A stretch of DNA of 64,000 nt from Candidatus Babeliales bacterium (GCA_963722255.1 CAVRJO010000002.1:192001-256000); one strand, 5' to 3'. Shown: positions 1 to 64,000, numbered from the stretch's first letter. Made by a program: numbers and translations. The notes: generated by a model from the sequence alone, not told the origin.

Positions 1-364
1 CTAAATCCGAATCTTGTCTTTTAATAATGCTTTGAGCAGCTTGTGCAGTAGCAGGAGAATCAAAACGAATACGTGCCTCATTTTTTTCTATAGTATGTGA
101 AACAGGTATGATATGCGCTTCGTTATCAAGCTTTTTTGATAAGCTAACAACTTTATCAAATAGTTCAGTTTCAACCGCTTTATCAGTTTGTACCTTTAAC
201 GTTATATAGGTTCCCCCTACAAGGTCAATACCAAACTTTATACGATCAGGACGTAAATGGACACCACCATTATAAAATGTAAATAGATATGCAACTATGC
301 CGGCCGCTGCTAACATCCATAGAAGAAAACCTGAACGAGTCAAACTTGTCGTCGATAAATTCAT
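1..364 (-). CDS. secD: Protein translocase subunit SecD, 5' part (runs off window start)
   Basis: Manual translation MNLSTTSLTRSGFLLWMLAAAGIVAYLFTF...IKFGIDLVGGTYITLKV: N-terminal TM helix plus the SecD GxDLxGG motif; AAGGA Shine-Dalgarno upstream. Confidence 0.85.
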   Translation of the reverse strand, partial: MNLSTTSLTRSGFLLWMLAAAGIVAYLFTFYNGGVHLRPDRIKFGIDLVGGTYITLKVQTDKAVETELFDKVVSLSKKLDNEAHIIPVSHTIEKNEARIRFDSPATAQAAQSIIKRQDSDL

Positions 365-457
365 ATTGATTTTTCCTTTACCTAAAAAATATATCCACTG
401 CTACTCATGAAACTTTCCCACAAAAATAATAATATCGGTCCAGCCATTTCCTTGATT

Positions 458-563
458 GCCCTACTCTGCCAAGACTACGAAGGGCATACTTCGCTATTTT
501 TCAATCTATTTTGTTATTCCTTAAAATAATTGGCCTGCCATACGAAGCTTTAGCGAAGTATGG
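458..563. repeat. Two short CGAAG/CGTAG-type palindromic repeat units next to the tRNA-Leu 3' end
   Basis: 538-563 CCATA-CGAAG-CTTTAG-CGAAG-TATGG; 458-485 on the - strand GCCCTT-CGTAG-TCTTGG-CAGAG-TAGGGC; 485-496 is the reverse complement of 551-562. Confidence 0.6.
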
Positions 564-647
564 TGCGGAAGAGGGGACTCGAACCCCTACAGGATTTCTC
601 CCACAGCCCCCTCAAAGCTGCGTGTCTGCCAATTTCACCACTTCCGC
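561..647 (-). tRNA. tRNA-Leu (anticodon GAG)
   Basis: GCGGAAG acceptor stem, D-loop TTGGCAGAC, anticodon arm CAGCT-TTGAGGG-GGCTG, long variable arm, GGTTCGAGTCC T-loop, encoded CCA. Confidence 0.95.
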
Positions 648-1089
648 TTGAAAATGGTAATAACGTTAAGAAATGTATCAGATTTAAGAGCATTTATCAA
701 ACTTTAATTACGTTTTTTAGCGTAGTAAATAAAAAAAGGCCTGCTTTAAAAAAGTCAGACCTTTCTTATAACGTTAATCTACAAGATTATTTAGTTTTTT
801 TAGTACTGTTATTCACCTGTGCTGGATTATTTCGAGTAATAACTTGAGTACAACCCATAGAGTAGTTTCTGTCCCACAAACAATGCAGGAATTTTATACT
901 CTTGTATTAACTCCGGTTTTCTAAGCAAATAACCGGCTGTAAATAGCGACGCAGAATTTTCTGCTACTAGTTTTAGAATAGGATTTGAGTATTTTATTGA
1001 TCCACGAAATTGCTCATAACAATTTTTAGCAAAAGACCCAAGCATACTATAGTGAACCCCTTTGTCAAGACACGAAATTAAAAAAAAAT

Positions 1090-1971
1090 TTAAATCATAG
1101 CGGCTCCAAGTTTATAAATTTGTGAAGCTATAAAACTTTCGAATAATTCTTTTTTAGATGGAATAATTTTTTTTGCGAAAATAGCGTCTGGTGCGTGATA
1201 ATTAAGCTTTGAATGATAACGTCGTGTATTATAAAAAACAATGTAACTTGCAAGCGCATCTCTTACCTGTTGAACTGTATCAAAGCTATGCAAATGTATC
1301 ATCTCATATTTTATCGTACGCCAAAGCCTCTCAATATAAACATTATCTGCCCATCTTCCTTTACCATCCATACTTATTTGAATTCCATATTGTTGCACTA
1401 ATTCAACCCACAGAGCACTGGTAAATTGACATCCTTGGTCGCTATTAACAATTTCTGGAATACCATGTTGCAAAGCACTATTGAACGCCTCTATGCATAA
1501 CGCTGTATCAAGAGAAATTGACAATTTCCATCCCATGATTTTTCGACTAAAAACATCAATTAAGCAAACCAAATATACAAAACCACCCCGTATTTTTATA
1601 TAGGTTATATCTACTTGCCAAACCTGATTTGGTCGATTAATAAGCAACCCACGCAATAAATAAGGAAATACTTTGTGCCCCTGATTTCGTATGGTTGTTT
1701 TTTTGCGAGGGTAAATGGCCTGGATGCCCGCTATCTTAAGCAACATAAAAACTTTTTTATGATTAACCAAAAAACCATTTTCTCTTAAAGCTACTGTCAT
1801 GCGCCGATAGCCATAGGAAGGCGTTTCTTGATAAATTTCACGTAGCTCATTCATAATAATTGCATCATTATTTTTTTGAGGTTTAGGCTTGTAATACATC
1901 GATCCTCTCGATACATCTAAAAGTTCACATTTTCTTTTAAAGTCTATTGCTTCATTTACACACTCAACCAT
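1090..1971 (-). CDS. IS3 transposase OrfB (integrase/rve DDE core)
   Basis: YGYRRM, VNHKKV, WQVDITY, NSDQGCQF, DNVYIERLWRTIKYE motifs. Confidence 0.95.
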   Translation of the reverse strand: MVECVNEAIDFKRKCELLDVSRGSMYYKPKPQKNNDAIIMNELREIYQETPSYGYRRMTVALRENGFLVNHKKVFMLLKIAGIQAIYPRKKTTIRNQGHKVFPYLLRGLLINRPNQVWQVDITYIKIRGGFVYLVCLIDVFSRKIMGWKLSISLDTALCIEAFNSALQHGIPEIVNSDQGCQFTSALWVELVQQYGIQISMDGKGRWADNVYIERLWRTIKYEMIHLHSFDTVQQVRDALASYIVFYNTRRYHSKLNYHAPDAIFAKKIIPSKKELFESFIASQIYKLGAAMI

Positions 1972-1991
1972 TTCCTTACGCTGCTTTAAAT

Positions 1992-2267
1992 CTATCGATT
2001 GAGCGAGCGTTCTAAAAAATCACGCTCTGCCGTTATTTGACCAATTACTCGATAAAGCCTATCAATTTCCTCTTGTTGGTCCTTTTCTTGTTTCCCCTCA
2101 AAAAGGTTGCTCATATTTTCTTCAGCATGTCTTTTCCAGATAGAGATTTGTGCAGGAGCAATGCTATGTTCCTGACTTAGTTCGTTTAAAGTTTTTTGTT
2201 CTCTAATAGCATCTATAGCTACTTTTGCTTTGAATGAACTACTATGTTTTTTATATCTTCTTGCCAT
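1992..2267 (-). CDS. IS3 transposase OrfA (HTH)
   Basis: RYKKHSSSFKAKVAIDAI...QISIWK...IGQITAERDFL; T TTT TTA slippery heptamer at 2013-2019 opens the -1 frame into OrfB. Confidence 0.9.
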   Translation of the reverse strand: MARRYKKHSSSFKAKVAIDAIREQKTLNELSQEHSIAPAQISIWKRHAEENMSNLFEGKQEKDQQEEIDRLYRVIGQITAERDFLERSLNR

Positions 2268-2639
2268 AAAAATTCCCCGATAATAATGTTCACTTTCATG
2301 TTCATTAAAAACTAACACATTTTTAATTTTATCGTGTCAAGTTTCTGGGGTTCATTATATACAAGCTCCAATTGCTCCTACCACAAAAGCATTGTCCTTT
2401 ATTTTAGTACGATCAAAATACAGGCAATATAGTCCGGCGAACGTAAATAGAGAATTATCAACAACTGTTTTTGATAATGCATGCCCTATTTTTGAAACCT
2501 TTGCGCCCAAACCTTCATTCATTGTAAAAGAAGTTGAAACTACACAAAATAGAGCTACCAATACTATTGTACAAAACTTTTTGTTCATATATACCTTTCG
2601 TTTATTTGTATTTTAAAAGCAATTTTTTTAATTTTAATA

Positions 2640-3185
2640 CTATAAAATAGTTACAAAACCATCATCTTTATTTAATTTTTTATAATTTCGGGCAAAGGTT
2701 TGCAAAATGTTACATGCAACAAAACAACTAATCCAAGGATGATTACGAATTCCTTCACGATCACAACAGATTTTTTGGAGTGCTAACCCCAAGTCATAAG
2801 GCACATCTACAACAGTCTGTAAAAGGCTATTTCGAATTTGAATTTTATTCTCGAAAAAACCATGGTAGAATACTGGAACAATTAAAGAACTTGCAATTGC
2901 GACACTTCTACCAGGATTATCCTTAATGAAATCCTTTTCAATCCACAAATGCCAAAGACCAAAACATAGGCTTAAAGGACTTTTTATTATTGTTTTAGCT
3001 ACGCCATGACACAATCCAGAAATCACATAAGTGCCGCCCTTTTTAATATTTGATCCCCAATTATTAACATTAGTTTCTTGATCACTTCCATCGCCAAGAT
3101 CAAATTTCATTGCAAACGAGTTGGCAACAAATAGTAATGAAGTCACTAACATCAATTTTGTGCACAATTTTTTATACATAAACAC
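2640..3185 (-). CDS. Hypothetical secreted/membrane protein, tandem paralog family
   Basis: Signal peptide ending ANSFAM, nearly identical to the neighbour; two hydrophobic helices each followed by IKDNP/IRNHP. Confidence 0.7.
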   Translation of the reverse strand: MFMYKKLCTKLMLVTSLLFVANSFAMKFDLGDGSDQETNVNNWGSNIKKGGTYVISGLCHGVAKTIIKSPLSLCFGLWHLWIEKDFIKDNPGRSVAIASSLIVPVFYHGFFENKIQIRNSLLQTVVDVPYDLGLALQKICCDREGIRNHPWISCFVACNILQTFARNYKKLNKDDGFVTIL

Positions 3186-3220
3186 CTTTCATAGGAAACA
3201 GTTTCTAAAGAATACCTTTA

Positions 3221-3712
3221 TTATTGCTTAATATTGTCATTAGTTGATGCCGGAATGCGATTACATACTGTATTCAAAAGCACAGATAGCAACGGCAATG
3301 TTACAAATTGTGCAGCAACAGCTCCTGTCATCCAAGGATGATTCTTTATTTGATCCCTTTGACACACTAATGCATATCCTGCTATACCGGCACTAACAGA
3401 ATAACTACACAGAGTATTTAGTATAAAATTTTTAGGATATTTTATTCTTGGCACCAGAAAATTTTTTACAAATGATCCTGCTAAACCCGCAGCAACACAA
3501 CCAGCCACTATCTTATTCTGGACTATTGCCTCTCTATTAAAAGCTAAATAATAGGTCCCAATAGCAAGAGGAGCCGTGTTCTCAATAAGCGTACTCACAC
3601 ATGCAAAGCCAAAAGTAGGTTTCGCACCCCTTTTCATTGCAAATGAGTTAGCAACAAATAGTAATGAAACGACTAACATTAATTTTGTGCACAATTTTTT
3701 ATACATAAACAC
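3221..3712 (-). CDS. Hypothetical secreted/membrane protein, tandem paralog family
   Basis: MYKKLCTKLMLVVSLLFVANSFAMK N-terminus shared with 2640-3185; hydrophobic helices; IKNHPW motif. Confidence 0.7.
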   Translation of the reverse strand: MFMYKKLCTKLMLVVSLLFVANSFAMKRGAKPTFGFACVSTLIENTAPLAIGTYYLAFNREAIVQNKIVAGCVAAGLAGSFVKNFLVPRIKYPKNFILNTLCSYSVSAGIAGYALVCQRDQIKNHPWMTGAVAAQFVTLPLLSVLLNTVCNRIPASTNDNIKQ

Positions 3713-3792
3713 CTTTCGTAAATATTTTAGTTACAAATCAGACTATAGAATATCAAAAATATTTACGTTGTACATAAAATAATTTTCTACAA

Positions 3793-3824
3793 AAATAGGC
3801 ATTTGAAATATCAAATGCCTATTT
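3793..3824. terminator. Intrinsic terminator-like hairpin
   Basis: AAATAGGCATTTGA-aata-TCAAATGCCTATTT downstream of ORF 3867-4316. Confidence 0.7.
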
Positions 3825-3866
3825 ACACACAATTAAATTCCGAAAAATATATTTTTCCAGTTCGTG

Positions 3867-4316
3867 TTATTCATTGCAATCATTAATAGTATTAAGAACT
3901 ATATAAGAACCAACAACAAGATTTGCTGGGTCTTGCATAATTTTATCTCGATTTACAATAAAATTATATAACAACCAACAGGATGCAAATGGGTACTTAA
4001 ATGGAACTTTGACTAACGTTGGTAAATCTTTAATAAATGAAACTCTGCTAAGAGCATCACCAATCCAACCTCCTGCTAAACAAGCAATCATATGATTATC
4101 CTTCAAATCGAATAAATTTGAGGACCTCTTGGACACAATATTATGTGAAAATAATGCAACAAAACTGGTACTTAAATTATTTGGATTTAGCCCATTTCTA
4201 ACAGCTTCGCAAACTGATCGATTCATATTAATCAAATCTCTACTTAAACCTGAAACTACAACATTAGTTTTTGTTACACAATAAAGACTCAATATGACTA
4301 AGTAGATTTTCTTCAT
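3867..4316 (-). CDS. Hypothetical membrane protein, distant member of the 0.8-4.3 kb paralog cluster
   Basis: Signal-like N-terminus; LKDNH and IVNRDKIMQDP motifs resemble the neighbours. Confidence 0.55.
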   Translation of the reverse strand: MKKIYLVILSLYCVTKTNVVVSGLSRDLINMNRSVCEAVRNGLNPNNLSTSFVALFSHNIVSKRSSNLFDLKDNHMIACLAGGWIGDALSRVSFIKDLPTLVKVPFKYPFASCWLLYNFIVNRDKIMQDPANLVVGSYIVLNTINDCNE

Positions 4317-4345
4317 ACTATTCCTTTTTTTTGATTTATTTGTTT

Positions 4346-6091
4346 TTATTTTTCTTTTTCACTAACTTTCTTTGCAGCTTTTTTCTCAGCACCAATATTT
4401 TCTTTTGCAGCCGATTCAACTTTTTCCTTCTCAGATGCTTTTTTCCCCTTTTCTGCTGCTTTTGTAACTTCAACAGGGATCTTTGGCGCAACCTTTTTTG
4501 TTACAAAAAAACTCATACCATACTCCCAAATAGAATTAACAACCGAAAGTGGATAACGCCATACTATGGCAATATAATCAAACCAACTCTCTTCTTTCTT
4601 TACTTCTTTTTGAGGAGTCTTTAGTTCAGGAACTTTTTCTTGTTCCTTCTTTTGCGCTTCTTCTTTTTTTTGTTTCTTACCTTTTCTTGCGAGCTTTTCA
4701 GCTTTTTTAATTTTTTTTACTTCTTCTTGAAGATTAATACCCTTAGCCTCTAGAGCTTTGATCTTTTCTTGCGTATCGCTCATGTTTTGTTTAAGAGTAC
4801 TGATTACACTATCAAAATAATGCAGTAAATCACCATTAAGATATTTAAGAATCTCCTGCATATTTTTCAAAAGCGATTCAGTCTGAAGATAAAGCTCTTC
4901 AGCCTTTTCGTCGCTTAAAACCTTCTTAATTGTTTGAAAATTCCTCCATGCACGTGTTTGATAACTATTACTTGTAGTTATCTCTTTTTCTAGTTGCATG
5001 AGAGCTTCATCCAATGATGCATCCATCTCGGTAATCGATTTTAGGGTAGCTTTTAAACTTTTTAATTCGGTAATTTTATTTTCAACTTCTTGCAAAAGAG
5101 TACGTTCTTCCTCTGTAAGATCCCCCTCTTGAACACGTTCGGCTTTTAATTGTTTAACCAAGGTAGAAAGCAGTTGATTTAAATCACCAAGTTCAAATCC
5201 AATAGAATTAGCAAAGGTATCAAATGAACGATCAGTTTTATTTCGTTTTACGAGGTAATCTACGCGAACTTCCAATGTTTTAGTAAAAACATCTTTTATT
5301 TTTTCAATAACATCAATCGTTTTTTCAAGAGCTTGCCGTTTCAAAAGCCAGTTACCGCCCTCTTGCTCAAGAGTATCAATTCCTTCGCCAACAGGCACTA
5401 CTGGTTGCTTTTTAGCTACCTGTACCGGCACTTCTTCATTTTTTGTTTCGGGTACGACCGTTGGTGCTGCAGGTATTTCTTGCTCAACCTTTTTTTTGGC
5501 CTCCTCAGTGGTTGGCGCAACTTCCTTAGCCTCAGATTTTGGAGCTTCGGTTTTTTCTTGAATTGTAGTTTGAGCAGCAGGCTGTGTCATCATTGGTTGA
5601 ATAGCCGTCGGTTGAACAGCAGCTGGCTGAACAGCCGGTTGTTGCACTGGCTGCACAGATAGATTTACTTGAGGTGCCACCGCAGGCTGTGTAACGGGAA
5701 CTGCAGGGGGCGTTACAGCCGGTTGTGCAGCCGGAGCTACAGTAGGAGCAGCCGGAGCTGCAGATACCGGTGCTTGTGGAGCTGCTTGAACCGATGCTAC
5801 AGGTTTTTGAATAGCAGTTTGTTCGATTGCAACTTGTCCCTTTGCGCCTTCGCTTGTGGTTTGAACTATAGGCTGCTGCGTCATTGGTGCACCCGTTGTC
5901 GCCACAGGAGAAACCGGTTGCTGTACTGGCGCCGGTTGTTCCGATATAACTTTTGTTTCAGCTGCAGGAGCGGCAGTTGTAGCAGAAGGCTGAATTGGTT
6001 CTTGAGGAATGTTCTGCGCTGCGTCGACGAGATAAAATAAACTTATACAGTAAAGTAAACAGCAATGCATTGTAACACGCGTGATAATCAT
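4346..6091 (-). CDS. Secreted protein with Pro/Gln/Ala/Val-rich linker and long coiled coil
   Basis: 581-aa ORF: signal-like N-terminus, low-complexity PQAV region, heptad-rich centre, aromatic amphipathic segment, K/E-rich tail. Confidence 0.75.
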   Translation of the reverse strand: MIITRVTMHCCLLYCISLFYLVDAAQNIPQEPIQPSATTAAPAAETKVISEQPAPVQQPVSPVATTGAPMTQQPIVQTTSEGAKGQVAIEQTAIQKPVASVQAAPQAPVSAAPAAPTVAPAAQPAVTPPAVPVTQPAVAPQVNLSVQPVQQPAVQPAAVQPTAIQPMMTQPAAQTTIQEKTEAPKSEAKEVAPTTEEAKKKVEQEIPAAPTVVPETKNEEVPVQVAKKQPVVPVGEGIDTLEQEGGNWLLKRQALEKTIDVIEKIKDVFTKTLEVRVDYLVKRNKTDRSFDTFANSIGFELGDLNQLLSTLVKQLKAERVQEGDLTEEERTLLQEVENKITELKSLKATLKSITEMDASLDEALMQLEKEITTSNSYQTRAWRNFQTIKKVLSDEKAEELYLQTESLLKNMQEILKYLNGDLLHYFDSVISTLKQNMSDTQEKIKALEAKGINLQEEVKKIKKAEKLARKGKKQKKEEAQKKEQEKVPELKTPQKEVKKEESWFDYIAIVWRYPLSVVNSIWEYGMSFFVTKKVAPKIPVEVTKAAEKGKKASEKEKVESAAKENIGAEKKAAKKVSEKEK

Positions 6092-6119
6092 AACAATCCT
6101 TCTTTATACTTAGTATAGA

Positions 6120-6578
6120 TTATAAAGTTTTTGCCAAATCTTTTAATTCAAGCAATAAGTTCTTTGATAATTCTTCTGCTTCCCAAGAAGTATAACTCCA
6201 TTGAACGCCCTTATCAACACGCGTTAAAAGCGAACGATCACTTTTGATGTCAATAATATCAATGCGTACAATATTCATCAATGGATGAACTATAGATGGT
6301 GCTCTTACTACGCCTGCACGACCTAAAACACTATAGGCAGTATTGTTTTCTTCTAAAAAACAAAGCATAACTTTTTTTTGCCATACCATATTATGGTATC
6401 CTGTATGCTCTTTATGAATTGATATCAAAATACTTTCTAGGCCTTTAGGATAAACACAATGAATAGGAGTTGTATGAGGAAGTCCTTTTTCAGAAAATGT
6501 TGCCAGAATGCCAACCGGCGCTTTTTTTAAAACTGCAATTAAATCATCAGGAAGTTTAACACCAACATGTTTAGCCAT
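6120..6578 (-). CDS. Pyridoxamine 5'-phosphate oxidase-like FMN-binding split-barrel protein
   Basis: GILATFSEKGLPHTTPI and TGYHNM...KVMLCF motifs. Confidence 0.65.
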   Translation of the reverse strand: MAKHVGVKLPDDLIAVLKKAPVGILATFSEKGLPHTTPIHCVYPKGLESILISIHKEHTGYHNMVWQKKVMLCFLEENNTAYSVLGRAGVVRAPSIVHPLMNIVRIDIIDIKSDRSLLTRVDKGVQWSYTSWEAEELSKNLLLELKDLAKTL

Positions 6579-6753
6579 ATAAAAACCCTTTATCTTGTTA
6601 AAAAAATATAAATTTCATGAATAATTTTTCTCATTTATACACTGTCTATAAAAAGCAATTTAAAAAGCAATTTGTTTGTATATACGAGAGGAAATAACAA
6701 AAATCATGTGCATGTATCTATTGTAACAGCACTGTCAAGAGGGGAACCCCCAA

Positions 6754-7230
6754 TTAACCATCTTTTGGCATGGTATTTTGTATTACTCGAATACTCAGAT
6801 ATAAATGCTCCTGGAGCACAGAATCATCAACATCCTGATCTGAAAATTTCACAGCAGTAGTTTCATTAAAAATTTTTTTTAAATCTTTTATCTGCTCATA
6901 AACAAATTTGTTATTTTCTAAGTATTCTACCATTTCTTCATCGGTTTTACCACGCAGATCTAATGAATATCGCTCAATGAGATAATTTTTAAGTAATGAA
7001 GTTAAGGAAAAATAGAAGACTTTATGATTTTTACGATCCAAAACGGCTAACTCTTCTAATGCTTTGCGCCAATATTTTTTTCTAGCTGCAACTCTTTTTT
7101 GATACCAATAAGAGAATAATCCAACTAAAATCACACATAGACCACAAACAACTATGTGCAAGGAATAGCGAATAAACCATGGGGGTTGGTACCAAATATC
7201 ATACACATCAAATAGTTCTATATCTGTCAT
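6754..7230 (-). CDS. Single-TM protein of Bat/MoxR operon type (DUF4381-like)
   Basis: DVYDIW..PPW, TM helix, ALEEL, FYFSLTSLLKNYLIERY, GKTDEEM; directly downstream of DUF58 gene. Confidence 0.6.
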   Translation of the reverse strand: MTDIELFDVYDIWYQPPWFIRYSLHIVVCGLCVILVGLFSYWYQKRVAARKKYWRKALEELAVLDRKNHKVFYFSLTSLLKNYLIERYSLDLRGKTDEEMVEYLENNKFVYEQIKDLKKIFNETTAVKFSDQDVDDSVLQEHLYLSIRVIQNTMPKDG

Positions 7231-7246
7231 AAAATCTCCATATGTA

Positions 7247-8116
7247 TTATCGTACAAGTCTTTTTGCAAAAAAAAGAAGCAATGGATCTATAAAAGATCT
7301 ATTACTGCGCAAATCTAAACAATCTATTGCATATTTCCTGAACATCGAGTCTTGAATATTCAAACGCTGTTTTAGAAACTTAGATAACCCTTCTGCATTG
7401 TTTCGACAATCAAGCAAAACGAGCTGACCGGTTTCACAATCCTCGCTATAGAGAAATCCCGTTGGAATAAAGCATTGTTCTAAATCATCAAGACAACGTA
7501 ATGCAATAAGATCATACCGTTGTGCAACAATTCCTAACTCTTTTTCAAAATTTTGAGTATCAATAAAATCTGATATCAAAAATAATAACGTATCCTTCTT
7601 ACTTATTTGCGCTAAAAATTTCAAAGCAAGTGCATTATTGGTCATTTTACTTTTAGGCTCGAAAGACCAAAGTTTAGTAAGTATCGAAGAAAGATGAGCG
7701 CTGCCTAATCCCGGAGGTATATAAAATTCTATCTGCTCAGAATATACTACTATTCCTATACGTGCTTTAGAAAAATCAGCAGCCAAGGCTAAAACAGTCG
7801 CAACTTGAGCAATAAACTCTTTTTTTAATAAACCAGATGATCCGTAACAAGTAGAATTAGAGGCATCAAGAGCTATAAGAATAGTTTTAGTATGTTCATG
7901 AATATATTCTTTAACGAGCATTTTATTTGTTCGAGCCGTACTTTTCCAGTCAATAAAACGAATATCATCACCTAATTGATAATCTCTCAACTGTTCAAAT
8001 TCAATACCATAACCCTTTTGTTTGGAGCGATAATCTCCAGCAAAAAATCCTTTCAATAATTTTTTCACCTGCAATTGTAATAATGAAACTTTTTTTTGAA
8101 CATCCGGAGCGAGCAT
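7247..8116 (-). CDS. DUF58 domain (vWA-like) MoxR-associated protein
   Basis: GIEFEQLRDYQLGDDIRFIDWKSTAR, LDASNS, LISDF motifs. Confidence 0.9.
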   Translation of the reverse strand: MLAPDVQKKVSLLQLQVKKLLKGFFAGDYRSKQKGYGIEFEQLRDYQLGDDIRFIDWKSTARTNKMLVKEYIHEHTKTILIALDASNSTCYGSSGLLKKEFIAQVATVLALAADFSKARIGIVVYSEQIEFYIPPGLGSAHLSSILTKLWSFEPKSKMTNNALALKFLAQISKKDTLLFLISDFIDTQNFEKELGIVAQRYDLIALRCLDDLEQCFIPTGFLYSEDCETGQLVLLDCRNNAEGLSKFLKQRLNIQDSMFRKYAIDCLDLRSNRSFIDPLLLFFAKRLVR

Positions 8117-8132
8117 AGATATACCTCTTTAG

Positions 8133-9365
8133 TTATAACATCCAAGGCTTCAAAACATCAGGAATAAGTATTGAACCATCTTCTTGCTGATATGTTTCCA
8201 TAAGAGCAGCAACTAAACGCGGTAATGCCAGTGATGAAGCATTTAAAGTATGAACTAGGATAGTTTTTCCACCAACTTCTTTTCTATAGCGCATTCCACC
8301 TCGACGCGATTGAAAATCGGTGCAATTGCTTGCTGAAGAAACTTCCATATATCGATCCTGTCCTGGAAGCCATACTTCAATATCATAGGTCTTTGCTGAC
8401 TGAAATGAACAATCTTGTGCTGCAAGCAAGCTGATACGATAATGGAGATTTAATTTTTGAAGGAGTTCTTGTGCGCATTGAACCATACGCTCTAATTCAT
8501 TATTTGATTCTTCCGGAGCACAGTAAGAATATAATTCTACTTTTTCAAATTGGTGAATACGAATCAATCCCCGCTCTGTTGCACCATAGCCACCTGCTTC
8601 GCGTCTAAAACAACTTGTCGCTGCAGTCATCCTTAGAGGCAATTGTTCAGCTGAAAATATAGTGTTACGGTACATATTTGCCAAACTCACTTCAGACGTT
8701 GGTATTAAGTACATAGTATCTTCTGCAACCTTATACACATCATCATAAAATTTAGGAAAATTTCCTGCAATCTCTAATGAGCGTTCATTAACTAAGTAAG
8801 GTGGCAAAACAAATGAAAAACCATGGGTAGCATTATGCTTAAGCATAAACATGATGAGCGCGTACATGAGCTTTACTGAATCATTTTTATAAAGCACAAA
8901 GTTGCTACCTGCAATCGTTGCAGCAGCTTCAAAATCAAACCAACCTAATGCATTTCCAAGCTCTACATGATGTTTAATGGCAAATGAAAATTCGGGCTTA
9001 GTTCCAACGACCTTTACTACTAGATTTGATTCCTTACCACCGCAGGGTACATCATCAAAAGGAATATTAGGACACCGTAAATATAAAGCCTTAAACTGTT
9101 CATGTATTTCGTGCAAACTCTTTTCTTGTTCTTTAAGTTTTGCGCCTATTGCTTGCGATTCAATTCGAATTTCCTGTGTAATACCTTTTTTTGCTGATTC
9201 TGAAAGTTCATTTTTACGATGACGTAATTCTTCAACTTCTCGAGTAATGCGACGAACTTCTTTGTCTAAATCTACAAGACGTTGTGCATCAAAAGACGGA
9301 TCTTTCTTTGTAACAAGTTGTATAAAGAGCGCTGGATTTTCATGGGCCAATGTTAAATCTATCAT
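8133..9365 (-). CDS. serS: Serine--tRNA ligase
   Basis: N-terminal coiled coil; LIPTSEV, CFRREAG, GLIRIHQFEKVE, KTYDIEVW, EVSSASNCTDFQSRR, HTLNAS. Confidence 0.97.
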   Translation of the reverse strand: MIDLTLAHENPALFIQLVTKKDPSFDAQRLVDLDKEVRRITREVEELRHRKNELSESAKKGITQEIRIESQAIGAKLKEQEKSLHEIHEQFKALYLRCPNIPFDDVPCGGKESNLVVKVVGTKPEFSFAIKHHVELGNALGWFDFEAAATIAGSNFVLYKNDSVKLMYALIMFMLKHNATHGFSFVLPPYLVNERSLEIAGNFPKFYDDVYKVAEDTMYLIPTSEVSLANMYRNTIFSAEQLPLRMTAATSCFRREAGGYGATERGLIRIHQFEKVELYSYCAPEESNNELERMVQCAQELLQKLNLHYRISLLAAQDCSFQSAKTYDIEVWLPGQDRYMEVSSASNCTDFQSRRGGMRYRKEVGGKTILVHTLNASSLALPRLVAALMETYQQEDGSILIPDVLKPWML

Positions 9366-9470
9366 CGTATAATCCTATTCATAATGTAAATTTTTTAGTA
9401 ATATTTGTAGATTTTATTACGTTAATTACTGTTATGAAGATAACGAAAAAAAACTAATTTGAAAAGGAAA

Positions 9471-9492
9471 AAGGACCGGATATCCGGTCCTT
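9471..9492. terminator. Terminator-like perfect palindrome downstream of the HU gene
   Basis: AAGGACCGGATATCCGGTCCTT, A-rich on its left (U-tract on the - strand). Confidence 0.65.
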
Positions 9493-9527
9493 ATACTGAT
9501 AATATCGTATTTATGTAGTCTATACTA

Positions 9528-9806
9528 CTAAACTGACCTTACAACTTCTTTTAAATTTTTACCTGGCTTAAAGCGAGGTACATTAATTGCAGGAAGATTA
9601 ATTCTTTCCTTGGTTGCAGGGTTAATTCCCTTACGTGCAGGTCTTCTTGAAACCCACCATGTACCAAAACCGGCCCATTGCAACTTATCACCTTTTTTTA
9701 AAGTACGTTGCACAATTCTAGCTAAACTATCTAACACTCTAGAAACATCTTTTTTGCTAAAAGTTGTTTCTTCACTGAGCGAATTTATCAACTCACTCTT
9801 GTTCAT
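9528..9806 (-). CDS. hup: DNA-binding protein HU
   Basis: MNKSELI...GFGT...ARKGINPAT...VPRFKPGKNLKE. Confidence 0.93.
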   Translation of the reverse strand: MNKSELINSLSEETTFSKKDVSRVLDSLARIVQRTLKKGDKLQWAGFGTWWVSRRPARKGINPATKERINLPAINVPRFKPGKNLKEVVRSV

Positions 9807-10049
9807 AAGAACTCCTAAGAATAATAATGGTTAAAACACTGCTACTTCACTAATTACTGTCCTTTTTTATGGTCTGTGATATTAGTAACATACTGTAATT
9901 TTGATTTAAAAATTTGTCAACTTTAAAAAAACTATTATTATGCTATTCCTGCATTAAATCAGATAAAGTATAGCTATCTATAACAAAAAAAAATGAGTAG
10001 AATGTTTTCTAAAAAAATATCTTTTTTATGTGAATTATAAGGATTTTAT

Positions 10050-10925
10050 ATGTATACCAAAAACAAAGTTCATAGCCAAAATGCAGAAGATATATCTACA
10101 CTATTAATTGACACGCATTGTCATATTAACTGCATGATAAAAAAAAATTTTGATCAACTGCTAACTCTCAATGAATTTCCTCACGCTGCACAGATCGTTG
10201 ACCAAGCAGCTGCGGCCAACGTGAAAAAAATCATTAATGTTGGCACAAGTCTTATTGAAAGTATTAACTGCGTTGAACTGGCAAAATCATTTGATGCCTG
10301 TTATGCCGCTGTAGGCATCCATCCAAATGATTGCACAGAAAAATGGCATCAAGATTTAAAAGAGATTGAATCGCTTTGGTTTGACAAAAGAATACCAAAA
10401 CATAAAAATTTCAAAATTGTTGCAATAGGAGAATGTGGCCTTGATCGCCATTACCCTGATTATAATTTAAAACGACAAAAAGATGCTTTCAAAGCGCATA
10501 TAGAATTAGCATTAGAACATGCACTACCGCTTATTGTGCACACTCGTGATGCCGGCGATGAAACCTTGCGCTCATTAGAAGAGTTTAAAAACCAAGGTAT
10601 TCATGGAGTCATTCATTGTTTTTCAGAAGATCAATCATTTGCAGATACGGCTCTAGAATTTGGCTTTGTTCTTGGTATTGGCGGCACAATTACCTATCCC
10701 AAAAATGGCATCTTACGTGAGGTTTGTAAAAAAGTTGCCTTAGAAAAAATTATTCTTGAAACTGATGCTCCCTTTCTACCAATTCAATCCATGCGCGGCA
10801 AACAAAATCATCCTCAACACATTGTTGATATAGCGCATTATTTGGCTGAATTACGCAATGAACCTTTTGAAAAAATAGCAGAAATTAGTTCTGAAACAGC
10901 TTGTCATATTTTTAAGCTTAAGTAG
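10050..10925 (+). CDS. tatD: TatD family deoxyribonuclease
   Basis: LIDTHCH, VGIHP, AIGECGLD, LIVHTRDA, GVIHCFS, LETDAPFL. Confidence 0.95.
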   Translation: MYTKNKVHSQNAEDISTLLIDTHCHINCMIKKNFDQLLTLNEFPHAAQIVDQAAAANVKKIINVGTSLIESINCVELAKSFDACYAAVGIHPNDCTEKWHQDLKEIESLWFDKRIPKHKNFKIVAIGECGLDRHYPDYNLKRQKDAFKAHIELALEHALPLIVHTRDAGDETLRSLEEFKNQGIHGVIHCFSEDQSFADTALEFGFVLGIGGTITYPKNGILREVCKKVALEKIILETDAPFLPIQSMRGKQNHPQHIVDIAHYLAELRNEPFEKIAEISSETACHIFKLK

Positions 10926-11023
10926 CCTTAAATTAATTTTTTAATCTATTGTTTTTTATCTTTTGTTGTATTAGCATATCCAAAATAATTAATAATATTA
11001 CATCTTGATTTATAGGAGTTCTT

Positions 11024-11443
11024 ATGAAGTTACTACAAATTATACTGGTTTTTGGAATTAGTGGAGCAGTATTTAATGCATTTGGTATGGAGCAATTCTC
11101 AAAAACAGTACCCCAAAACCAGGTTCGATCAGAAAAGTTAAAATACGTTTTCAACTCACGTAAGTTCGATACCGCTCCTGGAGCACGCACAAAAATTTGT
11201 GAGCAAAAACGAGTGGATCCAGAGACCAATCAACATTTGAAATATATAGCAAAAAAAATAAGATATAGTTCAGGAGATATAACTTGGGTAACTGAACTTA
11301 GTATCCCCAATAATCCTAGGATTATGTCTACAGAACCGTTTTGTCCTAAAATTCTTTCAGAAGAAGATTCCAAAAGAATATGGTTAGAATTGAAAAAAGC
11401 ATATAAACTTCAAGAACTCAAAAGCCTCAATAGTCAAAACTAA
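11024..11443 (+). CDS. Small secreted hypothetical protein
   Basis: AGGAG SD; signal peptide ending AFG-ME; C-terminal SKRIWLELKKAY helix. Confidence 0.65.
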   Translation: MKLLQIILVFGISGAVFNAFGMEQFSKTVPQNQVRSEKLKYVFNSRKFDTAPGARTKICEQKRVDPETNQHLKYIAKKIRYSSGDITWVTELSIPNNPRIMSTEPFCPKILSEEDSKRIWLELKKAYKLQELKSLNSQN

Positions 11444-11458
11444 ATAACTTTATTATTG

Positions 11459-11493
11459 TGCAGCAGCGTCTTAAAAACATTGGCGCTGCTGCA
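11459..11493. terminator. Hairpin between convergent genes
   Basis: TGCAGCAGCG...CGCTGCTGCA inverted repeat. Confidence 0.6.
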
Positions 11494-11498
11494 TACTT

Positions 11499-11960
11499 TT
11501 ATCGTATTCTTAGCATTCTCTTTAATCCAACATCAAGATAAACATGCGAAAACGCTCCTACAATAAAAAAAAGCGTATCCCAAAGCATAAGGGATGAAAA
11601 TTGCGGAAAATAAAAGCTTAAAAAAAATGCCGTTGCAAGTGGCGCTCCAAGAATAAACCAAAGCTCATGACACATGCCTCGATGACGTACAATTAAGGGA
11701 AGACATGCTATAAAACTCAGCAAAATGATTGCACTAAAGCATTGTTTAATGAGCAGTATAAAAAGGAGCACAACTAATGCTTTATAAAATATTTTCTGTC
11801 CTTTGCTCTTTGTATCAATGTCTGGAAACAAAGCTCCTAAGAGAGTAAAGCAGAGCCATTCAAGAGCAATAACCAGAGAAACTTTCCGAACAATAATAAT
11901 ATTAATGACAATAAAAAAAGCTACAATTCCACCAACAAGATGGCCTTTATAATTTGGCAT
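11499..11960 (-). CDS. YdjM-like membrane-bound metal-dependent hydrolase
   Basis: YKGHL, LGALFPDID, HRGMCH, SHVYLD motifs with TM segments. Confidence 0.85.
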   Translation of the reverse strand: MPNYKGHLVGGIVAFFIVINIIIVRKVSLVIALEWLCFTLLGALFPDIDTKSKGQKIFYKALVVLLFILLIKQCFSAIILLSFIACLPLIVRHRGMCHELWFILGAPLATAFFLSFYFPQFSSLMLWDTLFFIVGAFSHVYLDVGLKRMLRIR

Positions 11961-12065
11961 ATTATCTTTCTCAATTTTTGATTCTATAATGTATAAATCT
12001 TTTTAGTGTATAATAAAAAAGCTACATTCAACAATATGGCAATAAAACGGTAACAAGGAGAACAT

Positions 12066-12380
12066 ATGAAGCGACAGTATTGTATCCATTCTTTACTAAC
12101 TATTTTATATTGCACCATTTCACTAAGCGCAATGCAAGAAAAAAGCCTTATCACAAGACAAAATATAGACGATCCAAACGACATTATTATCAAACTAGAG
12201 AAAGTAAAAGCACCAGGAAAAATTTTAACAATTATTCACACGACACATAGGACAACACAAGAACAGTCATGGTGTGGCTACCTTACTCTCTTGCTCAGCA
12301 ATCGATATATAGCCTATTATAAGTATGATCCTGATACCGCTCGTCAAAAATGGAATAAACTTAATAATCAAATAGCTTGA
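12066..12380 (+). CDS. Small secreted hypothetical protein
   Basis: AAGGAG SD; signal peptide ending LSA-MQ; C-terminal ARQKWNKLNN helix. Confidence 0.6.
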   Translation: MKRQYCIHSLLTILYCTISLSAMQEKSLITRQNIDDPNDIIIKLEKVKAPGKILTIIHTTHRTTQEQSWCGYLTLLLSNRYIAYYKYDPDTARQKWNKLNNQIA

Positions 12381-13216
12381 TCCTGCTTTTTTTAAAACCA
12401 TTATTCTCGATTATCTGGTGTTAAAAGATTAAATTGTTTAAGCCTTTTATATACCGCAGATCTATGGACACCCAAAAATTCTGCGACTTTTGATTGCGCT
12501 TTAAACTTTTTCATAAGCATTTCTAAAGTCTTAAAATCTTTCAAAGCATTCTTGCCCATTTGCGCTGCCTTTGCGCATTCAGCATCACTGATTGTATACG
12601 ATGTATCAAAATGAATAAACGTTGCAGACAAATTTTTTTGTTCCAATTTATGTTTCAGCATCGATTCTATGCGATTCTTTAATTGTTTCAAACTTAACGC
12701 TCTCTCAGAGAGTAGCTTTAATTTCTCTGAATCAGTAAATTCAAGTAATTCCCTAACCTGTGACGTTGCCAGAGCTTGATCAGTAAAACTTTGTAGCAAT
12801 GCTGAATACTCATTATCTGAAATATCAGATAATGAAGGCATAACTAATTGAGTTTGATTGAGTTCTTCAAAAAGAGCTTTAGAAAACTTTTTTTCCTGCA
12901 CCAAGGAGCTTAAGTTATGCCGTGTTGAACATATAATTCGCACTGAACTAGCAATTTTTTGTTCACTTTTATACACACGATAATAACCATAGCGTATATA
13001 TTCAGCAAGCATATCTTGTAACTCTAAACTCAATAAATGAATGTTTTTTATAAAAAGCGTTCCGGTCGTATGTAATGATTCAAGGAGCGGCTTTTCTTGC
13101 TTTGTGGTAACATCCGCTTCATACATTTTATTAATACCAAATAACTGTTTTGCAAGAACAATCATAGGAGTTGCAGCATCAATTTTTAAAACTTTCAAGG
13201 TATCACGCATGCTTAT

Positions 13217-14391
13217 CTTAACACCTGACAATTTTAAAAGTAAGCCATAAAGGGGGAATTTCCAGCAATGACAGTGCGGCTTTCAGAAGAAAGCGAATAC
13301 CTTTTTTGAAAAAGGAAGTTAAACTGCGCGCAGTTTTTTTTTAGAACGTTTTGCACGCTCAAGATCTGGCTGCATGCCGGTGGAAACAGCCCAATAATAA
13401 GCAACACTTAAAACAAGAATAAGACGTTCTATTCGTTCTGCATGGCGTAACTGAGTAGTAGTGATATCAAAGCCTCTTGATTTAAAGTCTGAGAACATAG
13501 GCTCAATAGACCATCGCATGCCATAATCAAGAACTTTATATTCGGTAGGAACACAATCCATAGCAATGATCCAAGGTTCATCTTTGCCTTCATCTTGTAG
13601 TGCACCAATGTTAGTTGTAACGCCAGAATTATTCAACTGAACATTGCACAACGATGTTTGTTTTAATCTGATAAGCTCGCCAGAACTCAATTCCCCACCA
13701 TGATGAAAAAGAATAAGATTACCTTTCAAGCGAATGCGGTATCGCCATTTGAAACTTTGACATAATTGGATAAGCGCAGGATTCCCATAGAATCTATCCG
13801 CCATTAAAATAATTTTTGCATAGCTTGGTATGTTAGCAAACACCGCCTCAAGCAGTTGTTTTTGAATGGTAAAGCCAATTTCTCCTTGCGTTTTAATTAC
13901 TCGCCATGCAACAGGAATAGCACGTTCTCCAATTCGCAATGAAACCATAAGACATTCAAATTCTTTATTGATTTGACTTTGATCCATTGATAAAACAATG
14001 ATCTGGCCATTTGCATGTATAAGTTCTATTAATTCAGGGATAAAGCCTTCTAGTAACGTATCACAATCAATTTTATCATTGGCAAGCCAACGATTAATAT
14101 AGCGATAACGCTCCTCATCACTTTTGACTTTTCTTGGCAGCACTGTTGCTAATTCTGATGTGTTAACATTGCGACATGTTATTACTGATGCTGCTAAATC
14201 TGCCAAACCTATCCTTTGTGGCTTGCTTAAACGTATATCTCTCTCTGCTAAATCTTCTTCGATAACTTTTGCCAAGTGTATTATTGATCCACCCATCATT
14301 CTCACCTTATTTACTCCTTTGTTTTTCACAAAGTATACACTTTTTGCAAAACAGAGTCTTTGATGAGTGTTAAATTTTGTCAGGTGTTAAG
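13217..14391 (-). mobile_element. IS4-family insertion sequence
   Basis: Terminal IR CTTAACACCTGACAA at both ends; 9-bp target duplication CATGCTTAT (13208-13216, 14392-14400). Confidence 0.93.
13319..14329 (-). CDS. IS4-family DDE transposase
   Basis: LSMDQS, RAIPVAW, LMADRFY, YGMRWSIEPMFSDFKSRGF (YREK motif); C-terminus probably continues in another frame after an A9 run. Confidence 0.9.
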   Translation of the reverse strand: MKNKGVNKVRMMGGSIIHLAKVIEEDLAERDIRLSKPQRIGLADLAASVITCRNVNTSELATVLPRKVKSDEERYRYINRWLANDKIDCDTLLEGFIPELIELIHANGQIIVLSMDQSQINKEFECLMVSLRIGERAIPVAWRVIKTQGEIGFTIQKQLLEAVFANIPSYAKIILMADRFYGNPALIQLCQSFKWRYRIRLKGNLILFHHGGELSSGELIRLKQTSLCNVQLNNSGVTTNIGALQDEGKDEPWIIAMDCVPTEYKVLDYGMRWSIEPMFSDFKSRGFDITTTQLRHAERIERLILVLSVAYYWAVSTGMQPDLERAKRSKKKLRAV

Positions 14392-16819
14392 CATGCTTAT
14401 AGAATGTAAAATATCTACCAAATCCGCTTCATCTTCGTCAGGAGCATCAATTACCAATGCCTTTTTACTCAAGGCACACTGCAATAAATTGATTTTAAAT
14501 TGAATCAAAACTGCTCCGACACTTGGAACAAGCTTATTAATTAAGGTGCCCGCACTTGTTGTTTCTAAATATAAAAGATAATCAATCTCCGTTGGTTTAC
14601 CCAAAGAATCTTGTATTCGTTTTATAGAGTCCATTATTTCAGGATAATAAATCATAAGAAGGACATTATTTTTTTCAAGATATGGAACAGCGCGAATAAC
14701 TATTTTTTCACCACGTTCATCATAGTTATACTTTGTTTTTGCTATCTTATAGTGAAGTACATCTTTGGCTATCTGCTGAAACTCTTTAGTCAAACGATGT
14801 CCTTGCTGCATATTAAGATCAACTTCTTGTAGTATATCTTTAACATCTTGATTTAGGTATACAAACTTCCGATATGATGTATATGAAATAATGCCTATAG
14901 CACGATGCCTCTGTAATCTACTAAATGTTTCAAGCGCTTCTCTACACTGATTTATTTCTTGATGCTTTAAAAAGAGTTCCTCTTGTAATTTCTTCTCTCG
15001 TTCAACAATAATTGAAAGTCTATGATTCTGAAAAATATTAATAACGTTTTCAAGACTAGCTACATATAAAATCATTTCATCGCATTCAATATCGTTAAAC
15101 AGCAGTTCTCCTCGTGCATTGCGTTCGATTATAATGAATGCAATAAGATTATTCTCTTTAAAAATAGGAATAAAAACATCAGCGTTAAGCGCATCTAAAA
15201 ACTCTATTACTGCAGTATTGGATGTTGTTGCATGATAGGTGTTATTAAAGGTAATTTCATCATAAATAATAATGCGTTGGCCTCGAATGAAACTATGCAA
15301 ATCATTATTGTTACTCAGCATTGATTCAACAACAAGCTCTCTTTTTGTTACGGGCCGACTATTTTTTTCATCTCCTGCAGCCCTAATACCGCTCGATTGC
15401 CTAAAGTATAAGCTCACTTGGCTCGATTCAATTGCGAATATATCCTTAAAAGCCATCTGTATAAGTGGCTCAAGTTGTTCAATATGTGTGACGCATTACT
15501 TAAATTTGCTACAGCTTGTATAAATTTTTTGAAAAATGGATATTTATGCGAATCATCGAACATGTTTATTTACATTCAAAAACCGTAACCACATAATTTT
15601 AAAAACACAATAATAGTGGCGAAGGTAAATAGGACCGATAAAATGCTGAAGCAATACATAATGAGTATCCGAAAACACTAAGTGCATAAATCCAAGGAAT
15701 AATTCCATAAAAACAAATGGACACACAACAAATTTCAATAAAGTCATAAGCTGTTGTTTTAATATCTTCGGAAAATCAACTTTATTTATTTTTTTCAAAA
15801 CAAAAAAAACAGTTAAGAGTAGAACACAAACTATAAAACTCGCGGATTTCAAACAAAATTTCAAACCAAGGCCGCTCATTACTCATACTATAAAAAATTG
15901 CCCCACCAATGAAATAACCAATATAACTACCATTAAAAAATAAAAGTAGTTTTTGATACCAAGGTAATGAATAATTCTTTTCAGCCAAACTTTCGATAAA
16001 AATTCCCAATGACTGATATTGCATAAAACACAATGCCCATGCAATGCGAATAATAAAATTATTAATGCAAATACTAAGAGAAGGAAAAAAAAGAATTCTT
16101 ACATAGCTTTGCACCCAGGTAAAATCAGTAAAAAAACTACCTATTAATGCTAACCCTAAAAAAAATAATTTTTGAAAATTATCAGAATTTTTTGTTCCTC
16201 TATATACTAACAAAGCAAAAAGATATGTTTTTGCAATAAAAGCAGTAAAAAATATTATTAAAATTAAATACTTACTAAAATCAACTATCATTGACTAATT
16301 CCTAGAATAAACGTATCTTATATTTCATAAAGAACTTATAAATGTAATAACTGAAAGGTTTAATTATGATTAGTAAAAAAAATCTCACTAATCCAATTTA
16401 TCTCAATACACTACTCGAATAATTTTACTATTAAACATTCTATTTAATAATCCACCTATACACTGATGTTAGGTTGATAATAAGTTTACCATTTCTACAA
16501 AATTCAACCACCGTAATGGTCCAATATTATAAAACATGGTTTTTAAAAAAAATTGAAAAGAAGCTAAGCACTTTGTTAATGTTTAGCTTCTTTTCAATTT
16601 TTACCAATACCAATCTCATTACGGCATTATTTAATCAGGATATGTATAGCGCAAAAAAGACCCTAAGAATATTGATACTATAAACGAGATTGTTGCCTCA
16701 GTAGATAAACTCCAATGGAAATCTCCAAAATAACGTCTAAAATCAAACAAAATAATGACCCAGGCGGAAAGTAAGAACAACCTGATTAATTTGTTGCTTT
16801 ACGCAATACCAATACGTCA

Positions 16820-17263
16820 TTATATTCTTTCGATCCGTTTATTATATCTGTTCATAATTCGGGCCATAAATATTAAATTAACAATCCAATGCACATATAA
16901 AAGAATATAATTTATACCCGACATACGATAATAATCAGCGTACCATACATAAAACCAGATATTACCTATTATCAACACCATCAATGTTCTAAATATTTTT
17001 TTGAAAAGCACAGGATCGGGCGAATCATCTAACCATACTAAGTTATATTGTGGTGCATATAAATCGGGAAATAAAAACATAGTGCAATAAAAAAAAACAC
17101 CGCTAGCGTATATAATCGTACATACAATAATACTTAATGGCATTCCCAATCTTACATAAAGAGGGAAATTATAATGGTACCATGCTTGAACAGTAAAGAA
17201 ATAAAGAAGCGGAAATATTTCATGCTTAAATTCTGACCATCGAGCTTCATAAAAATTAAACAT
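16820..17263 (-). CDS. Small multi-TM hypothetical protein (paralog of 17291-17728)
   Basis: Aromatic-rich 4-helix pattern; shared RW..FK.E.F, P..VRLG.PLS, NL.WLDD.P, WY.D.YRM motifs. Confidence 0.75.
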   Translation of the reverse strand: MFNFYEARWSEFKHEIFPLLYFFTVQAWYHYNFPLYVRLGMPLSIIVCTIIYASGVFFYCTMFLFPDLYAPQYNLVWLDDSPDPVLFKKIFRTLMVLIIGNIWFYVWYADYYRMSGINYILLYVHWIVNLIFMARIMNRYNKRIERI

Positions 17264-17290
17264 CGTGTTTGTACCTTTCTTTAATAATGG

Positions 17291-17728
17291 CTATTTTATC
17301 CTATTATTATAACTGTCTAAAGCATTAGTCATCAGCATAAAAGCAATAACACAGTGAACATAAGAAATAGCATAAAATATATCTGGCATACGGTAAAAAT
17401 CTATATACCAGAAATAAAATAATCCTAGATGAAATACTAATATCATAATTATTTTAAATATTTCTTTTAAAAGCAACGAATTTGGTGCATCATCGAGCCA
17501 TTCTAAATTAATTCGTGGTACATATTTTTCAGGAAACACAAATATCAAAAAACAGAGAAAAATACCTACAATGCTTAAACTTGTACTGACAATAGTGCTT
17601 AAAGGAGCTCCTAACCTTACAAAAATCGGACAATTAAAACTCCACCAAATCTGAAGAAAGGAAAGAAATAGAATCGAAAATAGCTCTTGTTTAAATTGGT
17701 CCCAACGACCTTCAAATATATTCATCAT
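17291..17728 (-). CDS. Small multi-TM hypothetical protein (paralog of 16820-17263)
   Basis: Aligns end to end with the neighbouring ORF by eye. Confidence 0.75.
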   Translation of the reverse strand: MMNIFEGRWDQFKQELFSILFLSFLQIWWSFNCPIFVRLGAPLSTIVSTSLSIVGIFLCFLIFVFPEKYVPRINLEWLDDAPNSLLLKEIFKIIMILVFHLGLFYFWYIDFYRMPDIFYAISYVHCVIAFMLMTNALDSYNNRIK

Positions 17729-17927
17729 GAGCCTTTTTTATATCCTATTCTTTATATCGCAAGTATCCTACCTCCAACAATTTATTAGGCTATTTCTTTA
17801 CTGACAGTAAAGAGGGTACCCATTAATTAAGACATATTTTTAATAATATATACCAAATTAGAAATGAAATAGAAATATAAGAAAATGTTCCTTCTAAATC
17901 ATAATAACTATATATTTCTCAAGTTAA

Positions 17928-18477
17928 TTAAACTGGTCCAGTTATAGTCCCACCAATAACAGCTGTACCAATAGCCACTACATTACTTGCGGATTCTATT
18001 GGGCCGGCAAGAGACATCATTAGTGCCAAAATAGCTGAATATACAAACGATCCCATTGGAAGTGTAACTACGAATATTGTTCCATATGCAACAGTATAAA
18101 CGGCAACTTTCCTACCCAAAAGCCAATAGTTGCTCCCAAAACACCACCGCCAAAGCCGCGGTTTTAGCTGTCAAAGAAAACTCACCATCGCTCATTTGCT
18201 TAACCGATAAATATCCAACTTTTTGAAACTTCTTCAATGTCTTTTTATCGGCCTTACGCAACAATGGATCAACAAAGTAGTTTTTTACATCATACTGCTC
18301 ATCATTCTGCATAACATGAAAGCCACCTTGATCATGAAACACTTCAATGTTACCTAAACTTTGGGAAGCCATCAAGGATGATTGTTTAATTTTAATACAT
18401 GAATCCTGTTCCATTGCACCAACAAAAGAAACCGTTGAAGAAATCAATAATAAGCTTGCCATAATAAATTTTTGCAT
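17928..18477 (-). CDS. Secreted RGxGGG-motif precursor with hydrophobic C-terminal peptide (two apparent 1-nt deletions)
   Basis: Adding one A in each of two A-runs (~18162, ~18109) gives ...FSLTAKNRGFGGGVLGATIGFWVGKVAVYTVAYG...GGTITGPV, colinear with 18602-19174. Confidence 0.7.
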
Positions 18478-18532
18478 AATAATCCTAATTTATAAAAAAA
18501 ATTTTAAAAACAAATAACGTAAACTCTTTTAT

Positions 18533-18565
18533 AAAAAATATTTCTACATCGCCCCTCTCCTTTTT
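18533..18565 (-). promoter_or_regulatory. 33-bp leader element, copy 1
   Basis: AAAAAGGAGAGGGGCGATGTAGAAATATTTTTT, identical to 19235-19267, ~55-60 nt upstream of the start codon. Confidence 0.6.
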
Positions 18566-18601
18566 TACCCTAATAACTGAAATTTATTTAATAACCCATT
18601 G

Positions 18602-19174
18602 TTAACAAGACGGGATAATCGCACCGATAATTCCCATACCTATTGAAGCCACTTCAACGATAACAAGTGTTGCTGCAGCCGCAACTCCCGGCGTATTACT
18701 AATAGCAGTCGCAACAACTTCTGACCCGGTAGCTGCCTGAGTTGCAATCATTACCGCACAACGACCGCCTTCTTCCCCAGTTGCTTGATTTATAGTTGTT
18801 CCAATAAACTTTGTAGCACCATAAAGAATCCCTGCCAAAACCGGGCCGCCGCCCATTCCTCGCACTTTAGATCTAAGGACAAACTCATCATTATCCAGGC
18901 GCTTGATTTCTACATACCCAGCCTTTTGAAATTTTTTGAGTGTTTTTTTGGATGCATTTCTTAATAAAGAATCAACAAAATCGTCTTTTACTTCATAAGG
19001 CGTGCCATTGCGCATAACACAAAATCCATTTTTATTTCTTAAAAGCTTAACATTGCCCAATTGCTCTGAAGCCCTAACTGAAGTCTGTTTAAATTCAAAT
19101 GTTTTTTCCATTGCCACTGCATGAGAAATAATCGAAGATACTAATATTACACTTGCTATAACTAATTTTTGCAT
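18602..19174 (-). CDS. Secreted RGxGGG-motif precursor with hydrophobic C-terminal peptide
   Basis: Signal peptide ending AVA-ME; basic domain (LGNV, FVD.LLR.A.KKTLKKFQK.GY); KVRGMGGG; Gly/Ala/Thr-rich hydrophobic C-terminus. Confidence 0.8.
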   Translation of the reverse strand: MQKLVIASVILVSSIISHAVAMEKTFEFKQTSVRASEQLGNVKLLRNKNGFCVMRNGTPYEVKDDFVDSLLRNASKKTLKKFQKAGYVEIKRLDNDEFVLRSKVRGMGGGPVLAGILYGATKFIGTTINQATGEEGGRCAVMIATQAATGSEVVATAISNTPGVAAAATLVIVEVASIGMGIIGAIIPSC

Positions 19175-19234
19175 TAAAAAATCCTGAATATAAAAAATTT
19201 AAAAACTCAATAATAATCAAACTCCCCTTTTTTA

Positions 19235-19267
19235 AAAAAATATTTCTACATCGCCCCTCTCCTTTTT
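19235..19267 (-). promoter_or_regulatory. 33-bp leader element, copy 2
   Basis: Identical to 18533-18565. Confidence 0.6.
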
Positions 19268-19940
19268 GCCCTTAATACCAACAATTTTTCATTTTTACCA
19301 TGTACATTCATTTCAAAGAAACCTCCAATTTCCCCTTAAACCATTTTTAGCAGTCTTCGACCAGTACCATCACAGATCAGAACCCATTGTGCATGAAAAT
19401 ATGGCTCTTATTGAGAAGTTTCCCAAATTGATTTTTACGTCAACATTAAATTACGTGTGAAATACATGGTTTTTTTGATTTTGAATGAAGACATTTTTAA
19501 AAAATTTTTTTTGTCGCCAAAACTGTGACCGATGCAAAAATTTTAAAGCAACATGTTCTTGACATCGATTTTGTAAAAAGTGTTTTATTAATGGGCTAAA
19601 AGTAATAAGGCAACAAAAATTGTTGTTTGAGCCTACCATTAAAAAAGCAACAAGAAGCGCAATGAGGAGCGTATATGATAATTAATTTAAAAAGGAAACA
19701 AAGACAACTACTATTTTCGATCTAAGTACAAAACATTTTCAAAATAGTTCTTAAGAATAGAACGATGAGGGCTAAAAATTTCTTCCGGCAAGTTCGCTCT
19801 GTTAAAAAATCTTGCAGCCAACTTTAATATTTTTGGTATTCACAAGCGAACTTTCAGCATAAGATCAAAATTTTTTCTAAAATTTTAAGTTAAGAAGGAT
19901 ATAGACAACCTTAATTGCGCGCTTCAAGCACACCTAAAGA

Positions 19941-20354
19941 TTATTGAATAGGAGTAAGAATTTTTATCATTAAAGCATAATAGCTTGAAATATTTGGATA
20001 AATATCTCTTACCTGAGCAGCATTGTAATTATGCGTTGTCTTATTTCTATCTTCCAACATTGCCAAAAGCACAAACCCTTCCGATTCCGTACATAATTCT
20101 TTTTCTACGCACATACGAAAAACTGAACGAGGACTATTTACATCTTCAATATTAAATTTTTTTTCAAAATATAATTTAAGAAATTTCCAAAAACTTTCAT
20201 AGCAATATTCAAACCGTTGTATGGTAGAATCTTGTGCTGCTAAAATAAGTCTGTTATTACCAAGATCAACGGCCTCTTCTTCTGCAATAAATGAATCTGC
20301 TAAAGTTGCTAAAGCATTCGTTAATAAACTTCGGCTTAATGTTAATTTTTCCAT
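19941..20354 (-). CDS. HEPN (HI0074/nucleotidyltransferase substrate-binding family) RNase toxin
   Basis: DSTIQRFEYCYE..WK, SPRSVFR, RNKTTHNY (RxxxxH); overlaps the MNT gene. Confidence 0.9.
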   Translation of the reverse strand: MEKLTLSRSLLTNALATLADSFIAEEEAVDLGNNRLILAAQDSTIQRFEYCYESFWKFLKLYFEKKFNIEDVNSPRSVFRMCVEKELCTESEGFVLLAMLEDRNKTTHNYNAAQVRDIYPNISSYYALMIKILTPIQ

Positions 20355-20653
20355 TCAATTCCTTCTTCTTGAATTGTTTTTCTAAATTCTTCCGGAATTG
20401 CATGCATATCAACTAAATCAATAAAAACTGGAATAACTAAATGCTCTAACGTAACCCGTGCTCTTTCCATCTCTCCAAATGCAATTTGCTTGCCATAATC
20501 AACTGCAATATCAATATCGGCACCGGGTCTATTGGTTCCTCGTGCTCGTGAGCCGAAAAGATAAATTTTTGCACCGGGAAAATGATAGTCCATAGCTCGC
20601 ATTATCATAGTCTTGTAATCCAGATTAATATTTTCTGCCATCGCATTTCTCAA
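20342..20653 (-). CDS. Minimal nucleotidyltransferase (MNT) antitoxin
   Basis: IYLFGSRARG...ADIDIAV...IDLVD. Confidence 0.9.
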   Translation of the reverse strand: MRNAMAENINLDYKTMIMRAMDYHFPGAKIYLFGSRARGTNRPGADIDIAVDYGKQIAFGEMERARVTLEHLVIPVFIDLVDMHAIPEEFRKTIQEEGIEWKN

Positions 20654-20789
20654 ATAGATATAAGTAAATTTTTACATCAAAAATAATAACAAGAACAATA
20701 CACTTTTGTAAAACAATCAAAAAATCTATTTTATAGATTGTAATAAGAAGTTGTTTATAACCATGAACAACTTTTAAAAAACCACACTC

Positions 20790-21992
20790 TTATTTTAAAG
20801 TCAATTTCATACAGGTTGTACCAGGATAGGAAAAGTTTAAAATACTTTTATAATTCCATCCATGATCAATCATTTTTCGAGCACCCCATTGGCAAATTCC
20901 CAAATGATGGCCATATCCCTTACCTTCAATAACTATTTTTTTAAGCTTTTTTTTGAATAGAATAACAAAAGCTTTTTATTTTAGTGGTTAAAGAATAAAA
21001 CTGTTTTCCTGTTAATTTTGTTATTCCTTGAGCCCAGGATATGGTAACCTCTTCAACAGCACCGGCCTTGTCTTTTGCAGCATTTATTGACGTAATACCA
21101 TGGATCATAAAGCCTTTTTTCTGTAATAATTTTTCAAACTCGATGCAGTCAAGCTCACATTTCCATTCATAAATTTTACATGGCTTGCAAAAATCACATA
21201 CTTTAGTCCGAGCTAAATAAGGCGATTTTTTAAAATCTACGCCGGTCAAATGTGCAGGAATAATGCCCCCACAACAACTATCAAACATCGCATGAATCGG
21301 TTTCTTATTATAGGTAACAATAAGACCTTAGTTTGCTCTACTGCTTTTTCTAGAACTTCACTTTCGTGAAATCCATTATAGGTCTGATGAATATTAGTTT
21401 TTTTTATATGATACGGATTTTTATTACCACTTTCCAATACCTTTGCAATTACGTAAGTTCGCGAAGCGATGGCAAAAACTTTATTAACCTCAAGAGGCCA
21501 ACCGGGCCAACTTTCTGATCGTAAAACAGAATAAACATAATCTTCGAGTTCAAGCTGATTGATAAGCATACAGGAATCATTTTGAATAAGACAAATAAAA
21601 GAACCTTGATATACATTATTAGAAAAGCCCAGATGCCCTTCAATAGGCTCAATTCTTATGCTCTTTTCTTCCAAGCGTTGGCCATTAATATACCAATTTC
21701 CCTGCTTCATACAAAGCATGGTAGTAGTATGCTTAGAATATCGTTTTTTTCTATGATTGGTAGCATCATAAATCATTACACCTTTTTGCGCGTATATAGA
21801 CCACTGAGTTGAACCTTTTTTTTCATCAAGTAGTACACGTACCTTAAACTGCTTTGGGTTTTCTACAAAAGGTCCTGGATTTTCTTGCTCTTTTATAAGC
21901 GTCGACATTTTAACAGATCGCGCATCACACAAAGCGCCGAATAGACAGTTAAAAATGCATAAACAGTAGACAAGATTATAAAGAAATGTCAT
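20790..21992 (-). CDS. SpoIID/LytB-domain lytic transglycosylase (two apparent frameshifts)
   Basis: INQLELEDYVYSVL.SE, AIASRTY, HQTYNG, MFDSCCGG, and GKGYGHHLGICQWGA read in a third frame to stop at 20790. Confidence 0.85.
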
Positions 21993-22494
21993 GAGCGGAA
22001 AGAAACTTAATAAATTCTTGAGGAACTTTCACTTTTTTATCAATACCTGCATTAGCCAATTCATCAGCTAAACCATTATACTCCCGCAAAATATGACAAA
22101 AAGAATATTTTATTTGATCAAGAAGAACAAATGCTAAATCAAAAAGTTTTTTTAACTCTATGCTTTTAATTTTATATTCACCCTTCATATGCTTCACTAA
22201 CAGTTCAGAATCGGAAAAAACATATAACGTATCATCTTTTCCTATGTGCTTTTTAGCATAAAAGATGCCCAGTAATAAAGCCATATATTCAGCTTGGTTA
22301 TTTGTTTTAATACCTAAATAAAATCCTTTTTTATAGATTTGATCCTCATCTTTTGAAAGATAAATACCCGCTCCCGCTTGCCCTGGATTTTTGCGTGAAG
22401 CTCCATCGATAAAAAGTTTCCATGCGATTCCGCCTTTTTTAGTAGTGAGATGAGCCGGGATACATTCTTCAAAAAAATTGAGCTGTTTCATCAT
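21976..22494 (-). CDS. rnhA: Ribonuclease HI
   Basis: FIDGASRKNPGQAGAG, TNNQAEY, SDSELLV, REYNGLADELAN. Confidence 0.93.
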   Translation of the reverse strand: MMKQLNFFEECIPAHLTTKKGGIAWKLFIDGASRKNPGQAGAGIYLSKDEDQIYKKGFYLGIKTNNQAEYMALLLGIFYAKKHIGKDDTLYVFSDSELLVKHMKGEYKIKSIELKKLFDLAFVLLDQIKYSFCHILREYNGLADELANAGIDKKVKVPQEFIKFLSAHDISL

Positions 22495-23196
22495 TATTCC
22501 ATATATAGAAAACGATAGCATTCTTTACACTGTAACAATGCATGTTTTTTTAACCGAGCAATATCTTGTTGTGTTATAGAATAAAAGCAGGCAGAACAAC
22601 AGTTATTAATGACAGGAACCACCGGGTTAGGAACAGACTTTCTCATAACGGCATACTTTTCAAGCCATTCTTGAGGAATACCTACCTCTAATTCTGCTCT
22701 TTGTATATGTCGTTCAGAGATTTTTTGAATAAGATCTTTTTTTTGTGTTACCGAAGTAACGATTAAGCTTTCTAAATCTACGAGCTCGCTTTTCCAATTC
22801 TGCTTTAGTTATAAGATAACTACGAGTAGTGGATTCAAGCACATTCCATGCCTCTAAAAGCCCTTCCTCTAATTCGTATTGCTTTTTTTTCAATGCATCG
22901 ATTTCTTGAGAAGCAGATTGATATTCGCGCTGATTGACAATACGCTCAAAAAGATCTCTTTTTATCTTAATTTTTGCATCGAGATCTTTCATCTCAAACT
23001 CTTTTTCATCAACCTTTTTTTTGCACGATGCAACAAGCATTTTAGCATGCTCAAGCTGATCCTCGACACGAAAAACCTCATTTTGAAATTCATTAATATC
23101 TTTTTCTAGCCGATCATTATCACGCTCTAAAGCATTTGTTGTTTGATCAAATGCCACAAGATTAACAAATTTTTGAAAAGGAAACTCAGTCATCAA
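22494..23196 (-). CDS. Coiled-coil + C4 zinc-ribbon protein (HP0958/CT398-like), one apparent frameshift
   Basis: Long coiled coil with NQREYQSA..EI; downstream frame gives VVPVINNCCSACF...QCKECYRFLY; typical position upstream of rnhA. Confidence 0.8.
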
Positions 23197-23235
23197 GGTT
23201 TTCTACCTCCGCTTTGCTTATTATTTTAGCATTTA

Positions 23236-23371
23236 GTCCATTCTTCGCTTTTAGAGAAAAACATAGAAGTATACTAAAGCTACGAAGGACAACCTTCTTC
23301 CTTTTACTGCCAATAGCCAACCGTAGCCATAGGTCTACTTCATAGTAATAACCTTCGTAGGCGAAGATTGG
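23236..23371. repeat. Two CGTAG/CGAAG palindromic repeat units next to the tRNA-Ile2 3' end
   Basis: 23317-23371 CCAAC-CGTAG-CC...GG-CGAAG-ATTGG; 23236-23290 on the - strand GTCCTT-CGTAG-CTTTAG...AG-CGAAG-AATGGAC. Confidence 0.55.
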
Positions 23372-23445
23372 TGGGCCCACCAGGACTTGAACCTGGGACC
23401 TCTCGGTTATGAGCCGATTGCTCTGACCAACTGAGCTATGGGCCC
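23369..23445 (-). tRNA. tRNA with CAT anticodon, most likely tRNA-Ile2 (lysidine-modified)
   Basis: GGGCCCA acceptor stem (G1-C72, G3-C70, unlike fMet or elongator Met), TAGCTCAG, anticodon loop CTCATAA, GGTTCAAGTCC, encoded CCA. Confidence 0.9.
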
Positions 23446-23629
23446 ACTTTTAAGAAGAATAGCACAGGAAATACCTTATGCTAAAAACTTGTCCTTAGTG
23501 TAAATCAAATTATTTCGCTTGTGAAGAGCAAATAAGATAAAAAAGCGCCTTTTGACGAATTTCATAATTTTCTTTAAGCTTAGTATACTTAGTTCAAATA
23601 TAGTTGTATTTAATTTTTTAAGGAGTCCT

Positions 23630-24218
23630 ATGAAAAAAATAGTTATTTTTTCCCTTTTAATTTCTATTACTGCTTTAGCCTATGCAGCTGGTCCACAACC
23701 CAAAGTAAATGCCGAGCAGGCCCAACAACAATTGCAATACCGAATGACCGCTTTTAGCATAATTCAAGTAGAACGTATGGTAGCCCAAATTGAGAAGACT
23801 TGAGACCAAACGAGAAAATTTAACGAAACAGATTACACCTGAAATAAAAATGAAAATGGAAGAAGAAGCTGAAGAATTGCTCTCCACTATGCATAATGAA
23901 ATGGCAAATGATCTAAAAGAATATGGTGAGTTCATTTTAGGTCTTGATCTCAAAAAGACCTTAGCAGAATGTGAAACAGAACTTAAAACCAATAAAACTA
24001 AAACTTCGTGTAATAAATTTGAAGAACAAAACAAATTCGCAGAAATGATTGAAAGAAACTTGGCCAATAGAACAACCGCACGTTTATCTGTAGCTACTAC
24101 CAAAGTAGAAGAACATTTAAAGAGCAAATATCCTAATAACTATCACACCTATAAAAAATTAAAAGATGTTGAGCAAAAAATCGATAGCGTTCTCAAAAAT
24201 ATGGCTAAAAATCAATAA
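23630..24218 (+). CDS. Secreted helical hypothetical protein (one apparent frameshift near 23795)
   Basis: AAGGAG SD; signal peptide MKKIVIFSLLISITALAYA; overlapping ORFs 23552-23803 and 23790-24218. Confidence 0.6.
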
Positions 24219-24228
24219 GAGCAATTGT

Positions 24229-24266
24229 AAAAAAAGCTGATTGTTACGTAACAATCAGCTTTTTTT
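24229..24266. terminator. Bidirectional terminator (perfect palindrome) between convergent genes
   Basis: A7-GCTGATTGTTAC|GTAACAATCAGC-T7. Confidence 0.8.
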
Positions 24267-25276
24267 TATATACTATTCAACAAAAAATCCTTGAGCCTTT
24301 GGCTGTATCCCCATTCATTATCATACCAACCAAAAACCTTTGCCATCGTTCCCTGCACTGAAGTAAGCGATTCATCAATAATCACTGAGCTCTTATTACC
24401 TTTAAAATCGGAAGAAACTAAGGCTTCTTTAGTGGTTGTAAGAATACCTTCTAAAGCATCAGATTTTGCCGCCTGTTCAAAAGCCTTATTAATTATTTGG
24501 ATAGTAACGTTATTTTTTAACCTAACAACCAAATCAATAAGTGAAACTTTATCAAGGGGAACACGTAAAGAAACACCAACAATTTTATCACCCAATTCAG
24601 GCATAACTTTTCCAACAGTCTTACTTGCGCCGGTTGACGTTGGAATACAGTTAATTGCCGCAGCGCGAGCTCGGCGAGGATCATGATCGTTTACGTCAAG
24701 AAGCACTTGCGAATTGGTGTATGCATGCACCGTTGTCATAAACCCTTGTTGAATCTCAAAAGCATCATGTAAAACTTTAAGCATAGGAACTACGGCATTG
24801 GTTGTACAACTTCCCAAAGAAACAATTTTGTGCTTAGAAGAGTCAAATGCTGCATCGTTCACGCCGGGAATAATGGTTACATCATCGCCATGAGCAGGTG
24901 CAGAAATTAGAACAGCCTTTGCTCCACTTGCAAGGTGTTGTTCTGCTTGCTGGCGATGAGTATATTTACCGGAACAGTCAACAACCCAATCAATGGCTAA
25001 TAATTTCCAGGGCAGTTTATCGGCATTTGATTCTGCAAAAATTTGTATAGAGAGATCATCAATATGCAATATATCACCAACTAAATGCACATTTCCAGTA
25101 TATGTTCCTAGTAAAGAATCATAGATAAACTGATGGGCAACATATTCTTTTGGAGAAGGTCCAATATTAACAGCAACAATGGTTATCTTTTTTAAAGCTT
25201 TTTTATCTTCAACAAGCGCACGTAAAAAATTTTTACCAATACGACCCATTCCATTAAGTGCAATACGCATTACCAC
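24266..25276 (-). CDS. gap: Glyceraldehyde-3-phosphate dehydrogenase (type I)
   Basis: IALNGMGRIG, SLGSCTTN, TTVHAYT, IPTSTGA, WYDNEWGYS. Confidence 0.96.
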   Translation of the reverse strand: MVMRIALNGMGRIGKNFLRALVEDKKALKKITIVAVNIGPSPKEYVAHQFIYDSLLGTYTGNVHLVGDILHIDDLSIQIFAESNADKLPWKLLAIDWVVDCSGKYTHRQQAEQHLASGAKAVLISAPAHGDDVTIIPGVNDAAFDSSKHKIVSLGSCTTNAVVPMLKVLHDAFEIQQGFMTTVHAYTNSQVLLDVNDHDPRRARAAAINCIPTSTGASKTVGKVMPELGDKIVGVSLRVPLDKVSLIDLVVRLKNNVTIQIINKAFEQAAKSDALEGILTTTKEALVSSDFKGNKSSVIIDESLTSVQGTMAKVFGWYDNEWGYSQRLKDFLLNSI

Positions 25277-25288
25277 TCCTTATTTTTT

Positions 25289-26122
25289 TTATTGATTAGC
25301 TCTCCAACTACGAACATCCATTACAACTTTTTTTAAATCGTCTTCACTTAAATTTGGTACTTCAACTATACAAGGAATATGTTTCAAGCGAATATCACAA
25401 ATAAATGCCTTCAAAGCGTCCCTTCCAATTAACCCTTCGCCTGGAATTGCATGGCGATCACGATGTAAGCCTAATTTTTCTTGAGAATCATTGAGATGAA
25501 GCAAAGCAACCGAATCAATACCTAGAGTTTCTTCTAAAAATTCTATAAATCTTTTCTGCTCATTCATATCAGCAATATTATAACCAAAACTAAATGCATG
25601 TGCAGTATCAATACAAAATTTAACTTTTTCAGGCTTGTCCAATTTAGATCGTATAACTGCTAATTCACTAATTTCACCGCCTATAGATCTATTTCCAAAA
25701 GCAACATTTTCTAGTAATAGAGTAGGATAATTGCCCTTTTTTAAAACATGATTTATTTTTTTTGCTATTGCATCAATACCTTGTTCCCGCGTATTTCCAG
25801 CTTCAATAGAGCCAGGATGAATCACCAAGTAACCTGATTCTAATCTATTTGCTAGTTCTAATTCTTTTTTTAAAAAGTAACAACTATTTTGGCTATGTAA
25901 CGTAGATGCTAAATTTATTTTATAAGAACCATGTATATACAGATCAATATCCTTTTTATGTTGTATAAATCGCTTATACACATCATGAGAAAAAGTAATA
26001 TAGTTTCCTGTTTCATGAAAGGTTAAAAAAGATTGAAATGCTGTCAATTCAAGCCTTTTAACGTGCATGATAAGATCGTCTAATGTTGTTATTAACCGTA
26101 CATTTAACCCCACATTTTCCAT
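25289..26122 (-). CDS. nfo: Endonuclease IV (AP endonuclease 2 family)
   Basis: IHGSYKINLAS, VIHPGS, LLENVA, CIDTAHAF, HLNDS, RDRHA. Confidence 0.9.
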   Translation of the reverse strand: MENVGLNVRLITTLDDLIMHVKRLELTAFQSFLTFHETGNYITFSHDVYKRFIQHKKDIDLYIHGSYKINLASTLHSQNSCYFLKKELELANRLESGYLVIHPGSIEAGNTREQGIDAIAKKINHVLKKGNYPTLLLENVAFGNRSIGGEISELAVIRSKLDKPEKVKFCIDTAHAFSFGYNIADMNEQKRFIEFLEETLGIDSVALLHLNDSQEKLGLHRDRHAIPGEGLIGRDALKAFICDIRLKHIPCIVEVPNLSEDDLKKVVMDVRSWRANQ

Positions 26123-26131
26123 ATATACCCC

Positions 26132-27554
26132 TCAGCGCAACTCTTGTAAAAGATCTTGAGCAATATATGGCTTTAAAATCTCAGCAAATTCATGCTTTAT
26201 ACGGTTTAATCCATGAATAGTATCTGATTCAAATCTCAGGCATACAACCGGCTGAGTATTTGAAGGACGAACCATACCCCATCCATCAGGCATAATCACA
26301 CGGATACCATCGAGTGTCATAAACTGTACATCAGGTTTTGAACTATAAGCAGTTTGAACATGATCTACAATTGCAAGCATATCGCTTTCTTTGCAAGCAA
26401 ATCGTAGTTCAGGAGTAATAAATTTTTTAGGAAAATGTTCAAGAAGCTTTTGCAAGGATTTTTCTGTCTTTTGCAAAAGCTCAAAAAGACGCAACATAGC
26501 ATAAATACCATCATCAAAACCAAAATAGCGATCCTTAAAGAAGAAATGACAACTTAATTCACCTGCTAAAATAGCACCATTTTTCTTCATCTGATCTTTA
26601 ATAATTGAGTGTCCGGAAGGTGACATACAAGGATTTGCTTGCAAAGAATTAAGGACTTCCGTAAGACCAGATGAACATTTGGTGTCATATACAACCGTAG
26701 CTTTTGGGTTCTCATTAAGAACCGATTCAGCAAAAACAGCAAGCAGTTTATCTCCCAGAATAAGTTCTCCATCATGAGTCATCGGAGCCATTCTATCACA
26801 ATCACCATCAAGCCCAATGCCATATGCATTATCGGTAGCAATCAAAATTTTTTTCAGAGCTTCCATATTTTTTTCAACAATAGGATCAGCTTCATGATTA
26901 GGATAGGTGCCATCGATTTCTGCAAAAAGCAGCTTAACATGCGGCCACTGCATTTCTTTAATCAACTGAGGTAATACTGAACCTGCTGCACCATTTGCAC
27001 AATCGATTATAACCTCATCCTTCATGCCATACAAGATGGGCAAAATGAACTTTCATCCAGCCTATATATTCATGAATAATCTCTTTTTTTTCAAAAATAC
27101 CTTTTTTGGGTGCCACAATAGCCTTTTTTTGGGTAAAAAGCTTTTTAATCTCCTGTATCTGACCACCCCACACAGATTCTTTATTAAAGCAGATTTTAAA
27201 GCCATTATATTCTTTGGTATTATGAGAAGCTGTAATCATAACCCCAGCCCCTACATCCAGGTTAAAAAGAGAAAAATAGAGGACTGGTGTTGGGCACAAT
27301 CCAATAAAGGTGACATTAAGACCACTATCTAAGAATGCTCTGCATAAATGTTCCTGTATTACAGGTGAATGCGTTCGACCGTCCATTCCTACAGCTATAT
27401 TAGAAATCAGGGGATTTTTTTGAATAAAATAGGTAGCCATAGCACAACCTAGATCATAAACCTGATCAAGAGCAAGCTCAGAACCTACTTTACCACGAAT
27501 ATCATATTGTCGAAAAATTGAATCTACCACAAACACTCCTTGGTAATAATACAT
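26132..27554 (-). CDS. Phosphomannomutase/phosphoglucomutase (one apparent frameshift ~27030)
   Basis: IFRQYDIRG, ITASHN, DGDCDR, GELSCH, VRPSNT across ORFs 27015-27554 and 26132-27043. Confidence 0.9.
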
Positions 27555-27694
27555 ATATATTCTAAGTCTATACTAAGCGTAAAAAAAATTCTAAAGGTCC
27601 TTAAGAATTACAGAGATATCTTGAGGTGCTCAGATAAGCATGCTACACTGTCCCCTGGTAAACTCTTAACCTCCGCTATGGTGTTCAATACCCT

Positions 27695-30408
27695 ATGATT
27701 CCGTTAAAACTTCAACTTAAAAATTTTTTGAGTTATGGCGCTACTCTTCAAACGATAGATTTTTCACCTTACCATTTAATCTGTTTAAGTGGCAAAAATG
27801 GGCATGGGAAATCTGCTCTTCTGGATGCCATTACCTGGGCAATTTGGGGTCAAGCACGCAAAATTTCCGGTGTTGCTAAGGCAGATAACCATTTATTGCG
27901 TCTTGGCCAACAACAGATGCTTGTTATACTCGATTTTGAATTTAACCAACAAGTATATAGAATCCGTAGAGAATTTGCCCTGACTCATGGTAAACAATAT
28001 GCTTCTTTAGATTTTGCGCTTATTGAATCGGAAAAAACCGTTTCCTTAACCAATAAAACGATACGTGAAACACAGGCCACCATTGAAGCTACGCTTGGCC
28101 TGGATTTTGAATCATTTATTAATTCTGCTTTTTTACGGCAAGGACAATCGAATGAATTTTCAAAAAAATCTCCTAAAGAACGTAAAGATATTCTAGGAAC
28201 GATTTTGGGATTAAACCATTATGAACTCTTAAAAAAAAGGCGCTTGATAAGGTTAAGAGCGCAACGGCAGAAACTCTACATATAGCAAAATTTCATGAAA
28301 AACTTAAGCAAGAACTTCTTCGATTACCTGAACTTACAACCACCTTGCTGACGGTCAATCAATCAATAGCTATCCTTGAAGAGCATGAAAAACTTTGTAT
28401 AACACAAAAAGCAACATTAGTTGATAAAAAAAATCAGCTTTTGGTTGAAAAAAATCAACAAGCACTTATTACCTTGCAGATCAAGCAAAAAGAAGAAGAA
28501 ATTGCACAACTCAAAATAAAACTTCAAGAAGAGTATACGCAATGGCGATACCTCCATAAAAAATATCTACACTATTCTCCTTCCAGCGATCACGAAAAGG
28601 AAAAACAAGATCTTATAAACAAAATTACACAACATCAAAACGAGCAACAAAAGTTTCTTCTCCTAAAAGAAAAACAGTTAAATCTAAAACAACAAGAACA
28701 AGAACTCATAGCAAAGATAAAAATTGAACATACAAAAAAAGTTCAGGAATCCTACAACGCCCTTACCCAAATTCAGCATGAACTCTCTCATAGAAAAAAC
28801 CAATTAGAAAGCTTGGAAAAGCAAAAAAGTAAGATTGCTACTGAATCGCAAATAAGAGAAGCAACACGTAAAATGCTCGAAACATTCCTTGAATCTTTAA
28901 AATTCATAAAAGCTCAGCTACAAGCTGAAGAACTACTTTTTGATAAAAGAAGAATGCTCTATTCACAATGGGGTGCCGAAATAAATAGTGTTACCATCGA
29001 AATGAAACAACTTCAGCAAAAGCAAAATCTAACTTCTGACGAAACAAATCCTAGTTGCCCACTTTGTGAACAAACTCTTTCGTCATCAAGAAAAAAATAT
29101 TTAAAAAACCATTTTCTTCAAAAAGAAGATTTCCTCAACCATCGTTTAGTGCGCCTAAAAACATTAATTGGTTCATTAAAACAACTTCTTGTTGAGCAAA
29201 ACGAAAACCTTGAAAAGATTAAAAAAAAAGTAGAAGAATATAAAACTGCTGAAATCAAATATAGTGAACTCATGAATCAGGCAGAAAAAACGGAAGCCGA
29301 ACTTGAAGAATACAACAAAAATCATGCCTGCATTCAAAAAGAAATACAGACTCTTGAAATCAAACTTCAGGAACAACAAACTGCACATGAACAGGTAAAT
29401 GCCAATGAAAAAAAGCTCTTAATTCACAATAAAGAGTATATATTCCTGGCCTCTGAACTTAAAAAAATTAGTGATGAACTTTCTATCGCCAGCTACAATG
29501 AAGAATATTTTATAGCACTGCGTAATCAATTAACAACCCTTGAAGAAGTTGTGCTCCAAGCCAAATGTATTGAACAAGAATTAGCCAAAAAGAAGATCCT
29601 GGCAAATACCATTGCTGAACAATGCAGAATAATAAAAAATACGAAGCTTATGCGTAACGAGCTCAATGCAAAAAATGCTCAGTATGAATCTCTTGAAGAT
29701 CAAATACAACAACTATACACTCTTGAATCAACCATAGATCAAACGGCACAAAAATATCAAAAGGAAAAGGAACTCTTATTGCAACAAAGAGGCGGCCTTG
29801 AAAAAGAACGAATGACGCTTGTACAGTATGAAACAGAGTTCAAATTTCAAGAAAAAAAGATTCAAGAGCTACAAGAAGTTGCATTTGATTATCAAACTAT
29901 TGCAAATGCTTTAGGAAAGGATGGTATTCAAGCACTCATTATTGAAGAATCGTTACCTGAAATTGAACAGGAAGCTAATGATCTTTTAGGGCAATTAACC
30001 GATAATCAAGCACATATTATCATCGAATCGTTACGTGACCTAAAAAAGGGCGGGACAAAAGAGACGCTTGATATAAAAATTTCCGATTCAATCGGAATAC
30101 GACCTTATGAACTTTTTTCAGGTGGCGAGGCATTTCGCATAGATTTTGCATTACGCTTGGCAATCTCAAAGCTTCTTGCTCGAAGAGCTGGAACATCACT
30201 TCAAACACTGATTATTGATGAAGGATTTGGGTCACAAGATGAAGATGGATTGATTCATATCATGGATGCTTTATATAAAATTCAAAATAGCTTTTGCAAA
30301 ATAATTATTGTCTCACATCTACCATCTATGAAAGATCAGTTTCCGGTACATTTTTTTGTTGAAAAAGGTACACAAGGGAGTAGTTTACGGGTTATTGAAC
30401 AGGGATAA
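27695..30408 (+). CDS. sbcC: SbcC/Rad50-type SMC ATPase (apparent frameshift at A-run ~28230-28238)
   Basis: Walker A GKNGHGKS, Q-loop LRQGQ, zinc hook CPLC, signature FSGGE, Walker B IIDEGFGSQD, VSH. Confidence 0.92.
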
Positions 30409-30523
30409 GAATAGATTTTAACATCTAAAATCATCCGGCTACAAAACAAAATACAAGTCATTGACTTTTATCCTACTTTTGAGATCATTGAGCGAATCAT
30501 TTAATTTCAGCAGGAGAAAGCTT

Positions 30524-32161
30524 ATGAACACAACAAAAATATATATTTTCTTTGTACTCATATCATGTGCAATAATGCAACAAGCTCATTCTATGAAAAA
30601 ACAAGAAAAAGCTCATGAACTTATTAGCGATGATTCAATTACCGTGAATTTTGAAAGAGATGGCCATATCGTTTATTCTTCCCAATGTAATCCTGATCAA
30701 TTACCATATATAGGTAATACCTTATATAACCAATACACTTTTGATCCAACAACTGCACTAATAATTCCTGAATCTCAAGTTTTAGAAGAAGATTTCAAAA
30801 CTCTTAAAGAAGCTGCAAAGCTTTTAGTAAATAGCAGGCAGCAAGACAAAGAAAAACAAAAAAAAGAACAAAACGGTATAGTAAGAAAAATTATGAGTTC
30901 AGAAAGATTTCCCTTGAGTTTTATAAATCTTTTTAAAGCCGTTGATTTCCTTGACTGCTCTTTTCTTTTTAATCCTTGTCTTGCAAAAATAACCCAAATC
31001 ACAAAAGAATTTATTGAAAAAGGCAAGATTAAAGAAGCCCTTCTACTCTTCGATCAATTAAACAATTACACTCTTTCAGTACTAATTGGAAATCACTTAT
31101 TACAAAATTCAAAACCAATAGGGCATTTGCTTACTGCGTGTCAAGAATCTATACTTCATCAAAGAGAGAACTCTAACACTACTGTGAAATCACCATTCAT
31201 AGAAATACTTAAATCTAATTCCAATGTTGGTTTAATCGAAATTTGTGTCTGTCATGAATCAAATACATTGTTTTTGTTATTTAAAGATAGAATTCTTGTT
31301 TATGATATTCAAAATAGAAAGAGCTTGGGCTGTTTATATATGCCTGTAGAAATAAAATCAGTGAGATATTCACCCTCAAAAGGAGTTTTATTTTTAATAG
31401 AGGACAACATAATAAGTGCATACCAAATAAAAAATAACACATTTAACCTTTTAATACATCTGGAGAGTTACAGCGTTAACACAAAAATTGATACCCTTAC
31501 TTTTGATGAAAATAATCTCATATTTTACCTGACTCTTAATGATTCTGATAAAATTTATCAGTACGAATATTTGAACAACATCTACCGTAAATATTTTCAG
31601 TGTTCTAATATTAAAAGCTTATGCTTATCTAAGGATAAAAAAACGCTTTATTCCGTTTCAAAGAAAAATAATTCCAAACAAAGCCAAACAGGAGAAATAT
31701 GTTTCTGGAATATAAAAAAAAGATACCTTTATAATGTTATTCAAATAAAGAATTATTGGAATGAACAAGATTCTTGCCCATTGTATCAATTAGAAGTTTC
31801 GCCCGATGGCTCGCTTCTTGCGTTAGCTACAAAAAGGAATGTATCATTATTTGATGCTCAAACAGGAGATTATGTAAAAAAATTTAATAGCAGCTTCGCT
31901 CCGATTGCTTTTTATCCTAATAGTAAAACCTTGATCGCATCACATAAAAAAGGTTTTATAGAACAAACATTAATGAACAAAAAACTTGAAAAAGAATTAC
32001 GTAATTTTCCAGCACAACACATTGCATTACTTTACGCTTGCATTCAAGAACGAAAAAAAAGAAATGGCAATATTTTTGAGCATTGTATCAATCTAACTGA
32101 GCAAACAGGAGAATTGTTTGATCAATTACCTAAATCAATAAAGGCTTTTTTAATATCATAA
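30524..32161 (+). CDS. Secreted putative effector: Skp1/BTB-like N-terminal region + beta-propeller (WD40-like)
   Basis: AGGAG SD; signal peptide ending AHS-MK; INLFKAVDFLDC..L...C helix; propeller blades SLCLSKDKKTLYS, ICFWNI, VSPDGSLLA, LFDAQTG, AFYPNSKTLIA. Confidence 0.7.
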   Translation: MNTTKIYIFFVLISCAIMQQAHSMKKQEKAHELISDDSITVNFERDGHIVYSSQCNPDQLPYIGNTLYNQYTFDPTTALIIPESQVLEEDFKTLKEAAKLLVNSRQQDKEKQKKEQNGIVRKIMSSERFPLSFINLFKAVDFLDCSFLFNPCLAKITQITKEFIEKGKIKEALLLFDQLNNYTLSVLIGNHLLQNSKPIGHLLTACQESILHQRENSNTTVKSPFIEILKSNSNVGLIEICVCHESNTLFLLFKDRILVYDIQNRKSLGCLYMPVEIKSVRYSPSKGVLFLIEDNIISAYQIKNNTFNLLIHLESYSVNTKIDTLTFDENNLIFYLTLNDSDKIYQYEYLNNIYRKYFQCSNIKSLCLSKDKKTLYSVSKKNNSKQSQTGEICFWNIKKRYLYNVIQIKNYWNEQDSCPLYQLEVSPDGSLLALATKRNVSLFDAQTGDYVKKFNSSFAPIAFYPNSKTLIASHKKGFIEQTLMNKKLEKELRNFPAQHIALLYACIQERKKRNGNIFEHCINLTEQTGELFDQLPKSIKAFLIS

Positions 32162-32270
32162 AAAATAAAAATTCTGCATAAGAGATTCAATCAAAAAAAA
32201 AGACACCTTAAAAAGTGTCTTTTAGATTTCATAGAATTAAAGCACTATTAAACAATAATAGGCACTTTTG

Positions 32271-32669
32271 TTATTTTGATCGCGAAATTCCCATTAATCT
32301 ATAATCATAGTTCATTAATTCTGAAGTTTCTTTAATTACTTGAAGCCTGTTAGCTTTTTGTCTTCTAAATTCAGCAATTTTAGGACCAACCTTCATTGCA
32401 GTTTCATCATCAAGTTCAAAGAAAAACCTATTAATATTTTTATTAATAGCACCAGTTTTATATTCTTTATACAATAACTGACAAATCCATGTTGATTTGA
32501 TTCTTGAACTCGTAAAAGAAAAAGGGTATTTGATCAAATTTAAGACTTTTGTGCCAAAACTTGGGGTAGAACCCAAACTTCCAGAATCAAGTCTATGCGA
32601 ACTTCCAGCAAAAATGCTAAAATTTCCACACAATAAGATAATAACTATGCAAATTTTTTTTAATTTCAT
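32271..32669 (-). CDS. Small secreted hypothetical protein (paralog of 34643-35065)
   Basis: Signal peptide; EYKTGAINKNINRFFFEL...KVG.KIAEFR motif. Confidence 0.65.
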   Translation of the reverse strand: MKLKKICIVIILLCGNFSIFAGSSHRLDSGSLGSTPSFGTKVLNLIKYPFSFTSSRIKSTWICQLLYKEYKTGAINKNINRFFFELDDETAMKVGPKIAEFRRQKANRLQVIKETSELMNYDYRLMGISRSK

Positions 32670-32761
32670 AAGAGCCCCATTTTCATTAGAAAAGAAATAT
32701 CTTCACAATATAGAATATATTATTTTTAAAAAAAGTCAATTTGGAAATTTACTGCAAAAAT

Positions 32762-32842
32762 AGATAAAAAAAGACACAATTTCAGGTGCCTTTTTTACGT
32801 TTTTATATTTCTATAAAACTTAAACCCATTCAAGGCGCGCAA
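32762..32842. repeat. Duplicate of the rplQ 3' end plus terminator (copy of 35579-35658)
   Basis: Near-identical: agataaaaaa(a)gacac..tttcaggtgccttttttac.tttttatatttctataaaacttaaacccattcaaggcgcgcaa. Confidence 0.9.
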
Positions 32843-33029
32843 AGGATTTGGTTCACAAGATGAAGATGGATTGATTCATATCATGGATGCTTTATATAAA
32901 ATTCAAAATAGCTTTTGCAAAATAATTATTGTATCACATCTACCATCTATGAAAGATCAGTTTCCGGTACATTTTTTTGTTGAAAAAGGTATACAAGGGA
33001 GCAGTTTACGGGTTATTGAACAGGGATAA
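32842..33029 (+). repeat. Duplicate of the last 188 bp of sbcC (copy of 30221-30408)
   Basis: Direct comparison shows 4 substitutions, no indels, ending at the same TAA. Confidence 0.93.
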
Positions 33030-33077
33030 AAAAAATCAAAATTTCAATAATATATAATACCCTATAGTGAAAAATTA

Positions 33078-33602
33078 TTATTTTTGCACTAAACGCATAC
33101 CAACTATGGTCGTAGTTAAAACAATTGAAGAAAATATACAGGCAAAATTCGGTATACACGCATGGCGATCAGTCGTTCTACCGAAAATCATAGTTTGTTC
33201 CTCTGTAATTATTTCGGGGTGTGTTTCAATGTATGCATTACCTTCACAAAACAATCTACCCATTTGACTAAATATTAAACCAAGTTCACCAAATAATATC
33301 GCACTTTTAATAATCGATAAACGCAACATCGATTCTTTAGGACCAATCAAAGCTGCGCATGCGACAGGCATTGAGCTGCAAATTCCCCAACAAATACCAC
33401 TGCCGATTGCTGCCATCGGTTTTACTTTCATAAATTCACCCTTTGAAATTAATGTTCCATATTTAAATGTTGCCCCTAATACAGCACCTGTTCCAATAAT
33501 TGATAAAGCGGGAGTAATTTTCCCTTCCAAAATTTCCATGCTCTTAGAATTATTAAAATTGCTTAAAACAAGAAATAACAGGATCAATTTTATCATATTC
33601 AT
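33078..33602 (-). CDS. Secreted/membrane hypothetical protein with Gly-rich hydrophobic helices
   Basis: Signal peptide ending SKS-ME; several G/A-rich TM-like segments. Confidence 0.6.
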   Translation of the reverse strand: MNMIKLILLFLVLSNFNNSKSMEILEGKITPALSIIGTGAVLGATFKYGTLISKGEFMKVKPMAAIGSGICWGICSSMPVACAALIGPKESMLRLSIIKSAILFGELGLIFSQMGRLFCEGNAYIETHPEIITEEQTMIFGRTTDRHACIPNFACIFSSIVLTTTIVGMRLVQK

Positions 33603-33717
33603 AAATACCTCAAATAATAATATCTGTTTAAAAATTCTATCTGTTCCGAGCTTTTATATTATCTTGGCTTAAAGCCTTACAATCAGGCATCGGTAAAGAA
33701 ATGTAGATTAATCAATA

Positions 33718-34627
33718 GACCTCTTCTGAAACTATAAATTTTATGGCATAATCATAATCGATTTATAAAAAAAGGGTAAGCGATTATGAAGTATGAAAAA
33801 TTAAAAATTTCATCAGAAAAAAACTTTAGAAGAGTAACTGGAGTAAAACGAAAAACATTTGAAGTATTGGTTTCTATTTTAAAAGAAGCGCAAAAAATAA
33901 AAAAGGCAAAGGGAGGACGTCCAAATAAGCTCAGTATTGAAGAAATGCTTTTGATGACTCTTGAATATATACGGGAATATCGAACGTATCTTCATATTGC
34001 GACAAGTTATGGCATTGCTGAAAGCAATGCATTTGAAGCAATACGATGGGTTGAAAATACTCTTATTCAAAGCAAAGAATTTAGATTGCCTGGCAGAAAA
34101 GCGCTACTGAAAAGCGATAATGAATTTGAAGTTATTTTAATAGATGCAACTGAAAGTCCTATTGAACGTCCTAAAAAAAACAGCGGAAATTTTATTCCGG
34201 TAAGAAAAAACGTCATACTATAAAAACTCAGGTAGTTGTAAACAAAAAAACAAAAGAAATTGTTTGTACAAATTTTTCAGATGGTAAACGACATGATTTT
34301 AAACTCTTCAAAACTTCAAAAATTCACTTCGCAAAATCTACTGAAGTTCTTACAGATACAGGTTATTTAGGTCTAAAAAAAATTCATAATAATACTTCTA
34401 TGCCAAAGAAAAAAAGTAAAAAAAATCCTTTAACATTAACAGATAAACAACGAAATAGAGAATTATCAAGCCAGCGTGTTTTAAATGAGCATGTAATTGG
34501 TATGATAAAACGTTTTAAAATAGTTGCTGACAAATATCGCAATCGACGAAAAAGATTTGGGCTCCGTTTCAATCTTATTGCGGGTATCTATAATTTTGAG
34601 TTGGTTAAATGAGTTTCAGAAGAGGTC
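33718..34627 (+). mobile_element. IS5-family (ISL2/IS1381-like) insertion sequence
   Basis: 16-bp IR GACCTCTTCTGAAACT at both ends, flanked by TA; two-ORF transposase. Confidence 0.9.
33786..34612 (+). CDS. IS5-family transposase (orfA + orfB joined by -1 frameshift at A8, 34173-34180)
   Basis: FRRVTGV, GRPNKLS, LEYIREYRT, IDATESPIERPKK; the -1 frame gives KQRKFYSGKKKRHTIK...DTGYLG...RVLNEH. Confidence 0.9.
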
Positions 34628-34642
34628 TAATTACAAAATAGC

Positions 34643-35065
34643 TCATTTCCAAATGCAATCATATATTTGATTTAATGCGTCAATGCTACCATCAACACCT
34701 GATCTAAATTCTGCCATTAAGCCACCAATTTTCTTTTTATATTTTTTATTAAGAGAAAAAAAAGTCTTATTTGCTTTTTTATTAATTTTTCCCGTTTTAT
34801 ATTCATCAGTAAGATATCTATGCAAAAAAAATATCCTGACCTTCGGAATAAAAGAATTGGGAAAATTATTAAAAAAACCTAAATACGAAGGGGACAAAAC
34901 TCCGGTTGTATTTTCTGCATCAGACTTATGAAAAGAAAATTGCACTCTTCCCGTATAAACTGAGCTGTCATATCTGTGAAATAACCAAGCTAGAGGATTA
35001 TAAGGCAATACTAGTGGAAAGTTAATGCAAGTAATTATTATTAAAAAAAGAATCTTTAAATTCAT
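34643..35065 (-). CDS. Small secreted hypothetical protein (paralog of 32271-32669)
   Basis: EYKTGKINKKANKTFFSL...KIGGLMAEFR motif. Confidence 0.65.
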   Translation of the reverse strand: MNLKILFLIIITCINFPLVLPYNPLAWLFHRYDSSVYTGRVQFSFHKSDAENTTGVLSPSYLGFFNNFPNSFIPKVRIFFLHRYLTDEYKTGKINKKANKTFFSLNKKYKKKIGGLMAEFRSGVDGSIDALNQIYDCIWK

Positions 35066-35101
35066 CTGTTTTTACTTACCTTTTTATTAGTATTTAAATA
35101 A

Positions 35102-35500
35102 TTAAGAGTTTTTTCTTTGAGCTAAAATATTTCGAATTTCAATTAAAATCTGACCCTTTTCTAAGCCACTATTTTCATATCTTAAAAGCAATTTTTTGAG
35201 TTTCTCTTTTTTAGTTAAGGGCAAACTGTTTTCCATCCAAGTCATAAACCTATCTGCCTTGTTACTAAGCTTTCTTTTGTCAGAAAATATACAATAAATG
35301 TACATGTCGATCATTACGTCATTTACAAAACGATAACCTAAATATAATAATCCAATACCAACTCCTGCGACTGCTGTGTATTTTGCAAGTTTGACACTGT
35401 TTTCACGGGTAAATAATGACAGATCTAAAGAAATAGCCTGTAAATTGCCTGAAAATACCAGAAAAAATAGGGCGCAAACCTTTAACATTCTATAATTCAT
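35102..35500 (-). CDS. Small secreted/membrane hypothetical protein
   Basis: GGAG SD; signal peptide; TM-like AVAGVGIGLLYLGY. Confidence 0.6.
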   Translation of the reverse strand: MNYRMLKVCALFFLVFSGNLQAISLDLSLFTRENSVKLAKYTAVAGVGIGLLYLGYRFVNDVMIDMYIYCIFSDKRKLSNKADRFMTWMENSLPLTKKEKLKKLLLRYENSGLEKGQILIEIRNILAQRKNS

Positions 35501-35635
35501 AAAAACTCCATTTTTAAGAATAAGTTGATTACCTATATATTAACAAATTATTTATATTTGTCAATATATTAGATTTAAAGATAAAAAAGACACCCTTTCA
35601 GGTGCCTTTTTTACATTTTTATATTTCTATAAAAC

Positions 35636-35992
35636 TTAAACCCATTCAAGGCGCGCAATGGTAGCGGTATCGCTCACACGTTGGCCCATAGGAATAAGAC
35701 GAGTATACCCACCCGGTCTATCAACATACCCAGGGGCAATTTCTTTAAATAATTTTAAAATAGCCTCATTTTTATACGGCAATAATGAAAGAACTCTGCG
35801 ATGTGCGCTGAAAGTATGGCCAGTTCTTGCGATGGTAACACATTTTTCAGCCAACTTCTTAACTTCTTTAGCATTTGCTCTGGTTGTAACTAGATGTCCA
35901 TAGGTAATTAAGTGAATCACTTGATTACGCAACATAGACCTTCTATGAGGTGCTTTAAGATTTAATTTTTTTCTGCCTAATTGGTGTCTCAT
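35636..35992 (-). CDS. rplQ: 50S ribosomal protein L17
   Basis: MRHQLGRKKL...HRRSMLRNQ...RPGGYTRL. Confidence 0.96.
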   Translation of the reverse strand: MRHQLGRKKLNLKAPHRRSMLRNQVIHLITYGHLVTTRANAKEVKKLAEKCVTIARTGHTFSAHRRVLSLLPYKNEAILKLFKEIAPGYVDRPGGYTRLIPMGQRVSDTATIARLEWV

Positions 35993-36018
35993 TGTAATAA
36001 CCCTTATTAATAATGATG

Positions 36019-37078
36019 TTATGACTCTATAGAAGGCATTTCTGTCTTCATAAGCTTTTTTAAATCAGATTCTTTAATATTCATACCAAAAGAAACCCAA
36101 ATGCTTTAATGCATCTTTAACTTCATTTAATGATTTGCGACCAAAATTCTTAATTTTTAATGCATCATCATCAGAATAGTTAACTAAATCGATAATACGT
36201 TTAATACCTGCATTAATTAAACAATTATGAGCACGTACTGAAAGTTCCAATTCATCAATAGGTTTCAAGAGAAGCTCAACAGGAATCCCTTTAAACTAAA
36301 TCCTTCATTCTTTTGTTACCTGAACAGGTTTAACTTCTTCAGGCATTACGGAAATATCATTAAATGGAATTTCAGTATCTGCAAAGAAATGTTCAAGTTG
36401 CGTGCGCAAAACTGAAACAGCATAATGTAAAACTTCAACTGGAGTTTCAGAACCATCGGTATCAATGTAATAATTAGTTTATCATAATCAATATCGCTAC
36501 CAACACGTGTTTTTTCAACATCAAAAGTAACTTTACGAACAGGAGAAAACATTGCATCTAAATAAATACGATTATCTTCTTGCAAGTGCTTTATCCTGCA
36601 GGCCATTGAGCTGGTTGATAACCACGACCAGATTCAACAAAAAATTCAATATCAAGTGTACCGCCATGGTGCAACATGGGCAATAATATGATCTTTATTA
36701 ATAACTTCCAAATGATCATCGGCTTTAATATCTGCAACGCGTAGCAATAGCTTCTCCTTTTACGCTCAGATTCATTTTACCAGGTTTACCTTCTTTATTA
36801 CAACAACAATTTCTTTAATATTAAGAACAACTTGCATGGTATCTTCTAACAACACCAGGCAATGATGAAAATTCATTATTTACGCCTTTAATAATAACTG
36901 ATGTAACAGCAGAACCTTCTACACCCCCTAATAAGACTCGTCGTAATGCATTACCCAACGTAATACCAAAACCTGGCTCTAGCGGTTGAGCAACAAGCTC
37001 ACCAAAGGTGCTCGTCAATGTCTCTTTATTCCACGTCAGTTGTGGAATAGTTAAAGGTTTATACTCCTTTTTATCCAT
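36019..37078 (-). CDS. rpoA: RNA polymerase alpha subunit (several indels, probable sequence errors)
   Basis: [56 protein letters not shown]. Confidence 0.93.
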
Positions 37079-37136
37079 ATAATCTCCTGAAAACTTATCC
37101 AATATACCATTGGATCAATACAAGCATTTTCTTTCA

Positions 37137-37703
37137 TTATTTAGAATACAACTCAACAATTAAATGTTCTTCAATTGGAACTTGAATATCAGAACGAACA
37201 GGTAAACGTAATACATTTCCTTTACGTTCTTTTTTATTCAACTCAAGCCATTCTGGAACTTTAACCCCCATATTAAATCTTTTATCAACTACTTGCTCTA
37301 AAAATTCTGTTTTATTGCAACATTAGGAGCAAAAGAAATTACATCATTAATAGATAACTAAATATGAAGGAGAATATACCTTCTTACCATTAACCAAAAC
37401 ATGTCCATGAACAATAATTTGACGTGCTTGAGCACGTGATATGTGCAAATTTTAAACGATAAACTACATTATCAAGACGTCTTTCAAGCAAACTTAATAA
37501 GTTTTCACCGGTAGCTTCCTGACTTTTTGCAGCAATTCTAAAAAAACGTTTAAACTGATTTTCACGCATACCATACATTTCTTTAACTTTTTGTTTTTCT
37601 TCTAGCTGCTTACCATATTCAGATAATTTTCTGCGTTCTGCTTTGAAGCAGCAGTCTTGCTGTTTGTTCTTGAGATCCTTGAGTAGGCTTCTTATTATTC
37701 CAT
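37137..37703 (-). CDS. rpsD: 30S ribosomal protein S4 (indels)
   Basis: [39 protein letters not shown]. Confidence 0.9.
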
Positions 37704-37734
37704 AATGATACCTTAAATCCTAAAAAATATTTAC

Positions 37735-38118
37735 TTATACACGACGTTTTTTAGGCGCACGACAACCATTATGAGGCAAAGGAGTAACATCTCGCAAAAC
37801 CGAAATATTAAAACCTGAAGCTTGAAATGCACGAACAACTGAATCTCTTCCTGATCCGGTCCTTGCAAATTAACTTCAACATTTCTAATACCCAATCGCA
37901 GTCATTTCTTTAGCAAGAGTCGTACCAATTTGCGAAGCAGCAAAAGGAGTACCTTTACGAGCACCTTTAAATCCAAGCTTCCAGCACTACCTGCGCAACA
38001 AAACATCACCATCTTCGGTGGTAATAGAAACAAGCGTATTATTAAATGTAGATTTAACATGCGCAACAGCAGAATCAACTTGTCTTTTATTTTTTTTTGT
38101 TTTTTTTTTATAAGCCAT
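37735..38118 (-). CDS. rpsK: 30S ribosomal protein S11 (indels)
   Basis: [39 protein letters not shown] read across frames. Confidence 0.9.
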
Positions 38119-38150
38119 TGTAATCCTTTAACAGATAATAACATTATTAA

Positions 38151-38539
38151 TTATTTCTTAGTTACTTTACGTTTCAATGCAACTGCACACCAGCTTTACG
38201 TGGACCTTTACGAGTACGCGCATTAGTTTTAGTACGTTGACCACGAACTGGCAAGTCCTTTTTTATGACGCAACCCACGATAAGCACCAATTTCTTGAAT
38301 CGTTTAATATTCGCTAATTTCTTTGCGCAATTCACCTTCAATAATATAGTTGCTGGTAACTTCTTTTTGAATTGCAGCAACTTCTTCATCGGTAAGATCT
38401 TTAACACGTTTATCAAAATTAATTTTAACTTTATTTAAAATATCTTGAGACGCTTTTAACCCTATACCAAAAACATAGGGTAAGCCCATATTCAATTCTT
38501 TTATTCACTAGGTAAATTAACACCTTCTATTCTTGCCAT
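38151..38539 (-). CDS. rpsM: 30S ribosomal protein S13 (indels)
   Basis: [34 protein letters not shown]. Confidence 0.92.
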
Positions 38540-38564
38540 AAAATTCCTTTAACGTTTAATCCAA

Positions 38565-38682
38565 TTAACCTTGACGTTGTTTATGTCGTAGGATTTTTTT
38601 TACAAATAACGCGAACAACCCCTTCACGTTTAACAATTCGACAATCATTACAAATTTTTTTTACTGATGTTCTTACTTTCAT
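38565..38682 (-). CDS. rpmJ: 50S ribosomal protein L36 (indel)
   Basis: [31 protein letters not shown]...KQRQG. Confidence 0.88.
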
Positions 38683-38713
38683 CAATATTCCTTTAATAAA
38701 CTGCTAATTATCA

Positions 38714-38943
38714 TTAATTTTTATATCGTAAAACAATTCTTCCACGTGTCAAATCATAAGGAGAAACTCCAAGAGCAACTTTATCTCCAGGTAAAATTCG
38801 AATATAATGCATACGCATTTTTCCTGAAACATGCCCTAAAACTACATGTCCACCTTCAATTTCAACACGAAACATAGCATTAGGCAAGTTTCTTTAACAA
38901 TGCCATCAACTTTTATAACATCTTCTTTTTGTTTGTATTTCAT
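38714..38943 (-). CDS. infA: Translation initiation factor IF-1 (indels)
   Basis: [43 protein letters not shown]. Confidence 0.9.
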
Positions 38944-38956
38944 GCATCACTCTTAC

Positions 38957-39718
38957 TTATTCATAACTTCTTGTTAAAATATTCGGTCCATCTTCTGTAA
39001 TCATAATAGTATCTTCAACATGGCAGCCAAACTTTTATCAACAGTTTTAACCGTCCAACCATCATCCGTAACATAAACTTCATAATTTCCCATAGTAATC
39101 ATAGGCTCAATGGCAAATGCCATCCAGGCTTACAATACACGGTCCTTGACCTGGCTTACCATAATTTAAAATTTCTGGATCTTCATGCATCTTTTTACCA
39201 ATACCATGACCAGCAAAATCTCGTACTACCCCAAATCCATGACTGTTCAACTTCACTTTGAATTGCAGCAGAAATATCGATCAAATGATTTCCTGCGCGA
39301 GCTTTTTCAATTCCTTTATTCAATGCAGCTTTGAGCAACATCAACCAATTTTTTGACGTCATCTGTAGAACTGTACCAACAAAAAAACACGAGCCATATC
39401 AGCACAATAACCATCGCCATGAAGCACAAACATCAACTTTTACCAAATCACCATCTTTAAAATTTTATTTCACTACGGAACGCCATGAACAACTTCATCA
39501 TTAACCGAAATACAACTGACATGCTTATACCCACGATACCCCTTCATTTCTGAAATCAAGCTTTTTGCTCTTTAAGATGCTTCGATAAATGCATCAATTT
39601 CCAAGAGTAGAAATTCCAGGCTTAATAAATGATGCAAGCATCATCAAAAATACTCTGCCAATAACTGACCAGCTTTTTCCATTTTTGCAATCGAAGCTTT
39701 ATTTTTGATAGTAATCAT
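38957..39718 (-). CDS. map: Methionine aminopeptidase (indels)
   Basis: CISVNDEVVHG, RDFAGHGIG..MHEDP, FAIEPMI, EDTI read across frames. Confidence 0.88.
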
Positions 39719-39724
39719 AAAGCC

Positions 39725-40413
39725 TTAACTACTATTATCAAATTTTGAAAATCATCAAATACTTCATCAAGTGGCTTTTCAACATTTACATTCTTTATCA
39801 ACAAACCAGTCTTTATGATAAAATTCTAATAAATGCTTCTCATGCTATATGATACATTTGCAACCGATCTCTAACCGCAGTCTGCTGCATCATCATTTCT
39901 TCGTATCAAGTGCATCATCACAACTATCACATTTCATTGATTCTGATGGTTCTAATGCTTCACATGACTCAGAATAAACGTCTTGACAATCTTTATTACT
40001 GCAAACAAGACGGCTAACTAAGCTTATTTACAATAATTTCATCAGAAATAAAAAATTTTACAACTTTCAATTTAAAACTATGTAATTTCTACTCAACAAA
40101 ATTCATGCAATGCTTGCGCTTGTGCAATCGTTCGAGGAAAACCATCTAAAATAACAGCATCAAATTGATCAGCATTAGCTAAGCAACCATTCTTGACCAT
40201 AGCAATAATAAGACTATCAGAAACAAGTTTACCAGATTTTATAGCAAAATCTATCTGTTTGCCTATTTCTGTTTGTTCAGCAATATGCTTACGGCATAAA
40301 TTACCAGTTGAAATTGATTCCAACCAAACTTTTTTACACATAGATGGGATAATGTACCCTTTACCTGACCCTGGAGGCCCAATAAAAATATAAATATCTT
40401 TTTGTGAGTTCAA
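39725..40413 (-). CDS. adk: Adenylate kinase (indels)
   Basis: GPPGSGKG, ISTGNL, GKLVSD, ILDGFPRT. Confidence 0.9.
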
Positions 40414-41735
40414 CGTACAGCCCTACTTTTTAATCTTCCTGTTGTTAAAAAGCCTTCATAACGATGCTCAATTAAATATGATTCTATCTGAGCAGATGTT
40501 TCTAAGAGCAACACCAACCACAATCAACAGTGAAGTTCCACCTAAATAAAATGGCATTCTGAACAAATGCATTTAAAATATTAGGTGCTAAGGACAAACA
40601 ATGCTAAATAAATTGCACCAACTAAACCAATACGAGTTAAAATATAATTAAAAAATTCAGCAGTTTTCTTACCTGGACGAATTCCCGGAATAAAGCCACC
40701 ACTTTTTTTAATATTTTCTGCCAAGTTCATCAGGATTAAATACCAAAGCAGTATAAAAGAATGAGAAAAAGATAATCAACACAAATTCAAAACATTAAAT
40801 AAAATTCCCTGTGGTGCAAACCATTCAGCAAATCTGTCTAAAAATTTCAACTTTTTGCAGATAAGCATAGCCTGCAATAATCAAAGGAATATTCAAAACT
40901 GAAGAAGCAAAAATTACAGGCATAACACCAGCAGTATTAATTTTAAAAGGAATATAAGTACTTTGACCACCATAAACACGTTGACCAACAACTCGACGAG
41001 CATATTGAACAGGAATTTTACGTTCACCTTTTTCAAGAAAAACAATACATGCCGTAATCATAATAAAAATAGCTAAAATAAGTAATGCTTGCCAAAGTTC
41101 TAAGCTTCCAGCATCAATTAATGCTTATTGTTTTAATAACATACTCAGGAAATCTAGCAACAATACCTGCAAAAATAATCATTGAACTACCATTACCAAT
41201 ACCAAAAATGAAATCTGCTCACCAAGCCACATAACAAACATAGAACCAACCGTTAATGAGAGAATAAACATAATTCTGAAAGCCCCATCCTGGAGTTAAA
41301 GACTAATCCTTGACTTTCAAGATAGACCGCATAACCAAAACTATACATAATACTCAAACCAGAACGTTAAATACCGTGTATATTGATTGATTATTTTACG
41401 ACCATATTCACCTTCTTTAAGCAAGTTGCTCAAGATAAGGAACTGTCATACTAAACATTTGCATCATAATAGATGCAGTAATATAAGGGCATAATACCTA
41501 AAGCAAAAAGGTACATGAAGCTAATGCACCGCCAGAAAAAATATCAAGATAACCTAAAAAACCACCCAAGACTCGTTGCTCGCTTCATATGTTCACCAAG
41601 CAAAGGAATATTAACCCCTATAACAGGAATAAACGTACCAAGACGATAAACAATCAGAACACCCAAGGTAAAAAATACTTTTCTTCTTAATTCTGGAATA
41701 AAAAATATATTTTTAAAATTTTTTAACAAAACCAC
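40410..41735 (-). CDS. secY: Preprotein translocase subunit SecY (indels)
   Basis: [59 protein letters not shown]. Confidence 0.93.
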
Positions 41736-41739
41736 TACT

Positions 41740-42199
41740 TTAACTCTCCTTAGTTAAATGAACTTCTCCACCACAACTTTCAATCTTTTCTGTTGCACTG
41801 TTTACTAAAAGCATCTGCCATAAACAATAAATTTTTTAGTAAAGTTCACCACTTCCCAAAATTTTAATTATGGCATTACTTTATACCTTTTACAAAGTCC
41901 TTTTTCAACTAAAAGTTCTTTAGTAATATCTGCACCATCTTCAAAAACTCGATCTAAATCATCCAAATTAACAATCGCATATTCTGTTGCAAAAGCTTAT
42001 TATTAAATCCTCGTTTTGGTAATACGACGAGCTAAAGGCATTTGACCTCCTTCAAAACCAAAGTCGAACTTTTAACACCACCTGAACGAGCTTTTTGTCC
42101 TTTATGCCCCTTACCAGAGGTACCACCTCGGCTACCACCACGACCAATTCTTTTTCTTTTTTTACACAGAGGGGTTAAATTATTAAGCTGTTGTACCAT
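41740..42199 (-). CDS. rplO: 50S ribosomal protein L15 (indels)
   Basis: KRIGRGG..GGTSGKGHKGQKARSG; FEGGQMPLARRIPKRGF. Confidence 0.9.
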
Positions 42200-42701
42200 G
42201 AGCATCCCTTTATAATTTGTTCAATTGTTTTACCTCTGAAATGAGCCAATATCCTGAACTGTTCTAATTTTGCAATGCATTCAATGTTGCTTTAACCACG
42301 TTTTGATCTGATTAGATAGATCCAAGAGATTTTGCCAAAATATCTTTAACTCCTAATGCTTCCATAACTGCACGAACTGCACCACCAGCAATAACTCCCG
42401 TACCTTTATATGCAGAACGAATAACAACTCGGCTTGCACCATGATGCCCATGAACATTATAAGGAATAGTTGTACCACGTAACGGATACAGCAATCATGC
42501 TCTTGCGAGCTTTTATTGTTGCTTTAGCAATAGCAGAAGAAACTTCTTTGCTTTTACCAACCCAATACCAATATTACCTTGTTGATCACCAGAAACAACA
42601 AAAGCTGAAAAAGAAAAACTTTTACCACCTTTAGTAACTTTTGTTACACGACTTACACTGACAACAGAATCTATAAATTCTTTTTCTTTGTTTTCAGCCA
42701 T
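42183..42701 (-). CDS. rpsE: 30S ribosomal protein S5 (indels)
   Basis: [42 protein letters not shown]. Confidence 0.92.
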
Positions 42702-42727
42702 TTATATCCTATCTAAATATCGTACAA

Positions 42728-43082
42728 TTAAACTTGTAATCCACCTTCTCTTAATCCTTCAGCAAGATTTTACTCTTCCATGAAATAAGATAACTGTCCA
42801 CGATCAAAAACAACTCTTTTAATGCCTTTTTCTAAGCTCGTTTTGCCAATTCAAGACCAACAGCATTAGCAATATCTGTCTTATTACCAGAAAGATTCTT
42901 AAGTTCTAATGAAGAACAACTTACCAATGGTTTGATCCTTAGCATCATCAATAAGTTGGGCATAAATATGATTTAGACTTCTAAAAACAGAAACTCTTGG
43001 TAATTTACCAGGATTTTAATCTACTTCTAACACGCAATTGACGTCGTTTTAGTTCTTTGTTTAATACCTTTTTTAATGACAC
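42728..43082 (-). CDS. rplR: 50S ribosomal protein L18 (indels)
   Basis: [30 protein letters not shown]. Confidence 0.88.
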
Positions 43083-43098
43083 GTTAAATACTCATCTC

Positions 43099-43642
43099 TT
43101 ATGCAGATTTTGTTTTACCAGCTTTACGCAATATAACTTCACCTTCTATATTTAATACCTGTACCTTTATAAGGCTCTGGCGGTCTTAATGCTCGAATTT
43201 TACTAGCAAACAAAACCAACTGCTTCTTTATCCATACCTTTTACTGTAATAAGTTGGCCTGTTTTATCAATTTCAATCGTAATCCCTTGAGGCAATATCA
43301 AAATCAATTTTATGACTAAACCAAAGAAAAAACAATTTTACTTCCGGTAGAATGCAGCTTTAAACCCAATCCATTAATTGATAACTTTTTGCTCAAAACC
43401 GTCTGAAACACCTTTAAGTTCATTAGCCAACAAAGCTCGATGCAAACCCCATAACACATTGTTTTCTCGAGCGTTCTATCTTCACATACAATTTTAATTG
43501 TTGATCGGTTAGTTCTGCTTTAAGAACAGCTGGAAGAACATGGACTCTGAACCCTTTTTCCCTTTGTAAGCTGTACTTCTTGTCCTTTAATCTCAATTTG
43601 TACATTATTACGATCTATTGGTTTTCTTCCAATCTTTGACAT
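43099..43642 (-). CDS. rplF: 50S ribosomal protein L6 (indels)
   Basis: MSKIGRKPI; RPPEPYKGTGIKY; RKAGKT. Confidence 0.9.
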
Positions 43643-43651
43643 ACTTTACCT

Positions 43652-44047
43652 TTACCAAACTGAACAAATTACTTCGCCACCAACAGACAATTCTTTAGCT
43701 TTTTTATCAGTCATAATCCCTTTATTTGTAGATAATACGGAAATCCCTAATTCACCAATAACCGGAAATAGTCTACCTGATTTGCATAAATACGTCTCCC
43801 TGGTTTACTTATTCTTGTAATTTCATGAATAACAGATTCACCATCAACATATTTAAAAAAACTTTAATCATTTTTTTTGATGTATCTTCTTCCATCACAG
43901 TAAAACTCTTTAATAAAGCCTTCTTCTTTCAAAATTTTTGCAATTTCTAACTTAATCTATAGAATAAGGAACTACTACTGAACGTTTAGATACCATTAAT
44001 CCATTGCGAATAATTGTTAAAAAATCTCCAATAGCATCAATTGACAT
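43652..44047 (-). CDS. rpsH: 30S ribosomal protein S8 (indels)
   Basis: [51 protein letters not shown]. Confidence 0.9.
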
Positions 44048-44064
44048 TATTTCCTTCCTACAAT

Positions 44065-44250
44065 TTACCAACTAGTTTTCTTAACACCAGGAAGAACACC
44101 TGCTAAAGCAAGTTTTCTAAAACAAAGACGACACATCATAAAAAATCTCATATAACCACGCGGTCTTCCACAAAGCTTACATCTATTTCTTTGTCTAACA
44201 GAAAATTTTGGTGTTCTATTAGCTTTTTCAATCATTGCTTTTCTTGCCAT
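44065..44250 (-). CDS. rpsZ: 30S ribosomal protein S14, zinc-binding type
   Basis: [11 protein letters not shown]...MCRLCFR...PGVKKTSW. Confidence 0.93.
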
Positions 44251-44268
44251 TGCTCTACCTTCTATTTC

Positions 44269-44814
44269 TTAATTTTTTTAAACGGCATACCAAATCCTTT
44301 CAGCAATTCTAGTGCATAAGTCATCTTTGCCAGCAGTAGTATGAATGGTAATATTTAACCCATGTACATTTTCAAAAGAACTTTTTTCTGCTTCAGGGAA
44401 AATAGTCCATTCTTTTATTCCAAGATTATAGTTTCCACGACCATCAATCTTTAAAGATACCCTTGAAAATCTCTGACATTAGGCAATGACAAATTAATGA
44501 GCTTATCAAGAAAATTATACATGTTATCACTACGTAAGGTAACCATAACACCAATAGGCATGCCTTCACGAATCTTAAAACCTGCAATAGATTTCTTGGC
44601 AATAGTTCTCACTGGTGCTTGACCAGCAATTTTTTCAATAACATCAGCAACAATTTTTAAAACTTTACTATCAGCAACAGCTTCTTTCACCCCAACATTA
44701 AGAACAATTTTTGAAAGTTTGGGAACTTCCATAATATTATTTAATTCCCAATTTTGTTTTTAATTCAGGACGAATTTTTTTATTATATAGTTCTTCTAAA
44801 CGAGATTTTTCCAT
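44269..44814 (-). CDS. rplE: 50S ribosomal protein L5 (indels)
   Basis: [45 protein letters not shown]. Confidence 0.93.
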
Positions 44815-44823
44815 TAAATATCC

Positions 44824-45150
44824 TTAATAATCAAAAAACTTCTTCACAACGATTACACATACGTGCTTTTTTATCCTTCAACCACTGTTGCATTTAAACG
44901 ACATGGTTTTTTACAAGAAGCACATATGGCATTACTTTAGAAACATCAATAATATCTTTCTTCTTTTTTAATAGCAGAAACTTCACCTTGTTTACGTGCT
45001 TTTGCATGCCGTAGCAACAAGACCAAGTCCTTGAATTCTTACTTTATTAACTTTACCTTTTTTTGATAAAACATCAATAACCTAACCTTGTTTATCTTTT
45101 TCTTTTCCTGAGATAACCACAACCGTATCATTTTTTTTTATACGCATCAT
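44824..45150 (-). CDS. rplX: 50S ribosomal protein L24 (indels)
   Basis: RIKKNDTVVVISGKEKDKQG; IDVSKV; position between rplN and rplE. Confidence 0.85.
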
Positions 45151-45165
45151 GTCATAAGCAAACCT

Positions 45166-45558
45166 CTTATAAAACTTCTGGTGCTAAAGAAAAATTTTTG
45201 AATAGCCTATCTCGTAATTCACGGCAACAGGACCAAAAATACGTGTTCCAATCGGTTCTGCTTCACCCTTTTATCATTTTTTCAAAATCACAGCAGCATT
45301 TTCACCAAAACGAATATAGCTGCCATCTTCCGTCGATATTCTTTTACTGTTCTCACAATAACCGCATCTAACAACTTCTTTCTTTTTTACCATTCCACCC
45401 GGAATTGCATCTTTTAACTGAAACAATTAACTATATCACCAATGTATGCAAAACGTTTTCCGGTACTACCTACCATTTGAATTCATTACACGAATTACCA
45501 TTACTTTTATGCACCTGAATTATCTGCAACTTCTACAACATGATTGTTCTTGTATCAT
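45166..45558 (-). CDS. rplN: 50S ribosomal protein L14 (indels)
   Basis: MIQ...VADNSGA; YIRFGENAAV; PIGTRIFGPV; SLAPEVL. Confidence 0.9.
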
Positions 45559-45570
45559 AATTATCTCCTC

Positions 45571-45845
45571 TTATCCTTGCACGATGCTTAACGACGCGAG
45601 ATAAGTACATATATTTTGTTTTTGAAACAGGACGACCTTCATAAAACTTCAACAATATCCCCAATTTTAGCTTGTTCATTTTCATCATGAACTTTATATT
45701 TTTTAATAGAATTCACAACTTTATGCAATAATGGCTCTTTGAAAGTTCGCTTCACTTTAACAACTATTGTTTTATCCATTTTATCAGAAACAACTTCTCC
45801 GACAATCGGTTTTTTAATTTTATCTGCTTTTTGATTAGCAACCAT
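45571..45845 (-). CDS. rpsQ: 30S ribosomal protein S17 (indel)
   Basis: [29 protein letters not shown]. Confidence 0.92.
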
Positions 45846-45860
45846 TTGATTACCTTCATA

Positions 45861-46065
45861 TTATCGGACATTTATTCTTTTGATTCAAATACGTTAATGC
45901 TCGCGCAATATTTTTCTTTAATTTTGTTAAATTGAGAATAATCTTTAACATGCGTTGTAGCAACATTAAGTTTCAAACCAAAAAGTTCTTGTCTATAATG
46001 CTTCAACTTTTTCTTTGAAGTTGTTCTATGCTCATAGTCTTTAATTCATTTTTTTCTTTATTCAT
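45861..46065 (-). CDS. rpmC: 50S ribosomal protein L29 (indels)
   Basis: ELFGLKLN; LRKNIARALT; position between rplP and rpsQ. Confidence 0.8.
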
Positions 46066-46477
46066 GCTCTTCTGCTCTCTTTACAATTTTAGTTTTCATC
46101 GGAAGCTTATAAGCTGCAAGTCGAAGAACATCTTTAGCTTCTTGTTCAGCTAAGCCCTTCAATTTCACAAATAACACGACCACGTTTTACAACAGCAACC
46201 CAAAATTCAGGATTACCTTTACCTTTACCCATACGAGTTTCAGCAGGTTTTTTGGTAACTGGTTTATCAGGAAAAACACGTAAAAACAATTTGCCAACTT
46301 TTTTCAATTACGTGAAATAGTAACACGCATTGCTTCAATTTGCTGAGCAGTAAGCCATGCAGGTTCAACTGCTTGTAAGCCCATAATCACCAAACGCAAC
46401 ATCACGAGCACCTTTAGAAAGACCTTTACGGTTCCTCTTTGAACTTTTCTATATTTAGTTTTTTTTGGCATTAACAT
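46062..46477 (-). CDS. rplP: 50S ribosomal protein L16 (indels)
   Basis: [40 protein letters not shown]. Confidence 0.92.
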
Positions 46478-46499
46478 GATTTATATTCTTTCAACAATA

Positions 46500-47135
46500 T
46501 TAAACTAATTGGATATTCACCTTTACAAATCCATACTTTAACACCAATAATACCATAGGTAGTTATTGCTTCAGCAAATCCATAATCAATATCTGAACGT
46601 AAGGTATGCAAAGGAATTGAACCAACACGATACCATTCATCACGTGCAATTTCTGCACCACCTAAACGTCCTGCACAGCAAATTTTAACCCCTTTAGCAC
46701 CACTACGAATAGATGAAGCAGCTGCTCGTTTCATAGCTTTTTTAAAACTTGCTCGTTTTTCTAACTGATCTGCAATATTTTTAGCAACTAATGTAGCATC
46801 TAGTTCAGGACTTTTAACTTCTTGAACAGAAACTTCAACATTTGCACGATTTAAGAAGTTTAGCTAATTCTTTACGCAAGGTATCAATTTCTTGTCCTTT
46901 TTTACCAATAACAACACCAGGACGAGCAGAATGAATAATAACTTCGAACATTTTCACCAGCTTTTTCAATTTCAATACGTAGCAATTTCAGCAGTTTCAA
47001 GAACTTCTTCTAAAATTTTCTAATTTTTAAATCTTCAAGAACCTGCATTCCATACGATTTTCTTGCAAACCAACGAGCATCCCAATCGCGATAAACACCC
47101 AAACGAAATCCTATTGGATTAACCTTTTGTCCCAC
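46500..47135 (-). CDS. rpsC: 30S ribosomal protein S3 (indels)
   Basis: [55 protein letters not shown]. Confidence 0.93.
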
Positions 47136-47137
47136 AC

Positions 47138-47484
47138 TATACCTCTTTAGCTTTCTAAAGTTACATCTTAATATGACTAAATCGTTTTCGTTAAAACAGT
47201 TGGCCGACCCATAGCACCTGGTTTAAAATACCGAAATATAGGACCTTGATCAACACGAAAATCTTTAATAACAAGATTTTCAGTTCAATACATTACTTAT
47301 ATTCTTTGCATTTGCAACAGCAGACTTCAAGCACCTTTTCTATAGGCTTCTGACACGTTGTGACCGAATAAGTTGCAAGCCAATTAAAAGCATACTGAGC
47401 ATTTTTTCCCCGTAATAACATCAACCAATGGTCGTAATTTATAAGGCGAATAATGTATATATTTGCTTTAGCTATAAATTGCAT
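47138..47484 (-). CDS. rplV: 50S ribosomal protein L22 (indels)
   Basis: SPYK; KSAVANA; VDQGP...PGAMGR; SHI read across frames. Confidence 0.85.
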
Positions 47485-47515
47485 TTTTATCCTTAATTAT
47501 GTATATTAAGCAGGA

Positions 47516-47800
47516 CTAGTTCCTTCGCAACCCAGCTTTTCGTTGACCACTATGCAATCTAAATGTTCTGGTTGGAGCAAATTCACCAAGATAATGTCCA
47601 ACCATATTTTCTGTAACAAACACTGGAATAAATTTTTTCCCATTATGTACAGCAATAGTCAACCCAACAAAATCAGGTATAACCATACTTCCGCGAGACC
47701 ATGTTTTAATAACTTCTCTTTTACCACTTGCTTTTAAACGTTCAACTTTTTCTAAGAAGCGATTCAGCAACAAAAGGACCTTTTTTGTTGATCTTGCCAT
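47516..47800 (-). CDS. rpsS: 30S ribosomal protein S19
   Basis: [35 protein letters not shown]. Confidence 0.93.
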
Positions 47801-47826
47801 ATTTTATTTATCTTTCTCAATCACAT

Positions 47827-48651
47827 TATTTTCTTCGTTTTCAAAATCAATGGATTTTTACGCTTACTTGTTCGTGTATCCTTTAGCACCTTTACCCCAT
47901 GGACTTTACTGGATGAGAACCAGATTTAGAACGACCTTCACCACCACCATGTGGGTGATCAACTGGGTTCATAGCCATACCACGAACTGTTGGTCTAATT
48001 CCCATATGACGCGATACTACCTGCTTTACCAATACAATATTCTTATAATCAGCATTACCCAAGAGTACCGACGGTAGCCCAACAATCCAAGGTGTAACAA
48101 TTCGAATTTCACCAGAAGGCATTTTTAAAGTTGCATACTCATCTGTTTTAGCCATAATCTGAACTGAAGTTCCAGCACTACGAGCAAATGTACCACCTGA
48201 ATTCTGGACTAATTTCAACATTATGAACCGTAAAACCAACTGGAATATTACGCAAAGGCAAACGAATTTCCGACTTTAGCTTCAGCATCAGCTGCATGCC
48301 AATATCGTATTACCAACTTTTAAACCTTCAGGCATCAAAATATATCTTTTAGCACCATTTTTAAAAACAACTAACGCAATATGAACATTACGATTTGGAT
48401 CATATTCAACAGCAGTAACTTTTCCTTCAACATCTCGATCAAGTACGTTAAAATCAATCATGCGATATTTTCTTGCAGCACCACCACCACGATGACGACG
48501 TTGTAATACGTCCATAAGCATTTCGTCCGCCCGTTTTTTTCAACCCGATAACAAGAGATTTTTCAGGACTTTTTTTTGTTAAGTCACTTGAATCGATAAA
48601 TGTTTGAAAACGTAAAGAAGCACTTCTTGGTTTTCTACTAATAATTGCCAT
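47827..48651 (-). CDS. rplB: 50S ribosomal protein L2 (indels)
   Basis: GGRNAYGRIT; EYDPNRN; ARSAGT; RPTVRGMAMNPVDHPHGGGEGR. Confidence 0.94.
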
Positions 48652-48666
48652 TATATATCCTTAAAA

Positions 48667-49025
48667 TCACTCTCGTGTTGTTTCGGTATCATTGGAAGCA
48701 GCATTGTTCCCATAACTAATCCTCCTGATACTAACTGTGCTAGTGTATCAAAAGATTGAGAATCTTTCAATGTGACAATTGCTTGCTTAATTAACGGACC
48801 TTATGATTTCACTCTTTTAAAAACTACGATTCTTACCTTTACGATCGTTAATATTAACGTTTTTAACTTTTACATTAAAAAGCTTTTCAAGGGCTTCCTT
48901 AACTAAAGCTTTATTTGCTTCAGGATGCAACTTCAAAAGTAATTTTTTGCTAATTTATTAATACGATCTGAAGCTTTTTCAGTAACAACAGGGCGTCGTA
49001 TAATAGTCATAAATTTTAAAGCCAT
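48667..49025 (-). CDS. rplW: 50S ribosomal protein L23 (indels)
   Basis: RPVVTEK; ANKALVKEALEKLFNVKVKNVN; KQAIVTL. Confidence 0.85.
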
Positions 49026-49677
49026 TTTGAAACCATTTCTTTAAAAACATGGTAAATCTTTTTGCAAAACAATCCAATGCTTACCATTCATCAAATCAAA
49101 TGCATTTAGCTTCATCAAATAATAACAACCTGGACATTAGGAATATTTATAAAAGAAGAATACACTAAAACATCATCCAAAGAAACAAATAGAACAACCT
49201 TTGTTATGAGCTAAATTAGCTTGTTTTAAAAGGTTATATGCATATGAAGTTTTAGGAGCATTATCCATCGAAATGCCCAAGGCAAAGATAAATCTTTCCC
49301 TTATCCAAATAATCACATACAGATATATTAAAAATACCACTGTCTTAGCTTTTTTGATACTTTTAAGCATTCTTACACGTGGTTGTGGTCCAAAAATCAC
49401 ACCACCACCTCGCCATAACGGAGATCGAGCTGACCCTGCACGTGCTCTACCTGTACCTTTTTGCTTCCAAGGTTTTCTGTTAGAGAAACTAACATCAGAT
49501 CTGCCTTTACAGCCAACAGTTCCTTGACGCCAATTTTGCAAAAGCTGACGAATATAAATAGCAAACACCAGCTGAAGCAATTTCTCTTTGTTGAATCTCA
49601 AATCCTAAGTCATTGCGTGTTAAAGCTGCACCGTTTAAGTCGCTTGAGTATTATTTGTTATTTTTCTGAGCAGACAT
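49016..49677 (-). CDS. rplD: 50S ribosomal protein L4 (indels)
   Basis: WRQGT...[33 protein letters not shown]. Confidence 0.92.
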
Positions 49678-49684
49678 CGTTTAC

Positions 49685-50311
49685 CTACACTTTTCGCATG
49701 AATACTAATGAACCAGATCTGCCAGGAACAGATCCCTTAATCAAAACAACATGTGCTTCCGGTTCAATTCTAATACCTTAAGATTTCGCATCACTCGTTG
49801 TACATCACCCATATGACCAGGCAGTTTCTTACCCTTAATAACACGTACCTTGAGATCTCATAAAACTCAATGATCCTGGAATTCTACCAAAGCGTGGACC
49901 GTGACTTGCGCGACCACCTGTGAAATCCATGACGTTTAACAACACCTTGAAATCCATGTCCCTTAGTTGTTCCAAACACATCAACAGTTATCACCAATTT
50001 GTAAACAGAGAACAAAATCAACTGGTTGCCCAACTACTGCATCTTTCGATATTTTCATGAGTATCAATTTCTCTTAATGCATAAAAATAATGCATTTGGC
50101 TTTTTTAACCCAATCATTTGAAAATTGCTTACCTGCATATTTTTTTCTGACAAGACCAATTTGCACAGCATCATAGCCATCTTTTTCTTTAGATTTAAAT
50201 TGAGTAACAACCCAATTATTCAACATCAATAACAGTAACAGGAACAACTTTATCGTTTTCAGAAAAAACTTGAGTCATTCCGATTTTTTTACCCAAAATA
50301 CCTTTTAACAT
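49685..50311 (-). CDS. rplC: 50S ribosomal protein L3 (indels)
   Basis: [51 protein letters not shown]. Confidence 0.92.
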
Positions 50312-50329
50312 TGAAATACCTTTCTGATT

Positions 50330-50635
50330 CTATTTAATTTCTACATCAACACCAGATGATATATTCAATTTCATAAGAGCGTCCATAGTTTGATCTGAAG
50401 GAGAAACAATATCCAAAATACGTTTATGCGTAGTCAACTCAAATTGCTCCCGTGATTTTTTATCAACATGAGGTGATCTTAAAACAGTAAAGCATCGCTT
50501 TTTATTAGGCAAAGGAACAGGCCCCATAACTTCGGAGCCTGTTCTTTTTGCTGTCAAAACAATTTGTTTCACTGCTTTATCAAGCAATTGATGATCATAC
50601 GATTTCAAAGTTAAGCGAATTTTTTGTTTTTTCAT
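50330..50635 (-). CDS. rpsJ: 30S ribosomal protein S10
   Basis: [31 protein letters not shown]. Confidence 0.96.
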
Positions 50636-50650
50636 TACAGTTCCATTAAC

Positions 50651-51849
50651 CTATTTACTTTAATAATTTCAGTTACAACACCAGATCCAACAGTTCTACC
50701 ACCTTCACGAATAGCAAAATGTAAATCTTTTTCCATTGCAATTGGTGCAATCAAATCAACAGTCAAGTCAACGTTATCACCAGGCATAACCATTTCACGT
50801 CCTCAGTCTAAAGTTACAATACCAGTAACGTCTGTTGTTCTGAAATAGAATTGCGGACGATAGCCATTAAAGAATGGACTATGACGTCCACCTTCATCTT
50901 TAGACAAGAATGTAAACTTCACATTTGAATTTTTTATGAGGGTTACAGTACCTGGTTTTGCAATAACCATACCACGTTCAATATCTTCTTTTTTAACACC
51001 ACGAAGAGAAGACCCAACGTTATCGCCAGCTTGACCTTCTTTAAGTTCTTTTTTAAACATTTCAACGCCGGTAACCGTTGTTTTGATGTTATTACCAAAA
51101 CCAACAATTTCAACTTCTTCACCAACTTTAACTTTACCACGTTCAATACGACCAGTAGCAACAGTACCACGTCCAGAAATAGAGAATACACCTTCAACTG
51201 CCATCAAGAATGGTTTATCAATTTCACGAATTGGTTCAGGAATATAGGTATCAACAGCTTCCATCAATTTTATGAATAGCCTGGTTCACCAATTTCACTT
51301 TTATCGCCTTTTAATGCTTTAAGAGCTGAACCACGAATAAAAGGAATTTTATCACCAGGGAAATCATATTTTGTTAAAAGATCTCTGATTTCTTCTTCAA
51401 CCATATCCACCATTTCAGGGTCATCAACCATGTCAATTTTATTTAAGAAAGACAACAAATGAAGGAACGCCAACATTTTTTGCAAGCAAGATATGTTCAC
51501 GAGTTTGAGGCATAGCACCATCAGCTGCAGAAACAACCAAAATTGCACCATCCATTTGTGCTGCACCGGTGATCATGTTTTTTACATAGTCAGCGTGACC
51601 AGGACAGTCAACGTGCGCATAGTGACGTTTTTCTGTTTCATATTCAACGTGTGATGTAGCAATAGTAATACCACGAGCTTTTTCTTCAGGCGCATTATCA
51701 ATTTGATCATACGCTCTGGCTTGTGCCAAACCTTTTTCTGCTAATACTTTAGTAATAGCAGCGGTTAACGTTGTTTTACCATGGTCAACGTGACCAATAG
51801 TACCAATATTAACATGTGGTTTTTTACGTTCAAAAATTTCTTTTGCCAT
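50651..51849 (-). CDS. tuf: Elongation factor Tu (indels)
   Basis: [54 protein letters not shown]. Confidence 0.96.
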
Positions 51850-51889
51850 TGTAATTTCTCCTAACAACCGTTTTACAATTAATTAAACA

Positions 51890-53965
51890 CTATTTCTTTT
51901 CAACAATCTTCTTCTTGGACATTCTTTGGAACTTCTCTATAACACTCAAATTCCATAGAATAACTCGCACGACCTTTAGTCATAGAACGTAATGCAGTTG
52001 CATAGCCAAGCATTTCCTCTAATGGTACTTCTGCAGCAATAACTTGAGCTGCCACCCTTTGCTTCCATTCCCAAGATTCTTCCTCTTCGAGAGTTAAATC
52101 GCCCATCACATCACCCATATATTCATCAGGTGTATCAACTTCAACCTTCATAATAGGCTCTAAAAGAACCGGAGATGCTTTTGACATACCAGCTTTAAAT
52201 GCCATGGATGCCAGCAATTTTAAATGCCATTTCAGAAGAGTCGACATCATGATATGAACCATCTGTTAATGTAACCTTTAACATCAACAACAGGATATCC
52301 ACCCAAAACACCAGCTGTAAGTGCTTCTTTAATACCTTTTTCAATGCCGGGAATAAATTCTCTAGGAATAGTACCACCAACAATTTTATCTTCAAAGATA
52401 AATCCTTTACCGCGTTCTAAAGGCTCAAGATTCAACCAAACATGTCCATATTGACCTTTACCACCAGATTGCTTAATATATTTACCTTCAGATTCAACTG
52501 GCTTTTGAATAGTTTCTTTATAGGCAACTTGCAATTTACCTTGAGCAACTTCAACTTTATGTTCTCGCTTTAAGCGATCAACAACAATTTCAAGATGCAA
52601 CTCACCCATTCCTGAAATAACTGTTTGAGCTGTTTCTTGATCATATGAGAATCTAAACGAAGGATCTTCTTGCATCATTTTTCGTAATGCAATCACCATT
52701 TTTTCATGGTCAGCCTTTATTTTTAGGCTCAATGGAAGTAGAAATAACTGGATGCAGGGATATCAATTGATTCAAGCAATAATGGATGACCTTCTTCAGC
52801 ACAAGAGTATTTCCCGTAATAACATCTTTAATACCCACAACTGCAGCAATATCGCCCGCTTCAGCTGATGCAATTTCTTCTCGCTTATTAGCATGCATCT
52901 TAACAAAACGGCTTACTCGTTCTTTATTGCCAGTACTTGCATTATAACATATGACCCAGATTTAACTTCTCCAGAATAAACACGAATAAAGGTAAGAACT
53001 CCAACAAAAGGATCTGTCATAATCTTAAATGCTAAAGCACAAAAAGGAGCTTTAGGATCAGCAGCTTCTCGTTTCTTCTTTATTTGTTTGAGGATTGATG
53101 CCTACAACAGGAGGAATATCAAGTGGCGAAGGCAAGATAATCAACAACACCATCAAGCATTAATTGAACACCTTTATTTTTAAAAGCAGTTCCAGCAAAA
53201 TGCCAATGCAATTTGACGTTTTAATCGTACCTTTACGCAATGCTGCTTTTATTTCTGGAATTGAAATTTCTTCTTCATTTAAATATTTTTCAGCTAAAAC
53301 ATCATCAAAATCGCAAGCTTTTTCAACAAGCTTATTACGTAAATCTTCTACTTGATCAACATATTCTGCAGGAACATCATGCCATGTAACAGCAATCCCT
53401 TGATCACCACCAAAAATTGCCATTTTGCGCGTCAACAAATCAATAATACCCGATAAAATTTTCTGATTCACCAACAGGAAGTTGCGCTGCAACAGCATTA
53501 ACCTTCAATTTTTCATTGATATCATCTAACAACACGAAGATAATTACCACCAATACGATCAAGCTTATTAACAAAAATAATTCTTGGAACACCATAACGA
53601 TTTGCTTGGCGCCAAACCGTTTCAGATTGAGGCTGAACTCCGGCAACCCCACAAAAAACACCGACCATCCCATCAAGCACACGCAAAGAACGACCCACTT
53701 CAATAGTAAAGTCTACGTGACCTGGCGTATCAATAATATTAATGGTAGTGTCTTTCCATTCACAAGTTGTTGCAGCAGATTGAATCGTAATACCACGCTC
53801 ACGCTCTTGCTCCATCCAATCCATGACCGTTTCACCTTCATGAACTTCACCAATCTTATGCGTTACGCCGGTATAAAACAAAATTCGTTCTGTTACGGTG
53901 GTTTTACCTGCATCAATATGAGCAGCAATACCTATATTTCTTAATTTTTCGAGCTTTGAACTCAT
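51890..53965 (-). CDS. fusA: Elongation factor G (indels)
   Basis: [58 protein letters not shown]. Confidence 0.96.
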
Positions 53966-53979
53966 CAGATTCCTTTATA

Positions 53980-54464
53980 TTACCATGCATAATGAGAGAA
54001 TGCTCTGTTAGCTTCTGCCATTCTATGGACTTCAATTTTCTTTTTGATTGCGTTACCACGACCTTCAACAGCTCGCTTAACTCATTTGCTAATCTCATGC
54101 CCATCGTTTTATCAGTTCTTGATTTTGCAGCATCGATCAACCAACGAATGGCAAGAGCACGCTGCTCTTTCAGGGCGAACTTCCATAGGTATCTGATACA
54201 CACTACCACCTACACGTCGAGGACGAACTTCAACTGCTGGGATCAATTGCTCAAATGCTTTATAAAATGCATTAAGGCCTTTATTTTGTATCTCCGCCAT
54301 TTCTTTTTATTAGAACATCAATAGCTTCATACACAATTCTACGAGCAACATTTTTCTTACCACGCCACATAATTACATTAATAAGCTTTTGTACCAACTC
54401 TGATCCAAAACGCTCATCAGGCAGTAATTTCTCTTTTATAGCTGACAGCTTTACGCCTTGACAT
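53980..54464 (-). CDS. rpsG: 30S ribosomal protein S7 (indels)
   Basis: [45 protein letters not shown]. Confidence 0.93.
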
Positions 54465-54486
54465 AATTCAGTTCCTCAATTATTTT

Positions 54487-54867
54487 TTAGGATTTTTTTG
54501 GTTTTTTTGCACCATACAATGAACGACCTTGCTTTCTATTTTCAACACCAGCTGTATCCAAGGCTCCACGAACAATATGATATTTTACACCTGGTAAATC
54601 TTTAACCTTTCCACCACGAACCAAAACCACAGAGTGCTCTTGCAAGTTATGACCTTCTCCTGGAATATACGCGGTCACTTCAGCTCCTGTTGAAAGTTTT
54701 ACACGAGCTACTTTTCGAAGTGCTGAGTTTGGTTTTCTGGGGGTCATTGTTTTTACTTGCAAACATACGCCACGAGCTTGAGGAGCACCTTTTAGGGCTG
54801 GACTCTTGGTTTTAAAAAGATGTTTTTTTGTGCGCCCTTTACGAGCAAGTTGTGTCACGGTAGGCAT
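54487..54867 (-). CDS. rpsL: 30S ribosomal protein S12
   Basis: [36 protein letters not shown]. Confidence 0.97.
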
Positions 54868-55178
54868 AATTAAAAATTCCTAAATTAAATTGAAATTGAA
54901 CTAAAAATACTCATGTGTTTTATCGCCTGTTACCTGAATCTTGTTGATGAATCATATAGGAGGATGAGTTTATTTTAACCTTTTTATTAATTTTTTCAAG
55001 TGGAATTGAAAAAAGGTTTTTTATTACAGAGAAAGAATCTCTCTTGTAGCAGTGCCAAAAAATTAAACCTGGAATTTTTACCCGGGACTATGTTTACATA
55101 AATCCCTTCTTACATTACTCTAAATTTGCAATCCAATACGTAAAAATTCATATTAACAGATCTTTTGTAGGAGTATTT

Positions 55179-56339
55179 ATGTTTTCAGATCAACTTTTAT
55201 CACTAGCACAAAGCCTATTTTTTATTATTATTGGAATAATGGGAATTGGATTCTTAATTGGATTCCATGAATTTGGCCATTTTATTTTTTGTAAAATTTT
55301 TCACATAAGAACACCCTCATTTTCAATTGGAATGGGTCCACGTATTTTTAAAAAGAAAATAGGCGAAACTGAATTTGCACTCTCACTCTTGCCCCTAGGC
55401 GGTTATGTCGAAATTGCCGGGGCGGCTGAAGTCGGGCAAGGCGAACAAAAGGAAGCCTACAGCACAGATCAAAATTCATTTGCTTCTAAACCCTACTATC
55501 AAAAAATGCTTGTTATGGCAGGTGGCATAGTCTTTAATCTTATGTTTGCTTATGCAGCGCTTTCTTTCCTTTATTTTATTGGTATGCCAAAAACGTTGCT
55601 TTATCCCCTGCATGCATCTAACCAAATAAGTTCAATTGAACCCGAGACTCCTGCAGCTCACTCAAATCTTAAACCATTAGATAAAGTTTTAGAGATTGAT
55701 AATCGTTCGGTCAATAATGCCGCCGATATAATAGGGATTATACATACTATTCCCAATAAAACAGTTCATATGCTCATTGAACGGGATGGCAAACAGGAAG
55801 ATATTTCACTTACCATAGGATCTCGAGAAATAAATAAGAAGGAACTGGGCTTTCTAGGTGTTGAATTTTCCATTCCTAAGTTTGGGTTTGTAGAGTCAAT
55901 TAAAAATGGCATTCAAGCCACTAATTTCCTCATTAGCCACGTTGTAGGTGCATTCAAGAAGCTTTTCACAGGCAAGGAGCTTGAAAACCTTGGTGGACCA
56001 TTGATGGTAATTTCGCAAACAATAAAGGGAGCAGAAAAAGGTTTTAAAATATTTTTACTCCTTCTTGCTTTCATTAGCGTTAATTTAGCAATTTTCAATA
56101 TCATTCCTTTACCTATTATGGATGGTGGCCAGGCCTTATTTTATACCATTGAAGCTATCTTAAGAAGACCTCTTAATGAAAAAATACGTGAATATATTCA
56201 TATTGGTACCTGGATCCTTCTTCTAGTACTTGTTGTCTACTTAAGCATCAAAGATGTCATAATGATTTTTGGCTTAAAAGAAATTATGAGCGCTACATCA
56301 ACAAAAATTAAAGAATTAATCAGCATATTCTGGAAATAA
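55179..56339 (+). CDS. rseP: RIP metalloprotease RseP (site-2 protease with PDZ)
   Basis: FHEFGHF (HExxH), FSIGMG, PLGGYV, PDZ region, NIIPLPIMDGG. Confidence 0.93.
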   Translation: MFSDQLLSLAQSLFFIIIGIMGIGFLIGFHEFGHFIFCKIFHIRTPSFSIGMGPRIFKKKIGETEFALSLLPLGGYVEIAGAAEVGQGEQKEAYSTDQNSFASKPYYQKMLVMAGGIVFNLMFAYAALSFLYFIGMPKTLLYPLHASNQISSIEPETPAAHSNLKPLDKVLEIDNRSVNNAADIIGIIHTIPNKTVHMLIERDGKQEDISLTIGSREINKKELGFLGVEFSIPKFGFVESIKNGIQATNFLISHVVGAFKKLFTGKELENLGGPLMVISQTIKGAEKGFKIFLLLLAFISVNLAIFNIIPLPIMDGGQALFYTIEAILRRPLNEKIREYIHIGTWILLLVLVVYLSIKDVIMIFGLKEIMSATSTKIKELISIFWK

Positions 56340-56353
56340 TTATTTCACATAAA

Positions 56354-56406
56354 TTAAAAAGCAAACATCCTCAAAGTTGAATACTTTGAGGATGTTTGCT
56401 TTTTAA
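56354..56406. terminator. Long bidirectional terminator hairpin downstream of rseP
   Basis: TTAAAAAGCAAACATCCTCAAAGT-tgaat-ACTTTGAGGATGTTTGCTTTTTAA. Confidence 0.8.
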
Positions 56407-58296
56407 ATCGGGTAGGAGCGAGTGATTAACTCGCGTCCTCCCACACCACCGTACGTACCGTTCGGTATACGGCGGTTCATGTCGATACTTTCGCGAGCAT
56501 CTCATAATATCTTTCAACAAGACTTACAAGCCCTTGCTCTCGCCAATAAGCGAGGCCGAGGGCTTTGTTTATTTGTGGAGTATTTGCCAGCCGCCAGTAT
56601 TTCTTGTCTGAGAATGCTATGCGTCCTGCCCATTTTCCTTCGATTCCTAGGTCTTTTAACTTTGCAAGCTTGGTTTTCCCTAACTTCCATTGTTTCAATA
56701 AACACATTCTCAATCTTCTGCGTATCCATTCGTCAAGTTCCTGGAGCACACTCTTTGTTTCGATAATACCGAAATATCCAATCCATCCAATGAGATACTC
56801 ATTGAGCTTCTTCAGTCGTTCTTTCATAGATATACCCCAATTGCGCTTCGTTAACTCGCGAATCTTCTCCTTAAACTTTATTCTGGTTTTGGGAGCGATT
56901 CGCAGCTTTACTTGCCAGCCAAAGGTGAATGAGAATCCTAGGAACTTTCTTCTCGATGGATAGTCTATTGCACTCTTTTGTACATTTATATTGAGCTTCA
57001 ATCGTTCTTGTAGAAACTTCATTATACTTGCATACACTCTTTGTCCCGCTCGCTTGCTTGCTACGTAGATGTTGCAGTCATCGGCGTATCGAACAAAAGA
57101 GTGTCCTCTTTGTGTAAGTTCTTTATCAAGATCATTCAGTATGATATTTGATAGCAGGGGACTTATTGGGCCACCTTGCGGTGTCCCGTCCTCTGATCTC
57201 ACATGACATCCATTGAGCATTACTCCCGATTGCAAGTATTTGCGGATAATTGCGTGTATGCGTTTATCTTCGACATGTTGTGCTATTTTCGACATCAGTA
57301 TGTCGTGATTTACACGGTCAAAGAATTTCTCGAGATCGATATCCACCACAATTTTCTTTCCGTGTTGGATATAGGTTTGGGCTTTATGCACAGCTTGCCG
57401 TGCACTTTTGCCTGGTCTAAATCCATAACTGAATTCTGAAAATGTAGCTTCAAATATTGGTGTCAAGACTTGTTGGATTGCCTGTTGGATAAAGCGATCA
57501 AGTACCGTTGGAATTCCTAATTCACGCACTCCACCGTCTTGTTTCGGAATTTCGACTCGACGTACGGGAGCTGGTTTATAGGTTCCGTCAAGAAGCTCTT
57601 GTTTGATGCGATTCCAATGCTCATTCAGATATGGAAGCAGTTCATTGACCTGCATATTATCCACACCCGCCGAGCCTTTGTTTCTTTCCACTCGTTTGAG
57701 TGCCTTCTTGAGATTATCGTACTCTACCACTTTCTCCATCAGTTGATTATTATGATTTGCCAAGATATGTTTGTTGATTTGTGTCATAAGTTTGCTCAGT
57801 ACCTCATCAGGACCTGGTAGAATTCACTACCGCCTCTCAGTGATGGTTCGATTTTTTTTTTTCGATTTTCTACTTTCATTGCATTCTCGATGTACGTATC
57901 AATCATATCTTTATCGCTCATGTTCAGGCCTTCCCGATTTTTTTTTTCGGTACTATGCCATCTGCTGACTTCTGTCCCTCAACCTCTATTTTCACAGAGG
58001 GTTGCCAACTTAGTCGGCGTGGAAACAGATCTCCCCGGGTAATTGCGCGCCCTTTCACCTCATCTACCTGCTCTATTTACTCTCGATAGTTTTGGCAACC
58101 ATGGCTTTTGTCTTACTTGGCAGACTCATCCGCTATCGCTAGCCTCGCATAGAGTTCGTATACCTCAGGCCAAGGTTTTGCTGCCGGCTTCCTTCAGATT
58201 TCACCTCGCGATGAACACCCTTGCCTTAGGCTAATGACTTCGTTGCCTTCGTCATTCCGGACTTTCACCGGTAGGTCGCGCCCATGCCGGGCGCAC
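56407..58296 (-). mobile_element. Group II intron, bacterial class C (IIC), apparently complete
   Basis: 5' GTGCGCCCGGCATGGGCG; short domain V GAACCGCCGTATACCGAACGGTACGTACGGTGGTGT; domain VI ending CCTACCCGAT; inserted just after the U-tract of an intrinsic terminator. Confidence 0.95.
56477..57787 (-). CDS. ltrA: Group II intron reverse transcriptase/maturase (no endonuclease domain)
   Basis: NKGSAGVD, RELGIPTVLDR, SYGFRPG, DLEKFFD, GTPQGGPISPLL, RYADD, FLGF, domain X GWIGYF. Confidence 0.96.
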   Translation of the reverse strand: MTQINKHILANHNNQLMEKVVEYDNLKKALKRVERNKGSAGVDNMQVNELLPYLNEHWNRIKQELLDGTYKPAPVRRVEIPKQDGGVRELGIPTVLDRFIQQAIQQVLTPIFEATFSEFSYGFRPGKSARQAVHKAQTYIQHGKKIVVDIDLEKFFDRVNHDILMSKIAQHVEDKRIHAIIRKYLQSGVMLNGCHVRSEDGTPQGGPISPLLSNIILNDLDKELTQRGHSFVRYADDCNIYVASKRAGQRVYASIMKFLQERLKLNINVQKSAIDYPSRRKFLGFSFTFGWQVKLRIAPKTRIKFKEKIRELTKRNWGISMKERLKKLNEYLIGWIGYFGIIETKSVLQELDEWIRRRLRMCLLKQWKLGKTKLAKLKDLGIEGKWAGRIAFSDKKYWRLANTPQINKALGLAYWREQGLVSLVERYYEMLAKVST

Positions 58297-58297
58297 C

Positions 58298-58326
58298 AAA
58301 AAAAAGGCGAAGAAAGATTCTTCGCC
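58298..58326 (-). terminator. Intrinsic terminator of rplM (intron target)
   Basis: GGCGAAGAA-tct-TTCTTCGCC-T8 immediately 5' of the intron. Confidence 0.88.
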
Positions 58327-58351
58327 CTAAATTTACTGACCAGATTAAAAG

Positions 58352-58807
58352 TTATGCTTTTTTGATAGCTTCAGCTTTCTTTTCAGCATTAACTTGTGCT
58401 TGGTGAGGATGGTCTTTACCAATATACACTTTCAATTTATCTAACACGGCACGACCCATTTTAGACTTTGGCAACATTCTTTTTACTGCAAGTCTAATTA
58501 CTTCAGTAGCATCCTTTTCCATCATTTCTCTTGCGGTTTTAACTTTATAACCACCAATCCACCCTGAATAGCTATCATAAATTTTTGTATCTAATTTATT
58601 GCCACTCAAAACGATTTTTTCAGCATTCGTAACAATTACGTAATCACCGGCATCGGTATGAGGGGTATAACTTGGAAGATGTTTACCACGCAGCATATCT
58701 GCAATTTTTGTAGCAAGCCTACCCAAGATCTCGCCTTCTGCATCAAGCTCAATCCAATGAGGCGCTCTATCCTCTTTCCTGACATAGAATGTTCTATTCA
58801 TACTCAT
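58352..58807 (-). CDS. rplM: 50S ribosomal protein L13
   Basis: DAEGEILGRLAT; LRGKH..YTPHTDAGDYVIV.NA; AVKRMLPK; HPHQAQ. Confidence 0.96.
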   Translation of the reverse strand: MSMNRTFYVRKEDRAPHWIELDAEGEILGRLATKIADMLRGKHLPSYTPHTDAGDYVIVTNAEKIVLSGNKLDTKIYDSYSGWIGGYKVKTAREMMEKDATEVIRLAVKRMLPKSKMGRAVLDKLKVYIGKDHPHQAQVNAEKKAEAIKKA

Positions 58808-59010
58808 AGTAAAAAAATTCCTTACCGATAAATATTTGTTTAATTTTTAATTTTTTGCTTACAAACGAACAGGTTAATAGCTTTTATAGTAAATAAAATT
58901 TGGAACAAGGTCAAATAAATAGTTCAAAATACTATGCATACGCATTCTTTATTTATATACTATTAGTAATGTTAGTTTATTAAAGCATCATCCAATCTTA
59001 AGGAATTAGA

Positions 59011-60606
59011 ATGCACACCAGTTGGATTGTCCTTGTACCGCCTATTGCCGTCTTGGCAACGTCATTCATAACAAAAAAAATTTTACCATCGTTGATGCTT
59101 GGTATTGCGTTATCAGCATTCATTGTAAAAGATTTTAATCCTTTAAACACCTTATTAAAAATCGGTGCTGTTTTTCTAGAACAACTTACCACTTTAGATA
59201 CCCTCTATATTTTTCTTTTTTTGCTCTTTTTGGGTGCATTGATTTCTCTCATTACCATTACGGGCGGAACTCAAGCCTATGCAAATCTCATACAAAACAA
59301 AATTAAAACCGCTCGGGGGGCAGAATCAGCTACCATCCTTCTTTCACTTGTTCTTTTATTTGATGATTTTTTTAGCAGCATTACCGTTGGTTCTATTATG
59401 AAACCAATAACCGACACTTTTAGCATCGCTCGAGTAAAATTGGCCTTTTTGATCGATTCTATGGCAGCACCGCTTGTTGTCTTAATGCCCATTTCTAGTT
59501 GGATTGCAACGCTTACTATGCAACTTTCAAAAGCAGGCATCGGGCATAATCTCGCTCAAAATCCTCTTGTTCTAGGCGAACCTTATTGGATTTATCTTAA
59601 CATAATACCTTATATATTTTATTCACTTTTTCTAATTGTATCGGTATTTATTATTGTCACGCTGCAATTGTCATTTGGACCTATGAAACGGCACGAGCTC
59701 ATTGCTCAGCAAACTAAAGATCTTTTCGGCGGAAAAAAACCGGTAAGCAGTATTATTGAAACACTTCCATCACGCAAAGGCTCTTTAAGCGATTTTCTCA
59801 TTCCCTTAATAATGTTGCTTTTTACAACATTTTCTGCCCTACTTTATTCGGGAAACTACCGTTTATTCCATGGACATAATTCATTTTTACAATCGCTCCA
59901 TCAAGCAAATATTTTTTATTCTCTTTTCTTAGGAAGCCTCATTACCCTTGCTCTTTGCATTATCTATTTTTTAGCACAAAAAAAGATTAACTATTCGGAT
60001 GTTATTATCATTAACAAATCAAGTATAGATCTTATGGGAACTTCTATTGCAATTTTATTTTGCTCGTGGGCATTCAGTAGTCTTTTGCTTAATGACTTAC
60101 AAAGCGGTAGCTATCTAGCTCATCTTCTAATTGGAAACGTTTCAATTAACTTTTTGCCTTGCATTTTTTTTATTGCATCATCAATAACTTCAATTAGCAT
60201 CGGTTCATCGTGGGGTACGATTGCAATTTTAACACCCCTTGCAATTCCCATGCTCATTGATTTTGCTGCATTACAGACTCCAACAACCCCAGAAATGTTG
60301 CCTCTGCTTTTTCCACTGTTAGGTGCAATATTTGCAGGCGCCGTAGCAGGCGATCATGTTTCGCCGCTTTCTAGCACAACCATAATGTCAGCTCTAAGCA
60401 GCGGAACACATCTTGAAGACCATATACATACGCAAGCGCTTTACGCGCTTCCGGCATTTGTTGCAACAATCATAGCATATCTTTTAGCAGGATTTTTAGC
60501 ACCATATAACCGCACGCTAGGTTGGTTATTCAGTATTATTGTAGGACTCGTTATATGTGCATATCTCTTACTGCAAGCACATTATAGTTCAAAAAAATCA
60601 AAATAA
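59011..60606 (+). CDS. Na+/H+ antiporter NhaC-family membrane transporter
   Basis: LFDDFF, KLAFLIDSMAAP, PISSW, GSSWGT, GAVAGDHVSPLS. Confidence 0.85.
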   Translation: MHTSWIVLVPPIAVLATSFITKKILPSLMLGIALSAFIVKDFNPLNTLLKIGAVFLEQLTTLDTLYIFLFLLFLGALISLITITGGTQAYANLIQNKIKTARGAESATILLSLVLLFDDFFSSITVGSIMKPITDTFSIARVKLAFLIDSMAAPLVVLMPISSWIATLTMQLSKAGIGHNLAQNPLVLGEPYWIYLNIIPYIFYSLFLIVSVFIIVTLQLSFGPMKRHELIAQQTKDLFGGKKPVSSIIETLPSRKGSLSDFLIPLIMLLFTTFSALLYSGNYRLFHGHNSFLQSLHQANIFYSLFLGSLITLALCIIYFLAQKKINYSDVIIINKSSIDLMGTSIAILFCSWAFSSLLLNDLQSGSYLAHLLIGNVSINFLPCIFFIASSITSISIGSSWGTIAILTPLAIPMLIDFAALQTPTTPEMLPLLFPLLGAIFAGAVAGDHVSPLSSTTIMSALSSGTHLEDHIHTQALYALPAFVATIIAYLLAGFLAPYNRTLGWLFSIIVGLVICAYLLLQAHYSSKKSK

Positions 60607-60609
60607 TTG

Positions 60610-60882
60610 TTAGCTTTCAGCTGTAGTTTCAGCATATTTCTTTTCGAGCTCTTCCCATCTATTTTGCGCTTTTTCACCAAAATATGGAATTCCATTCACA
60701 AGCGCAAAATAGATTGCACCATCCTCGTACCGATATTGTTTTGCTGTATAAACCTCGTCATATAATGTCTTATAGATTATCCAATCATTGTATTCTACAT
60801 ACATGATTAGATCCCCTTCAGTAGCTCTCAAGGGCAACAAAAAAAATGACACTACAAAAGTAAGCTTTACTAATAACTTCAC
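60610..60882 (-). CDS. Small secreted hypothetical protein
   Basis: AAGGAG SD; signal peptide; C-terminal AQNRWEELEKKY helix. Confidence 0.6.
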   Translation of the reverse strand: MKLLVKLTFVVSFFLLPLRATEGDLIMYVEYNDWIIYKTLYDEVYTAKQYRYEDGAIYFALVNGIPYFGEKAQNRWEELEKKYAETTAES

Positions 60883-60962
60883 AAACGTCTCCTTTTATGA
60901 CTAACAAAGCAAACACAATTGTTTTATTCATTTCAATATTGATACTCTCAATTTTATTCTTT

Positions 60963-62267
60963 CTACTTTTTTTCTAATGCATAGGCAAGAGCTTTTTCAA
61001 TATCTTTTGATTCTTTCGGCAAATTTTCACTAAGGCAAAGAGCACCGTCAGACACAATCCAATAATCATCTTCAATACGTATACCGATAGATTCTTCAGG
61101 AATATAAATACCCGGCTCAATAGTAATGACATCACCCTACTTCAAAGGCTGAGAATAATCACCAACATCATGAACATCTAATCCTAAAAAGTGCCCTATA
61201 CCATGGATACAATATTCGCCATAGCCATGGTCCTCAATAAATTTTTTTGCTAAATGGTTAAGCGATTGATCCGGTTCATTTTTATTTGAAAGCCACACGC
61301 CCGGTTTTGCCAAATTTGCAATATATGCCTGTGTTTGCAAAACAAGTTCATATACTTCTTTTTGGCGTTGCGTGAAACTACCTGAAACGGGATATGTTCT
61401 TGTTAGATCAGCGCAATAGGAATTATAGCGTGCACCAATATCAACAACTACTAAATCTCCCGAAACAAGAGTTCGCTTATTTTCCATATAGTGTAAAATT
61501 GTTGAATTTTTTCCGCTTGCAACAATAGATGAAAATGCAGCAGTTGCACCGCTAATAGTATAATGATATTCAATAAGAGCCTGCAGCTCATTCTCTTTTT
61601 TACCCGGTTCCATCAACTGCATCGTCGCTTCTTGTGCATCAATAGTAATTTCAATTGCTTTATACAACTGCTCAATTTCAAATTTACTCTTTTTACGACG
61701 CATTTGAGCTACAAGAGAAGAAATATCACACAGTGATTGTTTTAGCGAGGGAATAATTTCTACAATTCGCTGTAGAACGAAACGCTGTTCAATATAGTCA
61801 CTGGCATTAGAAGGATTAAGCGTATAGAGTTTGCGTCCTTGTCCAATTGAATCTTCAATTAGTTTAAGCAACTGTTCATATTCACGATGTGTAAAAAAAG
61901 GATGGCATTGATAGCCAACACATTGATTACCAAGATATTTGATTTCATCAACGTGAAATTCTTGTGCTTTTTCTTCACTTGCTTCAATTGCATCCGCTAC
62001 CCATTTTGCACGTTCTTTTCCAAAATTTGGAACAAATAACGTCGATCTACCAGTCTCAATATCAATCCACAATGCCGCTGCAGGTTCTTGAAGGCCGGTA
62101 TAATAAAAAAACGAGGAATCTTGTTTGAAAACATATCCATCTCGTTCAAAATTAGCAAATAAAACTATTGTGCCTTGCGTGATTTCATATTTTTGTTTAA
62201 CCAATGCTATAAGTTCAGTACGTCGCTCATGAAACATATAAAATTTATGATGAGGTGATGATGTCAT
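60963..62267 (-). CDS. pepP: Xaa-Pro aminopeptidase (aminopeptidase P) with an in-frame TAG at 61137-61139
   Basis: FKQDSSFFYYTG, ILHY, VDIG, YCADLTRT, HGIGHFLGLDVHD; the frame continues after TAG with GDVITIEPGIY...GIRIEDD. Confidence 0.88.
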
Positions 62268-62350
62268 TGAAAACTCCAAAAAGTAGGTTATAATCTTTGT
62301 AAGTATTCCATTCCGATTTCTTTTTTGCAAATTATCAAAACAATAAAACA

Positions 62351-62812
62351 ATGAAAGGATCTTTCGTGAAATTAGTACGATTTAGCCTACTATCAATTTT
62401 TTTTGCAACTTCTCTCACAAGCCTTAAAGCTATGCAAGGTAAACCGCCATGCGACTTAAGCGCAGTAGCCAGACCTCAGGACTTAAAATTCCTCGTCGGA
62501 GTTAATGCCTATAGCCCTAATCTTTTAAAAATTGACGCTTTAATCAATGCTTTGCTTAAAAGTACATATGAGGAAAAAATGGAAGAATTAGGAAAGTTTT
62601 CAAATACAGCTCTAGAAAATCTCGTATCAGCTATTGAACGAAATAAAAGTCTTCTTACAATAGATATTGAACGGAAAAAACATCTTTTTCAAGAAAAAGA
62701 AATCCAAGAAAAAATAGAAAATAGAAATCAACTCCGTTTTTTAGAGCTTTTCATACTCGAATATTTCATACATCCAAACAAAGATGTCACAGAAGCTGAA
62801 AAATCCTTGTAA
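62351..62812 (+). CDS. Secreted helical hypothetical protein
   Basis: Signal peptide ending LKA-MQ followed by PPCDLSAVARP. Confidence 0.65.
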   Translation: MKGSFVKLVRFSLLSIFFATSLTSLKAMQGKPPCDLSAVARPQDLKFLVGVNAYSPNLLKIDALINALLKSTYEEKMEELGKFSNTALENLVSAIERNKSLLTIDIERKKHLFQEKEIQEKIENRNQLRFLELFILEYFIHPNKDVTEAEKSL

Positions 62813-62839
62813 ACTACAGCAAAAAAGTTTATGTACTAC

Positions 62840-62870
62840 AGCCGGCAAGAAATTTCTTGCCGGCTTTTTT
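62840..62870 (+). terminator. Intrinsic terminator
   Basis: AGCCGGCAAGAAA|TTTCTTGCCGGCT followed by a T-run. Confidence 0.8.
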
Positions 62871-63031
62871 ATGTTATACAATCGTATCTGATTTCAATTT
62901 TAAAATAATAGGCGTCCTTAAAAACAGTAATTAATATAATAATATTTGTAATTTATTGAACTAGAATAGAAATATATGCTATACTAAAAAATAATAAAAT
63001 TATTTACCATTAATAATGTGAGGAGTTTATT

Positions 63032-63616
63032 ATGAAGCTATTTAAAACAACTTTTTTAATAACTGTTTTAGCTATTTCTTATGTTTCTATAGAAGCGATG
63101 GAAGGACAGCCTCCAAGGCAAAATCGACCTCCATGTGATATAAGCGCAGTCGCTCAACCTACTACTAAAGTACGTCATATTCAATATGGCTGGGAAGGAC
63201 CAATCGTATACGAGTCTCTCTCACCCTCAGAACTTGAAATTTTAGCACGTAAAAAAGAGCAAGAAGAAGCCGCTGAAAAAGCCGCAATCGAACGTCAAGA
63301 AGCCCGCGCGCTCCATGCAAGAACCATGAAACCATTACAACAAGGCTCGGCCAATGTTCTTATAGAAAATTTATTACAAAATCTTGATGACATTGATACA
63401 GTCCAAAATGCCGTCAACTCCTACGCATTAGCTATTAAAACATTACTTCTTGATCAAATTGAAACAAAAAAAGCACTTCTTGATATCAATAACGCAGAAG
63501 AAAAAAAGAAAATCGAAGAGCTGAATACTTTAGAATCTATTGTTAATCAAGCTTTAGAAAAAGAAAGCAAAGAAGCTGCAAAAGAAGAAGAAGAGTCAAC
63601 GGAAAAAGAACTTTAA
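63032..63616 (+). CDS. Secreted helical hypothetical protein (related to 62351-62812)
   Basis: AGGAG SD; signal peptide ending IEA-ME followed by PPCDISAVAQP; acidic coiled tail. Confidence 0.7.
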   Translation: MKLFKTTFLITVLAISYVSIEAMEGQPPRQNRPPCDISAVAQPTTKVRHIQYGWEGPIVYESLSPSELEILARKKEQEEAAEKAAIERQEARALHARTMKPLQQGSANVLIENLLQNLDDIDTVQNAVNSYALAIKTLLLDQIETKKALLDINNAEEKKKIEELNTLESIVNQALEKESKEAAKEEEESTEKEL

Positions 63617-63649
63617 CAATAAAAATAAAGGCTTGCATAAAATATAATA

Positions 63650-64000
63650 GACCTCTTCTGAAACTCATTTAACCAACTCAAAATTATAGATACCCGCAAT
63701 AAGATTGAAACGGAGCCCAAATCTTTTTCGTCGATTGCGATATTTGTCAGCAACTATTTTAAAACGTTTTATCATACCAATTACATGCTCATTTAAAACA
63801 CGCTGGCTTGATAATTCTCTATTTCGTTGTTTATCTGTTAATGTTAAAGGATTTTTTTTACTTTTTTTCTTTGGCATAGAAGTATTATTATGAATTTTTT
63901 TTAGACCTAAATAACCTGTATCTGTAAGAACTTCAGTAGATTTTGCGAAGTGAATTTTTGAAGTTTTGAAGAGTTTAAAATCATGTCGTTTACCATCTGA
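63650..64000 (-). mobile_element. Second copy of the IS5-family element (runs off window end)
   Basis: TA + IR GACCTCTTCTGAAACT; reverse complement of the right part of 33718-34627, encoding the same transposase C-terminus. Confidence 0.92.

Follow-up and report, generated by a model that had tools for sequence, protein, structure and literature searches.

A family of small proteins with a constant N-terminal domain and exchangeable tails in a Candidatus Babeliales bacterium and its phylum: candidate polymorphic membrane toxins

The locus described here, located within a 64,000-nucleotide stretch of DNA (the window), encodes members of a large, undescribed family of small, putatively exported proteins, in which a constant front half is joined through an R-x-x-G-G-G hinge to exchangeable tails predicted to insert in membranes. 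The gene architecture recurs across the phylum, the modules have been exchanged at the motif, and the class of the tail covaries with that of the protein encoded downstream. We give an even chance to the interpretation that the core of the locus encodes Sec-exported polymorphic membrane toxins together with membrane immunity proteins, of a kind specific to this phylum.

The precursor and membrane-protein genes

The precursor, membrane-protein and regulator genes at the locus are real and are all located on the minus strand. Simple scripts were used for the ORF and TM-segment calls. The precursor and membrane-protein part comprises the following features:

19235..19265, minus strand: 31-nt G+C-rich element, copy 1, 5' of precursor 1
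18602..19174, minus strand: precursor 1, an intact 190-aa ORF with signal peptide, N-domain, RGMGGG and 80-aa tail
18533..18563, minus strand: 31-nt element, copy 2, 5' of precursor 2, an exact copy of copy 1
17928..18477, minus strand: precursor 2, in three frames (tblastn of three intact homologues)
18166-18477, minus strand: N-domain piece of precursor 2, in its own frame
18107-18160, minus strand: RGFGGG piece of precursor 2, 18 codons in a separate frame
17931-18110, minus strand: 'type B' tail piece of precursor 2, ending ..GGTITGPV
17291..17728, minus strand: membrane protein 1, 145 aa, four predicted TM segments
16820..17263, minus strand: membrane protein 2, 147 aa, paralogue of membrane protein 1
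16631..16780, minus strand: putative gene for a 49-aa hydrophobic protein, between membrane protein 2 and the terminator (ORF map)
16545..16603, minus strand: intrinsic-terminator-like hairpin with 23-nt arms (96% complementary), then U8

The first-pass annotation had described two precursors, each with a Sec signal, an N-domain, an RGxGGG motif and a tail. Precursor 1 conforms to this description, whereas precursor 2 is not a single open frame and needs two frame changes to be read through; across its three frames, the domain, the motif and the conserved tail are kept, with otherwise no defects. The N-terminus of precursor 1 is a hydrophobic signal-like helix (ending AVA|ME), followed by a domain of ~85 aa, the RGMGGG motif (residues 105–110) and a tail composed mainly of A (19%), G (14%), I (14%), T (11%) and V (10%). 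In the AF2 model (mean pLDDT 86.8), a helix (residues 2–21) precedes a mixed strand-and-helix domain (residues 33–104), and the tail forms three helices (residues 110–149, 152–159 and 164–186). Precursor 1 matches the N-domain profile with E = 1.8e-35 and nothing in Pfam, NCBIfam or PADLOC, and a fold search with its tail returned generic helical matches alone (Z <= 5.7). This tail is a variant of the 'type A' class with the C-terminal end ..IVEVASIGMGIIGAIIPSC, and the small partner usual for the class is missing beside precursor 1. In P0002, the sole database relative of precursor 1, the N-domain resembles that of precursor 2 (77%) and the tail that of precursor 1 (55%). The tail piece of precursor 2 is 46.7% identical to a tail in genome G014. 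The description of the precursor domain as basic holds for precursor 1 (net charge +7) and not for precursor 2 (+1).

Membrane proteins 1 and 2 were recognised correctly as paralogues of ~145 aa and exhibit 43% identity; a Kyte-Doolittle scan gave four hydrophobic segments for the first and two for the second. Their identity to the G014 protein encoded directly 3' of a type-B precursor is 46% and 34.5%, respectively. Judged by sequence comparison, membrane protein 1 is likely the cognate partner of the tail of precursor 2, and membrane protein 2 is a candidate second partner or immunity protein, either spare or serving precursor 1. A 2:2 pairing, as initially suggested, is doubtful because the family of both proteins is the one found with 'TGPV' tails, the class of precursor 2, and because the tail class of precursor 1 normally goes with a different small partner.

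The 31-nt element is included in a 59-nt repeat (85% identical between copies) and has just two matches with <=3 mismatches in the 1.62-Mb genome, against none for the reversed control; a search allowing <=7 mismatches did not find it in the relatives' loci. The hairpin at 16545..16603 has a folding energy of -30.7 kcal/mol (z = -8.0; 0 of 200 shuffles equally stable) and probably terminates the transcript of the precursor and membrane genes, so that both precursors and both membrane proteins may be transcribed together up to this point. The 49-aa ORF had no homologue among 20 related genomes.

Exchange of tails and partners at the motif

Of 261 genomes of the phylum, 84 carry the N-domain family, which also occurs in 1119 metagenomic clusters. 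The precursor architecture recurs more than chance would give, with 76 such ORFs spread over 55 loci in 52 genomes; the loci were picked from the best profile matches. The N-domain, at times repeated two or three times in one protein, has no match in Pfam, NCBIfam, PADLOC or PDB. Among 129 metagenomic members with complete tails, the motif is nearly invariant (R at -5 in 118, G1 in 129, G2 in 122 and G3 in 128).

The contrast between a constant N-domain and a variable tail, noted at first from the two precursors, was borne out in other genomes. In six tandem or sister-species pairs, the N-domains are 97, 93, 98, 99, 96 and 91% identical, whereas the tails of the same pairs share only 28, 30, 24, 32, 40 and 31% identity. 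In the same-genus genomes G014 and G048, the flanking DNA is 88% identical, homology ends within the RG[K/L]GGG codons, and the tail has been exchanged together with the downstream membrane gene (946 bp versus 646 bp). Likewise, three pairs of paralogues, drawn from two tandem arrays, lose their DNA homology between ~1 codon before and 12 codons after the motif. A constant N-terminal part is thus followed by alternative C-terminal modules at a conserved junction, as in polymorphic toxins.

The tails are hydrophobic and range from 57 to 233 aa; a strongly hydrophobic segment is present in 116 of 129, and A+G+V+T account for 62% of residues. A Glu motif common to the tail classes occurs in 46 of 74 tails, compared with 242 of 1480 shuffles, the conserved Glu being situated ~19 residues before the C-terminal end. 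Since a terminal helix with this Glu and a Pro-rich end is common to all of them, the tail classes are diverged relatives and not unrelated toxins.

A hydrophobic ORF of <=240 aa starts between -60 and +150 nt from the precursor stop in 49 of 74 cases, often with an overlap of 4 nt, and the encoded partner proteins are highly diverse. The covariation of tails with membrane partners, proposed as a check at the outset, was observed in the G014/G048 cassette swap and in the counts: the 145-aa family or the 'WYWYE'/'MTQNEH' mini-peptides follow 17 of 21 type-B ('TGPV') tails and 1 of 53 others (Fisher 4e-12, in a sample where relatives are not independent). The profile of the 145-aa family matches 25 of the 261 genomes; 18 of its 31 matches have no N-domain match within 2 kb, and eight of the 25 genomes show no N-domain match. 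The arrays also include fragments of tails and stretches of consecutive small TM ORFs. As in polymorphic toxin loci, the downstream gene is exchanged with the tail and orphan modules are present, and an immunity role would fit this arrangement. Pfam revealed no known toxin domain in 132 scanned family members, and searches of Pfam, NCBIfam, PADLOC and PDB sequences linked neither tails nor partners to any toxin or immunity family already known.

Candidate functions of the precursor–partner pairs

According to the toxin–immunity reading, the precursors would leave the cytoplasm via Sec, the ~85-aa N-domain would serve as a constant carrier or targeting part, and the near-invariant R-x-x-G-G-G would constitute a hinge and recombination joint, possibly also a cleavage site. 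The Ala/Gly/Val/Thr-rich helical tail with its conserved Glu would insert in a membrane and damage it as a pore or ionophore, and the small integral membrane protein encoded just 3' would shield the producer's own inner membrane. Precursor 2 ('TGPV' tail) would pair with membrane protein 1, and membrane protein 2 would be a second immunity gene, for precursor 1 or spare. As the target we infer rival bacteria that share the host cell, or a host membrane. This reading is suggested by near-identical N-domains beside divergent tails that were exchanged with their partner at the motif, by the covariation of tail and partner classes with orphans as in known toxin–immunity loci, by the membrane-like character of all examined tails, and by the like logic reported for CdiA-CT/CdiI and for the LXG toxins TelE and EsxX. 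It is weakened by a carrier of only ~85 aa without recognisable delivery machinery for exit from a diderm cell, by the common C-terminal helix, which also suits a structural membrane anchor, by the missing small partner that the tail class of precursor 1 usually has, and by the many 145-aa family members that stand alone and might just as well have a function of their own. Obligate intracellular parasites, to which the organism is presumed to belong, are, moreover, an unusual setting for bacteriocins, and we count this against a toxin.

A double-glycine leader, considered in view of the motif, was rejected. Class II bacteriocins and microcins resemble the locus in their Gly/Ala-rich hydrophobic peptides, adjoining small membrane immunity proteins and Gly-Gly at the boundary of the active part. 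Their leader of 15–25 aa, however, is removed by a C39 peptidase-ABC exporter, whereas the GGG of precursor 1 (residues 108–110) is located behind a Sec-type signal-like helix and a folded 85-aa domain. The analogy drawn in the first-pass annotation is only formal, as no C39 peptidase domain (PF03412) was found in the 93%-complete genome or at the locus, with a control matching 7 of 14 named genomes.

Pore-forming colicins, protein toxins of Gram-negative bacteria, insert a C-terminal helical domain in the inner membrane and are countered by immunity proteins with 3–4 TM segments and about 110–180 aa, a size and topology like those of the 145-aa family. Colicins differ in having no signal peptide, in release by a lysis protein, in their 400–600 aa and in their separate translocation and receptor domains, and no Pfam match to a colicin pore domain was obtained in the proteins of the window or in 132 family members. 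In CDI systems, the joint of CdiA is of the VENN type, in place of R-x-x-G-G-G, and the tails of the family described here (57–233 aa) show no sequence similarity to anything known. CDI systems share with the proposed module a constant delivery part, a variable C-terminal helical membrane-spanning toxin and a cognate membrane immunity gene directly 3'; CdiA, however, is a giant two-partner-secretion protein with five-helix ionophore domains, in contrast to an 85-aa Sec-exported carrier, and the ionophore CdiA-CT toxins and their polymorphic membrane CdiI proteins diversify together (PMC11630599). The LXG toxins TelE and EsxX are reported likewise to combine a constant N-terminal trafficking domain with a membrane-depolarising glycine-rich (glycine-zipper) C-terminus and membrane immunity proteins, but they are substrates of Gram-positive T7SS, and the locus showed neither an LXG domain nor a T7SS signal.

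The precursors could instead be non-toxic envelope proteins, with the N-domain as a periplasmic or surface module, the C-terminal helices as its anchor and the downstream protein as a membrane subunit or insertion helper; the diversity would then stem from antigenic or host-driven variation or from relaxed constraint instead of antagonism. The terminal helix with Glu and Pro-rich end found in all tail classes does resemble a shared anchor, and the small, well-folded, sometimes repeated N-domain, the lack of a known toxin domain among the 132 scanned members and the often stand-alone 145-aa family are compatible with it. A plain anchor, however, leaves unexplained why tail and partner are exchanged at the joint beside N-domains that are 91–99% identical, as well as the orphan partner genes and pieces of tails in arrays and the genomes with a partner but no N-domain protein. 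We regard this explanation as unlikely.

A more specific form of the toxin–immunity reading, unlikely as well, is a phylum-wide, Sec-launched 'mini-colicin' in which R-x-x-G-G-G would be both the recombination joint and the proteolytic release site, the freed Glu-bearing helical ionophore would kill rival bacteria in a shared host cell or permeabilise a host organelle, and membrane peptides of 43–46 aa would act as immunity. If true, this would give these obligate parasites their first known system of antagonism or kin discrimination, and the carrier fold would be new.

Host-directed effectors, whose tails would insert in eukaryotic membranes (vacuole or organelle) while the partner shields the bacterium's own, would have the same architecture and self-protection gene, and the two secretin genes present in the genome could serve their export; the published description of the phylum as parasites of protists (PMC6561590) also counts in their favour. 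This is nevertheless improbable: orphan partners in precursor-free genomes better suit defence against neighbours' toxins than self-protection, cassettes that are swapped at strain level typify kin discrimination, and no eukaryote-like motif was found.

The regulator-like gene and its insertion sequence

The regulator-like part of the locus comprises the following features:

12401..16291, minus strand: regulator-like gene, in pieces (tblastn of an intact 907-aa homologue)
15782-16291 and 15553-15879, minus strand: TM part of the regulator (N-terminal TM segments)
14380-15456, minus strand: middle part, an unassigned ~350-aa region in homologues
12401-13231, minus strand: AAA remnant and HTH_8 (Pfam)
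13217..14391: insertion sequence (IS) inside the AAA domain, 1175 bp with 22-nt inverted ends
13319-14329, minus strand: transposase ORF of the IS (DDE_Tnp_1, E = 5.4e-8)
13208-13216 and 14392-14400: 9-bp target duplication CATGCTTAT flanking the IS

This gene had been read as a TM-GAF-AAA-HTH regulator. TM segments (6–7 predicted in the N-terminal domain), an AAA remnant and HTH_8 are present, but the gene is in pieces, with residues 25-153, 168-651 and 649-907 of the 907-aa homologue aligning as three tblastn blocks, and GAF gave no Pfam match in these pieces (E up to 1) or in two intact homologues (E up to 0.1). Pfam identified HTH_8 (E = 5.7e-5) and Sigma54_activat (E = 1.3e-13, profile positions 53-167 only); across the pieces and the intact homologues, the latter match covers only positions 41/53-167. 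Walker A, the Walker B acids and GAFTGA are all missing in the pieces and in five of five intact homologues, so the AAA+ domain is, by its motifs, degenerate and predicted to be dead. The Sigma54_activat remnant, the Fis-type HTH_8 and distant NCBIfam matches to NtrX, DhaR, PrpR and PspF, far under their cut-offs, recall NtrC-family sigma-54 enhancer-binding proteins. The protein departs from that family in the lost motifs, in its 6–7-TM N-terminal domain and unassigned middle part, and in a genome (G000, 93% complete) where the RpoN DNA-binding domain PF04552 had no match, with a control matching four named genomes.

The frame change between 15825 and 15860 of the regulator is situated in a T8/A7 homopolymer stretch. 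Genes for EF-Tu, EF-G, L2, L4 and adenylate kinase at 36–54 kb of the window are also fragmented, and ~40 frame changes were counted over 25.6 kb of aligned segments relative to intact same-genus orthologues. Because essential genes among them (EF-Tu, EF-G, L2 and L4) are likewise broken, the frame changes at the locus probably result from indel errors in the assembly. Precursor 2 with its two frame changes, the regulator with one plus the IS, and a same-genus regulator orthologue that is also split in two ORFs could alternatively mean that the locus is decaying in this genome, with true pseudogenes and a cluster no longer a working unit. We consider decay rather improbable: assembly errors are the simplest explanation, precursor 2 retains domain, motif and conserved tail, and the IS insertion, which is real, is the only secure lesion at the locus.

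Conserved linkage in other genomes, expected from the first-pass annotation for all three families, fails for the regulator, a homologue of which lies within about 5 kb at 6 of 55 loci (G000, G001, G004, G055, G056 and G081), in varying position and orientation, and at none of 14 stand-alone membrane-gene loci. Peptide signalling, in which the tail or a GGG-cut fragment would be a pheromone with the membrane proteins and the TM-AAA-HTH regulator as its sensors, could claim these six loci, against ~1 of 54 by a rough, uncomputed estimate of chance, and the 31-nt element common to both precursor promoters, but it is very improbable given the 49 of 55 loci without a regulator, tails too long and hydrophobic for diffusible signals, the degenerate AAA domain, the lack of a sigma-54 match, the strong terminator hairpin that separates regulator from precursor and membrane genes in this window, and the absence of the element from relatives' loci. 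The regulator is an occasional neighbour, inactivated here by the IS and outside the proposed mechanism. The IS itself, overlooked previously, has eight DNA matches in the genome, six of them full-length with 99–100% identity.

Architecture of the precursor locus

The genes concerned are all encoded on the minus strand, and the locus comprises two putatively exported precursors and two candidate membrane partners:

18602-19174, minus strand: precursor 1, intact ORF of 190 aa
18477-18166 (frame 1), 18160-18107 (frame 2) and 18110-17931 (frame 3), minus strand: precursor 2, as aligned with intact homologues
17291-17728, minus strand: membrane protein 1, 145 aa, four hydrophobic segments (Kyte-Doolittle scan)
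16820-17263, minus strand: membrane protein 2, 147 aa, two hydrophobic segments (Kyte-Doolittle scan)

Precursor 1 consists of an N-terminal hydrophobic helix extending to AVA, directly before ME, a compact domain, the RGMGGG junction (residues 105-110) and a tail of 80 aa in which A, G, I, T and V are abundant. Precursor 2, one of five genes in the first-pass annotation, does not form one ORF; intact homologues align across three frames, and its RGFGGG motif is situated inside the 18-codon middle piece (18160-18107). Membrane proteins 1 and 2 are paralogues sharing 43% identity. A hairpin with 23-bp arms followed by U8, located about 220 nt 3' of the membrane protein 2 stop codon (folding energy -30.7 kcal/mol, z = -8.0), probably marks the end of the precursor/membrane-gene transcription unit. 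A scan of positions 16200-19400 for consensus promoters and terminators gave a site count not above that of shuffles. Furthermore, a 31-nt promoter element showed no conservation at the relatives' loci; therefore, no regulatory claim is made for it.

A 49-aa hydrophobic ORF (16631-16780, minus strand) is situated after membrane protein 2 and before the terminator hairpin, and no homologue of it was found among 20 related genomes. Two small ORFs at 11024-11443 and 12066-12380 (both plus strand) exhibit signal-like N-termini followed by G/A-M-E/Q, the same context that follows the signal peptides of the precursors (..AVAME.., ..VGAME..), and this may represent a common cleavage context in the source organism. 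Just upstream of the locus (19941-20653, minus strand), overlapping genes encoding a nucleotidyltransferase (Polbeta / NTP_transf_2) and an NTase_sub_bind protein constitute a pair of the MNT/HEPN-like toxin-antitoxin type; near the module in the related genome G055, an ORF for a similar NTase is also present (locus L023, 10483-10785). Elsewhere in the window, group II intron RNA domains at 57927-58215 (minus strand; Rfam RF02001, 127 bits; RF01998, 61 bits) adjoin a 436-aa ORF (56477-57787).

Exchange of tails and membrane partners at the junction

Comparison of six tandem or sister-species pairs revealed N-domain identities of 91-99%, with tail identities of 24-40%. In the comparison of G014 with G048, two genomes of one genus, flanking DNA shows 88% identity, homology stops within the RG[K/L]GGG codons, and the tail and the next membrane gene have been exchanged as one. 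For three pairs of paralogues, drawn from two tandem arrays, the point where DNA homology is lost lies between about one codon before and 12 codons after the motif. Additionally, P0002, a database relative of precursor 1, combines a precursor-2-like N-domain with a precursor-1-like tail. The junction itself is strongly conserved: of the 129 metagenomic members whose tails are complete, 118 have R at position -5, and Gly occupies the three glycine positions in 129, 122 and 128.

The tails fall into distinct classes. Type B tails, which include that of precursor 2, span 71-78 aa and end in ..TGPV or similar, type A tails span 57-201 aa and end in ..IPFLP, ..LPTP or ..IPWL, precursor 1 carrying a short variant, and a third, minority group has charged ends. 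A Glu about 19 residues before the C-terminus is common to all classes (46/74 tails versus 242/1480 shuffles). The family of membrane proteins 1 and 2 (the 145-aa family) or tiny 'WYWYE' / 'MTQNEH' peptides follow 17 of 21 type-B tails versus 1 of 53 other tails, an association with a Fisher value of 4e-12 that is overstated since the relatives are not independent; the pattern extends over many genera. After type-A tails, the next gene, at -34 to about +60 nt, encodes one of a diverse set of two-TM proteins (57-92 aa) or a protein of 110-233 aa. For precursor 1, no partner of the kind usual for its tail class is present. The tail of precursor 2 is closest to that of G014, whose partner, being nearer to membrane protein 1 (46% identity) than to membrane protein 2 (34.5%), suggests by identity a putative pairing of precursor 2 with membrane protein 1.

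The 145-aa family yielded 31 matches in 25 of 261 genomes; an N-domain lies within 2 kb of 13 of them but not of the other 18, and 8 of these 25 genomes lack an N-domain hit. A complex prediction for the type-B tail and 145-aa family alignments, run without controls, gave a median score of 0.30 against a mark of 0.32, a value that weighs neither for nor against the pairing. In the related genome G229, a type-B precursor continues into a 145-aa family copy within a single 288-aa open frame (L059, 7182-8048), the result of a fusion or of a frameshift at the junction. The 'WYWYE' (~43 aa, 7 members) and 'MTQNEH' (~46 aa, 16 members) peptides have a single TM segment and stand in tandem right behind type-B precursors, and gene callers would likely miss them. 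Examples of such pairs are:

L032, 5896-6167: tiny-peptide pair
L045, 4884-5155: tiny-peptide pair
L053, 4529-4806: tiny-peptide pair
L062, 4578-4852: tiny-peptide pair

Extent and interpretation of the N-domain family

When 5.8 billion proteins were searched with a word index, a single relative of precursor 1 was returned, and a six-frame search with precursor 1 matched 12 of 61 related genomes. N-domain profiles A1 and A4 matched 82 and 84, respectively, of 261 genomes (in the genome set used, the order and the phylum each consist of these 261). Among 1.84 billion cluster representatives, a profile identified 1119 proteins at E <= 1e-3 (667 at E <= 1e-10). Locus comparisons covered 54 loci from 51 other genomes together with the window (55 loci, 76 N-domain ORFs). 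No Pfam family was found in 132 scanned members (of 150 listed, excluding 16 short and 2 previously scanned ones), and the precursor and membrane proteins of the window matched no family in Pfam, NCBIfam or PADLOC.

The N-domain was modelled confidently by AF2 (pLDDT 91), but the searches gave no convincing relative among solved structures. Foldseek searches of the PDB with the full precursor and N-domain models gave no match at E <= 0.001, PDB sequence searches with the N-domain (A4), type-B tail (A5) and 145-aa family (A6) profiles gave nothing below E 0.2, and VIA-align of the full model recovered generic helices only (residues 106-190, best Z 5.7). A resemblance to SAS-6 / XRCC4-type head domains, the best VIA-align match of the N-domain alone (Z 4.9, rmsd 3.5 over 76 residues), was discarded as below a meaningful level. 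The ESM Atlas returned clusters without names (best score 0.79), and a genome-contig search gave no match for precursor 1 and one irrelevant 22-residue match for the G014 precursor. Literature searches, with supplements outside their scope, found, among the matches listed, no paper on this family and none linking Dependentiae with a polymorphic toxin; the motif strings RGLGGG, RGNGGG, RGMGGG and RLLGGG led to unrelated papers only. A third, divergent family member of 178 aa is encoded on contig C1 of the window's genome (L003, 1279-1815, minus strand), with a type-B-like tail ending in ..ATGLV, a degenerate junction (..HGNGLRG..) and no obvious membrane partner downstream.

A constant front whose membrane-active tail can be exchanged, a junction that stays fixed, a tightly coupled and co-varying small membrane protein, and orphan partners are the signature of polymorphic toxin-immunity systems, and on these four features we base this reading. 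A serious rival is a non-toxic role, in which the tails would act as a structural anchor. Under the toxin-immunity reading, we infer that the tails are toxic and the partners protective, as well as cleavage at GGG, exit from the cell and the target; two secretins are present in the window's genome. Pore-forming colicins and double-glycine bacteriocins are analogues of the module. Membership in the double-glycine class was rejected, as the module has no short leader and no C39 peptidase was found in the genome. Among published systems, the nearest logic is that of CDI ionophore / CdiI pairs (PMC11630599) and of the glycine-zipper LXG toxins.

If this reading is true, a candidate phylum of intracellular parasites holds a large arsenal of exchangeable membrane toxins and matching antidotes, uncatalogued so far (1119 clusters at 50% identity, 84/261 genomes), with no database describing the carrier domain or the junction motif. 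Genome-reduced, host-dependent bacteria would then still spend on competition or self/non-self discrimination, and a compact Sec-dependent design would join the known polymorphic-toxin delivery routes. The modules would also offer material for easy tests: membrane immunity proteins of very small size (43-150 aa) and short helices that are candidate pores.

Frame changes and the regulator-like gene

Long ORFs are almost absent from the 36-54 kb region of the window, where ORF fragments (36000-54000, minus strand) correspond to EF-Tu, EF-G, L2, L4 and adenylate kinase of the ribosomal-protein operon. The whole operon is intact in G001, a genome of the same genus (77% DNA identity), and alignment of its proteins with the window revealed about 40 changes of frame in aligned segments totalling 25.6 kb. 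Because essential genes cannot be pseudogenes on such a scale, indel errors must be abundant in the assembly, and the three frame changes in precursor 2 and the regulator-like gene would most simply be artefacts. Given how often indel errors occur in this region of the assembly, a gene of this genome should be called a pseudogene only with support from reads. A single public DNA run contains part of the stretch (6% of sampled words), no RNA run was listed, and the DNA run gave two contigs of 151 nt, identical to 18570-18709 and 18812-18962 and covering precursor 1 only. A SpoIID-domain gene (20941-21992, minus strand) is split into two overlapping ORFs of 115 and 248 aa, probably by another assembly frameshift.

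An intact 907-aa homologue covers the regulator-like gene in three blocks (16243-15860, 15825-14392 and 13216-12422). The gene therefore contains a single frame change, located in a T8/A7-rich stretch, as well as a single insertion that the first-pass annotation overlooked:

13217-14391: IS of 1175 bp, with inverted ends of 22 nt and a target duplication of 9 bp, carrying a transposase ORF (DDE_Tnp_1)

The duplication gives the same three residues on either side, the homologue alignment carries on through the insertion site (up to residue 651 before it, from 649 after it), and six full-length copies at 99-100% identity are present in the genome, a pattern that points to a clean, recent insertion within the AAA domain. 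Pfam recognizes Sigma54_activat (C-terminal two thirds only) and HTH_8 in the regulator, and gives none of the GAF domain previously ascribed to it. Nor does the regulator hold its proposed place as a core part of the system: homologues occur in only 6 of 55 loci, three of them within one family and with position and orientation varying each time, and in 0 of 14 stand-alone membrane-gene loci. The regulator family is common independently (38/61 related genomes, four copies in the window's genome).

Members of this family, of about 900 aa, exhibit 6-7 predicted TM segments, an unassigned middle of ~350 aa, a sigma-54-activator-like AAA domain and a Fis-type HTH:

Window, 12401-16291: regulator-like gene of the locus
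L017, 8766-11489: family member
L013, 12927-15626: family member
L023, 345-3023: family member
L024, 5612-8374: family member
L030, 1422-4151: family member

Walker A, the Walker B acids and GAFTGA are missing in 5/5 intact members, no RpoN DNA-binding domain or sigma-54 was found in the window's genome, and the regulator did not qualify as a sigma-54 activator. The family is a separate puzzle: a membrane-tethered sigma-54-activator derivative with a dead ATPase, in a genome without detected sigma-54. The G001 orthologue of the locus-linked regulator (L013, 9881-12546) comprises two ORFs of 356 and 511 aa, broken at another place than the window's copy, and is located upstream of the precursors, whereas the window's regulator lies downstream.
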